DNA from: Anolis carolinensis
Lineage: Eukaryota
Length of the DNA stretch: 64,000 nucleotides
NCBI RefSeq assembly: GCF_035594765.1
Contig: NC_085846.1
Location: forward strand, 20,819,190 to 20,883,189
Direction of reading: 5' to 3'
Positions 1 through 64,000 of this stretch are shown piece by piece. The stretch's first letter is position 1, and each line of letters begins with the position of its first letter. The translations under genes and the position numbers were made by a program. The notes under the pieces are model-generated. The model was not told the DNA's origin. It saw only the letters and a program-made list of their open reading frames with translations, and did not search any database.

Positions 1-388
1 GTCCCACCCGCCTCACAGGCACGGCTGGTGGGGACGAGAGACAGGGCCTCCTCGGTGGTGGCTCCCTGGCTGTGGAACTCCCCCCCCCCCAGTGACATTC
101 GGCAGGCCCCATCCCTTTTGGGGTTCAGAAAAAAACTGAAGACCTGGCTATGTACGCAGGCATTTGAAGAATAAGCATGTGTTGGCTTCGACGCGATCTG
201 AATTACGGCTCTTGTATAAGGTCTGGTGGATGAATGGCATAAGCACTTTGCATTGTTTTAAACTTTGTATATTGTATTTTATGACTATTTTATGACTGTT
301 TTAACTGTTTTAATCATTTTAGTTTATTGTATATCAGTGTAACGGCATCAATTGCCACTTGTAAGCCGCCCTGAGTCCCCTGGCGGGG
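1..388 (+). mobile_element. L2-clade LINE, 3' end (ORF2 C-terminus + 3' UTR), truncated inside its terminal stem-loop
   Basis: Starts VPPASQARLVGTRDRASSVVAPWLWNS, then a frameshifted C-run, then KKLKTWLCTQAFEE*. Followed by an AT-rich UTR and the L2-type tail GTAAGCCGCCCTGAGTCCCC at 361-380. Confidence 0.8.
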
Positions 389-3119
389 TCTGGTGTGGGA
401 TTCCCCTGAGAGCATAGCCTTCCTACTGGTGTACCGTGCGCCTAGTGCACCAGCAGACAGCCTATCCCAGCTGCTCGAGACTGTGTCGGAGTGGTCCTTG
501 AGGTTCCCCAGACTTATCGTCCTTGGGGATTTCAATGTCCACGCTGATACAGACTCTTGCTCAGCAGCAGCTATGGACCTAGTGTCCACCATGGAGACAC
601 TAGGACTCTCGCTCTGTAGTACTGGGCCCACGCATCAGGCAGGACACATGTTAGATTTGATCTTCAGCGCAGGAATTCAAGTGACCCAAGCCTCTATTAT
701 AGAGGTTCCATGGTCGGATCACTGTGCCCTGAGGGTCAGGCTGGAGCATGCCTACCCACCTGACAAGGGCACCAAGCCAATTTGGGCTCGCCCAAGAAGA
801 CTTATGGAACCTAGTAGGTTCCAGAATGCTCTGAAGGATCTGGAGCCTGTCAGCGACTCGATCGATGTGCAGGTGGACACATGGAACATCAGGCTATCCA
901 ATGCACTCGACGAGATCGCCCCTAGACGCGCTCTCCAACCCCGCCGAAATCGGTCTCCTTGGTTCACCGAGGAACTTCGATCAATGAAGCGGGAAAAGAG
1001 ACGGCTAGAGGGCGTGTGGCGAGAACTTCATGACAGAGCTTCGAGATCAGCTTATAGGGCATTTATGGAGTCCTATGAGCATGCTATCATCGAAGCAAAG
1101 CGAGTATATTATGCCTCTTTGATAGCATCCGCCAGTTCACGACCGGCAAAATTATTCAAAATAATTAGATCTCTAACGACGGTTCCTACTGTCCCAAAAA
1201 GTGATGATCAGGCCCCTTCAGCCGAGGCCTTCCAAAGCTATTTTGTTGACAAGATCTCACTACTACGCCGGGACCTCCCTGCCACAATTAATACAAGGAG
1301 AGAACTTGAGACTCCATGGCCACTTGCTGGGCCTACCCTCGACCGGTTCATCCCACTGGACGCAGAGGCTGTCGATAGGCTCATAGCTGCAGCTGGACCG
1401 ACCACTTGCTCCCTCGATCCATGTCCCTCCTAGTTGGTAAAATCCTGCATGGAGGGATTATGTGAGCCTCTGTTGAAGATAATAAACAGCTCCCTGGAGC
1501 AAGGAGTCTTTCCAGAGGTTTTAAAAGAGGCGGTGGTCTCTCCCCTGCTGAAGAAACCAGATTTAGATCGTTTGGTTCCCTCCAGCTATCGCCCAGTTTC
1601 GAACCTCTCGTTCCTGGGCAAGGTGATTGAGAGGGCAGTAGCGGAGCAGTTGCAACAGTTCCTAGACAACACAGCCGGATTAGATCCCTTTCAGTCCGGC
1701 TTTCGTGCGGGACACGGGACAGAGACTGTGCTGGTCTCTATCACGGATCACCTTCGATGCCAGCTTGATCAGGGCGGGTCGGTGTTGCTCGTGTTATTAA
1801 ACCTTACTGCAGCATTTGACACAGTCAATCACAATCTTTTGACCCACCGCCTTGCCGTTGTTGGAGTCAGGGGGACAGCTTTAAATTGGCTGGCCTCCTT
1901 TCTTCACAACCGTGGACAGCGAGTGGAGAAGGGAGGCCTGGTCTCTGAAAGGTCCCCTCTACTTTGTGGGGTGCCTCAAGGGGCCATTCTCTCCCCTCTG
2001 TTGTTTAACATCTATATGCGACCACTTGCTCAGTTGGTCCGAGATTTCGGGCTCGAGTGTTATCAATATGCTGACGACACTCAGCTTGTGTTAAAGATGG
2101 AAGGCCAACTGGATTCTGTACCCGACAATTTTCATCAGTGCCTTAAGGCCATTATTGGATGGTTACGTTACAGTAGGTTAAGGGTGAATCCAGCAAAGAC
2201 GGAGATCCTATGGCTGGGCCGACCGGGCAGTGGGGATATCCAGTTGCCAATCCTGGATGGTGAAGCGCTATGCCCGGCTTCACTAGTAAAGAGTCTGGGA
2301 GTCCTCTTGGACCCTTCACTGACGATGGAGGCCCAGGTTTCTGCCGTTAGCAAAACCGCCTTTTTTCATCTTCGGCAGGCTAGATGGCTAGCCCCCTATC
2401 TGTCTAGGGACAACCTGGCTACGGTGATCCAGGCTACGGTCATCTCGAGACTGGACTACTGTAATGCCCTTTACATCGGCCTTCCTGTGTCGGTGATCCG
2501 GAAGCTCAAATTGGTGCAAAATGCAGCTGCCCGGCTCCTTGCGGGAGTCCCGATGAGATGCCACATAACACCAATCTTACGGCAGCTGCACTGGTTACCA
2601 GTTGAGCACCGGATCACTTTCAAAGTGATGGTACTTACCTTTAAGGCCTTACATGGTCTAGGGCCGATGTACCTGAGGAACCGCCTCACTCCCTACAAAC
2701 CCCAGAGATCCCTCCGTTCTGAGGACCAAGACCTGTTGGAAGTCCCCAGTTTTAAGGCCTTGCGTCTAACAGCAACTAGACGCAGAGCCTTTTCAGCAGT
2801 GGCACCATCTCTCTGGAACACCTTGCCACCTGAAGTCCGTGCCTTGCGGGACTTGTCGGCTTTCCGCAGGGCATGTAAGACACACCTGTTTCGGCAGGCC
2901 TTTGAGTTCTGTTAGATGTTTTAAAAGGTGCTTTTAGGATGTTTTTAAGATATTTTTAAAGATGTTTTAAAGATGTTTTAAGATGTTTTTAAATTGTTGA
3001 TTTTAGCCGGTTCTTGTAAGCCGCCCGAGCCCTAGGGGAGCGGCTGCATATAAGTTTGAAAAATAAATAAATAAATAAATAAATAAAATAATTGAAATAA
3101 ATAAATAAATAAATAAATA
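389..3119 (+). mobile_element. 5'-truncated L2-clade LINE (~2.7 kb) with (TAAA)n tail
   Basis: APE endonuclease remnant plus RT ORF, 3' UTR with GATGTTTTAA repeats, GTAAGCCGCCCGAGCCCTAGGGGAGCGGC stem-loop, (TAAA)n at 3061-3119. Confidence 0.93.
393..2915 (+). pseudogene. L2 ORF2 (endonuclease/reverse transcriptase), interrupted by one in-frame TAG at 1431-1433
   Basis: ORFs 393-1433 and 1434-2915 are in the same frame. Motifs: LIVLGDFNVH, LDLIF, SDH (APE); YRPVSNL, GVPQGAILSPLLFNIY, QYADDTQL (RT); SRLDYCN, RRAFSAVAPSLWN (L2 C-terminus). Confidence 0.92.
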
Positions 3120-4330
3120 GCTCTATAATTCTGTCATATTTCTGTCCTTTAGAACCTGAGGATATCTAGTTGATGAGGTACCAGAGTTCCCTGGCTGAGA
3201 AGCAAAAATGCACCTTCCTAAACTGCCAGTCATAGGATTTCATATGCCAGAACCATGGTAAATAAGTTGGAATGATAATTCTGTAATGTGAAGTGGCCTT
3301 AGGTCAAACTACCAACATTGTCTAGAATCTCTTTCCACATATTCTGCTTCATGATTTCTTTAACTGGACATTCCAGGAATTGACTCTAGAAACTTTTGCA
3401 TACATATAAAGCAAATGCTGTGGCATTGAGATGAGCCTTTTCAAAGAAAATATTTTATCACTGAATATTTCATTTACAGATTTCTGTAATTTTTAAAGGT
3501 CAGATGTGATTCATAGAGAAGGGAACAGACGGAGGGAGAGATGTGTCATGCTATCAAGCAAGGTTTTTATAATATTCATCCCAATCTGGCTGTAGTCCCG
3601 ATGCAAAATACTCTCCAATAGTCATGGCAAGAGTTGTTTTATTTTAATTTTATTTAATTCTTTCATTAACATAGTCCTTTTATTCATTTTTTGGAGAAAA
3701 GCATGGCGATTATGATGACGATGACAAACACTTCCACCTTAACTTGGCAGACAAGACAATACCACACGGTGCTGAGTTCCTAAGTCTGGTTACCATTTCT
3801 GCGACAGAATTAGGTTGTACAAGGGCTGTTCTGGGAAGTTAAAATGGTGTCTAAATTTAGCTCAATCATCTTTTAAAAGTGCAGCATTAACTGCAAACAG
3901 TTAATGAGATCAACATATTTTCACAGGACAACATATGCTGAAGTTATGGGAAGCAAATCTTCAACTGAAGATTGTAAAGCATGCATTCTTCTCATTGGTA
4001 TCATAAGAAATTCTGAAATATGCGTGATCATACAATCTACATATCCATGCCTTAAAACATGATGCAATAATATCATTTCATATCACTAAAAAAGTCATAA
4101 ATTAACCAATATTATATCTGTGAGGAACAGGTTTTTTGCAAATGCATGTTAACTGATACACTTGTGCACAGATCCATTTTAGCCGTTTTCCTTTGGCTTC
4201 TTCGGCTTGTTCAGCTTTTCCAGATGGCCATAACAGCAAGGGTTTAGTTGCCATGTTTTTTTTTCACCTGCCTATATGGCTGCTGGGTTCAGCTTCTTCC
4301 CTTCCATTCCGGAACAAGCAGCGCATGTGT

Positions 4331-4540
4331 CCTTAAACCCCATTGCTCAAATCCAAACTCCCTTGAAAGGAAAAAAAGAGAAGGAGCCCAGGAAGAATGC
4401 TTCCTTAACCCCATTCCTCAAACCCAGAGTTCCTTGAAAGGAAGAAAGGAAAGGGTCCCAGGAAGGATGCTTCCTTAACCCCATTCCTCAAACCCAGGCT
4501 CCCCTGAAAGGAAGAAAGGAAAGGATGCCAGGAACGGAAA
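4331..4540. repeat. ~70-bp minisatellite, 3 copies
   Basis: Unit CCTTAACCCCATTCCTCAAACCCAG...GAAAGGAAGAAAGGAAAGG...CCAGGAAGGATGCTT starts at ~4331, 4403 and 4473. Confidence 0.8.
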
Positions 4541-5421
4541 GAGGAGCCTTGTAAGTTCCCCATTGCTGCCAATGGGTCAGATCTTCCCGGATCTTTTGGC
4601 TGCCTAACCAAAAACAGATTTTTCCATTAGCCGATTTTCGGGAAGCTCCCAAAAACAGATCTGGGTCCCCTACGAAATTCGGATACCAAAAATGGATCGC
4701 CCTCCAGCTAAATTGCATAACCTATTAACTGACACTTTATGTTCAAATCACCCCAAAATACCTTGTAGGGAGGTTGCCAATATATTTGTTGCTTGGAAAA
4801 ATAGTCTACCCATATCCTTCCTCCAACTATTCAAGATTCAATTTAGGTTGAGAGGGAATAAACAACCTCGATTTGGGTAGCATTAGATGTCACAGCTTAA
4901 CTTATGAGGTGTCCTTTTCGCTGTTTTAGTTTAATTTTCTTGGTTTAGTTATGGACTTTAGCTTGATCATTCAAAGGGGAGGGACAAAATGCTTTACACA
5001 AACAAGATCTTGGTGAACATATTGAAATTAATATGTATTCAATTAAATTCAATGATTGTCAAATTAATATTTAGGCAGACTACTTTTATCACAGGATAAC
5101 ACATAATACACTTATTATTTTCTGCACAATAAACCCCAAAAGAGAGAAAAGAAAAAATACTTTATTTTCCCAAACATTCAGATTGGAAAATATTTGATTT
5201 TCCACATTTTAATCAGTTGAGAAGGATTTTTTTTGTTTGGAGAAGCCAAAGACTGTCTTTAAACTGTCTTTGGCTTCTCCAAATTTCTTTTCAAAATTTT
5301 GTATGCAGAGATGTGATAAGCAGGTTTTGCAAAATTCCAACTATGAAGAGTTGTTGTCCTTATCTTCCCAGTCTGAAACTCAACATTACCATAGCAAGTT
5401 ACATAGTTTTAGCAAGCTGTG

Positions 5422-6360
5422 TCAGCTCATGGAAAATAATCTTTTTTTGCCCAAAGTCCTCTTCAGAGCTTCTTTGACATCTTTGTTCCTGAGGCTGTAG
5501 ATGAGGGGGTTCAACATGGGGATGACAAGAGTATAGAACACTGATACAATTTTGCTCTGAGCAGGAGATGATATAGCAGCTGGCTGAGCATAAATGAAGA
5601 AGACTGTCCCATAAAAGATTGTCACAGCAGTTATGTGAGAGGCACAAGTGGAAAAGGCCTTTTGCCTACCCTCTGCAGAGCTGATCTTGAGAATTGTGTT
5701 CATAATGTAAGCATAGGAGGTGAATATTACCACTGTTGTCACTGCAATGATGACATTGCAGAGCGAGAACATCACAACTTCATTGATATATGTATTTGTG
5801 GAGGCAGCCTTCATTACAGCAGGGACATCACAGAAAAAGTGGTTGATTTTGCTGTGGTTACAGAATCTCAAGCGGAAAGAGACACTAGTCTGTATCACAC
5901 CATTAGTACAACCACAGGCATAAGAAGTGGCTACTAGACGGTGGCAAGATTTCTTTGACATCTTCGTTGGATAGAGGAGTGGATAGCAAATGGCAATTAA
6001 GCGGTCATAGGCCATGACTGCTAAAAGAAAACCTTCTGTGGTAACAAAGATGGTGAAGAGCATCAACTGGGCCACACAGCCCTCATAGGAAATGATGTTA
6101 GACTTCTCAAAAAAGTTCACTAGAGCTTTAGGAGCAATGGCAGAGGAATAGCAGAGATCTAGGAAGGACAGGTTCTTAAGAAAGTAGTACATAGGTGTAT
6201 GAAGCCGAGAGTCAGCACTTATAAGGGCAATCATAGCCCCATTGCCAAGGACAGTGGTGAAGTATAGCACCAGAAAAGTGATAAAAAATGTTATTTGGAG
6301 CTCTGGAAGATCCCTGAAACCCACAAGGATAAATTCAGTAGCTGTGGAACAATTTTCCAT
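5422..6360 (-). CDS. Olfactory receptor (class II, OR5-like), 312 aa [OR-A]
   Basis: NCS sequon, [42 protein letters not shown]. Splice acceptor TTTTTAATTTCAG 9 nt upstream of the ATG. Confidence 0.96.
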   Translation of the reverse strand: MENCSTATEFILVGFRDLPELQITFFITFLVLYFTTVLGNGAMIALISADSRLHTPMYYFLKNLSFLDLCYSSAIAPKALVNFFEKSNIISYEGCVAQLMLFTIFVTTEGFLLAVMAYDRLIAICYPLLYPTKMSKKSCHRLVATSYACGCTNGVIQTSVSFRLRFCNHSKINHFFCDVPAVMKAASTNTYINEVVMFSLCNVIIAVTTVVIFTSYAYIMNTILKISSAEGRQKAFSTCASHITAVTIFYGTVFFIYAQPAAISSPAQSKIVSVFYTLVIPMLNPLIYSLRNKDVKEALKRTLGKKRLFSMS

Positions 6361-6871
6361 TGCAGGTACCTGAAATTAAAAATCCCAATAAAAATTAAAA
6401 ATGCAGGCAATAAACCTTGTTTGAAAGTTCACCAGAAGCACCTAGTATCTAGCCACTATTTGGAGTTAGATAAAAACACTATAAGGTAATATAACTTAGG
6501 GGTCATTGAAATCAGTGTGACAACCTGTACATAATTCCCATTATTCAAAATAAATATATTACAGGTAATTTGCTACTTCCAGTCTAATAAAATCAGAATA
6601 ATTCGAGAAGATGTATGATATGTTACTTTTTCCAGATTTTTCTTTCTCTTCTCATATACCTCATCTTTCTTTCTTGTTGCCTCTCTCTTTCCCTCTTCTA
6701 TGAGTTCTTTCTCTCCCTCTTTCTTGTCCCCCACCCACCCACACACACATATGCACACAAATGTGCACACAATGTCATTTGAATTTTTGTTTAGTTCATA
6801 CCACTTTATGAGAGAGGTGGAATAATATATAAATAAATATTTTTAATCTTGTCAGAAGCAAATTGAGAATA

Positions 6872-7105
6872 TACTGCAAGTCGCTTCTGGTGTGAGAGAA
6901 TTGGCCGTCTACAAAAATGTTGCCCAAGGGATGCCCAGGTGTGTTACCATCCTGTGGGAGGATTCTCTCATGTCCCTGCATGAGAAGCTGGGGCTGACAA
7001 ACAGGAGCTCATCCCATCTCACGGATTTGAACTGCCAACCTTCAAGTCTTCAGGTCAGCATTTCAGCCAGCACAAGGGTTTAATCTATTGCACCACCACA
7101 GCTTC
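6872..7105 (-). mobile_element. tRNA-derived SINE (Anolis SINE2-like)
   Basis: Minus-strand head GTGGTGGTGCAATAGATTAAA (A box-like) ... GTTCAAATCC (B box); 3' part ACACCAGAAGCGACTTGCAGT. Confidence 0.65.
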
Positions 7106-7219
7106 CTATAAATAAATATGAATGTACTTACATCTTATCCAAGAGCATGCAGTCTTAGGGCAGTTAAAAATAAATATATTTAATGATTAAACCACTTTGA
7201 GTCTCCTTGTGGAAGCAGG

Positions 7220-7220
<1 letters not shown>

Positions 7221-7273
<53 letters not shown>
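7221..7273. repeat. (TAA)n microsatellite
   Basis: Pure TAA run. Confidence 0.95.
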
Positions 7274-7572
7274 GTGTAGTAGTAATAATGAGTAGGAAGT
7301 AAATGAAATAGATTACATAATATTTATAACTTAAAACAAGTTCTCGCTTACATGAATATATGCTCTAGAATTATATGTGCTCCCTGAATTGTTTTAAAAG
7401 TTCAGTTCAGTGTTATTATCTTAGCCCATAGGCAGAATATCATTTAACAAAAATAAATGATACATGACAAAACAACATTGCAACATTAAGTACAAGTGAT
7501 TCTTTCCTGGAAACTTGCTGCAGACTGGCAGTAAATAACTCATGTACTGGGCCACAGGCCATCACTTTAAGT

Positions 7573-8301
7573 CAGGGGTCCCCAAACTAAGGCCCGGGGG
7601 CCGGATGCGGCCCTCCGAGGTCATTTACCTGGCCCCCGCCCTCAGTTTTATAATATAATATATTGTATATACATATAATATTGATAATAATATTATAATG
7701 TAATACAATATAACACTAATAATAATACCATATAATAATATTAATTATATATTCTATATTACATATAATATTACTAATAATATTACAGTATAGTGGTATA
7801 GTTCAATATAGTAATATATAATGCTAATATTGTGCTATGCTAATAATATAATATATTGTATGTACATATAATTTGTAAGCCACTCTGAGTCCCCTTTGGA
7901 GTGAGAAAAGTGTGATACAAATGTAGTAAATAAATTCAGTAAATAAATAAATAATAAATAAATACGTTTTAGACTTAGGCTCGCCCAAAGTCTGAAATGA
8001 CTTGAAGGCACACAACGACAACAACAACAACAATCCTAATTAACTTGACTATCTCATTGGCCAGAAGCAGGAGCACAGTTCCCATTGAAATCCTGATAAA
8101 TGTATGTTGGGTTAAAATTGTTTTTATTTTTAAATATTGTATTGTTTTTTCATTGTTCTTGTTTTTGCACTACAAATAAGACATGTGCAGTGTGCATCGG
8201 AATTTGTTTGTATTTTTTTTTTTTCCAAATGATAATCCGGCCCCTCAACAGTCTGAAGGATTGTGGACCGGCCCTCGGATTAAAAAGTTTGAGGACCCCT
8301 G
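7573..8301. mobile_element. Non-autonomous hAT transposon (OposCharlie1/hAT-HT-like TIR)
   Basis: TIRs CAGGGGTCCCCAAACT / AGTTTGAGGACCCCTG. Perfect 8-bp TSD CTTTAAGT at 7565-7572 and 8302-8309. Confidence 0.92.
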
Positions 8302-9910
8302 CTTTAAGTAATACTGGTATAGGGGAGATCAGCTTCAGGAAATATGTATCTAATCCATCTTTGTAGTTAAATCATTACTTAGTGAAAATGCTATCTTAGT
8401 AATGCTAGCCGGCAACAACAAACAATTAGAGGAGAGAGGTGTGCTTAGTGGCTTTACCTGTCTCTTTCAAAATACTCTATTGCTTTCATGTGTGATTGAG
8501 GATTCTGTCCTGTCACCAATATTGAAGAAAAATTCAACTTTACCTCTTTAATGTTCACTAACTTGTTCATTGTCTTAGGTAGCAAAATCTCTTACTTAAA
8601 TATGCCAACCAGACTTAAATATGCCAACCAAGAGCATGTAGCCCACAGTGAATGAATGGTCACTCCTGGATGTCTACGTGAAGTCCAGGGACTTATAGTC
8701 CTTATCACAAGATAAACCAGGTTAAACCAGAAAAATTCTGTTTTTTAATGTAAAGTTTCAAAATTTGTGACCGTAACAATAAAATAAAATAAAATAATTA
8801 AATCAGGTTAAACCAGTTTAGTCCCACACTAAGAAATGTTGGGGAATATTTGGCCAAAGCTCCAGAACAACACAACACTTTGAATACATTGTAGGCAGTA
8901 TGACTGGATCCAATGCAAAGTGCATATGGGTCCCAGACTGCTGCCACCATCCTTTCCCCCCTGATCAATTAATCTGCTCACTTTCTCCCTGACATGTAAA
9001 TACCTCTGCTGAAGTCAGCATAACATACCTGAAATCTCCAGAAGTTCTTCCAAAGCCATCCACCAATGGCAAGAGGGAAGGGAAGGCAATAGTCCAACTG
9101 GGCCAAATCAGTTTCTACGTGACTGGATCGTGTAGACTCCACTCCACTACAACCACCACAAGAATCATGCACAGAATATGTGGACACCACCAAGGTCTTC
9201 AGGATGAATCTGGAGCACTTCTGCTCCATAATGGCCCAGCAATGACTGCCAGGGTAGAAGCCCTCCCAAGATAGTAACCCTAGATTTACAAAGGTATATT
9301 TGTGACTAAAAATGCTTTGGAATCTGATTTCAAATTTAAACATATTTCATAGAAGCCAGATCCCCACAGCAAATAATTCTAGTACAGTTTATTACCAGGA
9401 AACACATCTGCTTTTACAATTACACAGAAAATAGTGAAACTTACCCACGAAAGCAGACAGGGCTGGAGGAGGTCAAGCTATATTAACAAACTCTGTGAAG
9501 ATTTATATCCCAGCAAGTCTTAAATACTTGAGGGAGATGTTATTCCCTATGGTATCATTAAATACACAACCTACCTACAAATCTTTCTATGATGTGTGCA
9601 TAAAGTTTGTGGTTTTCTAAACTATATTGAAAAGTATTTCATCATCAGTGATCCAAATAATATATAATCTGTATTCAGATAGATTCATACAAACTAAATT
9701 TAGTGGGTTTTTTCCAAGTTAGGTGTCAAATTATCAAAATAACAGTTTCAAGGGACAATATTTTGAGCCTAGGCTAATAGTTAGTTAGTCATGTATTTTG
9801 TATTTGTATCCTGTTTTACATACTAAAATCTCAATGCTGTGTACAATAAAACTAATTTTAAAATGTTAATGATTAAAATAGTAAAAAATAATGTAGGGTT
9901 TAAATCAATA

Positions 9911-10319
9911 CCGTGTTTCCCCGAAAATAAGACAGTGTCTTATATTAATTTTTTCTCCCAAAGATGCTCTAGGTTTTATTTTCAGGGGATGTCTTATTTT
10001 TCCATGAAGAAGAATTCACATTTATTGTTGAACAAAAAAATGAACATTTATTATATATTGTACAGTAGTTGTCATCACAAACCAGCATAACCAGACAAAC
10101 CGAATCCTATCAAGAATTTCTTGTTACTACCATTATTTCTATGTACAATACTCTATGCTAGGTACATTTACCAATCCTGCATGCTCTGTTCATTGGGCAT
10201 GCTTCGAAACAAAAACTTTGCTAGGTCTTACTTTTGGGGGAGGCCTTATATTTAGCAATTCAGCAAAACCTCTACTAGGTCTTATTTTCTGGGGCTGTCT
10301 TATTTTAGGGGAAACAGGG
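9911..10319. mobile_element. Tc1/mariner-superfamily (pogo/Tigger-like) MITE
   Basis: TIRs CCGTGTTTCCCCGAAAATAAGACA / TGTCTTATTTTAGGGGAAACAGGG, TA on both flanks. Confidence 0.85.
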
Positions 10320-11257
10320 TATTAATAATGTAAGTGTATTGAAGTGGTTACAACCATGTTAATCTATCAACTGTAAAATGTTATTATACCCCAAAAGATT
10401 AAAAAGTGAAAAGCTATGTTTTCAAATGTCAGCCTCATGGCTAATTTGGCCTCTAAGGGGAGGGCATTCCACATCTGCATTGTTACAACACAGGGTCATT
10501 TTACACAGCCAAAAATGCTGGCCAGAACCTGCATGTAAAATACCAGATGGCCCATTTGTAACTAGACATGAAAGCCCCTAGCTGCTTTAACTGTGGGCAG
10601 ACGGGTGGGTGTCCATACTCCCCAGGTGTGCTAAATCCTATTTGAAATGGCTGGGGCCCCAAATTTCACCCTTTCTTCCACCCTATCAGTGCCAGCTAAG
10701 GTGAGGATATTGTGACTTACCAGCTTCTCATTGGGAGTTCTTCCTAAAAAGCACCCCCCCCCCCTTGTCCAAAGCTCCTCTGCCAGTCATATGGCATAGA
10801 ATTAGGAAGATTGAGAAGCAGATAGGTCACATTGTCCCCCCACCACATCTGGCAACAATGGTGTGGAGAAGAGTGAGAGAAGACAACCATCTCACATTCC
10901 TAGGCCACCTTAGCCTGGGGAGCATGCTGTGGGTGTGTGTTTCTGTTGAAATACAGGAGAAAGCCTGAATTCTGGTGCAGGCTTTGGGATTTCTCCTGTG
11001 TTTTTATTTTAACCTGGACTGCAGCTACATTAAGTTGTTTTCCCTGGGTTAAAACAGATCAATGTGTGTGTGCTTTTTAGGCACCCATAGGTTAATCTGC
11101 CCCCACACTGACCTAAATAATAAGTGTAGATGGAGTCACATTAGGAATTTTCAGTAACAACAATGCAACCTGTGGTGGTTGTTTCAGAAGGAAGCCTGGT
11201 TGACACCAATAAATTCAGGTGAATTCAAATAGCACTCCAATTAAAATAAAAATTGAA

Positions 11258-11603
11258 AGTGTTGTCAAAGGCTTTCATGACCGGGATCACAGGGTTGTTG
11301 TATGTTTTCCGGGCTGTATGGCCATGTTCTAGAGGTATTCTCTCCTGACGTTTCACCTACATCTATGGCAGGCATCCACATCTATGGATGCCTGCCATAG
11401 ATGTGGGCGAAACATCAGGAGAGAATACTTCTAGAACATGGCCATACAGCCGGATGCCTGCCATAGATGTGGGCGAAACATCAGGAGAGAATACTTCTAG
11501 AACATGGCCATACAGCCGGATGCCTGCCATAGATGTGGGTGAAACGCCAGGAGAAAATACTTCTAGACCATGGCCATACAGCCCGGAAAACATACAACAA
11601 CCC
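11258..11603. mobile_element. Penelope-like element pLTR fragment: one inverted copy plus three tandem 66-bp copies
   Basis: 11294-11377 is the reverse complement of the unit GGATGCCTGCCATAGATGTGGGCGAAACATCAGGAGAGAATACTTCTAGAACATGGCCATACAGCC, repeated at 11386, 11452 and 11518. Inverted/tandem pLTRs are typical of PLEs. Confidence 0.8.
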
Positions 11604-11756
11604 AAAAATTGAAAGGTTTACAGCAAACTTCACAACTTTTCATTTCTTTCTACAGAAACTAATCTTCCTGACTGTGTCTTGTAGGTGGTCCATCTTCAGT
11701 ACACTGATGTCTTACGCCACCTTTCCTGGTTCACTGCTCATGAGGGAGGTCAGCTA

Positions 11757-11935
11757 CAGAGTCATAGAGTTGCAAGAGACCTCATGGGTCATCCAGTCCA
11801 ACCCCCAGCCATGCAGAAAAGCACAATCAAAATACCCCCAACAGGTGGCCATCAAGCCTCTGTTTAAAAGCCTTCTAAGGCAAGGTTTCCACCCCACTCC
11901 CAGGTAGTGAGCTCCACTGTTGAACAACTCTTATT
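11757..11935 (-). mobile_element. CR1 LINE 3' fragment
   Basis: TCATAGAGTTG...GGTCATCCAGTCCAACCCC is the reverse complement of the CR1 3' terminal motif. Confidence 0.7.
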
Positions 11936-12430
11936 GCCATTTTCAGCCATCCCTGGATTGAAGCCTCTTAATGAATGAGATCTTGTGGGCCAACATCTCA
12001 CAAGATTCTATAAACTGAGAAATGTGGGCCAATCATTCTTCAGCTAGAAGCAGAGAAAGGAGGCTGTACTGCCAGAGGACAAACAGTGCTTTTGAGCAAT
12101 GGCCTGCCCAAGCACAAATCTATCAAGGAGGCCAGTATAAGGCAGAGACCTTGAATGGAAAAATATGTGGGGCAGCAACCCAGTCTGGTCAATTTAGAAC
12201 ATTTTGGACAGTGGTGTAGAATAAGAATAGAATGGGAATACTTGGCAATCATGCTTTTGACCCTATTTTCAAAGACATATATTTCAATAGTTTTTCTTTC
12301 TCAAGTCCTGAGAGTAGAGACACATTGAGAAGAATCTGAATGGATCTTGTGTGCAGGAGTCTAGAAGCCTGTGCAGGTTGTAAAGCTTATGTGGAAAAAG
12401 CTTGAGAGACTCTGAAATAATATAGCATGG

Positions 12431-12564
12431 CAATGATTTCCAAACTCATCCTCCAGGTATTTTGAACTTCCACTCCCAGAAGCTCCAGGTGCCTTGGCCC
12501 ATGATCAGGGAATTGGAGAGTTGAAGTCCAGCAAACCTGGAAGACCAGAGTCTGGAAAACATTG
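12431..12564. mobile_element. Degenerate palindromic hAT-like MITE
   Basis: CAATGATTTCCAAACTC...GAGTCTGGAAAACATTG ends with internal self-complementarity; no clear TSD. Confidence 0.5.
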
Positions 12565-13844
12565 TAATAGTGTACAAGGATTATCTGGACATTTCTTTCT
12601 TCTCATGCCATTTTGGTTTAGCATGGCTTGTTTGGTTTTGTCAGACATTCAACAGACAGATTGCTATTGTCTCTTTTTAGGGGATAAATTGTTTTTGTCT
12701 AAAATTTAAAAATCCCCAAAAATCCATTGATGTGTGAATCTTTCTGAAACTTCTGGAGATTGATGTCCTGGTTATCTTGTGCAATGTATATAAATTTCAA
12801 GTATATAAATATTGTATTTTTTAAAAAAAAATGTTTGTAAAAAATTCAAAAATTTCCCTAAAATTAGTTGATGAATGTCATGTTCTAAAATTTGGTGGGC
12901 TAACCGTGGAAATGTGTGGTACAATTAATGTAGCAAGTTTCATCATGATAGCTCTAAAAAGGGAGAAATGAGCCGCCAAAGTTTCCCTGCTTACCCAATT
13001 ACTATAATGAAAAAATAATGAATTTTCATCACTCTTATTATAATATAACAAATATTTTACCAACCATACTTTAGAAACACTTTAGAAATGAAATGCCAAC
13101 ACCTCCCAGTTTTGTAACTACTTTTGAAACATTTTTTATTGATCGTATATGCCTAGTGAGAAGGAATGACAGCTGATATGTGTGACAATAGTAATGAATG
13201 AATGAAATAATTATAATTTTTCAAACTTTTGGGGCAGCTGTAGACTTTGTAGAGACATTCTGAATTCCTCCCCCCCCCCTTTCTACGTTCTTGGCCATTC
13301 TCTAATTAATCATCAAATAAATATTTAAACTGAAGGCAACAAGTATTGCAGTGAAATTGAATAATTTGTGAACAGTAAGATATACAATGACAACAGTTTT
13401 AAACCACTGTAAAGTGTCACCAAGGCTAATTACTTTTAAAAATAACTTTGTACACTTTAATTGATGCCCAATGATACATATGCATATATAACTGATGCTA
13501 TCAACTCTGAGAGTGATGGAAGTGTTATCTCACTGGGACTTTCTTTTTTGAGGGATCATAAGTCTGGATGAGCCAGGTTGCTACTTTCAAAAATGACATG
13601 CCAAATTGGCATAAAGGAAAAGTCAATTGAAAACATGACAAACTAAATTGTTATCTGCACCTCTTGCTCAAGAGGTGCAGAGTGAAAAAGTGAAAGTGAA
13701 AAAGTGAAAAAGAACTGAGTTTTTTTTCCATTTTTTAAACATGGACTCTTTCTTTCACATTATCTGTTACATACATCTTGAATGCATTTATTTTCCTTAA
13801 ATGGAAATAATTGGGAAATAATACACTGTGTGTATTCCTTGGTA

Positions 13845-14150
13845 CAGTAGAGTCTCGCTTATCCAACGTAAACGGGCCAGCAGAATGTTGGATAAGCGAA
13901 TATGTTGGATAATAAGGAGAGATTAAGGAAAAGCCTATTAAACATCAAATTATGTTATGATTTTACAAATTAAGCACCAAAACATCATGTTATACAACAA
14001 ATTTGACAAAAAAAGTAGTTCAATACACAGTAATGCTATGTAGTAATTACTGTATTTACAAATTTAGCACCAAAATATCACAATGTATTGAAAACATTGA
14101 CTACAAAAATGCGTTGGATAAGCGAGTGTTGGATAAGTGAGACTCTACTG
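13845..14150. mobile_element. Tigger-like (Tc1/mariner superfamily) MITE
   Basis: 23-bp TIRs CAGTAGAGTCTCGCTTATCCAAC / GTTGGATAAGTGAGACTCTACTG (1 mismatch), TA TSD. Confidence 0.9.
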
Positions 14151-14303
14151 TATTATCAAAAAAAAAACAACCCCTAATAAACCCAAATTAAAACAGCAAG
14201 GATATGAGTCTCTATGCTCTTAGCTGGATGTAAGTCTCATAGAAATCAGTAGAACTTACTTCTGAGCAGAAAGATATGAGATTGCACCATTGGAAGTTAT
14301 TTT

Positions 14304-15236
14304 TCAGAGGGCAAACCCTTTCCTTCCAAATTGCCTTTTTAAAGCCTCTTTCACCTCCTTATTCCTTAAACTATAGATTAGGGGATTTAGCATTGGGATG
14401 ACAATTGTATAAAACACTGACATTACTTTCCCTTGATTGGGGGATGACATGCCCCCAGGTTGTGCATACATAAAGAAAACTGTCCCAAAGAATAAGCTAA
14501 CTGCCATCAAATGGGAGGTACAGGTTGAGAAGGCTTTATATCTTCCTTTGACAGAAGGCATATGTAAAATAGTAGTCACAATGTAAGCGTAAGACACTAC
14601 AACAATTACAGCTGTGGTGACAATGATAAATCCACATAACACTAGGAGCACCAGTTCATTCACAAATGTATCTGAGCAGGAGGCCTTCATCACAGCTGGT
14701 ACATCACAGAAGAAGTGATTTATTTTGGTTGGCTCACAAAATGACAAACTAAATGTGAACCCCGTTTGGGTACAACAATTGACAAAACCAAAAAGATAAG
14801 AGACACCCATGAGACAAATGCATATTTTCTTCGACATAATGGTGTGGTAGAGCAGTGGGCTACAAATGGCAGTGAACCGGTCATATGCCATTACAGCCAA
14901 GAAAAATGCTTCTGTGGTTCCAAAAAGAGAAAAGAAGAACATTTGTGTGGCACATCCCTTGTAAGAAATGAGTTTGCTCCCACTTGCCAAGGTAACCATG
15001 GCCTTGGGCGTGATGACTGAAGAGTAGCAAATATCCAAGAAAGAAAGGTTTTTCAGGAAAAAGTACATAGGGGTATGGAGGTGGGAGTCAACACTGGTAA
15101 TTATGATCATGCCAGCATTTCCCATAAAAGTGATAATATACATCACCAAAAAGAGGATTAAAAGAACTAGCTGTATGTTAGCTTCATCCTCAAATCCCTC
15201 CAAGACAAATTCAGTGACCTCAGTATGGTTTTCCAT
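14304..15236 (-). CDS. Olfactory receptor (class II, OR5-like), 310 aa [OR-B]
   Basis: NHT sequon, [40 protein letters not shown]. Confidence 0.96.
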   Translation of the reverse strand: MENHTEVTEFVLEGFEDEANIQLVLLILFLVMYIITFMGNAGMIIITSVDSHLHTPMYFFLKNLSFLDICYSSVITPKAMVTLASGSKLISYKGCATQMFFFSLFGTTEAFFLAVMAYDRFTAICSPLLYHTIMSKKICICLMGVSYLFGFVNCCTQTGFTFSLSFCEPTKINHFFCDVPAVMKASCSDTFVNELVLLVLCGFIIVTTAVIVVVSYAYIVTTILHMPSVKGRYKAFSTCTSHLMAVSLFFGTVFFMYAQPGGMSSPNQGKVMSVFYTIVIPMLNPLIYSLRNKEVKEALKRQFGRKGFAL

Positions 15237-17192
15237 GGAGTTGTTATGAAAAGTTTAAAAGCCAGGAAAAAGGATTTTCTATCAATATTCTTGGAAATGC
15301 TGGGTGTGCATTCTTGGGAAGTCAGTTCTGAAAGTGATTGCATACCAGAACCTGAGAAGATAACTATGATAACCAGCATGCTAGTACTACCATGTTTGAG
15401 ATATTATATCACCAGAAGTCTGAAAGAAAGAAAAATTAGAAATTAGAGATAAATAAGTTAGCAAAGGAACAAAACAATATTCATAATTGACATTACTGAG
15501 ATACTTAAGAATCTTAAAACTTATGCAAAAAGATTCACCCAATCACACTCCGCCCTTATCTGGTATAACATTTGGTCCTACAGAAAGCAGTTGAACCCTA
15601 ATGAGTTAATTCTGTTGCTGAAAGCTGTGCTTGTGAATAAAGTTAATAAAAAGCTTCATATTTTAAGGGTGCTGTTCTGGGTGTCCTAGATAACGAACAA
15701 ACAGCCTGCTACTAATAGCTTACTAAAAGAAGGAAACAGAATGGAAAAAAAATATTATTTTCAAAAAACCCAATAAACATTGTCAGATGTAAACAAGTGA
15801 TGGCAGCAAAGGAAAACCACAAAGAAATAGGTTTAAAGCATTTGTTTCCAAGAGGAGAGGGCAGAACTGAATTCTAATCATGGCTGGAAAGATATTTCAC
15901 AGTACTCAACATCTGGTGGAAACAATATTTTTTTTCTCCTATCTGGAACTTGTGAGAAAATGCACATCTAATTTTCACATTTGCAAGGCAGTTTCTGAGA
16001 AATGAAGTATGAACCAAGGAATGTGCATATTTAAAAGTACTGTTTATAATAAAATGTGCTGAATTTAAAGGGAACGAGACCCCCGGTTTAGATAATACAG
16101 GAACGTTGAGTAAATTAGATAAACTGTGCAAATGAATAGAGCACTTATGAAAAAATATATGAAGAAGTCCAAGTGTGGGAGGAAAATTCAAAGTACCATA
16201 ACATGATATACAAAAAGGATAAGAAGAAAGTGCAGGTAGAATGCAGAGAAAAACAACAAAATCAATTCTGAGATATTTTTCCATAAGCAAGCAAGCAAAG
16301 ATTTGATAAATAAAGAAGTATCACTGGAATAAAGGAATGGAAGAACAAGAGATTGCATGAGAAAGATAGAGAGGATCAATGGCTTGTACTGAGTTGAATG
16401 GCAATCTATTTTTGAGTGCTGATGTGTAATATTCAAATGGCTATATGTTAATAAATCATTACAATTTTTAAAAATGCAAGAAAAGAATGAAATGCAAGAT
16501 AACCCATTACATCTCCAGATCTCTAGATATGTTAATCTGTTTCAGTAAAAAGTAGAATATTATGACACTTTAAGAAGAATAAACACATTTTGTTTTATAC
16601 TTTCATAATCTAAAGTCTTTGGTACTCCAATGTCTTCTCTCAAACTTATCAATCTATAGAAGGCAGAACTGTCCAGTAGAGTTGTTTATTCCACCTTTAG
16701 GCATGCATAGTAGCTTTTAGTCTAAATTTTAAATAAATAACTCAAGATGCTGAAACCTATCTTCAGAATAGGATAAGTATCTTGGATAATGCTCATAATG
16801 GACAACCACCACTTACAATGTGACTAGTTTGCTTGGCAGGATATACATATGCATCTGGAATGGCAAATAAGGCTTTGATGGGGTGTTTCTGCATGGCCCT
16901 TGTAATCTCTGCCAACTCTAGGTCTTCCAATAAATCTCAGTATGTATACATTTGTGATCAAGTTTTTTGGATTTGATTTAATATAATACATTTGACCAAA
17001 AAAAAGACATGCAAGCCTGATCTTTAAGACATCTATAGCAGATGTAGCTTACCTATACAGACACTGGTATATCATAACTCCCATCATCTAGAACTAATGT
17101 ACAAGCTGGAAAGGTCTGATGGGAGTTGGTCCAAGAGTATTTTGAGGGCTAAGGAAACTTCACCTCTCCAATTACTGCTGGAAGGATGGTAG

Positions 17193-17455
17193 TTCATAGA
17201 CTCAACGAGTTGGAAGACCCCCACAGTCCAAGCCCATTCTGCCATGCAGGAACACACAAAGCACTCTAGATAGATGACCATCTAATGTTGAAAAGCCTCA
17301 CTACACTCCAAGGCAGCATATTCCACTGCTGAGCAGTTTTTACTTTAAGGAAGTTCTTCTTGATATTTAAGTTGAAATTCTTTTTCTGCAGTTTGAATCA
17401 ATTGCTCTTTGTCTTAATCCTTGAAGTAACAGAAAACAAGCTTGCTCACTCTTCA
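17193..17455 (-). mobile_element. CR1 LINE 3' fragment, degenerate
   Basis: TTCATAGACTCAACGAGTTGGAAGACC...AGTCCAAGCCC; similar to 11757-11935. Confidence 0.6.
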
Positions 17456-17792
17456 ATATTATGGTGATTTGAGTAACTGCAACTTAGTGATTTGCTACCC
17501 AATGTTTTTTATGAATATCTTTAAAATGAGGCAAATATTCAAGGTTTTTCAGCCCAGTCTAACATTACAATAAGGTATCCTTAGCCTATGCTGTCCTCAG
17601 CCCCCAAACCGTTCTTAACCAATTTGAACTAATTTCCTCAGTATGAAAATAACTTTTCAAGAGCTAGAGCCTTCTGTCCTATTTAGAAGAGTAATATTGT
17701 GCTTACCTCCAGCTTCTATTTAGAAGAATTGGGACAGAACTAGATGGGAAGTATTCTATTTCTCTCCTCCTATCCTCTCAAGACAAAGATTT

Positions 17793-18561
17793 TGTGCTTA
17801 GCCTAGGAAACAAGTGGCTCATTGTGTTTTCCTTTCTGTGTTCAACTTTATTGAATTTGTAAATAGCTTTAGACCTCTTGAGGGATAGCTGCAGTCTAGC
17901 TCGGTCTCTTGAGTGTTGTACAATTTCAAGATGCAATAGTTTCCAGCGGGACTACTTTCCATGACCATTTTATTTTGTCAAATTAAAATATATAACGTGT
18001 CTGAAATTCTTTTAAAACAATAGTTAAGTACATTTTAATACTATGGTCTAATTTAGTAGTCTCTTTAAATGCCCAAAACTCTAAATCTGCTACTTACTAG
18101 TGAAATTGAGCATTTTGAGGCAGCTGCAGATAGTGAGATCTGGGCCGTGGATCGCTAAACCCACGGCACAGATACCAAGACCCATTAAGCTTATTACCAG
18201 TACTGGCCATGGGCTGCCTGTGGATCTGTGCCTGGATCCAAAGACAAAGAAGCTATAATCCAACATTCCCCAATCAAGACAACAGCTTGTGGTAAGCCGC
18301 AGAAAAAAACTGACATGTTTGGCACAAACAAAAGCATACATTTTTATACAGTGGAATCTTTTGTCTTTCCCGCGTGTGCCCAGCTGGAGCTGGCTTTGTG
18401 CTGACTGGTGGAGCCGGCCTTGGCGTCACTGCCAGCTGGGAGGATTCCCTCTCAGAGTCAGGACAGCGGCACCCGCCAGCCAATCAGAGAACATTCTCCA
18501 CTTCCAATGAAGATTCCAGCTCTCTAATGGGTAACCGGGCAGCAGAATGACCCGTAGGACA
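17793..18561 (-). mobile_element. Probable solo LTR
   Basis: Minus strand begins TGTCC and ends CACA. CCAAT box (~18480), TATAAAA (~18342-18348) and AATAAA (~17847-17852) occur in LTR order. No clean TSD. Confidence 0.55.
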
Positions 18562-20048
18562 AAAGAATGCAGAATGTTTAGAGATGATTACCATGTCCCA
18601 GCTTCAGTAATCCTCAACAAAGAGGGGCCATTTGGTCCCATGGATTCTATTGTCAAGAAAAATGGGTCACCAATCCTCAGTGAATGAGTCTAACACATCT
18701 GTCGTTAGTGTCCATTGAGTTCTAAACCAGAATATTGTCCAAGATTATAGGATCATGGAGTTCATTCCTGGGAAAAGGGAAATGGCATGGTGGATGACTA
18801 GGGCAGGACCTCCTGGTGTACTGAAGGAGTGCCAAGTGATGACTGTTCTCTTTGTGTCCAAGTAACTGCACAAAGGCCAGACAGCCCAGCTTATAGTTCC
18901 TGTCGTCCTCTGCACAGTCAGAGTTATAGGAATCAATATACATGGATTGATTCCAGTGATGGTGGTTTCTTGGATCCTATTGTTGTTGTGATGACCAGGA
19001 AGTACTGGTTGTGACTCCAAGGCCAAGATGTATTGGTGAAAGGTTACCTGAGGTGCCTTGATCACAAAAGTTTTATATGAAAATATGACATTATATATGC
19101 ACAAAGGGGTCTGTGGATATCGGGGGAACCCAATCACGGGAACTGGAGTATCTACAGGGGCAAGAGGTGGCAATGGGGGCAGGGAGGTTATATGTTGCAA
19201 GGAGAAGAAAGGGAGCCCTGCTATGAGGGCTGTGGGTGCTATGGGGCCTTGTGGTTACAGGGGCCAGCTGCAAGAAATGAAAGGGGGAGAGAAAGACACA
19301 GGAGGCAAATAAAATACAAAGAATCCAAGTAGAGGATAATGCACTGCAGTGCACATTTAATAAAGGGGTTACTTTATAATAAAAGGGGGAATAAAATATC
19401 CAGGACACTTGGTAGCTGTTGCTTATGTGGCAATGTCCACATAATCAAGGCTGTGGACTCCACTCTCTGTGGCTTTCTCTGCCATGGTTCCAATTACTTT
19501 TTATTAATAATCTGACCATGGGAGGGGGGTTGCACTCAACCTCAATAGCAATAAAGTGTTATGAATGAATAAAATCTATGTAACTGTTTCATATTCATAA
19601 TTGTTACTTATTTTGACACTATTTCCATAATTGTAACTTCCACCCCCAAATTTACTTTACTTTACTAGACATCAACTGCATGGGAAGAAGAAGGTGTATT
19701 CTGCCAGTGACCTGAGAATGGGTAGAACAACTGACTCCAATGCACTGGTCTGCTGTCCACATAGGTCAGTGCCACCATCATTGCAGCTGATGGGTTTAGA
19801 GCCCCAGGACAGATGAGGTCCAAGGTACAGGAGACCTCCAGAGTTTCAGTGAAACTCCCTGTGTTAAGGACTAGAAGTCCCTGGATGCAATATCAACATC
19901 CAAGAGTAACTTCTGTTCCACTTGGGTTTTTTGGACTTGTGTACACAAAGCCCTACTTAAGTATGGCGATTGTAACTATGGAACCTCTCCTGGTCCACCC
20001 ACACTCCAAAAAGGCTTGGCGAAATATCAGAAATCCTTTGTCATAAAC

Positions 20049-20278
20049 CACTGTGGTCCATTCTACAGCCCATAGGCTGCATGTGGCCCACCAATTCATT
20101 TTTGTTGGCCCTTGCTCTTCTTACTGGAAAACTATTTTAATTTAACATTTGGAAAAAATTTGTTTACCCTTCTTACTGCTTTAAGTTTAAGGGGAAAAAA
20201 ATTGGAATGTCTCTGGCCCTCACATTCCTTTACTACAGTTTGATTGGCCCTCAGATAACTAAAGGTTGGACCACGCTG
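20049..20278. mobile_element. hAT MITE
   Basis: Imperfect TIRs CACTGTGGTCCA / TGGACCACGCTG. Perfect 8-bp TSD TCATAAAC at 20041-20048 and 20279-20286. Confidence 0.8.
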
Positions 20279-20392
20279 TCATAAACAATGGCCAGCTATG
20301 GATAGCTGCTGCTAAAGGGTTCTGATCCTACTTCAGAAAAAAATTAAATGGGGTGATGGATGTCTACCACTTCTAAACAGGTGCAAATAATA

Positions 20393-23002
20393 TGGTAAAG
20401 AATTCATTGCAAAACAACAACAATGACTGAGATATGGTGACCTATGCACTATTTAGCCTTCTAAAGGGAAGGAAAATGGCCACTGCTACAATTATATTAG
20501 ATATAGCCATTCTGGTAGATAGCCCACATGATTCTATCATTGGGCATACTTTTGAGATCCTTCTTATTTCATAGGCTAGGATACATATAACACTATTGCA
20601 TAATATAAGTCTCTGGATGAAGATTTTTTCATTAATCTTGCTATGTGACTTCTTTGTTAAATAGCAATAATACATATCCAAAACAAGCAATGAATGGGCA
20701 TTAGTATGCAATCAAATGTCCATATACCTCTATATAGCTGTGTGTCTTTGAGATGGCTCTGATTTATGGTAATCCTATCTTTGGATTTTGTTGGCCAGGT
20801 TTATTCAAAAGAGGTTGTCTATTGCCTTTCTCCTAGATTGACAGAATGTGATGTCCAATGCCACCCAGTGGCTCTGGAGGAATTTAAACCATGATCAATT
20901 CGGTATCCCAGGACCTCATCACATTGTCTTCAGAAAACATCCTAGGATGCTTAGGATGCTTCCTTGCCAAAGCCCATCTTACAATGCAAGGCTACTTCTG
21001 GTGGAGCTCCAAACAGGAAGTGTTCTGTTTAGAGAACACAGGAGACTTCCCATGTTCTCATTCGATAGAACGGGGGCAGTGTGGGGGAAAGCTGGAAGCA
21101 ATGCTTCCTTCCATGGGATGGGAAAGGGGGTGATGTGGGGCATGGAGCAATGGGTTTCCGACATTGCCCAATGAAGGCCCCCACTGTTCCCCAGCTTCAT
21201 GACCTCAATGTGATGAAGTCCCCAGTAAAGCAGCCAAAGCACTTCTGAGCATCCATGTGTGATGCTAAGATTAGAAAGCACTGCCATGCAAAATGGCACT
21301 ATATGTGCAATTCTACTTCTCCATCAGTCAGAAATAGCCAACCAGTTCTTCAGTGGAACTCATTAATAAATGTGACACTTTATCTGGATTATTTTGCATT
21401 GTATACCGGCATACAAAGTGCTAATATACTGAGGATTCTTAACAATTCAAAGTGTGTGTGGGGGGGGGGGGGAGGGGTCAGCTACTTTGAGTTTTATTTT
21501 CCATAACACATTTTCTTAAATAAAGAAAAAAAGTTGGGACAAACATTTTAAAACAAGAAAACATGGAAACTATCATCTACAAATTTAAGACAACTACATG
21601 TTCTTTAAACATTCACAACTCAGGCAGTACAATTGTAAAATGAAAGCCTTATCTAGAAGCATCACATTGAGTGGGAGAAGTTTCTCCTTCTTAGCAATCT
21701 CATCAAGGCATCTTTCACTTCCTTGTTCCTTAAACTGTATATTAATGGGTTCAGCATTGGAATTACAATGGTGTAAAAAATAGACACCACTTTGCCTTGG
21801 TTAGGAGAAGTGATGCTACCAGGTTGGCCATACATAAAGAAAGCTGTCCCAAAGAACAAACTTACAGCAATGACATGGGAAGAACATGTTGAGAAAACTT
21901 TGTGTTTTCCTTCGGTAGAAGGTATTTGAAGGACAGTGACCATAATATAGGCATAGGATATTAAGATAACTGAGAATGTTGTTACTACAATAGAACCACA
22001 CAGCACTAACAGCACAATTTCATTTACAAAAGTGTCAGAGCAAGAAGCCTTCATGACAGCTGGAACATCACAAAAGAATTGGTTGATCTCCACAGGTTGA
22101 CAGTAGAATAAGCTGAATGTTAAGCCCGCTTGTATGCTACAATTGAGGAAACCAAAGGAATATGAAATGGCCACCAAAAGTGCACAGATCTTCTTAGACA
22201 TCATTGAATGGTAAAGTAGCGGGTTGCAAATAGCAGTGAAACGATCATAGGCCATCCCAGCTAGGAGAAAAGCCTCAGTGGTCCCAAGAAGAGAGAAGAA
22301 GAACATTTGGGCTGCACATTTATTGCGGGAAATTGTCTTGTTCTGAGTTAAGAAGTTCAGCATGGCTTTGGGAGTGATGACAGATGAGTAGCAGGCATCT
22401 ATGAAGGACAAATTCTTCAAGAGGAAGTACATAGGAGTTTGAAGGTGAACATCAATTGAGGTGGTTATGATCATGCCAATGTTACCTATAAGAGTAATGA
22501 CATACATGATCAAAAAAAGAATGAAAAGAGCTATCTGCAGCTGTGGCTTACCCAGAAATCCCACCAAAATGAATTCAGTGATCTCGGATTGGTTTCTCAT
22601 GTTTCCTTTGCTACATGATGGAAAATAGGAAGAAGGGTGTTTCTCTCAAGGTTTTTCTGCCCTTGCATGGTTAGTTGCACCTTAAAAAGAAGAAAATCTC
22701 TTTTAGAAACACTGATTAAAATAAACTAAGGAACATCTTTGCATATGACTCATACCAGTGATGAAATAGATGGAATCAAATACTCCCTCTATTTGAGTGA
22801 ATCAAAAGAATCCAAATTTAAACAATGAAATATTAAAAAGTAGCAATATTCTTTCTAACATTCTGATCTCAGGTTATCACTAAAAGAAAAGCCCATACAG
22901 AATTTTCCTGTACTGTCATTGTTTCCATTGATTGTGAAAATTGTCTTTCTTTAAATGCCTTATTTGCCTTCTTTTGTTTGCCTCGGTCCACTGACCTGAA
23001 AT
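20393..23002. repeat. Segmental duplication copy A (contains intact OR-C)
   Basis: Colinear high similarity to 51682-53792, from TGGTAAAGAATTCATTGCAAAAC to CCACTGACCTGAAAT. Confidence 0.92.
21662..22600 (-). CDS. Olfactory receptor (class II, OR5-like), 312 aa [OR-C]
   Basis: NQS sequon, [40 protein letters not shown]. Close paralog of OR-B and OR-D. Confidence 0.96.
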   Translation of the reverse strand: MRNQSEITEFILVGFLGKPQLQIALFILFLIMYVITLIGNIGMIITTSIDVHLQTPMYFLLKNLSFIDACYSSVITPKAMLNFLTQNKTISRNKCAAQMFFFSLLGTTEAFLLAGMAYDRFTAICNPLLYHSMMSKKICALLVAISYSFGFLNCSIQAGLTFSLFYCQPVEINQFFCDVPAVMKASCSDTFVNEIVLLVLCGSIVVTTFSVILISYAYIMVTVLQIPSTEGKHKVFSTCSSHVIAVSLFFGTAFFMYGQPGSITSPNQGKVVSIFYTIVIPMLNPLIYSLRNKEVKDALMRLLRRRNFSHSM

Positions 23003-24580
23003 GCTAAATCCCGTATGACTTATGCATTGCATACACAGAACCTGAGATGCTAAATTTCGAAAAGGGTCAAAATGAAAAGGATTGTTGAGCAAATGCAACC
23101 CCCCCTGAAAAGAATTGAACAACTTAAATAAACTTGATGTATATGTGCAGTTCTTTCAAAGTATATACTGTGCCCATGTGCATTTAGCAACTTTTAAAGA
23201 TAAAAAACCAGGTGCTGATTCCAGGGATTCAGACCCAGGTTTGAATCCCTGGAATATAAATTATGGCAACTATTTTGGCTTTAAAAATGGAATAATAGTC
23301 TATTACTGATGAGAATTGAACGAAGACCTCCTCATTCAAGACAATATACTTCTAAATATTGACTCACAAACCAAAATTTATCAGAATTTAAGGGTTACTT
23401 AGAACCTTTAAGTGTGTGTCAGCATGCATTACAACCTAACATCCAAGTATTGGCTGAAATTATTTCCTTCCTGAGAAGTAAATTAAGTTGTAAAGATCTA
23501 GACTAGAAAAATGTAATGCTTCAGAATTCTTCCCTCTTCTGCCCTTCCAAAATGGGTATTGCATTCTGTTGGAAAATTTCTCACATTTCAGTTTCAGAAA
23601 TAAATGGAAAATCTTAACATTTTGGAGACTTTTTGGTGATGATTTTCACTCTTACCTTTGATGTAAATGGCCATAACAAGATTGTCTTGCCCTCTTCTAA
23701 GCATTTGTCAGTGGCACCATACATACTTATGAAAAACACCACATTCTCTTGGGTATTATAGAAGCAAGATACAATAACTCTAAAGAGACCAACTTTTTGT
23801 TGTGCTTTGCTTTACAAGATTAAAGCAAACCTGACTGATAAAGTCCTTCTCCCCCACCCACCACACACACACACACACACACCAATAGCAAAATGAAGAA
23901 GGCCAAGTTAATTGGGTTTTTTTTGTCCTGCTAAAACGACCAGGAATTAGTTACTTAATTAATTTAAACTATGTTTTTCAAGCAAGAAGGAAGAGGAGGA
24001 GGAAAATAACACTGCTGAAGCATAGAATTAAGAATCAAATCTTGATTGAAGCATAATTGTTTGTTCTTATATGTCTCCATGTTGCTTCCAGCTTATGGTA
24101 ACCCTAAGGTGAACCTATCATGGGGTTTCCTGGGTCTAAGAGTGTGTGACTTGCCTAAGGTCAATGAAAAAGTAATTAACCCCTGTTTATAAAGCAGCAT
24201 AATGAAATATGGATATAGCAACCAATCAGTCAATAGATCAGTTTATAGATAAATACTTTCCCCTGTCAGTTTAAGGGTAACAGAAGGAGACTGATGTAGT
24301 TTTCCTCTCAGCAGAGGACCTGGGAATAGCCATCAAGGAAAGGCCCGAAAGAGATCTAGGGACAACTAAAATTGAATGTAGCATGTATGCACTATCAATG
24401 ATAATGCAACTATAATGGAATAGCAGATTTGTGAGATAAAGTCCTCTAATAGGGATCTTCTTATGTGCCCTTCTCATTGATTTCAATTAATGGCAATCCT
24501 ATTATAGTGTTTAGTAAGGACCACAAATAACTCCTCTGCTGTTGGAATAGATGGGAGGAGTAGGGAAAAGAGGAGACAGG

Positions 24581-24714
24581 TAAGGTAAAGGTTTCCCCTG
24601 ACGTTAAGTCCAGTCATGTCTGACTCTGGGGGTTGGTGCTCATCTCCATTTCTAAGTCGAAGAGCCGGCATTGTCCGTAGACACCTCCAAGGTCATGTGG
24701 CCGGCATGACTGCA
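24581..24714 (-). mobile_element. Sauria SINE, 3' fragment
   Basis: Near-identical to the first ~130 bp of the full copy at 45484 (AAGGTAAAGGTTTCCCCTGA...). Confidence 0.85.
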
Positions 24715-25042
24715 GAGAAAGAAAAAATATGCATCTCATTGGGGTGCTTCTTTGGGCTTTGATTGTAGTGATGAACAACAGCATAGGCCAGTTAAACTGG
24801 CATGTAAAACTGCTATAGAATTCTGGAATTTGTAGTTTTGTGAGATATGTAACCTTCTCTATCAGAGACGTCTGCTGCCACAACAAACTACAAACTCCAA
24901 TTCTATAGCATTGAGCCATGGCAGTTAAAGTGATGTTAACTTAACTGCTATAATTCTGCAGTATGACTGCACCCTATGTCTTTCTTCCCCAACCTGCATA
25001 CTTTTCATCGGCTGCTTTTTAATATATATAAGTCAGAGTAAA

Positions 25043-25857
25043 TGTTGCACCTCAGCGCTGGTTCACCCTGCTCTTAACACACATTCCACCATAGCAGACT
25101 TGGTTTTTACAATTTATTGATAAAAGATAGCAAAGCCTTAATAAAAAGCAGTAAAGAAAATAGTAATCCAATTGTAAAGGCAATCTGCAGAATATAGTTC
25201 AAAGTCTCTGTAGAATATAGCAACGCAGTCCTGAAAAACAAGGCAGTGTGAACGCCAAAATACAATCCAAAACTCAGGAACTAAGCATGAACCAAAACAA
25301 GAAACCTTTTCCATGAGCAGAGACAAGGCAGGAGTTAAGCTTCCGAAATCAACGTTGCTTTGTCTGAAATCTTTCTCTGTTTCTCTCTATTTAACCATGC
25401 TTACAGGCTAAGAAAGCATTTCTCTGTCCTTGAGTTCGCACACATTTCCCAGCTATTCTCACAGAATGCCTGGGATGATGAACCCTTAACCTTAACCTTG
25501 TATCTCGATCTAAGGAAGACTCTTCTGGCTCACTACCAGAGCCACCTGGACTTTGTTGATGTTCAAAATCCTGTGAAAGGTCACCCTTATCACTAACTTC
25601 AGCTTCCCTGCTAGCCTCCGGCCTTTCTAACAATTCAGAGCCTTCAAGATTTCCTTGGTCAGCCTGCATTTCTGACAATTCAGAGCCTTCAACATTTCCT
25701 TGGTAAACCTTCTGAAACCCATATCCCCCTTCTTCATCAGACTGAACCACAGCAGTAAATGATTTCCGTATGCTATTTGATTCTTTGTCTCTTTCCTATT
25801 TCTGCCTCTCATTGGCTGTTCTGGTATCCCCGTGGAGGTGAGCAGGGAACAGGGACA
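25043..25857 (-). mobile_element. Probable solo LTR (Gypsy-like)
   Basis: TG...CA ends, a 42-bp internal tandem duplication (ACAATTCAGAGCCTTCAA...), minus-strand AATAAA near its 3' end. No clear TSD. Confidence 0.5.
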
Positions 25858-25889
25858 GGTAGCTCACAGAGACCATAGCAAAAGATGCA

Positions 25890-27146
25890 AGGTGCATCTA
25901 CACTGCAGAATTAATGTAGTTTGGCACCACTTTACCTGCCATGGTTCAATACTGCAGGATACAGGGAGCTGTAGTTTTATTTTATTTTTTATTTATTTGC
26001 TACATTTATATGCTGCCCTTCTCACCCCGAAGGGGACTTACAACTTATTTTGCCTTCTCTGCCAAGGAATGTACCCCATCAAACTACAACTTCCATTATT
26101 CGGTGTCACGACCCAGGCTACAGAGCACCAATAACCATACGCAGAGGCCAGATTCTATCTAATATCTTTATTAAGGAAATATATAAGATTAATGAAAATA
26201 AATGTAAAAGGTAGTTCAGAAGCAGACCTTTCGGGAAAGGTCAAAATTAGTCCAAAAAAGCAATGTCCAATATGAAATATTATGTTCCAAAGTTGTAATC
26301 CAATAACCGAAACACTCACTTTGCCAGGCAAAGTGAGGGGAGATGACAAGGTCCTTTAGTCCATAAACTTGAGCAAGGCTAGGAAATAACTTGATACTTG
26401 AAGCAAGGCTTAAAACGTGGAACAAGGTAACAAGGAACAAGAACAAGGTCCGTGGAATAACTTGGTAAAATCCGTGATACAAGGCAAGGTATAGTCCTGG
26501 AAAACAAGCAAGGTCCGTAGGTAAACAAAGGCTGGAAACTGGAGCGAAGGCTGGAAAGCAGGGCAAGGCTTGAGCAGGAACGAGGCTTGAAACGGAGCGC
26601 GCTGTCCAGACACAACTCGCTCCGGAGGCTGACGAATTGACTCCGCGAAGTTACTACGCGGGTAAAACACCTATATAGAGTCTAACTTTCTCGCCGAAGC
26701 AGTTCTCTGGGAACCAGAAACGAAAGCTAAACTCTGGGACCAGATGTTTGACTCCCTAAAGATTCTCACGGAAAGCAGTCTTAATTGGCTACATTCTTAG
26801 CTGCAATTCTAGCACTCCTGCGCGAAGCTGCTTCCAAACCCCTCTGTTGTTTACAAAACTCGCGGCGCAAGAACACGGGAGATGTAGGCGCAGGGTTTGT
26901 TTGACATACTTCTGGGACACAACTTTCTTGCAGGTGCAAGGTTCCCAGATCTGCCTGGGAAAGATCTGGCTGAGAAGATTCCAGTTCTGACTGGGAAGGT
27001 AAAAAACCCAAGTTTTCTTCTTCATCAGGGATTACAATGTCCTGAGCAGGACTACAAGGCCCATGGGTCATCACACTCGGTAGCATTTAGCCATGGCGGT
27101 TAAAGTGGTGTCAAATTATATTAATTCTACGGGTATAGATGCACCT
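25890..27146. mobile_element. Palindromic MITE (Harbinger-like ends) split by an L2 tail and a solo LTR
   Basis: AGGTGCATCTACAC / TATAGATGCACCT ends. Related copies near 3160-3300, 24790-24975 and 39670-39857. Confidence 0.7.
26104..27075 (-). mobile_element. Solo LTR, 972 bp
   Basis: TGTCACGACCCA...TGGGTCATCACA terminal inverted repeat, 5-bp TSD TTCGG/CTCGG (1 mismatch), TATA ~26672, minus-strand AATAAA ~26167. Confidence 0.85.
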
Positions 27147-27419
27147 GTAATTGGCAGAAATATAGAAGTGGAAAGCATGAAATGTAGATCAAACAACAGC
27201 TCCTGACTTAGCCCTCTGAGCTGTTAAACTCTGATGCCTTAAAGCATTGGCATCATTCTATGACTACTCCTGTTCAGATGGGTCCCTAGTTCAGATGAGT
27301 CCCTAGGTGGGGGACCAAGAGAATGGCCTCCCCTAAAAATCTTAACATAAAGCAAGGATTATATGGAAAAAATGTACTCTTTCAGAGTTCCAAGCTTGTT
27401 CCAAGTCGTATAAAGTTTT

Positions 27420-27970
27420 ATTGGTAATACGAATTCACTTAAATCCCACCTTTCTCTCTAGATGGGGGCTTACAATAGCTTACATGAATCAGCAAATTCA
27501 TTTAAAAGCAGAAAAATATACAATAATAATAATTATAATCCAACAAAGTAGATAGGGGATCCAAATTATTCAAAACAGATCCATCAAAATGATGGAAATG
27601 TGCACATAAATACACTGTTAAAAGTATTTGAAGTCAGTTCCCAGAAGCTGGTTTGAACTGAAGACTTTTAATTCACTGTAAGATGAAGCACAACAGTCTG
27701 GGTTCAGCCACTGAAAAGACCCTTACTCATGTTCCTCACATATGTGCCGGTGGGAATGGCGAGGAGAAGCCCTGTTCCAAAAAAGATCCCATAGCTAAGG
27801 CAGACAGAGGGCAAAAGAAAATATTTCCAAAGTCTTTTGGGGTATTATTTGTCATAACCACCATGTTGAATTTTGCTGGAATTGTGTTTGAAACAGATTA
27901 GTAGCCAGGGAAGTTCTGGATTCTGATTGGCCTTGATCAAAATTCTGGACACAACACTGTGTATGAGCTG
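27420..27970 (-). mobile_element. Old degenerate L2 3' region
   Basis: GGCTTACAA tail remnant; TTCAGCCACTGAAAAGACCCT is a reverse-complement RxFSVA motif. Confidence 0.45.
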
Positions 27971-28099
27971 AAGTTTCTGATTTTTTTTTCAAACATTCAG
28001 CAATGGGATGTAACTACATCACTATGTCAGGTATTTTCCATCATAGGTATTGATAACTCATTAAGCAACATTTTCCACACTGAGTTGGATCCCTAAATA

Positions 28100-29104
28100 C
28101 TAAAAACCTTCTTTAGAGGATTTCCCTCTCCCTGAGTTTTGAGTTGCATGGATGGCTAGGGTAGGGATCTGGTTGTTAGTAAAAGATAATTTTTTAAGAT
28201 GCCTCCCCAATGCAGCTTTGACCTCCTTGTTTCGCAGACTGTAAATGAATGGGTTCACCATTGGGATTACAATGGTGTAGAATACAGAGACTACTTTGCC
28301 TTGATTGGGAGAAGAGATGGCCCCAGGTTGTCCATACATAAAGAAAGCTGTACCAAAAAACAAACTTACAGCCATGATATGGGATGTACAAGTGGAAAAG
28401 GCTTTATGTCTGCCCTCAACAGATGGTATGCTCAAGATAGTTGCCACAATATAGCCATAGGAGATCAGGACAATTGTGAATGTTATAACTATGATCAACC
28501 CACACATTCCTAGTAGTACAATTTCATTTATAAAAGTGTCTGAGCATGAGGCCTTCATGACAGCTGGGACATCACAAAAGAACTGGTTGATTTTCCCTGG
28601 TTCACAATAGGACAAGCTGAATGTGAAACCTGTTTGTGTGCAACAGTTAAGTAAGCCAAAGAAGTATGAAACTGCTACTAAGTGTAGACATGTCTTTTTG
28701 GACATGGTCCTATTGTAAAGCAACGGGTTGCAGATGGCAACAAATCGGTCATATGCCATCGCAGCTAGGAAGAAACATTCAGTGGTTCCAAAGAGAGAGA
28801 AGAAGAACATCTGTGTGGCACACTTATTGTAAGAAATGGTCTTATCCCCAGTTGCAAAGGTTAGCATAGCTTTGGGTGTGATGACAGTGGAATAGCAAAT
28901 ATCTAAAAGGGATAGGTTTTTCAGGAAGAAGTACATAGGATTGTGAAGTTGAACATCAACAGTGATTATAACAATCATTCCAATATTGCCCATTAAGGTC
29001 AATGCATAAAACAGCATAAAAAGAAGAGACAATCCTAGCTGTAGCTCCAGGTCTCCTTCAAATCCCTCCAAGATGAATTGTGAAACCATGGTGTGGTTTT
29101 TCAT
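28100..29104 (-). CDS. Olfactory receptor (class II, OR5-like), 334 aa with extended C-tail [OR-D]
   Basis: NHT sequon, LHNPMYFFL, MAYDRFVAIC, KAFSTCTSH, PMVNPFIYSLRN. Confidence 0.94.
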   Translation of the reverse strand: MKNHTMVSQFILEGFEGDLELQLGLSLLFMLFYALTLMGNIGMIVIITVDVQLHNPMYFFLKNLSLLDICYSTVITPKAMLTFATGDKTISYNKCATQMFFFSLFGTTECFFLAAMAYDRFVAICNPLLYNRTMSKKTCLHLVAVSYFFGLLNCCTQTGFTFSLSYCEPGKINQFFCDVPAVMKASCSDTFINEIVLLGMCGLIIVITFTIVLISYGYIVATILSIPSVEGRHKAFSTCTSHIMAVSLFFGTAFFMYGQPGAISSPNQGKVVSVFYTIVIPMVNPFIYSLRNKEVKAALGRHLKKLSFTNNQIPTLAIHATQNSGRGKSSKEGF

Positions 29105-29998
29105 ATTGCTTTTAGTCTAAAAAGAATGTGATGGTAAACATATGATGGACATTTTAAAATAAGAACACATACTTTATTACAATTATGATGTGTGTGCAAT
29201 AAACCTATAAACCTATATCCTTGGGTTTGAGGACGACAGCATCCCTTCTTGAATATCTCACTTGGGTTTTTTTTCTTTGAAAACCTACAAAGTCTTTGTG
29301 TTGGCTATCCAATGTGAATGATTCCAGTCCTAAAGGATAGTAATAGAGAGGATAATTATTATAAGCAAAGCACCCTTAAGATTAACTGACTAATATTTTA
29401 ACACTTTTGTGGATATCAGTTCAAGTCTTCATATGCAATACAATTTTATAGTAAAACCTCAAGTTTATACAAGCATATAGTTGTGAGAGTCAAATAGACT
29501 GTAATAGGATGCAGAAACATGCAAATCCTGACTGCTACCCAAATATTTCAAAGGTCTGCATGAGATGATGCAAGCCTTTCAGAACTTTGTAGTTATCAGC
29601 ATTTGAAAGCAATAAATCTGCCTATCAAATGTCAGATTCTTTAGGGTTCATCTTTATGCATATCACTGCTAAGAGATTGGAATTTGTGAGTATAACTCAG
29701 TTCAACTTGTTTAAAAAATGAATATTTATCAGAAGCAGCTCAAAAGCATTTTTCAATTTTTCCTCAAATATCAATTTGCCACAACCCAAAAAAATGTGGA
29801 GAAAGAATAAAAAGGTTTAGCCACAATAAGCATGATGCAGTATCCATTGGATGGAAACTATACTCCCTAAACTACCCTATCCTTCTGAGTTCTGAGACTC
29901 AAGCAAAGCTGCAGTTAATGTATAGTACAGAGTGGAAGTATATTGTCTATTCTTCAAACAAAGCACAGTCTCAAAATGCACTCTGCATTGTTTGAAAC

Positions 29999-30281
29999 CA
30001 GAGCTTTCCAAACTGTATGCCGTGACACGTTAGTGTGTTAGCTGCAGTGTGTAGATATGTCATATGAGCATAACAAGAAACTTCAGAGTTTATGTGAAAT
30101 TACATATATTTAAGAATATAAATGAAAACTTGTCATGTGATATGTTGTATCCCCAGACATGTAATTGTTACAATGTATGTAATAATAAGTGGTGGTTTGC
30201 TAGTAAAACTGAATTCCTGTGACATGAAATGATGCACGTCTAAAAAGTGTACCACCAAAATGAAATGTTTGAAAAATTCTG
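29999..30281. mobile_element. hAT-like MITE, degenerate
   Basis: CAGAGCTTTCCAAAC / GTTTGAAAAATTCTG ends; TSD degraded. Confidence 0.5.
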
Positions 30282-30549
30282 TTTTTAAATGCATACAATG
30301 TATTCTTTATGTAGTAATTCTTTAGAAGTCAGACACATGACAGAGGTGTAGTACTGATGGGAAAGGTTTAATGTCAGTATGATTTTGACAAGGCAATATT
30401 AAAATATTCAAATTTCTTCCTATTTGGGATGGCTTGAGAATTTTGAGGCATAAATAGAAAGGAATGTGTGAAAAAGTGCCTGGGTATAAATAGTTATTCA
30501 GCATTCAAGATGAACATTAATTCAATATGTATCATGAATTCAACACTCA

Positions 30550-30721
30550 GAGACCAGTGTGGTCCAGTGATTTGAGATTGGACAATGACTCTGGAGACCA
30601 GGGTTCAATTCGCCACTTGGTCATGGAAAATCACTGGATGACAGTCTCAGACCCTGACAACGCCATGGTCATCTAAGAACTGTCATAAATGAAATGACTT
30701 GAAGGCACACAAGAACAACAA
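30550..30721 (+). mobile_element. tRNA-derived SINE with RTE-type (CAA) tail
   Basis: B box GGTTCAATTCG; ends GACTTGAAGGCACACAAGAACAACAA. Confidence 0.65.
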
Positions 30722-31263
30722 TTCAAGTGTGGTTAAGACTTCAACTATTTGATACTCAGGGCAAAAAGAATGAGGCTTTTAAAAATGTCAATCCAGGTGA
30801 AAGCATTAGTGACAGATTTTTCTTCCCTTGCTTAATGAGTTCTCTCCTATAGTTTCAGTATTACTGAATGAAAACATAATTATTAAATATAAACAAGTTT
30901 TAAATTACTATATTACAGTGTCAATTCATATTGCCATTTGTTTCTTTGGAAGTAGTTCAGATGTATTATGGATATATTAACGCCAAGATAATTGTAGCTC
31001 TTCTCCAAATATTGCAGTCTACACCAAGAGATTCAATATGATGGAGTATTACGGATGTACCTTATTTCAAAACAAAGCAGCTAACCTTGCATGCAGCAGA
31101 CAGCATATCTCAACATATATTTCAGCTTATGTTTTTAAGCCTTCCCTCCTCTGATTATTAGCCAAGAAGGATGTCAAAATTTTCTAGATGATGACATAAA
31201 TAAAAGAGTCCATTTAATTGTCTGCAATCTATTCAAATCATGCCTATGACAACTTTGCTACTA

Positions 31264-31491
31264 TCCTGTTTTCCCCAAAATAAGACCTACCCTGAAAATA
31301 AGACCTCTTGTGATTTTTCAGCATTTCTGAGGATGCTCGAAATATAAGCCCTATTTCAAAATTAAGCTCTAGATATAGTTCATTTAAAAAGTCAATTTGG
31401 AAAAATAAGACTGCCCCTGAAAACAAACCATAATGCATCTCTTGGAGCAAAAATTAATATAAAACCCTGTCTTATTTTGGAGGAAACGGGG
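31264..31491. mobile_element. pogo/Tigger-like MITE related to 9911-10319
   Basis: TCCTGTTTTCCCCAAAATAAGAC / GTCTTATTTTGGAGGAAACGGGG with TA flanks. Confidence 0.75.
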
Positions 31492-32383
31492 TATTTATTA
31501 GATGTAGTGTACATCATCAAGAAAAATCACTCACCTTGATTGTAATAACTGGATGGGATACACACTTTGAGTTTCCATCCTTCAAAGAATTGTCTTATTG
31601 TCAAAGCATTAGATATTTTCTACTTATAGTTGAGATATTCACACATTTTCTGATGTTGTTCCTCCTCCTCACATTGAAATGTATGAAGCTACCCAAAACT
31701 AAAAAGCAGATCTGTCATTATAAAAAAATAGCTAAATGCTATTGTTTGTATGTTTTGTAACAGTTTTATGTCTCTTAAATTAATTGGTATTCACTTCAGA
31801 GCTAATCTCTAGAGTACAATATGTAAACTGTTTGACAAAAAAGATTCAACATTTCCCAACAGAAAAAAAACACGTGCCATCTATGTAACAGTGAATCACT
31901 GAAAAGTTTTCATTTCCAAATTCCACCTGCTTACCTTTTGCACATTTTATCTATTTAAAAACACTCTGAATTCAAAAATATCCTATTGACTCACATTAAA
32001 ATATGGCTTCAAACATAGGCTTCAAGACGTTCTTATCAAAAGGAAAAGGGGACTCAAAAAAAGGAGAGATACAAAGATACTGCCCAGATGGGACATCAGA
32101 ATAAAAAAGACAATTTATTTGCTAGTCTGTTTGCCCTTACGTCTGTGTTTGCCCTCATTAGATTTTCCCCAGAGTGTTTTAGTAAATTCTCACTAGTTTA
32201 ACCAGTAGTGTAAAATTATGGCTTCAGGATATTAGCTACTGAATCAAGCTTTGTTATATATGTACAATGTAGTTCTGCTCATATATTAAAATTGATTTTT
32301 CTACCATTCAAAGGTGTAGTTTTATACATATTTACTTGTGAGTAGGCCCCGTTTAACTAAATATGATTCATTTCACATCAGTT

Positions 32384-32385
<2 letters not shown>

Positions 32386-32472
<87 letters not shown>
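32386..32472. repeat. Compound (TA)n(CA)n microsatellite
   Basis: Direct reading. Confidence 0.95.
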
Positions 32473-32473
<1 letters not shown>

Positions 32474-33545
32474 CTTGTTTTGATCAGTTTCTAAGTAAAA
32501 TGAATTGATGGTACAGAGGAAAAGAGAAGGAGTGCTTGAACTGATTTCTACAGAAACAGCAACTTTAGTAAGAGGACACCTAAGAGCTCCAGGATTCAAG
32601 GGCTTTGTGTAGTCCATAGCTCAGTTGTTGTGAACATGTGCTTTACACAGAGAAATATTATGAGGATTAATAAAACAAGGACAACAACAACTCTTATGCA
32701 GCAATGTAATTCTCAAGTGGAAGGTAAATCAGAACCAGCCCCACACCATTATCCACTGCAAGGTCTAGCAGAGGATGAGAGCATGCTTGATCTTCTTTAT
32801 AAAATGTATGGAGTAAAGGTCTCATAACATCTCATGATGAAAAGTTCTGTAACATGGCAGAGAGGAAGAAAAAGAACTCCAGAAGAGAAAACAAAAGATG
32901 AACAAACTCAAATTAACTGCAGCCATAGGGTTCATCTACACCTGCCAGATATTTTGGAACAAGTGGCAAAGCGGTGCAGAATCTACTTGGTTCAGCTGAA
33001 ACAGATTCCCGTTATTGGACCTAGACCTTACTGCCCCTATCACTGTCACCACTGACCCATGGTTGCAGAGCTCCAGGATTGCTTCTGCCTTTCACCATCA
33101 GCTGAGGTAATGGTGCAATTGGGGGAAAGATAAAAATGCACAGAACCTAGTCATGCTTTCCCCACTATGCCCAAATTGCAAGGCTGCTCTCAAGTTTTGT
33201 CCCTGACTTTCTGTATCATGGGGCTAAAACATCTTAAACCAAGAGTACCCCACAGTTAAGACTGGACATCTCTGCATGCCATATAGACTCCCAGAAGTGA
33301 CTTCTCAGTTAGTGTGAGCTATATAGTCAAGGTCAACATTCTTTAAGCCAACCATGATTGGAAGAACACAAGTTGCCTGACATTGCATTGGAACAGAGGA
33401 TTGAATGAAGTGATCATCTATTATAGTCCTTTACACTGATTATCTTGTTCCTTTTGATCTGTTTTGGTTGAAAAAGCAATGAAAAATACTGTTTACACCA
33501 TACTATACAGTACATCCAAATATAATATATTAATGAATGTCTCAT

Positions 33546-34481
33546 TCATAGCATATTCTTGCCACCCATTGTTCTCCAAATAGCCTTCTTGACCTCCTTA
33601 TTTCTGAGGCAGTAGATCCAGGGATTTAACATGGGTGTTAGTACAGCATAGATAACAGAGATCAGCTTGTTGGAGTTATAGGAGGAGATAGCCTTAGGCC
33701 TCACATACATGAAGATCATGGCTGTATAATAAAGTATAACTACTGAAAGGTGTGAGGCACAAGTGGAAAAAGCCTTGTTGCGCCCAGTAGTTGAAGAAAT
33801 GCTTAGGATGGTAGCAATGATATAAATATAGGACAGAACAGTCACAGACAGAGGAAGGACGAGTATGATAATCGCTAACACAAAATCTACCATCTCAGCT
33901 AGTGACATGTCTGTACAGGCTAGATTAAGCACAGGTGAAATGTCACAAAAGAAGTGATTTATGATATTGGAACCACAGAAAGTTATTTGTGAAATGAAGG
34001 ACACCTTGAAAATGGAGATAGTGAATCCACTCAACCAGGATCCACCTGCCAATTTAATGGAGAACCTAGTGCTCATGATGGCTGTGTAGCGCAAGGGGAA
34101 GCAAATGGCTACATAGCGATCATAAGCCATGACAGCTAGGAGAGCAGACTCAGTGCATGCTAAAGAAACAAAAAAGTAAAGCTGAGTCATGCATCCAGCA
34201 AAGGAGATGTTCTTGTTCTGAGTAAGAAAGCCTGAGAGCATCTTGGGAATGGTGACACTAATGTACCAGATTTCCAGGAAGGACATGTTACACAGGAAAT
34301 AATACATGGGCTTATGAAGGTGTTTGTTCAACCAGACTGTTATCATGATGACTATGTTTTCTGCCAGCACCAAGACATAGTTTATTAGGAAAACAAAGAA
34401 GAGCAAAAGCTGGAAATGCATTGAGGTTGGGAAGCCCACAAGGATAAACTCAGTGAAAACAGTCTTGGTCCCTTTTCCCAT
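33546..34481 (-). CDS. Olfactory receptor (class II, OR6-like), 311 aa from MGKGTKT [OR-E]
   Basis: [44 protein letters not shown]. The ORF-track extension to 34613 crosses a splice acceptor (TTTTCTCCTACAG, ~34512), so the start is placed at 34481. Confidence 0.93.
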
Positions 34482-35109
34482 GCCTGGTCCTGGCTTATGC
34501 AGTTTCTTCTCTGTAGGAGAAAATAAATACGTATTAGGTTGGATAAAGTTACACACATTTATCACAACGGCTTCTTGTGAAACAAAAGTCAAAAGCATTT
34601 CTTCATAACTCAAGAACAGTTCATGAAAGAAAATCCCATATTATTTTTTATCTTCAACCAGATTAATTGTGTAAGGCAATACAGTATCTCACATTCAAAA
34701 CCATAAAGCATTAGGTAATACATGTTGGTGCTGTAGTGAGACATTACATTACTAGGAAGTCAACTTCTGTTCTGTCTTCTAGACAGCTAGACAAGTTCAC
34801 ATCAAAGATACTACATCCCATCCCAGCCCTTGTTTTCTATATGTCTTCTTTTCCTTCAACTTATATTCTACTATTCAGTATTCCATGGAAAAATTGTAAA
34901 TAGTAAGCAGTTAAAATTTTGGGATATTATTTGTGACTACTGTGGAGGCAACACTCTTTCTTACAGTGTTCTAGATTCTAACACAAAATGTGAGATTAAA
35001 TTATTGAGATGTACTAGTGTATTGTACTATAGTGTAGGGTTCCTCATATTCTCCTTTTTTATTACTTTGTCCCCTGGATGTTAAAACCCCCTATTATGTT
35101 ATTACTACC

Positions 35110-35380
35110 CAGGCCTGTAGCAGGTTCAACCCCCCCCCCCAAAAAAAAAAATTTCAGGTTAAAAAAAACCCCTGGTTTACTCATGAATTTTAACTGGTTA
35201 ACCAAATCCCCACGCTAAGTCTATGAGACACAAAAATTTAAAAGTCCCTCCAGGCACTATCTCAAGCAGATATTGACAGGCATGTAGCTGGGGGGGGGGG
35301 GGGGGCAAGGGGTTCAACGCCCCCCCCCCCCCCGAAATTTTCACCCCCCTCCCCCAAATTATTTTTTGGCTATGGCCTTG
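35110..35380. mobile_element. hAT MITE with poly-C/poly-G tracts
   Basis: CAGGCCTGTAGC / GCTATGGCCTTG ends. Perfect 8-bp TSD TTACTACC at 35102-35109 and 35381-35388. Confidence 0.85.
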
Positions 35381-36608
35381 TTACTACCCATAGAAATACT
35401 TAACCAAATATTTGGACACAGATACTGAAAAGCATATCAAGTTCTTACTGATTTCGTTAAGTCTACTGTAAATTTTATTATGTCTGAAATCAATACATGT
35501 GATTAGATCCATACTCAGGCATGTGCAACTGGACTGGAAAAACACATTTTCCCCCTTCGGCCCATCACAACCTCTCCAATCTCCTTTATATGCTGGAAAG
35601 ATGGATAAAGTTATGGTGTCTATATACGAGGATGTCCTACATTTCAGGCATACAATTTTTCCCACAAGTAAATTCTTTCCACTCATGGAAGGCAAACTAT
35701 AGGTTGAGTCTATAGTTGTATCATTATCCTAATTAGCAATGAAAAATATATTAAAGATAACTAACACTTTTTAATGTGAATGATAAACTTTTATTTTAAT
35801 TAAATATGATATTATTAAACATTATAGTTTTAATATTTCCAAATGAGACAGATGAGTAAAACACTAAGAAATATGTTTCAGTTAGCTCATTTCTGACAAA
35901 TCTTAAGACTATGAAACAGAGAAACTATAGAAAATACCTGAATGGCAGAAGCACTGGAAACTTCATGGCAAAAAAGCAGTCAACAGACAACAAAACAATA
36001 TAACTGTAGGTTGTGTAAGACAATTAATCCTTTTATAAGTATAATAATGTGATGTCTTTTAAATGACATGTTTTCTGAACGCTGCACATGCATTTCTTCC
36101 AGTGACTTATTAGAATTAGTAAGTGGTTCAAGCAACCCTTCTTAACTTCCATCCTTAATTATCTTCAATTCCCATAAGCTAACCTTCTAAGATTTGATTA
36201 ACCATTTAAAGCCATATACAAATAAGACAACTAGATTTTTCAAAAACGAAGATTGTGAGTCTCTTGGACTTTTTCATTAGAACTTGTATTAAAATATCAT
36301 GTATGGTTAACTGGGAATATGTCTCATTGAATTAATATTTGAGTAGACAAGCACATATGATGTCCAGAACAAAAAACCTACTGTGTGGACTGATAATGAT
36401 CAATCAGTCCACTGCAATTTTTCCAAGGATCTTTATTGTCCTGGGTTTTCTCTTTCCTAATTAAAACTATCACTTATTTTTCCATAACCACTAATCATAC
36501 ACAGATCTTATTGATCTGTTTCTACGCACCACTAATGAGAGACCTTGTAAAGCCACTGAGCTCCTCCTTATCTTTGCAGAAATTTGCTAGCTTCTCACCA
36601 CTTGGAGC

Positions 36609-36998
36609 AATAATAATAATATACTTTATTTATATTCCGCTCTATCACCACAAGGGGACTCAGGGCAGATTACAGAACACATATATGGCTAACATTCAAT
36701 GCCGTTACACAATTAACAAGGTGGGGAATGTGCTGTCACCCCATCTTCCATATTGAGGAGCTTTGTTGTTCTTAGACGTCCTCTCGATCAAATTGCCTTA
36801 TGGGCACTATTTATTACCTCCTCGCTTTAAAATGGTACCTATTTATCTACTCACATTTTTGTTTACAATCTGCTAGATGGACAGGGAGCTGGGGCTGAGG
36901 GCAGGTGCTCACCCTGACCCAGGCTTGGATTGCCGACCTTACGATCGGCAGGATTTTCTTCAGCTTAGTGGTTTAGCCCACTGTGCTAGGACCGGCTC
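36609..36998 (-). mobile_element. SINE with Sauria-like tRNA head and L2-like 3' tail
   Basis: Head GGAGCCGGTCCTAGCACAGTGGGCTAAACCAC; shares GGTACCTATTtATCTACTCACATTT with the Sauria copy; the tail is the reverse complement of an L2 stem-loop plus (TTA)n. Confidence 0.6.
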
Positions 36999-37242
36999 CA
37001 ACAACATTGCTGTGTGACATCTTGAGAATAAGATAATGGAGACATAATGTGATTTATTTATTTATTTATATCTATTTTCAGAATCTCATAACAGGCTAAT
37101 TGAAGACTATCCTGTGGTCAGGCCTGTTTCATGATCTATATGTTTTCCAATGAAGCTGTCATCCAGTCTCTTTTCTCACCTGTAGACCTCCGTAAATCTG
37201 TAAACCAAGGTTAACTATGAGGTCCAGTGTGCTAGAATAGGT

Positions 37243-37986
37243 TATTTATTTATTTCGTGTCAAAAGCATTGTACAACAAATACATTTCAAATATTGGAAA
37301 TAAAAAAAAGAAATCACAAGCAACTATATAGTTTTGGACCAAAAGCGGGCAACAGCAACCGCATTGTCTGTAGCTTTAAACAACTCCTCTTCCGTACATG
37401 AGGCAGGGCATTGTGGGCAAGCATACATATGCTGAGTTGTTTGTTCAGCTCCACAGTCACACAAGGTGGAGGATTCCTCCAGGTAGTGCCACCTTGCCAA
37501 GTTGTCTTTTGATCTGCCCACTCCACTTCTGAGTCTGTTCAGGGACTTCCAAGTTGCCCATTCTTGGTTTGCCCCTGGAGGAAGACCCTCGTGGGGAGCC
37601 ATCCAGTTAGAATTGCCAGGTTTAGCTGCCCAGAGGGACACCCTTGCTGTTGCTGGAGGAACATCAAGAGGAGTGGTGGTTCTCATGAAGCCCTTCCTTG
37701 ATTTGAGTCTACTGGGAGGAGGCTGATAGCCATGCAGTGGGTGGCTTTCACAATGTTCGACCTTTTTTCTCTCACCGTTAGCAGCAACTTCCCGTCACAC
37801 GTCAGGAGGGGCAATGCCAGCTAACTTGTAGAGTTTATCAACAGGTGTAGGTTTAAGGCATCCCGTGATGATTCTGCATGTTTCATTCAGTGCTATGTCC
37901 ACCTGCTTTGCATGGGCAGACTTGTGCCAAACAGGACAGGCGTACTCAGCAGTTGAGAAAGACAAGGCCAGGGCTGATGTTCTAGA
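37243..37986 (-). mobile_element. Vingi (Ingi-clade) LINE, 5'-truncated
   Basis: Encodes ...STAEYACPVW...CRIITGCLKPTP...LNRLRSGVG...CDCGAEQTTQHMYAC (CCHC finger), with one TGA. Perfect 15-bp TSD TGTGCTAGAATAGGT at 37228-37242 and 37987-38001. Confidence 0.9.
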
Positions 37987-38908
37987 TGTGCTAGAATAGG
38001 TACTTGGGAGTGACTGTCTTGGTTGGTCGTTCAGGGTGGTTCAACACAGACATTTAATACAAGTTAGGAAGTGGATGTAAAGGAAACAGTTCAGTTATAC
38101 CAAACACAGATACAGAATTGACATTAGTGGCAACAGAATGTAAATTGAAACTCCTGATCGAAAGTTGACTGGATAGGCCTGCTGGAAGGAATGGGTCATC
38201 AATTGCATTTTAAATTCCAACATCTCATTTAGCTACCAGAGCTCTTCAGGCAGATCATTCCACAATTGTGGGGCAGCCAATGAATAATAATGTCAATGCT
38301 TTTACTGAATTATTGCCCAAACTATATGGAGCATTTAACTGCATTGAACTAAATTATATGAGTCTACACAGATCATATAATGCAGTTTCAAACTGCATTA
38401 TATGGCAGTGTAGATCCAGCCTTAGGTTAACACAGGATAAATCCACATTAAGGTGGCCTTGTCTCACATTAACCTGTACTAGCCTTGTGTGGTGTTTACC
38501 TTCTGTTGCCAAATCTGTAACAGGCCCACTGGACTGGGCCATTCTACCAAGATTTCTATAATAAAAATTAATCCCTTCACCCATAACCACATTTTATTTT
38601 GGTTCAACCTTCAATGAAAGTTTTGATGAGTATATGATAACTAAGAAAGCAAGTCGTATGTTTAATTCCACTGCTGTTTATTGAAGATTTTCTTGAATTC
38701 AGTTCCTCCAGAGTTTGAAATATGTATTATTTTAATGGATTGTAAAATTTCTTCTTTACAAATTGCAAGCCTCTTTCTGGGATTGAGTAGCAACAGGAAG
38801 GGTTTAAATTTTTTCATTAATTATCAATTTCAGTATTTTATTAACTGCCGAAGAGCATATTACTAATAAATGCAATTGGTTAGTTTGACTTTCCATTTTT
38901 AATGCATG

Positions 38909-38971
<63 letters not shown>

Positions 38972-38973
<2 letters not shown>

Positions 38974-39180
38974 TCTCAGCCAGCATTTGGAAACAATAGA
39001 CATAGACAAAATTACGATCTGCCAACTGCAAAAGGCCACCCTGCTGGGATCTGTGCGCATCATCCGAAAATACATCACACAGTCCTAGACACTTGGGAAG
39101 TGTTTGACTTGTGATATCAAATCCAGCATATCTATCTTGTTTGCTGTGTCATAATAAAATAATAATAATAATAATAATAA
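38972..39180 (+). mobile_element. Dong/R4-clade non-LTR element, short 3' fragment inside (TAA)n
   Basis: Matches 44822-45030 closely; flanked on both sides by TAA repeats. Confidence 0.8.
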
Positions 39181-39961
39181 TAATCATCATCATCATCATC
39201 ATCATCATTATCATCATCATCATTTTGAAAAAGAAGGCAAAAGCAAAGAGGCAAAGGGCAGTAGGAAGAGGAGGTGAGAATAAAATACCACTGGATATAA
39301 AAATATGCTTATCGTTTTCATAGGAAGCTTTTTCTCTGCAGTTAAATTAAATAAGACTGGAAGAGTACATCACAGATTCAGTGATAGTGATAGATTACTG
39401 ATTACAAACTCTGATATTCCAGTTGTTTGGGATGCCAGCAGACTCAGACACTTTGACCAATGATCAGACATTCTGGGAGCTGAAATCCAAAACAACTGGA
39501 GGACCAGAGTTGAGGAGTCACCATTGGTAGATGTGCCCTGTGGATATCTACTTCGACATAAGTCCTATTCAGTTTTTCCTATGCAAGTATATGCAGACCT
39601 GCATATCTAGATCTTATTTTCCAGCATGGAAAATAAGATACTCTGCATCAGGGTTTAAATTGACAATGATTGCATTTACATTGTAGAATTAATGCAGTTT
39701 TGACATCACTTTAACTGCCATGGCCCAATTCTATAGAATCATAGGAGCTGTCAAAGAGTGCTGATGCTTCACTAAACTACAGCTCCCAGCATTCCATAGC
39801 ATTGAGCAGTGGCCATTAAAGTGGTGTCAAGCTACATTAATTCTATTTTGTAGATGATTTTTAAAATATTTTATTGAATTTTATATTCATAATCACAACA
39901 GTAGTACTTCCCCTTCTTTCTTTAATTTGCCTTCCAAATCGTCCTATATTTTTCCCCTCCC

Positions 39962-40897
39962 TCACCCTCCCAATGATGTACCCAATGTCTTCCTCAATGC
40001 ATTTTTTACTTCTTTATTTCTGAGGCAGTATATCATTGGATTCAGGAGGGGTACTACTATGGTATACAGAACGGACACAAGTTTATTGGAGTTGTAGGCA
40101 TACATAGCTTTAGGCTGTGCGTAAGTGAAGAGAGTGGTGGAATAGAATAGTACCACCACTGTGAGATGAGAACTGCAAGTGGAGAAGGCCTTCTTCCTTC
40201 CTTGAGCTGAAGGAATTTTCAAGACTGTTGAGATTATTAAGATATATGACATAATGACAATGCAGAGTGGAACCATGATTACTATAAGAGCCAGGATAAA
40301 ATCTGCTAGCTCGGCCATGGATGAATCAGTGCAGGAGATATTCAAAAGGGGTGAAATGTCACAGAAGTAGTGGTTGATCTTTTCAATGCGGCAGTATTTT
40401 AGTCTGCCAATGAAGCTGAGCTTGATTGCAGAAGTAATTAAGCCACATGTCCAACATCCTGCTGACAGCTGAGCACAGAAATGACTGCTCATGATAGCTG
40501 GGTAACGCAATGGGTAACATATGGCCAAATATCGGTCATAGGCCATGACAGCCAGGAGAATGTACTCACTGCACACAAAAGTGACAAAGAAATATAGTTG
40601 GGTCAGGCAGCCTTGGAAAGTGATCCGTTTGTCTTGCACAAGAATATCTGTTAGCATCTTTGGGACAATGACTGTCACGTACCAGACTTCAAGGAAGGAG
40701 AGGTTACACAAGAAGAAGTACATTGGTTTATGAAGGTTGTTGTTAACCCAAACAACTACAATGATTATGAGATTTTCCATCAAGGTCAGCAAATAAACAA
40801 GGCCAAACAGAGCAAAAAGGAGAATCTGAAGTTCTGCAGATGTGGAAAATCCCAAAAGGATGAAGTAGTTGACATTTGTCTGGTTGGTTTCTTCCAT
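39962..40897 (-). CDS. Olfactory receptor (class II, OR6-like), 311 aa [OR-F]
   Basis: NQT sequon, LHKPMYFFL, EVWY, MAYDRYLAIC, KAFSTCSSH, PLLNPMIYCLRN. Confidence 0.96.
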   Translation of the reverse strand: MEETNQTNVNYFILLGFSTSAELQILLFALFGLVYLLTLMENLIIIVVVWVNNNLHKPMYFFLCNLSFLEVWYVTVIVPKMLTDILVQDKRITFQGCLTQLYFFVTFVCSEYILLAVMAYDRYLAICYPLRYPAIMSSHFCAQLSAGCWTCGLITSAIKLSFIGRLKYCRIEKINHYFCDISPLLNISCTDSSMAELADFILALIVIMVPLCIVIMSYILIISTVLKIPSAQGRKKAFSTCSSHLTVVVLFYSTTLFTYAQPKAMYAYNSNKLVSVLYTIVVPLLNPMIYCLRNKEVKNALRKTLGTSLGG

Positions 40898-41225
40898 TCT
40901 TTGAATGCAAGGTACAATCTAAAACTTCCAAGGACAAGATAAAAGAAATATAATATAGCATACATTCACTTGTAACCATTTATTTTATATTTATTTTACA
41001 TTTCCCATTTTTAATGTTCAGGAATATTTTAAGACATCGAAATGCATACAGACTTTTTGCCTATCTTTTATTTTTCTCAATTTTTGTTTAAAAAACAAAG
41101 GTAATAAAAATTAGCCTACTATAATGTCATCATTTGTTTCTTTATACCCTATATTTGCGCCAAATAGCAAACAGTTATATTCACAGAACTTTAAAATTAA
41201 CCAACTAGTAGCAAAACAATGCTGT

Positions 41226-41545
41226 GAGATCCAGCATGATATAATGGTTTGAGGTATAGACTATGAGTCCAGATTGTAAATCCTCTTCAAAACCCATTGA
41301 GAGACTCTGGGCAAATCACACTGTCTCAGGACCCTGCCACACAGCTGAATATCTGCTCTGAACTGAAATATACGGCAGTGTGGACTCAGATAACCCAGTT
41401 CAAAGTAGATATTGTGGGATTTTCTGCCTTGGTTTTCTGGTAGTATGGCTTTGTGGAAGGGCCCTTGCAAAGGCAAAGGCAAACCCTTGCCAGGGAAACC
41501 CTGGAGTCATCTTAAATCAGGAATGACTTGAGAACATACCAAAAC
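41226..41545 (+). mobile_element. Degenerate tRNA-SINE (as at 30550) interrupted by a palindromic MITE (~41332-41465)
   Basis: SINE head and GAATGACTTGAGAACATAC tail flank CCCTGCCACACAGC...GTGGAAGGGCCC. Confidence 0.55.
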
Positions 41546-42702
41546 ATCAAAAATAATGCCAATCTGATCCTGATTATCAACAATGTTTTTGACTAGGAAA
41601 TTTTTGAATATGTCTGCTTGACTGCCCAATAATATCAAAGGAATTGAACTGTTGAAATCTACTACACCTCCTCTGAAATAAATCTTTTAGTAGTTCAAAA
41701 GGTTTTAATGTGCAATGTCTGCAGAAAGCAGAGCAAGATTCTCATAGAACACTTCAAAATATTTTTCTACCTCACACCATCTATAAAACTAAGCAAAACT
41801 GGAAGAGTGTAACTTCACACTGTGTGAATAAAACTGATCAGTGATCATATTAACTGATCAACTGCAGAAAAATGAGCTCAATAATTTTAAACTACAAATA
41901 AGTACTGATATAACAAAGTGATGAGCAAACAAAAATGACTAACATTCTTAAATTCAATTACATTATCCAATAGATGTAGCATTTATTTCTCTGAATGGAT
42001 TAATAAGACCCATCTTTCAATAAATTGATCATTGGTAGGTGAATTAATGGATTTGTTGGACAACTTTTCATCTGTCAGAACTGGTAGCTACATATGGAAT
42101 AGAAGTAATTTTCTATAAATTAGGATTTTCTACAGCCATTGTCAAGATATATAATAGTACAGATTTTGAGTGTATTTTATATGTAATATCATTAAGCATT
42201 TAAATAATTCTTATTTTTTTTAAAAAAAAAAATCCCCCAAAATATGGAGATAGCATTTGAGGCTTAAAAGCACTTTATGCTACATTAGTCGCTGTATATA
42301 ACCTTCAGGCTATGTAGATAAGATGTACAGATAATGTGGGTTGCTTGTCACTGGTCATAAAGATTTGATAAGATGCAAGTGAAACATAAATTAATTCACA
42401 TGTTTAAACTTGAGTCCCATTTCCAAGGTTATGTCTGCCTTGAGTTGGATTTGAAATCTAACACACTTTTGGAGAAGGGATATTCAACCTTTTCTCTTCT
42501 GAAGATTAACACTTTTTGTAGTTTATTTTTTTCTACTGAACAAATAGTTATAAGGAAAAGCAAATAAGAAATTTACCTTGTTTTTTCCAGGTGAAGTTCC
42601 CCCCACCCTCGTCTTCACCTGCAAGTTGACACATAACATTTGTATGAAATTATTTTCTCCTACTGCATAAGTTTCTGTATCTACTTATCTTCTCACAACT
42701 CT

Positions 42703-42746
42703 ACCTTGGGACTAGACTTGAAAATTAGTGCTTCTCTCCCAAGGGT
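42703..42746 (-). promoter_or_regulatory. Candidate OR-F promoter: O/E(EBF)-like, homeodomain, O/E-like sites
   Basis: ACCTTGGGA, AAATTAG and TCCCAAGGG within 45 bp, just upstream of a minus-strand donor (AG|GTAAAT ~42571-42578). Motif match only. Confidence 0.35.
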
Positions 42747-43959
42747 TCAAGCCTCAGAAGGCATCTTTCTCCATTCATGCCAATTGCATAACTTTTGTTA
42801 AAAAAAGAGATTTCTAACTTTGCATAGTGGTTGCAGACATAAAGTAATCAGAAAAATCAGAAGTTAAAACAAGTCCACATATAACAATGACCACAGTGGA
42901 AAAGGAACAAAAAATGAATACAAATAAATTCATTGGTCAAAGTACAGCAAAAAGATGGGCATCTGTTGATTGAAAAATTACTGAATTTTTGTATATTGTT
43001 TTAATTCTTTACTAGTAGCAAAATAATAAATTCAAATGAATTAAATTTGATTGAATTAATAAAACATTGTATATTAAAAGTAAATCTTCTTAAACTGTGG
43101 GTTGTGACCCCATTTGGATCTCCTAAACAAATCTCGTGGTCACAAAGCTATTAGCAAGCCTTTCAAATGCTGATTTTGCTTGATGGCAGTGTTATATACC
43201 TATATATCCAGGATTGCATATATAATTCTCAGCCAAAAGGGGGTCACGAGTGAGAAACATTTAGGAATTACCATTTTAAAGTAGAATAATGGATTTTTGG
43301 CACAGTCTTTAAAAATGTATGGAGTCTGCCATGTTCTGCCCTCTTTGGCAGAAGGGTTGCACAATGGGATGTCTGTGGGACTCCAAGTTCCTCGCAATTC
43401 TATCATGAGCTGCATTCCCATCCATCTCATCAAAGCTATCTAAAATGTATTTATGACAGATATATCTGATTTCATAGAAACCACATTTTAAAGTCATGAA
43501 GAGTCGGAAGCGTCTGAACAAATAAACAACAATAACACGAATGTATCTTCAGAGCAGTTTTCATGTTGCCAATTTGGAAGCCGCTCTGAGTCCTCTTGAG
43601 GGTTGAGATAGAGCAAGGTAAAATACATTAAATAAGTAAATAAAATAAATAAAACTCAGCATGATAAAATATTATATTCATGGGGTCTTCTAAAGAACAG
43701 CAGTAGATTTTATTTTTGTAATAACAGCATCAAAATGTTTAATGCGGATGAGAAATATGGAATGAAACTACTAGAGAATAGCAGCTGCAGGAACAAATTA
43801 AACAGCAAAGATGTTATGTATGACCCTGTTGTGATTTTTAACTTTCTTTCAAGTGGGTGAACTCTCAAACTTGTCCTGAAATCTATTTTTCATAGGTGAA
43901 CTAGAGTAGAGCAACCCTACATATTTGCTCTTCCCTCCCTGGCAATACTATACCCCATC

Positions 43960-44272
43960 ACTTCTAGACTGGTGGCTGCTTCTCAATTCTCGAACTCCCT
44001 GCTCAGGGAAGCCACAATGCCCTCTTCCCTTCTGTCCTTCCAGCGGCAGGCTAAAACCTTTTTTTATTCAGACAGACTTTTGAAGATGAAGGTTTTTAAA
44101 ATCAATTCAGGGGGTGCTGTAGTTTTTAAATGGGAATTCTGTAATACCGTTTATATTTAATCCTGTTTTAATGTTCACATATTTATATATTTTAAATTGT
44201 TATGCTGATGCTTTGATGTTAAGCCACTTTGAGTCCCTTTCAGGGGAGATAAAGCAGAGTATAGATATATAA

Positions 44273-44317
<45 letters not shown>
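43960..44317 (+). mobile_element. L2 3' fragment ending in (TAA)n
   Basis: SFQRQAKTF C-terminal remnant, TAAGCCACTTTGAGTCCC stem-loop, TAA tail. Confidence 0.7.
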
Positions 44318-44645
44318 TGTGCGGTTTTCTGGCATTGTATATTTCTGCCATTTCTGTGACTGTTCATTTGTATTTTGATTCCGTAGCCCACTTGTCGATG
44401 GATGTCTAGAATCAGCAGCATCCACCATGGTCCTTTTTATCCTGGGTGACAACTGAGCCAGTATAGACTTCCTTTTGGTTTGATTCTCCATAATGCTAAT
44501 GGGTTAGGTGCTCTTAGTTCTGCTCCTCAACTGAGGCCTCTCTGGCTTGGTTGGACCTGATGGTAGTTACACTACCGCCAGCACAGCCATCAGTCATCAT
44601 TGGAGCGGTTAAGCCCCCCCCCCCCACGACTAGGTGGCACCTGCG
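44318..44645 (-). mobile_element. Inverted putative 5' end (5' UTR + ORF N-terminus) of a Dong/R4 element
   Basis: Minus-strand ORF MENQTKRKS...DSRHPSTSGL...QKYTMPENRT runs into the TAA repeat. It is preceded by a GC-rich structured leader and abuts the forward 3' piece. Confidence 0.6.
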
Positions 44646-44658
44646 GGGGGGGGGGGGG

Positions 44659-45030
44659 TGGATCATTGATGTTGCCATCCCAGGTGACAGTCACATTGAT
44701 GAAAAACAACAGGAAAAACTCAGCCACTATCAGGACCTCAAGATTGAACTTCAAAGACTCTGGCAGAAACCAGTGCAGGTGGTCCCTGTAGTGATGGGCA
44801 CACTGGGCGCCGTGCCAAAAGATCTCAGCCAGCATTTGGAAACAATAGACATTGACAAAATTGCAGATCTGCCAACTGCAAAAGGCCACCCTACTGGGAT
44901 CTCCGCGCATCTTCCGAAAATACATCACACAGTCCTAGACACTTGGGAAGTGTTCGACTTGTGATTTTGTGATACGAAATCCAGCATATCTATCTTGTTT
45001 GCTGTGTTATACAATAAAATAATAATAATA
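44659..45030 (+). mobile_element. Dong/R4 element 3' end (restriction-like endonuclease domain + TAA tail)
   Basis: WIIDVAIPGD...EKLSHYQDLKIELQRLW...VVPVVMGTLG is an RLE motif of R4-clade elements. Confidence 0.85.
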
Positions 45031-45247
45031 CTAAACTAAAACCTATAGAATAGATTTTGCAGGATAAATTGAGCTTCCTCCCATTTTTATATAAAAACTT
45101 TACTTATTCATTCATTTATTAAAATACCATCTGCCATAAGATACAATCTTATGGCATACAATAAAATCCCTTCAAATTATATTTTGAACTACTAATATCA
45201 ACCCAGAAAATTGTATGTATGTCTGGTGAGTGGAGGGAAGAAGCAGA

Positions 45248-45296
<49 letters not shown>

Positions 45297-45483
45297 CTTT
45301 ATTTATACCCTGCCATCATATCCCATAAGGTCTCAAGGTGGCTTACAAAAGAACACACAGTGGTGCCATAGAACACATAAAATGCAATATACCAACATAT
45401 AAAATCAATAACATATTACATAAAACCAAACATAAAATAACAAAGCAGCCTCTATTAAACAGAGTCAGTAAAACATGGCTATA

Positions 45484-45817
45484 AAGGTAAAGGCAAAGGT
45501 TTCCCCTGATGTTAAGTCCAGTCGTGTCTGACTCTGGGGGTTGGTGCTCATCTCTATTTCTAAGCTGAAGAGCCGGCGTTGTCCGTAGACACCTCCAAGA
45601 TCATGTGGCTGGCATGACTCCATGGAACGCCGTTACCTTCCCGCCGAAGCGGTACCTATTGATCTACTCACATTTGCATGTTTTCGAACTGCTAAGTTGG
45701 CAGAAGCTGGAGCTAACAGCGGGCACTCACTCTGCTCCCTGGATTTGAACCTGGGACCTTTCGGTTTGCAAGTTCAGCAGCTCAGCGCTTTAACACACTG
45801 AGCCACCGGAGGCTCCA
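45484..45817 (-). mobile_element. Full-length Sauria SINE
   Basis: Head GGAGCCTCCGGTGGCTCAGTGTGTTAAAGCG, B box GGTTCAAATCC, (ACCTTT)-type tail. 14-bp TSD AAAAcATGGCTATA / AAAAtATGGCTATA at 45470-45483 and 45818-45831. Confidence 0.92.
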
Positions 45818-47029
45818 AAAATATGGCTATAGCCATGATTAAAAGATCCATACAATGATTTAGCATCCTGACTGTATTCCCCTTAAAAATAGTTATAAGG
45901 TGTTAATTGGCAATCAGTCTGGCAACTATCTTAAACATTGTCAAAGGCCTGCTAAAAAAACCAAGTTTTCAGCTCTTTACAAAAGTGTTCAGTGTGAGAG
46001 AAATACACAGTTTTAGTCATATACTACTACCAGCCACTGAGCAATAGTGATACTTTTATAAATAAGATTCTTTTACCCATACTACCTCAAAATTATGTTG
46101 AATTCAATCTTTTCTGCTTTTCCAAAATTTAAATAGATACATCAATTTAATATCTTTGTATGATCCAAAAACTCTAACCCTCCTCATTTGTAAAATTTGA
46201 AATTTGTTCAACTCATATTTAACACAGAGTTGTCAGTTCATATCGGAATACTCAAAACACAGATCCATTATGCCTGGGCACTAGCTGGTGAAGAATCTTG
46301 CTGCGTAGCAAATGCAACTGCTCTAGTGTTTGAGTGAGAAAACAGGAAACAGTATGGCAGGGGAAGGATCTCTTCCAATTCAGTTATATTATGTACTGGA
46401 CTTCATCGCCTCTTCCATTGCCATTCCTTTTCCTTCTATGTCCTGTCTTATTTATTTAGACTATAAGGAACATACCGCATATTAAGGAACTGCTTAATGA
46501 AATCTTTGTAAGCCTTTTTGACTGAAGGATAGGGTATACATAAATAAAGCATCAAAACACCCATATCTGCCCCTGCTTTTAGACAAAGGAAAGTAATAAT
46601 CTAGATTATTACCTATTTAATAATAATGAACTCCCAGTTCTTTAGTATAGTATAAAGATATTTCCTTTTCAAGACTCTGCATTGACTTGTTTCACCAATG
46701 ACACTGTCCCACTCCATGAGATCGCCCGTCTCCCTTTTCCATCCTGAGGCAATATAATCCTTAAGCTTTACACTTTCTACTTGTTGTACACTTGGTGATT
46801 TTTGCCTCAAAAAAGTTCCTTTTATACTCAGTGTAATTCAGAGTGGGTTTTTTTTCTGTTAACCCCATCCATTCATTACTTAGAACGAAATTGTTTTATT
46901 TTATGCTTTGTTTTATTTTAACATTTGTGATCATTCAAATATTACTGAAATTGATTTCATACCCTTAACAGTGGATATAGGATCAACTGGAGAGGAATTT
47001 GACTCAGTATTTTACATTTATTTTGGTTT

Positions 47030-47968
47030 CTATTTATTTAATGAAAAGAAGGATGAGGCACACTTTTTAAGACCACCTTGAATTTCCTTGTTCCTCAAAC
47101 TGTAAATAAGAGGGTTCAATAATGCTGGAAGGATAGTATAAAAGAGTGACAGAAATTTATTTGTGTCCAGAGAATGATTTGAATTCGGTGTCAAATACAC
47201 ACTCATTCCAGAGCCATAGAATACCACCACCACCATAAGATGTGAAGAACATGTTGAGAAGGCCTTGCGCTTTCCTTCCACAGATGGTATCTTCAGAATA
47301 GTGTTACCAATGCAGAGGTATGACAAAAAGATCAGGCTAAATGGAATTAGTGCCAGTACTACGACCTCCACGAGTGCTATCTGTTCATTTAGAGATGTAT
47401 CTCCACACACTAGATTGAGTAAAGCAGGGATGTCACAGAAGAAATGGTTGATTTCATTTGAGTCACAGAAATGGGAGGTGAACACGAGAACAGTTTGGCT
47501 AAGTTGAACTGGAATTCCAGCTAGCCATGAGGCTGCTACCAGCCCAAAGCATGCTTCCCTGTTCATAATGACCATGTAATGCAAGGGCTGGCAAATGGCA
47601 GCATACCGGTCATATGCCATGACAGCCAAAAGGAAGCATTCTGCTGCTCCTGTTATGAGGAACATGGTCATTTGAAAAGCACAACTAATGAATGACATGG
47701 TTTTGTCATCTGACAGAAGGTTTTCAAGCATTATGGGGATTATAACCGAGGTATAGCAGATCTCCACACAAGACAAGCTTCTGAGGAAGAAATACATGGG
47801 ATTGGAAAGTGCCCGGTCAACCAGGGTGACAATAATTATAAGGATATTCTCAATAAGAATCAATAAATAGATAGTTAAGAAAGCAGAGAAGAACAAGCCC
47901 TCCAGACCTGGAAAATCAGAGAATCCCAGTAGTAGAAAACTATCCACTGTGCTCTTATTCATGGTCAT
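47030..47968 (-). CDS. Olfactory receptor (class II, OR10-like), 312 aa from MTMNKST [OR-G]
   Basis: NKS sequon, [39 protein letters not shown]. The ORF-track leader MFFFFHS is a polypyrimidine/acceptor (TTCTTCCACAG). Confidence 0.94.
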   Translation of the reverse strand: MTMNKSTVDSFLLLGFSDFPGLEGLFFSAFLTIYLLILIENILIIIVTLVDRALSNPMYFFLRSLSCVEICYTSVIIPIMLENLLSDDKTMSFISCAFQMTMFLITGAAECFLLAVMAYDRYAAICQPLHYMVIMNREACFGLVAASWLAGIPVQLSQTVLVFTSHFCDSNEINHFFCDIPALLNLVCGDTSLNEQIALVEVVVLALIPFSLIFLSYLCIGNTILKIPSVEGKRKAFSTCSSHLMVVVVFYGSGMSVYLTPNSNHSLDTNKFLSLFYTILPALLNPLIYSLRNKEIQGGLKKCASSFFSLNK

Positions 47969-48016
47969 ACTGTGGAAGAAAAAAAACAAAACAGATGATC
48001 AGATAGATGTGACTAT

Positions 48017-48362
48017 GGACATCTTCACACAGCCAAAATTTCTCATCATCATCGAGTATTTTCAGTTCTGCCATGGAGCCCAATGGTTCCCATCACACAC
48101 CGGAAAAGTACTTCCTGGATGGCTCCGGGGTGGAACTGTCACCAAAATGCTGCCGCTGCCGAAAAATTGCCAGTAGTGGTTGACAGGTGGTTTATGGAAA
48201 GATGGGTTGAGTCAGCTTCCGCCACTGGGATGAGATTGTGGGAAGCCGGGATGGTTCAGGACAAGGGTCTCCAAGTCCCCAGGTCCCCTGGGTGAGCGCC
48301 ACTGTGATTGCTGCAATCTGCAGCAATCCAGGGCAATTCCAGCAGCACATGTGAGAAGGTCC
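48017..48362. mobile_element. Harbinger-like MITE, degenerate
   Basis: GGACATCTTCACACA / TGTGAGAAGGTCC imperfect TIRs, GC-rich interior. Confidence 0.45.
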
Positions 48363-49845
48363 TTAATAAAACTTCACAGCAATACAACATGGCATACAAT
48401 TAGCACTCTATAAAGAATTTCTACTATGTAGTTGGGATGTCCGGTGTATACTATCAACACAATTGGACACAGTAAGATTGTTTCTGGCCCCATGGAACCT
48501 AAAGAAAAACGAGGAGATAGTAAGATCAGGTTAATGTGATCAGGGTAAAGTCAGATGAATTCAGTTCTACATGTATGTAGATCTAAATTCAGTTTAGATG
48601 AAGTCTGAGAATTCATCTAAATTCTTCTAAAAATGATAAGGTTTATTGTAAGATTCCAAAGAAGAGAAAACTGTTTTTCTGGAATTTTATTGGGCCAGCC
48701 ACACGGCTGGTTGTAAGCTAAAAATATTTGCCAACACTAGGCGTGAGAAAATTGCAGAGACATTTGGGAGATGGGAGGCTTTCACACTTCAGTTTCACAA
48801 TATGGTGATGATATTTTTATTTAAATGTTTTATATGTAAACTTTATATGTGCATCCATACACACACAAATCAAAACTTTCTTGCATATCTGCTGCCTTCC
48901 AGCCAATTTCAATTTTTGGAATGATCAACTATACATGTATGCTATCCCCGAAATTCCACTATCCATAAAAGCATAAGACATTCTACATTTATGTTACTGA
49001 GCTGGTGATTTTTATTAAATGGAATGGAATGGAGCATAGCATGTTCTATTTCAGAACACTTTAGGACTTTTCAAAGATCTACTGAGTTGGGTGGTGCACC
49101 TTTTGTCTGCAGCTGGAAAATTTCTGTGGACTTGAAGTACTCTCAACAACTGTACAGCATAATTTAAGCACACATACTTAGTAAGAAATCCAACTAAGCA
49201 TAGCCATTCTAAATAGATCCAAAACTGCCTGCAGATATGGTTATTTACCTAAAGAACACTTAAACCTCATCTGATCACTCTTAAAAAGGCAAATTGGCCA
49301 AAATAGTGATCAAAAATGACACAATGGCATGCCAAAAATATATATGGGCCACCAAAGTGATTGGGGAGTCTTTCACACCTCCACATTTGTACACCCCATT
49401 GCCACTTTATTTATTGTATATAAAATGAATTCAGCTTACTGGAAGAAAAATCTGGAAGAAAATAATTATAAGTGAGAAAATGACCAACAAAGGATACTGG
49501 TTTAAACACAATGGTCTAATGAATAAAGTTAATGTTCTTACCAGTGGACTTTTATTGTTTGGTAATACAACTTCAGTCTTCACCTGATTTGGTGTCAATA
49601 TTTTAAATTTTAAGAAGAAAATTTAAATATATCTTCTAGCACTGCTATGAAATATCTCTTCTTATCCTATTATATTTACCTTTTTGTGATAGTGATAGCC
49701 ATCAGATGTAAATCTTATCTGAATGGATGACATTAACTGACTTCGCAATGCTGCCATGGGTGTGTTCATTCTATACCTTCTGACTGATAATATGGAAGGT
49801 TTTGTAGGCATATTTGAAAGTTGACTCCTGATTCAGCAAAGAATA

Positions 49846-49896
49846 TCCTCAAGGGTCTTTCATTTTTCATTCCCTGGAGGTAAGAATAAATAATGA
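49846..49896 (-). promoter_or_regulatory. Candidate OR-G promoter: O/E-like sites plus TAATGA
   Basis: TCCTCAAGGG, TCCCTGGAG and TAATGA clustered upstream of a minus-strand donor (GTAAGA ~49536-49541). Motif match only. Confidence 0.3.
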
Positions 49897-51499
49897 TCCA
49901 ACAAGGAATCATTTTAATTAGTAGAATATAGATTCTTTATTTATTTTAGAAATCAGTCCCTTAGACAAGCTATAGCTTGCTTTAAAATCACAGTTCAGTC
50001 CATCAGTCTATAATGGAGCTAAAACAACATAAAATATATTGATTTTCCTGATGAGCCCCCAAACCTCCTCTGACCCCTCTCAAATATGAAGAAAGGGCAG
50101 CTTGAATCTCGGTGGTCCCAATATTATTTCTGGGACTCTAATGGACACTTAAATCCCCCCCCACACACACACACACACTTGATTTTTATGTAAAAAAATA
50201 AACACACTGTCCACACAATTTGAGTAGTTAAGGAAAATATGTTCACATGTTACTTCCAACTTTTCTTCTATGATAGATACTTAGGCATCCATTAAAAAAA
50301 AGACTCCTTTTCTTGTCTGGGAGTAGATGAATTTGTGTTTCTATGTCATTTTTGAATAATTTTTGTTATGATTCCACTTTATTTTATTTCCATATTGACC
50401 TATTTAAAAAAAAAAAACAAACAGCCTCCAGAATATTTTACATTTCCACTTTTGAGAACATTGCCAATTAGATAAGCATGAAATTTGATGGCAGCCAAGT
50501 TCGGATCCACGCATCCATCCAATAAGTGTATGTCATACATTTGTATAGGCATTTACAAATATCGTGTTCTTTGGGCATCCACAACCAAAGCATTGACAAA
50601 CCTACTAAAATGACTGCACCAGACTGTGTCCTGGGATAATATTATGCCATCCAACCAGAATTAATTTGATAAGATATAAAGATATAGCAGAAAAAATGGC
50701 TTCACTGGAGCTATTCTCATAAATTACTTGTTATTAATTTCAAGTTAATCCTCAATAACATTTGGGTCATTTATTTTTATTCATTGGGAGTTGAGGTAAA
50801 ACTATTGAATTTTCAATCTGCCTTAAATCCCCAGGTACAAATGCTTCATCTTTACCCACAAATGCGAAAAGCTAGCATTTACTATAACACATACCTAATA
50901 AATGACCACAGAACTTCTTTTCTAAATATTATACCTTTTTGGTCTCAAAGTGATATCTTATCTGTGAGATGTTCACTCCACCTCCTGGTCATCTAGCCTC
51001 TGGAAAACAGAATGTGGGTCGAGAGCAAAGGATATTTAAATATGGACTTAAAGCTAACCTTAATAAATCTGGAATAAACACCAAGAACTGAGAAGTCAGT
51101 AGGAGGTCTACTGACCACTGGAGGTAAACTGTTACCAACAGTGCTATGGATTTTGAAGAGACATGAATAGGAGAAGTGTGCCAAGAGAAAGGCATGTCAA
51201 ACAAACCCTTATCAGGACTGCCTTCCCTTTGGAAATCTATGTCATCATTGTGAAAGACCATGCAGAACAGGTCTCTGCAGTCACAGACCCACCATCAAGA
51301 CTCCACCCTGGAAGACAATCATGCCCAGCCCTAAGGGATCGCCTATGATGATCATGGGGTTATGCCTTACAAAGGAAGATCCTCTGGCTCATGTGAAAGT
51401 AAGAGAATGTGTTCAGTATTAAGGATTACAGACATCTCACCCACGTCTCTCCACTCATATTTTGTCTGAATGACACTTGATAATATTTGATAATATTTG

Positions 51500-51681
51500 A
51501 CGTCCTTCCTCTTGGCACATTTCTCCCTTTTACCCCCCATTGTGCCTCTTCAAATTCCACAGCATTGTTGGCCACAGCTACAGCTGACCTCGAGTTAGAG
51601 CACTCAAATGCCAGGGCTTCCCAGTTCTCGATGTCTATGCCACAATTTTTAAAGTTAGCTTTAAGCCCACCTTTAAAACTC
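51500..51681 (-). mobile_element. RTE-clade LINE fragment
   Basis: Minus-strand reading FKGGLKANFKNCGIDIENWEALA resembles the RTE ORF C-terminus; it abuts the duplication breakpoint. Confidence 0.65.
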
Positions 51682-51713
51682 TGGTAAAGAATTCATTGCA
51701 AAACATCATCATC

Positions 51714-51745
<32 letters not shown>

Positions 51746-52983
51746 CTGCGATATAGTGACATATGCACTATTTAGCCACCTAAAGGGTTGGAAAATGACC
51801 ACTGCTACAATTATATTAGTTATAGCCATTCTGGTAGATAGCCCACATGATTCTATCATTGGGCATACTTTTGAGATCCTTATTGTTTCATAAGCTAAGG
51901 TACTATAGCACTGTTGCATAATATAAGTCTCTTCATGAAGACATTTTCATTAATTGTGCTATGTGACTGCTTTGTTAAATCGCACTAATACACATCAAAA
52001 ACAAAGCAATTAATGTGCATTAGAATGGAGTCAAATATTTGTAAACCTCTATGTAGCTGTGCCTCCAAGATGGCTCTGATTTATGGTAATCCTATCCTTG
52101 GATTTTGTTGGCCAGGTTTATTCAAAAGAGGTTGTCTCTTGCCTTTCTCCTAGATTGACAGAATGTGATGTCCAATGCCACCCAGTGGCTCTGGAGGAAT
52201 TTGAACCATGGTCAACTCAGTATCCTAGGACCTCATCACATTGTCTTCAGGAAACATTCTAGGATGCTTCTAAGATGCTTCCTCACCGGAGCCAATCTTA
52301 TGATGCAAAGCAACTTTTGGTGGAGCTCCAAACAGAAAGCGTTCTGTTCGGAGAACACAGGAGGCTTCCCATGTTCTCATTCGACAGTACGGGGCCAGTG
52401 CGGGGGAAAGCTGGGCAGCAATGCTCCCTTCTGTGAAATGGAAAAGGGGATGATGCGGGGCATGGAGCAATGGGTTCCCCATGCTACCCAATGAATGCCC
52501 CCACTGTTCCCCAGGTTCAGGACTTCAATGTGATGAAGTCCCTAGTAAAGCAGCCAAAGCACTACATCATGCTGGCTGCTGAGCTTCCATGTGTGATGCT
52601 AAGATTAGCAAGCACTGCCATGCAAAATGGCACTGTATGTAAATTTTACATCTCCATCAGTCAGAAATATCCTACCAGTTCTGCAGTGGAACTCACAAAT
52701 GCATGTGACCCTTTGCTCTGGATTATTCTGCACTATATACTGCCCTACAAAGTACTAATATACTGAGGGTTCTTAACAGTTCAAAGTGAGCAAAAATTGT
52801 TCAAATACTTTGATTTTTATTTTCCATAACACATTTTCTTAAATAAAGAAACAAGATGGGACAAACATTTTAAAACAAGCAAACATGGAAACTACCATAT
52901 ACAAACTGAAGACATCTACATGTTCTTTAAAGATTCACAAATCAGGCAGTACAATTGTAAAATGAAAGCCTTATCTAGAAACT

Positions 52984-53219
52984 TCACATTGGAAAAAGGT
53001 TCTCCTTAGCAGTCTCATCAAGGCATCTTTCACTTCCTTGTTCCTTAAACTGTATATTAATGGATTCAGCATTGGAATTACAATGGTGTAAAAAAAAAAA
53101 AGACACCACTTTGCCTTGGTTAGGAGAAGGTTGGCCATACATAAAGAAAGCAGTCCCAAAGAAGAAACTTACAGCAGTGACATGGGAAGAACATGTTGAG
53201 AAAACTTTGTGTTTTCCTT
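52984..53219 (-). pseudogene. OR pseudogene (TM6-TM7/C-terminus of an OR-C paralog)
   Basis: [11 protein letters not shown]...FFMYGQP and [26 protein letters not shown] are in different frames (+4 A-run expansion). 12-bp deletion; the 5' three quarters are missing. Confidence 0.92.
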
Positions 53220-53369
53220 GGGCACAAAGTATGTAAAAAAGAAAGATTCCAATGCTTCCCCCCATTTGTTTGAATGGATCAAGAAAGTCCAAAGTTAAAC
53301 ACCGAAATAATAAAAATAGCAATAAAAATAGCTGTGAAACTACCTCTCCCCATTTTGGAATATTCTGCA

Positions 53370-53576
53370 CTTTGGCCTAGATCTGTGTATTAGTCTCTTG
53401 TTTTTAACATTTTATGCTGTATGTTGATTTTAATGACTGTTTTATTGATGCTGATGTTTTTATTGTTGGGATATTTGTTTTATTGTTTTGTTGTTATTAT
53501 ATTGTGGTATTGGGCAAGGCCCCATGTAAGCCACTCCAAGTCCCTTCAGGGAGATGGGGCGGGGTATAAAAATAAA

Positions 53577-53630
<54 letters not shown>
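53370..53630 (+). mobile_element. L2 3' UTR fragment with (TTA)n tail
   Basis: GTAAGCCACTCCAAGTCCCTTCAGGGAGATGGGGCGGGGTATAAAAATAAAG + (TTA)n. Confidence 0.8.
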
Positions 53631-53631
<1 letters not shown>

Positions 53632-53868
53632 TTTTATAACATTCTGATCTCAGATTTTCCGTAATTGAAAAGCCCATACATCCCCAGGAGGAATTTTCCT
53701 GGACTGTCATTGTTACAATTGACTGCGAAAATTATCTTTCTTTAAATGTCTTATTTGCCTTATTTTGTTTGCCTTGATCCACTGACCTGAAATAATGAAT
53801 CTGATAAGTACAGGAGTCAAGCACACATTCAGCTTTCTAGCGCAATCTAAGACAAGACAAGGCGCGTA

Positions 53869-54020
53869 CCTGAAGCAAGGGAGCAAAGGTGGCTTCTTGC
53901 TTCCTCAACTTCTCTGGGAACCCAACTATTGCTTGAGTTCAGCAGCAGGCTTAAATACTCAGCCTGAAGCAAAGGAACAAAGGTGGCTTCTTGCTTCCTC
54001 AACTTCTGTGAGAACCCAAC
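53869..54020. repeat. ~57-bp direct repeat x2 (period ~95 bp) upstream of the FN2 gene
   Basis: CTGAAGCAA.GGA.CAAAGGTGGCTTCTTGCTTCCTCAACTTCT.TG.GAACCCAAC at ~53869 and ~53964. Confidence 0.85.
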
Positions 54021-54029
54021 AGGGGACAG

Positions 54030-54037
54030 GATAAAAA
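54030..54037 (+). promoter_or_regulatory. TATA-like GATAAAAA for the FN2 gene
   Basis: About 55 bp upstream of the ATG of the signal-peptide exon. Confidence 0.35.
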
Positions 54038-54090
54038 GGAATGAGTGAACTCTCAATTCTTCATATTTGTCCAATCAACTCTGAAAGGAG

Positions 54091-54157
54091 ATGGCCTCTA
54101 TTGTCAACTCTCTCTTGTGCTTCTGGACTTTCCTATCACTGCTGAGAGCAAACGAAG
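54091..54157 (+). CDS. Putative first coding exon: signal peptide MASIVNSLLCFWTFLSLLRA-NE (phase-1 donor)
   Basis: Strong Kozak GAGATGG, hydrophobic core, L-R-A cleavage-like site, AAG|GTAAGG donor; phase compatible with the downstream FN2 exons. Confidence 0.7.
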
Positions 54158-55565
54158 GTAAGGAATATTTCAGTTAGTATTCATGGTTCAGTTAACCTGT
54201 TTTAGTAATAAATCTCTGACTTCTGCTATCAGAAGTTCTGGCAAGTTATTTTGCAGTGGCTTTGCCTAAAGTAGGATAAAGTCTATCTAAAGCAAAACAA
54301 AACAAAACAAAAACACCCTAAATAAAACATGGGACAATTATCTTTAGTGACAGTGCATGGTGAAGAATACCAGAGGTACATTTGGGGTGAGAACACTTTT
54401 TTCTCATGTTTTCAAACCCTTGGTCTTCTGTCCTGCCATACTTGTGGACCAGAGGTTTCACTTAATTGTTTCTTGATTGTTACAGGATTTCACTTCATTT
54501 CTCCACCATTGACCTGAATCTTTCTGATTTGACCCCATGAATTTCAAAATTAATTCTGTCCTCAGATCATATGCAATTTACTTGTTGGTTCCTTTCCATC
54601 TTGCTATCCTTTGTTAGCAGAAAAATCACACATACTTATAACAAACTGGACATGATTCTCTATATGATGGTGTCAATGTTTCATTTTATGCTCTTTCTTT
54701 TCTTTTTTGCTGTGGCATATGTGTACTTCTAAAATCTTTTATAGATTAGCTGCCTTCCTCATGAGAAGTTCACTACAACTGCCAGTAAAATCATGTGGAA
54801 TTTTCTTCTACGTGCTCTCATTTGGACAGGTGCATGGATAAAATTCTACACTGAAGGAATTTTAATTCAACATGCATTCATTCACATCAAGATTCTTTCC
54901 CCAGTATCTTAGTTTTACACATGTTCATTTAAAACACATCTGAGGAACTGCACAATTAAAAGGCAAATGTTAGTGCATTTGGGGAAGGTAATAGAAGGCG
55001 CTGAACTTTTTTAAAAAAATAAATGACAATGAAATACAGTATTACAAAATTCATATATTTAAAAATGGAGGGAACAACTGAATTCTGAATGCATTGATTA
55101 CACTTCTGACCAGGAAAAAGTGTGCTAATCTTCCAACCTTTTTCCTGGTTGTGTAGGTGCCTTTGTTGATGTTAGAGTTGGGGACTTGAGATGGCCAGAG
55201 ACTCACACAGATCTCTGTTGCTGGCTGGCTGCCTGGGAATGGTGATGATTGTGATATGGGCATGTTCTGTCTCCATTCCACAGCATGCGTAACTCCCTGT
55301 GTGGACAGTTGACCAGTTTAACTCAGTCCCAGTCTAGCTGTTTATTCTGCCCAGAAGCCACAGAACACTAGGGAGTTTCAAACAACTTCCTGAGTACAAA
55401 CCCAGTAGCAGATAGACAATTTAACCTAGTATAATCTATGATACTCATTGGAAATAGGGGTATGTTGTGAAAACAGCTTGGATGCAACTCAAGGAGAATA
55501 TGGGCATTAATCTCTCTATAGATGAGCCCTGAATCTGACCTTTTCTGGAAAGCAAGGAAACATTA

Positions 55566-56243
55566 GGCGGTTCCAGACAACAGTAAAGTCTGCTTCAACC
55601 CGGGTTTAAAAAACCCGGGTGTAGTCTGCACACTGCCCCAAAAGCCCATGCTTTCCATGGGTGCTGTCTACATGTCCTCATGGTATCTACCGGAAGAACA
55701 TGGAGACAGCCCCCACCCCCACCCAAAACCCCTTAAAATGGAGGAAAACAGTAAAAAATAACTTACTGGGCTCCATTAGGTCTCACAGCTCAGTCCCTGG
55801 AATGTACCATTATATGCGAAAAATTGCTCCTGCCTCCCCTTTGGTTTTTCGCCCATAGTGGTACATCCCAGGGACTGTGCTGTGAGACCTAATGGAGGCC
55901 AGTAAGTTATTTTTACTTACTATTTTCCCCATTTTTAAGGATTTTGGGAGGAGGAGAGGGCACTCTTGCACCTTCTGGCCTCCAAGAAGGTGTGAGATGG
56001 GTGTTTGGACAGGCCACAGGGAAGTCCCAGGATTCTCCGTGGGCCTGTCCACACAAGACCATTGTCTATTAGACTCAGTCCTTTCAGAAAGGTGCATGTC
56101 TAATGGGCTATCAAATTAATTCACTGCAGACCAGGGTTTCCTGGTTTGCAGCGAATGAATTCATTTGTGTGTAGTACGTCATCTGGATGGCCCACTTTAA
56201 AGTGCGGGAACTCCCGCTTTAAAGGGGTTGTCTGGATACTCCC
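55566..56243. mobile_element. Harbinger-like MITE with long internal inverted repeat (~55725-55950)
   Basis: GGCGGTTCCAGACAAC / GTTGTCTGGATACTCCC ends; arms of about 95 bp around a short loop. Confidence 0.6.
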
Positions 56244-57202
56244 ATAGTCAACTCAATAAATTTTGAAGGATATTGAAAATGCAACAGAGATATCTTCAGG
56301 AAAACAATCACAGATAGGATTTTTTTTAAAAAAAAACTTTTCCTTACATGCCTTTTTCTTCTCGCAACCCAGCAATGGCCCCGAGGATGTCCTTCGGTGT
56401 CCCTTTTATTTATCTTTAGTTTTGGGTCCATAATATAAGAATGTGGGGAAACTATCAAGACCTTTCTCTTTCTGGCTTATTCTTCCTTGTAAATACTTTC
56501 TACTCTAACATTGGTGTTCCAAATGATGCCTAAAGTTAAAATGAATTCCTTCGGGACAAAGCAGGAAAACCCTGCTTTGGAATAAAGTGCCAGGAATAAC
56601 TCTCTTCCCCTAGCAAGGATACTGATTATGCAAGTTAGAGGTCTCTGAAGGCACATCCACACAGGATGGAAAATGCGCACCATTCTTGATTTTTACCTGG
56701 GACGTCCAAATGACGCCTCAGGTAAAAACAAATTCCTTCAGCACAAAGCAGGAAAACCCTGCTTTATATCAAAGTAATTTAACAGCTAGAAAGACACAGG
56801 TCCTTCAGAAGACCTGGGTCTTTCCAGCTGTGGGCGCTGCGTGAATTGGGCCAGGGGATCGCGTCTCATGAAACCTGGCCCCAATCCACACAGCTGTCTT
56901 GGGATTTCTGGGCTCCTTGACCCCAAAAACCAAGACAGCCCCCTCCCCTCACAAAACCCCTTAAAAACCCTACAAGGAGCATCTGTACACCCTTTCCCCA
57001 GGAAAGTACAGGTTGGCGCAAACTTCTTCCCTGTCTGGAACTGGCCTGAATTTTAGTCCAAAAAAATAATACTTGTGACCTCTGGTAGTAATTCTCCCTT
57101 ACAAATTATAAATTTAATTCCTCAGTGCAATTCTTTTTTTTTTTTTTGCAAAATTCACATTAATGTATTTTACGTTTATGACTCCTTTCCCTATCTCCAA
57201 AG

Positions 57203-57346
57203 GAAAGCCCTGCGTCTTTCCCTTCATCTACAGAGACCGCACATTCCATACTTGCACCAATGAGAACTCAGAAGATGGGAGATTTTGGTGTGCTACAACA
57301 GGAAACTATGACAAGGATAAGCAGTGGAGATATTGTGCTGAGTCAA
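57203..57346 (+). CDS. FN2 domain exon 1 (144 bp, phase 1-1, derived acceptor)
   Basis: KPCVFPFIYRDRTFHTCTNENSEDGRFWCATTGNYDKDKQWRYC; CTCCAAAG| acceptor, A|GTAAGT donor. Confidence 0.7.
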
Positions 57347-58556
57347 GTAAGTCAGAAATAAAAGACAGGAGAGAAAAACTGGGACATTTTAAAAGCAGCT
57401 GAAAGAATGGAGGAATAATTTGGACTTTTCCAGCTAAATTGGGACAGGTAAAGGGGTGTGCACACTTTTGTAAAACTATTAATTGTAGGCCAGTATGAGA
57501 TTATCAGCTCTCTTGTTTCTACCTAGGATAAAGATGAACTAGGAAAATTAGTAAAAGAGGTTGATATATTCCACTCCAAACTAATTGAAGTGGGTAATAT
57601 GTGTTCATACATTTACTCCTCTCTCTTTCCTCAGATCTCAGATTTGCAAATTGACTACCACCAAAATTCCCTTCCTTCAGAACAAGTTAACATGACAATC
57701 CCAAAAGGCTCCAGGAATCATGATATCCATGCATACTTTTATTTATATTAAAGCTTTTCCACAGTTTAGGGTGCAAGGCAGCTTCAACACACATACAAAT
57801 ACAGTGAAGACACATTTAGTTAAAAACATACAAAAGCTGAAATTAAACCAGCATTCCTTTAAAACAAAGCACACAGTTTCCAGGATGCCTTGTTTTAATT
57901 TATCTTCTTGTTTCAGCGGAAGAGGATGAGGCCACATCTACACTGCCATATAAAATCCAGATTATCTGCTTTGAACTGGATTATTTGGCATTGTAGACTC
58001 ATATAATCCAGTTCAAAGCAGATAATGTGCCTTATCCAATTTGATAATGTGGATTACATTGCAGTGTTTATCCAACCTGATAGGAACTACTGCTTCTTCT
58101 GGGAAACAGGGAGTTGATTCCTGGGCCTCTTCCACATAGCTGAATAAAATCCCATATTATCTGCTTTGAAATGGAATATATGGCAGTGTGTACTCAGATA
58201 GCAAAGGGCCCTTCCACACAGCCATATCACCCAGAATGTCAAGGCAGGAAATCCCACATGTTCTGATTTGAATTGGAATATATAGCAGTGTGGACACACA
58301 GATAACCCAGTTCAAAGCAGAAAATGTGGGATTTCCTGCCTTGATATTCTGGGTTATAGGTCTGAGTCTGCTTAGATTTCAAGACTGAAAGGGTGCTAAT
58401 GTCTTTAAGATATCGAGACACCTACAGCTACCTCTTAATAAATCCAAGGTTAAAGAGGTGGGAAGGCAAAAGAGACCAACCAAAGATGAAGGTCAAGGCA
58501 CTGGACCCTCTACAGCAGTTATTTTTAATTTCTTTCTTTCTCTCTCTCCCTCTCTC

Positions 58557-58596
<40 letters not shown>

Positions 58597-58600
58597 GAAG

Positions 58601-58756
58601 GTAACTCCAACGGCAAGCCCTGCGTCTTTCCCTTCATCTACAGGGACCATACATTCCACACTTGCACCAATGAGAACTCAGAAGATGGGAGATTTTGGTG
58701 TGCTACAACAGGAAACTATGACAAGGATAAGCAGTGGAGCTATTGTACTGATTCAA
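58601..58756 (+). CDS. FN2 domain exon 2 (156 bp, phase 1-1)
   Basis: (CT)n TATGAAG| acceptor, C-x-FPF-x-Y...C...WC...Y...W-x-YC FN2 pattern, A|GTAAGT donor. Confidence 0.88.
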
Positions 58757-58851
58757 GTAAGTCAGAAAAAGGGACAGGAGAGACAAAATTGGAACATATT
58801 AAAAGTAGCTGAAAAAATGAAGGAATAATTTGGAGTTTTCCAGCTACAATA

Positions 58852-59290
58852 GGGCCTCTTCCATACAGCTGAATAAAATCCCACATTATCTGCTTTGAAA
58901 CTGGGATATATGGCAGTGTGGGCTCAGATAACCAAGTTCAAGACAGATACTGTGGGATTTTCTGCCTTGATATTCTGGGATACAGGGCTGTGTGGAAGGG
59001 CCCTGGAACAGGTAAAGGAAAATAGATTATCTGCTTTGAACTGGATTATATGGCAGTGTGGACTCAGATAACCCAGTTCAAAGCAGATATTGTTTGATTT
59101 TCTGCCTTGATATTCTGGGTTTTATGGCTGTGTGGAAGGGCCCTCCGTTCAAGGTAGATATTGTGTATTATCTGCCTTGATATTCTGGATTATATGGCAG
59201 ACTGGAAGAGCCCTCAGGCACAGCTGAATAAAATACCACATTATCTCCTTTGAACTGGAATATATGGCAGTGCGGACTCAGATAACCCAG
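58852..59290. mobile_element. Cluster of short palindromic GGGCCCTTCCACACAGC-type MITE pieces (also ~57928-58360 and ~63533-63719)
   Basis: Repeated ATTATCTGCTTTGAACTGG...GGCAGTGTGGACTCAGATAACCCAGTTCAAAGCAGAT self-complementary units. Confidence 0.65.
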
Positions 59291-61193
59291 TGGCAAAAAG
59301 TTCCATGAAAAGAGAAGTGGGGAGGTCCATACTGGCTGGTAAATCAATGGCCAGACCAGAATAGAAATTACAGCCATGTGTATTCTGCTTAACCCACTGT
59401 GGTGTCATGATATCTACATAGTTCAACTGGGCTGAGACTGCATCAGCCTTATTGGACCATCACCTCACCTATTGGGCCACCATTGCCGATCTTCCCACCT
59501 TTGTCCTGGTCATGTGTGTCCCGCTACTGAAGGGACACCATACCAGAAATAACTCACACAAAGTTCTGTAGATGTCTAGAAGTGGTGACAGTGACAAACC
59601 ATGGCCAGGGAGAATGGGATGGTGATGGTGTCTTAACTGGACAGAGGACAAGCTTGAATTGGACCAGATCCAGCTGTTCCCACTGACCCAAAGCTGTGGA
59701 ATACTCCAGAGTTTCTTGAACATCCCAGACCATTTCCCCAAATTTCTTGAAGTTAAACAAAGCTGCTGTCACCCAGGATACTCCACACACTTCATTAAAA
59801 GTGCTGCAATGTTATGATTCAGGGTATTCAGGGTAAATCTGATTTTCTTTTTTCATGCAGATTCACTGCAGATAGAAAAAGTTACATTATTGAAATAAAG
59901 TGACCAAATTCACTCCCTCTCCCCAGCAAGGATACTGATTATGCAAGCTAGTGGTCTCTGATGGCGTATCCACACAAGGTGGAAAATGCGCAGCCTCTTG
60001 CATTTATATCTGGAGCGTCCAAATGACACCTCAGGAAAATCTAATTCCTTTGGCACAAAGCAGGAAAACCTTGCTTTGTGTAGAAATAATTAGACAGCTG
60101 GAAAGACCTGGGTCTTTCAGAAGACCCAGGTCTTTTCAGCTGTGGGCGCTGTGTGGATTGGGCCAGGGAATCGCATCACCTGATTCTGGCCTAAATCCAC
60201 ACAGCTGTCATGGAATTTTTCAGCTCCTGGAGCCCAAAAACCCAAAGAGAGCCCCCACTCCCTCCCAAATCACCTTTTAAAAACCAAAATACTTACCCAG
60301 TCAGCATTTCTCTGTCCCTGGCCCTTTCCTGGCACATGTACATGACGCACCAGGAGAAGATGGGTAGGAAAATCGCTTCTGCCCCCCCTTCTCCTGATGT
60401 GCCATTTCTATGTGCCAGGAGAAATGTGGCTGCAGGGGGATGCTGGGGGTTTTTCTTTTGTGTCTGAGTGCCCTTCCGGAAGGTGCAGGAAGGCATCTGG
60501 ACACCCCCCCCCCCACACACACACACACATACACATAGCAAAGCGCAGGCTTTCGAGCCAGTGTGGGGACAGAAGGCTGCCGTAACCCGGGCTTTTTAAA
60601 CCTGGGTCACTGCGGACTTCTTCCCTGTCTGGAACTGGCCTGAGCTGTAGTCCAAAGAAGAAATATTTGTGACCTCTGATAGTAATCTTCCCTTACAAAT
60701 TATATAGTTGATCCCTCAAAATAATTCCATTTTTGTGAAATTCACATCAAAGTATTTTATGTTAATGACTCCTTTCCTTATCTCTATATTTGTTATATGA
60801 CAACTCCACACAGATTTTTAAAAAAATCTCTAGATATATATGTTGTGCCTATTTTTCAAATATAAGTTTTAATGTATGGTGGTGTCCCACTGACTAAAGT
60901 GTACTGTGTGTGTGTGTGTGTGTGTGTGTGTCATTTGTTCCTATGAAATATAGCACGTAGAACCCAGTACTCATTGGTGGTCTCCCATCAGGGCTCAGCC
61001 TCCTTAGATTTCAATACTGCAAGTGATCTAATGTCTTTAAGATATCTGATCACCTACAGCTACCTCTTAATAAATCCAAGGTTAAAGAGATGGGGTGGTA
61101 AGAGAGAGCAACCAAAGATGAGGGTCAGGGCACTGGACCCTCTACACCGTCTTTTTAAATTTCACCCTCTCTCTCTCCCTCTCTTTTATGAAG

Positions 61194-61349
61194 GTATCTC
61201 CAACGGCAAGCCCTGCGTCTTTCCCTTCATCTACAGAGACCGCACATTCCATACTTGCACCAATGAGAATTCAGAGGGTGGGAGATTTTGGTGTGCTACA
61301 ACAGGAAACTATGACAAGGACAAGCAGTGGAGCTATTGTGATGATTCAA
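61194..61349 (+). CDS. FN2 domain exon 3 (156 bp, phase 1-1)
   Basis: Same splice signals and FN2 motif as exon 2. Confidence 0.88.
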
Positions 61350-62995
61350 GTAAGTCAGAACAAAGGACAGGAGGGAAAACTGTTTTAATTTCTCCTTCTT
61401 GTTGCAGTGGGAGAGGCTGAGGCCCCATCTACACTGCTTTGAATTGGATTATATGGCAGTGTAGATCAAACCTGATAGGAACCACTGCTTCTTCTGGGAA
61501 ACAGGGAGTTGACATAGAAATGACATGCTAGAAGCAGGGAGGAGGAAAATCGTTCCTGCCCCCCTTTCCTGGCATGTGATTTTTATGTGCCAAGAGAAGG
61601 TCAGCAGCTGGGGTTTTTCTCTTTTGTTTCCAGTTCCCTGCCAGAAGGTCCAACAGGCATCTGGACACCCCACCCGTAAAACGCAGGCTTTCGGGCCAGT
61701 GTGGCATTAGAAAGCAGCCCTGATAAGAGTATTTTTAAATCCCTGGTCAGTGCGATTTTCTACTCTGTCTGGAACAGGCCTGAGTCTTAGACCAAAGAAG
61801 TAACATTTGTGACCTCTGATATTAAACCTCCCTTACCAATTATATATTTCATCCATCAGAGTAATTCCTTTTTTGGGGGGCAAGAGTCCCCCCAAAAATA
61901 TCAAAATATTGTATGTTTATGTCTCCTTTCCCTATCTCTATATTTGTCATATGACAACTCCACACAGATTTTTTAAAAATATATATATCTGTGGGCGCTG
62001 TGTGGGTTGAGCCAGTGGACCGCATTGCATGATACCTGGCCCCAATCCACACAGCTGTCTTGGGATTTTTGACCTCCTGGAGCCCGAAAATCCAAGACAG
62101 CCCCCACCCCCTCCCAAACCCCCTTAAAACACTAAAAAGAAAACAATACTTACCCGGCCAGCATTTCTCTGCTGCTGGCCTTATCCTGGCATATTAAAAT
62201 GATGTGCCAGCAGAAGGGGTGGGAAGAAAATTGCTCCTTCCCCACCTCTCCTGGCATGTCATTTCTATGCGCCAGGAGGGGGTCAGCAGCAGGGAAATGC
62301 CAGCTGCATAAGTAATTTTTAATTTTAAGGCCTTTCTGTGGGGTTTTCCTTTAAGTCTGGAAGGGCATGTGGACAACCCCCTCCCCAAGAAAACATAGGG
62401 TTTCAGGCCAGTGTGGGGACTGCAGGCTGCTGTTACACAGGGTTTTTTTTTGAACCTGGGTCAGCACAGACTTCTTCTCTGTCTGGAATTGGCCTGAGTT
62501 GCAGTCCGAAGAAGTAACACTTGTGACCTCTGATAGTAATCCTCCCTTACAAATTATCTATTTAATCCCTCAAAGTAATTTCTTTTTTTAAAGAAATTCA
62601 CATCAATGTATTTTATGTTTATGTCTCCTTTCCCTATCTCTATATTTGTTATATGAAAACACCACATAGATTTTTAAACATAATAATAATAATAAAATCT
62701 CTAGATATATATGTTGTGCTTATTTTTCAATGTATGTGTCTCACTGACTAAAGTGTGCTTCAGATATATATATAAAGTCATTTGTTCCTATGAAATATAG
62801 CATGTAGCACATAGTATTCATTGATGCTCTCCCATCAGGGCTGAGCCTGCTTTGATTTCAAGACCAAAAGGAAGCTAATGTCTTTAAGATATCTAGACAC
62901 CTACAGATACCTCTTAATAAGTCCAAGGTTAAGAAGTGGGAAGACAAGAGAGACCAACCAAAGATGAGGGTCAGGGCATTGGACCCTCTACAGCG

Positions 62996-63027
<32 letters not shown>

Positions 63028-63033
63028 ATGAAG

Positions 63034-63189
63034 CATACTCCAACAGCAAGCCCTGCGTCTTTCCCTTCATCTACAGGGACCGTACATTCCACACTTGCAC
63101 CAATGAGAACTCAGAAGATGGGAGATTTTGGTGTGCTACAACAGGAAACTATGACAAGGATAAACAGTGGAGCTATTGTGCTAGTTCAA
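63034..63189 (+). CDS. FN2 domain exon 4 (156 bp, phase 1-1)
   Basis: (CT)n CATGAAG| acceptor, FN2 motif, A|GTAAGT donor. Confidence 0.88.
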
Positions 63190-64000
63190 GTAAGTCAGAA
63201 AAAGGGACAGGAGAAATAAAATTGGAACATTTTAAAAGCAGCTGAAAAAAAATGGAGGAATACTTTGGACTTTCCCAGCTACATTGGGACACATTTGTAA
63301 AACTGTTATTTGTAGATCAGCATGTGTTTATCAGCTCTGTTGTTTCTAGCTAGCATAAAGATGAATTAGGAAAAGAGGTTGATATATTCCACTCCAAACT
63401 AATTAAGTGGGCAATATGTGTTCAGACCTTTAGTCCTCTCTCCTTCCTCAAATCTCAGGCCCCTGCGTTATATGGCAGTGTAGATCCAACCTGATAGGAA
63501 CTACTGCTTCTTCTAGGAAGCAGGGAGATGATTCCTGGGCCCCTTCCACATAGCTGAATAAAATCCCACATTATCTCTTTGAAATGAAATATATGGCAGT
63601 GTTGACTCAGATATCTCAGTTCAAAGTAGATATTGTGGGATTTTCTGCCTTGATTTGTTGTTTCAAATCAGATAATCTGGATTCAGAAGCTGGATTATAT
63701 GGCAGTATAGATGGGGCCTCAAATTACCTAAATGATGGCACGTCCACATCTTTAACTATAGATCTGTTCCAACTGCCGACAAGGGCTTTGTTTTAATTTT
63801 TAATAAGAATTTTTTAAAATGATAAATATTAGGGATGTGCAATTTTTTGTTAGTCGTCATAAGTCATATCAAATTCTTTACATTTGTACTTACAATGCAA
63901 TATTTGGTGCTGGCATGGACTTAAAACTTAAAAATCCAAACTTACGCAATATGTTTTTGTTTGAATTTTTTTAAATCTCGGAATCCTCCCAAGGTCAGTT

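What the first reader, a model, noticed from the sequence alone, without database searches (positions are those of the whole stretch)
54091..63189. Secreted FN2-only protein gene undergoing recent tandem exon expansion (BSP/ELSPBP1-like architecture in a lizard)
Seen: a 67-nt signal-peptide exon missed by the ORF track, then four FN2 exons. All have phase-1 junctions and splice in frame (67+144+156+156+156 nt, ~226 aa, no stop). The Cys-to-Cys cores differ by only 1-2 residues. Intron blocks are duplicated too (e.g. CTGTCTGGAAC..GGCCTGA...GTGACCTCTG at ~57030, 60625, 61765, 62478; CTAATGTCTTTAAGATATC at ~58397, 61029, 62876). Known: signal peptide plus only FN2 domains defines the mammalian binder-of-sperm proteins (2 FN2) and ELSPBP1 (4 FN2), which bind choline phospholipids; FN2 in MMP2/9 and fibronectin binds gelatin. 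Inference: I see no MMP propeptide or catalytic exon before the FN2 exons, so this looks like a multivalent secreted binder whose valency is changing by unequal crossing-over. If so, its four repeats arose independently of ELSPBP1's divergent four.
Basis: partly seen in the sequence, partly recalled or inferred. Interest (0 to 1): 0.82.

Follow-up and report, generated by a model that had tools for sequence, protein, structure and literature searches.

The report
Anole FN2-repeat gene, partial duplicate
The green anole carries a real gene-like unit, a signal-peptide exon plus four nearly identical fibronectin type II exons; it is a partial copy of a neighbouring, already annotated sperm-binding-protein-like gene whose one internal exon was multiplied, which is an ordinary event in a family that does this often in lizards and snakes.

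Summary
There is an ATG/signal exon (54091-54157) and four FN2 exons (57203-57346, 58601-58756, 61194-61349, 63034-63189). All sit between AG and GT, all are phase 1, and each matches Pfam fn2 at E about 1e-20.

It is not a new kind of gene. RefSeq already calls it 'epididymal sperm-binding protein 1-like' (XP_062813219.1), but that model lacks the signal exon and translates intron sequence.

I traced its origin. The core promoter, exon 1 and intron 1 match the 5' end of an FN2-only gene about 375 kb away (XP_016851302) at about 81% identity. Every FN2 unit matches that gene's sixth FN2 exon plus its upstream intron. So this is a chimeric partial duplicate whose single 'B-type' exon was amplified four times.

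The amplification is not very recent: flanks differ by 9-26%. The exons are more conserved than their flanks and have no indels or stops, which suggests past purifying selection.

No further FN2 or protease exon lies before the next olfactory receptor gene. No terminal exon was found, all four acceptors are the weak AAG type, and four probable RNA contig sets gave no splice evidence.

FN2-only proteins with 1-9 FN2 matches (a simple pattern count that includes partial models), some with near-identical internal repeats, are common in squamates.

The parts
54014..54090 (+). Core promoter and 5'UTR copied from the parent gene, with a TATA-like GGATAAAAAGG at about 54029-54039
   Evidence: Aligns with the parent locus (L005) directly upstream of its ATG. 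Homology begins near 54013, and the whole aligned stretch window 53990-54175 (this segment plus exon 1 and the donor) has 87% mean column identity.
54091..54157 (+). Exon 1: ATG plus a 22-codon signal peptide, donor AAG|GTAAGG, phase 1
   Evidence: Purine at -3 and G at +4 around the ATG, an in-frame stop upstream, and a hydrophobic core at residues 4-18. It is 71% identical to the signal exon of P0032/P0173 and 55% identical to that of Gekko P0014. Nucleotide homology to the parent's exon 1 is shown.
54158..57202 (+). Intron 1. Its first 2.4 kb is colinear with the parent gene's intron 1
   Evidence: blastn: 54014-54679, 54675-55176, 55425-55563 and 56338-56517 match L005 5924-9420 at 73-87%.
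57203..57346 (+). FN2 exon E2 (144 nt). It is 12 nt shorter at its 5' end and uses a new acceptor, ccaaag|GA
   Evidence: Pfam fn2 E 9.6e-21. About 264 nt of the parent's sequence (L005 22297-22560), including the old acceptor, is missing, because the block 57075-57196 abuts the exon.
58601..58756 (+). FN2 exon E3 (156 nt)
   Evidence: Pfam fn2 E 3.4e-20. The unit 58385-58796 matches L005 22341-22751.
61194..61349 (+). FN2 exon E4 (156 nt). Its unit keeps the longest colinearity with the parent and is probably the founder copy
   Evidence: Pfam fn2 E 3.6e-20. 59397-59961, 60640-60802, 60965-60995 and 61017-61379 match L005 21640-22742 in order. It is the copy most diverged from the others.
63034..63189 (+). 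FN2 exon E5 (156 nt), the last FN2 exon. It still carries the internal-exon donor CAA|GTAAGT
   Evidence: Pfam fn2 E 1.6e-20. No FN2 exon follows up to window-equivalent 73245.
63190..63245 (+). Possible read-through tail (stop at 63243-63245). AATAAA lies at 63215 and 63557
   Evidence: The read-through translation is open for 18 codons, and both RefSeq models end this way. No homologue of a family terminal exon was found downstream.
61543..61992 (+). Partial repeat unit without an exon, lying between E4 and E5
   Evidence: 60366-60843 matches 61543-61992, and 61656-61981 matches 62364-62682.
57016..57197 (+). Duplicated intron block, also present at 60616-60784, 61758-61938 and 62464-62640
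Evidence: Self-blastn gives 74-82% identity. It derives from L005 22159-22313.
58358..58600 (+). Duplicated block directly upstream of the exon, also present at 60990-61193 and 62837-63033. It ends in a (CT)n or CT-rich pyrimidine tract and the AAG acceptor
   Evidence: Self-blastn. Identity over the 230 nt upstream is 83-91%.

Best explanation
This is a lineage-specific paralogue of the green anole's ELSPBP1-like (FN2-only, 'ESP-like') gene cluster. A partial duplication copied two pieces of the gene encoding XP_016851302/XP_016851303, which lies about 375 kb away on the same chromosome. One piece was the core promoter, signal-peptide exon and intron 1. The other was that gene's sixth FN2 exon (a 'B-type' FN2) with about 0.9 kb of its upstream intron. 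The copy landed inside an olfactory receptor cluster. Unequal crossing-over then multiplied the FN2 unit to four exon-bearing copies plus one copy without an exon. The original CAG acceptor was lost and replaced by an in-frame AAG acceptor 9 nt downstream; in E2 a further deletion moved it again. If spliced as the phases allow, the product is a secreted protein of about 226 residues or more, made of four almost identical FN2 domains. Each domain keeps the aromatic pocket residues that bind phosphorylcholine in PDC-109 and that form the ligand pocket in gelatin-binding FN2 domains. It would therefore act as a four-site binder of one ligand type (a choline lipid head group or a collagen-like ligand), gaining strength through avidity. 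Shown here: the anatomy, the origin, the amplification and the sequence constraint. Inferred: secretion, ligand and tissue. Unknown: whether it is expressed, and how the transcript ends.
For: Anatomy and FN2 identity. Signal exon: homologous to family signal exons. Origin: blastn colinearity with L005 for the 5' end (681 nt at 80.8%, E 1e-175, and 520 nt at 80.6%) and for every FN2 unit with the parent's exon-6 region and its intron. Domain tree: E2-E5 group with the parent's domain 6 (SH-aLRT 83) inside the B-type group (92), whereas true MMP9 FN2 domains form a separate starred clade. Extent of the gene: no other FN2 or MMP exon up to the next OR gene. Constraint: exon divergence is 3.5-10% against 9-26% in the flanks. 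There are no indels, stops or lost cysteines in about 600 nt of exon. pN is 0.035 against pS of 0.04-0.27. dN/dS to the parent exon is about 0.45. Of 8 amino-acid differences from the parent's exon, 6 are changes on the parent's side and only 1 on this gene's side. Pocket residues: the PDB alignment coordinates, combined with the residue numbers in PMC2823774, map Y75, W93, Y100, W106 and Y108 of PDC-109 onto Y, W, Y, W and Y in all four repeats.
Against: There is no RNA support. Four probable RNA contig sets gave zero cover on E3-E5 and no splice joints. No listed run that holds the sequence is on record as RNA. All four FN2 acceptors are AAG, and A at -3 is uncommon (my own knowledge). No terminal exon was found, so E5's donor has nothing known to splice to. 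Both RefSeq models and the UniProt models are makeshift, with no signal exon and translated intron, as expected when transcript evidence is missing. Only about 77 nt upstream of the ATG was copied. The constraint tests rest on short exons, with only about 25 synonymous sites.
Confidence: 0.6

Rival explanations
1. It is a non-functional or barely expressed relic. The partial duplicate has open exons only because it was constrained in the past or is not old enough to have decayed, and it produces no stable spliced mRNA today.
For: There was no cover on E3-E5 and no joints in four contig sets. The acceptors are weak AAG sites and the ancestral CAG is lost. No terminal exon was found. The annotation models are makeshift. 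Only a short promoter segment was copied. One repeat unit has already lost its exon, and E2 has suffered a deletion.
Against: Four exons have stayed free of stops, indels and cysteine loss despite flank divergence of 9-26%. Exons are 1.5-4 times more conserved than flanks, and few amino-acid changes fall on this lineage. All eight splice borders remain AG/GT. The E2 deletion kept both frame and phase. The tissues of the four runs are unknown.
Confidence: 0.3
2. An originally mixed four-FN2 gene (A-B-C-B types, as in its relatives) was homogenised by gene conversion, rather than one exon being amplified.
For: The exons are more alike than their flanks, a pattern that conversion tracts centred on exons could produce.
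Against: The introns next to every exon are also homologous to each other, and all map to the same single intron of the parent (L005 21640-22560). A tblastn search of the window found no A- or C-type FN2 remnant. Synonymous divergence between copies (0.04-0.27) is similar to flank divergence.
Confidence: 0.05
3. The exons are the FN2 part of a larger gene (a gelatinase, a lectin-type receptor or similar) whose other exons lie elsewhere.
For: By PDB sequence search, the best single-domain match is the third FN2 of MMP9 or MMP2. The window ends 811 nt after E5.
Against: True MMP9 proteins hit only the FN2 exons, both in the window and in L003, which runs 9 kb past the window end. The next called gene is an olfactory receptor. 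Identity to B-type FN2 domains of FN2-only proteins is 60-84%, against 41-51% to MMP9. The 5' end is a signal exon spliced in phase straight to FN2, as in the parent.
Confidence: 0.02
4. The repeat array is an assembly artefact, produced by over-expansion or collapse of a shorter or longer array.
For: Tandem units of 1.3-2.6 kb carrying interspersed repeats are difficult to assemble.
Against: The copies differ from one another by 3.5-10% in exons and more in introns, so they are not duplicated reads. An older RefSeq protein holds the same four distinct exon peptides. Contig sets from four studies hold about half of the sampled words of the stretch.
Confidence: 0.03

Closest known systems
Anolis carolinensis FN2-only gene encoding XP_016851302.1/XP_016851303.1 ('fibronectin isoform X1' / 'ELSPBP1 isoform X2'), CM069372.1 21.25-21.27 Mb
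   Same: It has a homologous core promoter, signal exon and intron 1 (about 81% identity). Its sixth FN2 exon and the preceding intron are the source of every repeat unit here.
   Different: The parent has 7-8 FN2 domains of three alternating types and a last FN2 exon that carries the stop codon. The window gene has only B-type copies, shifted acceptors and no known terminal exon.
Mammalian ELSPBP1 (HE12), a signal peptide plus four FN2 domains
   Same: A secreted, FN2-only protein with four domains in tandem and phase-1 exons. RefSeq names the anole gene after it.
   Different: The four ELSPBP1 domains are of different types and fall in different parts of the domain tree. The anole's four are copies of one type. 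Orthology and synteny with the mammalian locus were not tested.
BSP1/PDC-109 and other binder-of-sperm proteins (two FN2 domains)
   Same: The aromatic residues that hold phosphorylcholine in PDC-109 are all present in each anole repeat.
   Different: BSPs have two domains and an N-terminal extension. They are reported in mammals in the phylogeny I read, and that study did not include reptiles (PMC4557993). PDC-109 matches the anole exon only over the Cys core, residues 6-48 of 51, whereas MMP9 and MMP2 align over residues 1-50. No binding was tested.
Reptile 'ESP' proteins (ESP-Vkom1 of Varanus, ESP-Cyl-1 of Cylindrophis) and other squamate ELSPBP1-like / 'fibronectin-like' / 'MMP9-like' FN2-only predictions
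   Same: They belong to the same family: signal peptide plus FN2 domains only, and the squamate models inspected have 2-9 FN2 domains. Recent internal duplications are also seen in Pantherophis, Heteronotia, Pogona, Naja, Crotalus, Candoia and Hemicordylus. [quoted passage not shown]
   Different: Most mix three domain types in A-B-C modules. The anole gene is a four-copy array of one type. The nearest parallel is Pogona P0106, which has three C-type domains, two of them 98% identical.
FN2 inserts of gelatinases MMP2/MMP9
   Same: They give the best PDB sequence match per domain (57-58 bits), including the short N-terminal lead-in.
   Different: There are no propeptide, catalytic or hemopexin exons, and true MMP9 FN2 domains form a separate clade.

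Membership tests
Fibronectin type II domain (Pfam PF00040) | Profile match above the curated cut-off, covering the whole 42-position model with four cysteines | tested here: met
   All four exons score 72-74 bits against a cut-off of 22.2, covering profile positions 1-42. All 16 cysteines are present.
Fibronectin type II domain (Pfam PF00040) | One domain per phase 1-1 exon | tested here: met
   The same layout is seen in the paralogue's gene on L004.
ELSPBP1/BSP-type secreted FN2-only proteins | N-terminal signal peptide | tested here: inconclusive
   Exon 1 has a hydrophobic core, a small residue at -1 and clear homology to family signal exons. No signal-peptide predictor was available, and no transcript links exon 1 to E2.
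ELSPBP1/BSP-type secreted FN2-only proteins | No domain other than FN2 | tested here: met
   No MMP exon and no extra FN2 exon lie in the window or in the 9 kb beyond it, and the flanking called genes are olfactory receptors. A general Pfam scan of the downstream ORFs was not run.
ELSPBP1/BSP-type secreted FN2-only proteins | Descent from a recognised family member | tested here: met
   Nucleotide colinearity, introns included, with the gene of XP_016851302. The nearest proteins are all FN2-only ELSPBP1-like predictions.
ELSPBP1/BSP-type secreted FN2-only proteins | Binding of choline phospholipids | not testable with these tools
   Only the pocket residues could be checked. They are conserved, but gelatin-binding FN2 domains share them.
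ELSPBP1/BSP-type secreted FN2-only proteins | Expression in epididymis or male accessory tissue | tested here: inconclusive
   Four contig sets of unknown tissue showed no exon cover on E3-E5 and no joints.
ELSPBP1 orthologue (strict sense) | Four different FN2 types in fixed order, and conserved gene neighbourhood | tested here: not met
   All four domains are B-type copies. The locus sits in an olfactory receptor cluster. Synteny of the parent cluster was not examined.
Gelatinase (MMP2/MMP9) | Propeptide, zinc catalytic domain and hemopexin exons around the FN2 insert | tested here: not met
   tblastn with three catalytic-domain-bearing MMP proteins hit only the FN2 exons.

The most novel reading that the evidence does not exclude
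This is a working young gene. It was born in the anole lineage by partial duplication plus exon amplification, and purifying selection has kept it intact. It encodes a secreted protein with four identical binding sites. Together with the single-type FN2 arrays seen in Pogona, elapids and vipers, it would show that squamates repeatedly adjust the number of binding sites of sperm- or secretion-associated FN2 proteins by single-exon amplification.
Probability: 0.35. Interest if true: 0.5.

Novelty: new member of a known kind. Interest (0 to 1): 0.3.

Why it matters
The practical gain is a corrected gene model for a mis-annotated RefSeq gene: a signal exon is added and translated intron is removed. 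The locus is also a clear, datable example of gene birth by partial duplication followed by exon amplification. If the gene is expressed, it offers a natural comparison between a four-site binder of one type and its mixed-type parent, in a family that is linked to sperm membrane binding in mammals and has hardly been studied in reptiles. It does not open a new class of system. FN2-only proteins, their expansion in reptiles and their internal duplications are already recorded in databases and, briefly, in the literature.

Tried and rejected
- **Gelatinase reading:** rejected.
- **More FN2 exons beyond the window:** none up to window-equivalent 73245.
- **A- or C-type FN2 remnants in the introns:** none.
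- **Homologue of a family terminal exon downstream of E5:** none by blastn with the P0033 gene. A terminal exon of only a few codons could not be detected this way.
- **RNA evidence:** the run search listed no holder on record as RNA. It showed no exon-border joints among the rows printed and did not cover exon 1.
- **Exact-sequence look-ups:** these failed for P0001, P0002 and P0032. P0173 and P0060 worked.
- **Earlier-findings search by words:** nothing found.
- **Paper searches:** the RefSeq accessions gave nothing, and 'epididymal sperm-binding protein' with 'lizard' gave nothing relevant.
- **Domain extraction:** a first pattern cut domains at the wrong cysteines and was replaced.
- **Steps not run:** Exons were searched one at a time by reference, and junction codons were read from the exon ends. 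The large representative-protein search and structure prediction were also skipped, because the word search, Pfam and the PDB sequence search had already settled the family.


Full report
**1. Observation**

On the + strand there is an ATG exon at 54091-54157 (67 nt, donor AAG|GTAAGG). Four exons follow at 57203-57346 (144 nt), 58601-58756, 61194-61349 and 63034-63189 (156 nt each). Each is preceded by AG and followed by GTAAGT. Every junction is in phase 1. The split codons, read from the exon ends, are GGA, AGT, AGT and ACA, so none is a stop. Each of the four exons matches Pfam fn2 (PF00040) over the whole profile at E about 1e-20. Their Cys-to-Cys cores differ pairwise by one or two residues. 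A tblastn search found no other FN2 copy in the window.

**2. Place**

The window is identical to GCA_035594765.1, chromosome record CM069372.1, over the 16.8 kb compared, and lies at about 20.82-20.88 Mb. The first 53 kb of the window is an olfactory receptor cluster on the minus strand. The next called gene after the FN2 exons is another olfactory receptor, 5.2 kb past the window end.

**3. Already annotated, but poorly**

A word search with an open reading frame covering E4 returned XP_016851287.1, and a later search returned XP_062813219.1. Both are named 'epididymal sperm-binding protein 1-like [Anolis carolinensis]', and both contain the four exon peptides exactly. Both models:
- start at an ATG inside intron 1 (57178);
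- lack the signal exon;
- translate intron pieces;
- end by reading through E5's donor to the stop at 63243-63245.

**4. Family**

The nearest proteins are FN2-only predictions from snakes, lizards, turtles, ratite birds and monotremes. Their automatic names vary: ELSPBP1-like, MMP9-like, fibronectin-like, and ESP-Vkom1 / ESP-Cyl-1. Across the 173 proteins fetched, a simple pattern count found 0-9 FN2 matches, though many are partial models.

In squamates three domain types alternate:
- A type;
- B type, which has a Glu-Tyr-Gly-Gly-Asn-Ser-like lead-in;
- C type, which has Trp-Cys-Ser-Leu-Thr.

Near-identical internal repeats occur in Pantherophis, Heteronotia (a whole three-domain module), Pogona (three C-type domains, two of them 98% identical), Naja, Crotalus, Candoia and Hemicordylus. 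The skink Lerista has a signal exon followed by about ten FN2 exons. Hargreaves et al. [quoted passage not shown] A mammalian BSP phylogeny (PMC4557993) does not cover reptiles.

**5. Origin**

The anole's main cluster lies about 355-375 kb away on the opposite strand. It holds the gene for XP_016851302/3 (L005) and, next to it, the gene for the five-FN2 'ELSPBP1' protein (L004).

blastn shows the following matches:
- Window 54014-55176, and further pieces up to 56517, are colinear with L005 5924-9420. That stretch covers 77 nt of core promoter with a TATA-like box, the 5'UTR, exon 1, the donor and intron 1. Identity is about 81% (E 1e-175).
- Every FN2 unit matches L005 21640-22751. That is the parent's sixth FN2 exon (B type), about 0.9 kb of the intron before it and about 30 nt after it, at 73-86%.
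- E4's unit keeps the longest colinear match and is probably the founder copy.

The locus is therefore a chimeric partial duplicate: a 5' end plus one internal exon, with that exon then amplified.

**6. Changes at the acceptors**

In the parent the exon begins after CAG. In E3-E5 that AG is gone and a (CT)n or CT-rich pyrimidine tract precedes a new AAG| acceptor 9 nt further in, which keeps the phase. In E2 a deletion of about 264 nt of the parent's sequence removed this acceptor as well, and another AAG| site 12 nt further in is available.

**7. Timing**

| Comparison | Divergence |
|---|---|
| Copies, 144-nt exon core | 3.5-7.6% |
| Copies, whole exons | 6-10% |
| Copies, synonymous sites | 4-27% |
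| Copies, flanking introns | 9-26% |
| Copies vs parent exon, synonymous | 0.23-0.28 |
| Copies vs parent, introns | about 19-27% |

The first amplification step is therefore about as old as the duplication itself. The youngest pair (E3/E5) is perhaps a third to a half as old. 'Recent' holds only in a relative sense. 'Undergoing' could not be tested. One unit between E4 and E5 has lost its exon.

**8. Constraint**

- Exons are 1.5-4 times more conserved than their flanks. Fisher p ranges from below 0.0001 to 0.32, depending on the pair.
- There are no indels, stops or lost cysteines in about 600 nt of exon.
- pN is 0.035 in every pair.
- dN/dS to the parent exon is about 0.45.
- Polarising the eight core amino-acid differences with 16 other B-type domains puts six changes on the parent's lineage and one on this gene's lineage.

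This points to purifying selection for much of the gene's history. The exons are short, so the tests are weak.

**9. Against function**

- All four acceptors have A at -3, which is uncommon (my own knowledge).
- E5 keeps an internal-type donor, but no terminal exon was found. In the P0033 gene a tiny terminal exon follows the last FN2 exon, and nothing like it was detected here. The alternative is an 18-codon read-through, with AATAAA at 63215 and 63557.
- No listed run that holds the stretch is on record as RNA.
- The one read-laying run allowed (57195-63194, four contig sets guessed to be RNA) gave zero cover on E3-E5 and no exon-border joints among the rows shown. Interspersed repeats dominated the output.
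- An unexplained depth of 13-77 lies on 57195-57594 (E2 and the following intron) in all four sets. This could be a transcript that ends after E2, but I could not follow it up.

**10. Relation to known FN2 proteins**

- By PDB sequence search, the best single-domain match is the third FN2 of MMP9 or MMP2 (57-58 bits). PDC-109 follows at 55 bits.
- In a domain tree of 122 domains and 44 columns, which is poorly resolved, E2-E5 group with the parent's domain 6 (SH-aLRT 83) inside a B-type group (92).
- True MMP9 domains form their own starred clade, and the mammalian ELSPBP1 domains are scattered among other types.
- True MMP proteins hit nothing but the FN2 exons.

They arose inside an ELSPBP1-like family, not from scratch.

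**11. Mechanism (inferred)**

I combined the alignment coordinates (query 6-48 against PDC-109 68-109) with the residue roles given in PMC2823774. This maps the phosphorylcholine-contacting Y75, W93, Y100 and W106, and the rim residue Y108, onto Tyr, Trp, Tyr, Trp and Tyr in every anole repeat. Gelatin-binding FN2 domains have the same pocket, so the ligand cannot be decided from sequence. Four equal pockets on short linkers would bind by avidity.

**12. Verdict**

The object is a mis-modelled but already named member of a known, repeat-prone family. Its origin is now explained, and its function remains unproven.

Noticed in passing
window 57195-57594: All four laid contig sets show summed word depth of 13-77 and 7-28 on E2 and the intron just after it, while E3-E5 show none. 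Possible causes are a transcript ending after E2 (compare UniProt model P0019), an olfactory receptor 5'UTR exon, or a low-copy repeat.
   Followed up: no
window 57923-58367, 58845-59291, 61434-61465, 63535-63719: A high-copy palindromic, MITE-like interspersed repeat fills parts of the introns. It reaches word depths of 1e4-1e5 in the contig sets and flooded the joint and loose-end tables.
   Followed up: partly
window 58540-58592 and 62990-63020: (CT)n microsatellites lie directly upstream of the E3 and E5 acceptors. They are the only polypyrimidine tracts there and replace the sequence that held the parent's CAG acceptor.
   Followed up: partly
window 53870-53925 and 53963-54020: A direct duplication of about 50 nt lies just upstream of where homology with the parent's promoter begins.
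   Followed up: no
window 5422-47989 (minus strand), 52971-53370: Seven intact olfactory receptor ORFs of 310-355 aa, plus broken receptor-like ORFs next to the FN2 gene. A LINE reverse-transcriptase ORF lies at 393-2915.
   Followed up: no
L002 (Lerista edwardsae) 1127-16300: A signal exon is followed by about ten FN2 exons over 15 kb. The annotators split this into two genes, and it may be one long FN2 array.
   Followed up: partly
P0129 (Heteronotia), P0003 (Pantherophis), P0106 (Pogona): Whole modules or single FN2 domains are repeated at 98-100% identity within one protein. This suggests very recent exon duplication, or assembly duplication, in other squamates.
   Followed up: partly
L004 19121-20011: A further FN2-only gene starts right after the anole five-FN2 'ELSPBP1' gene, so the main cluster holds at least three genes.
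   Followed up: no
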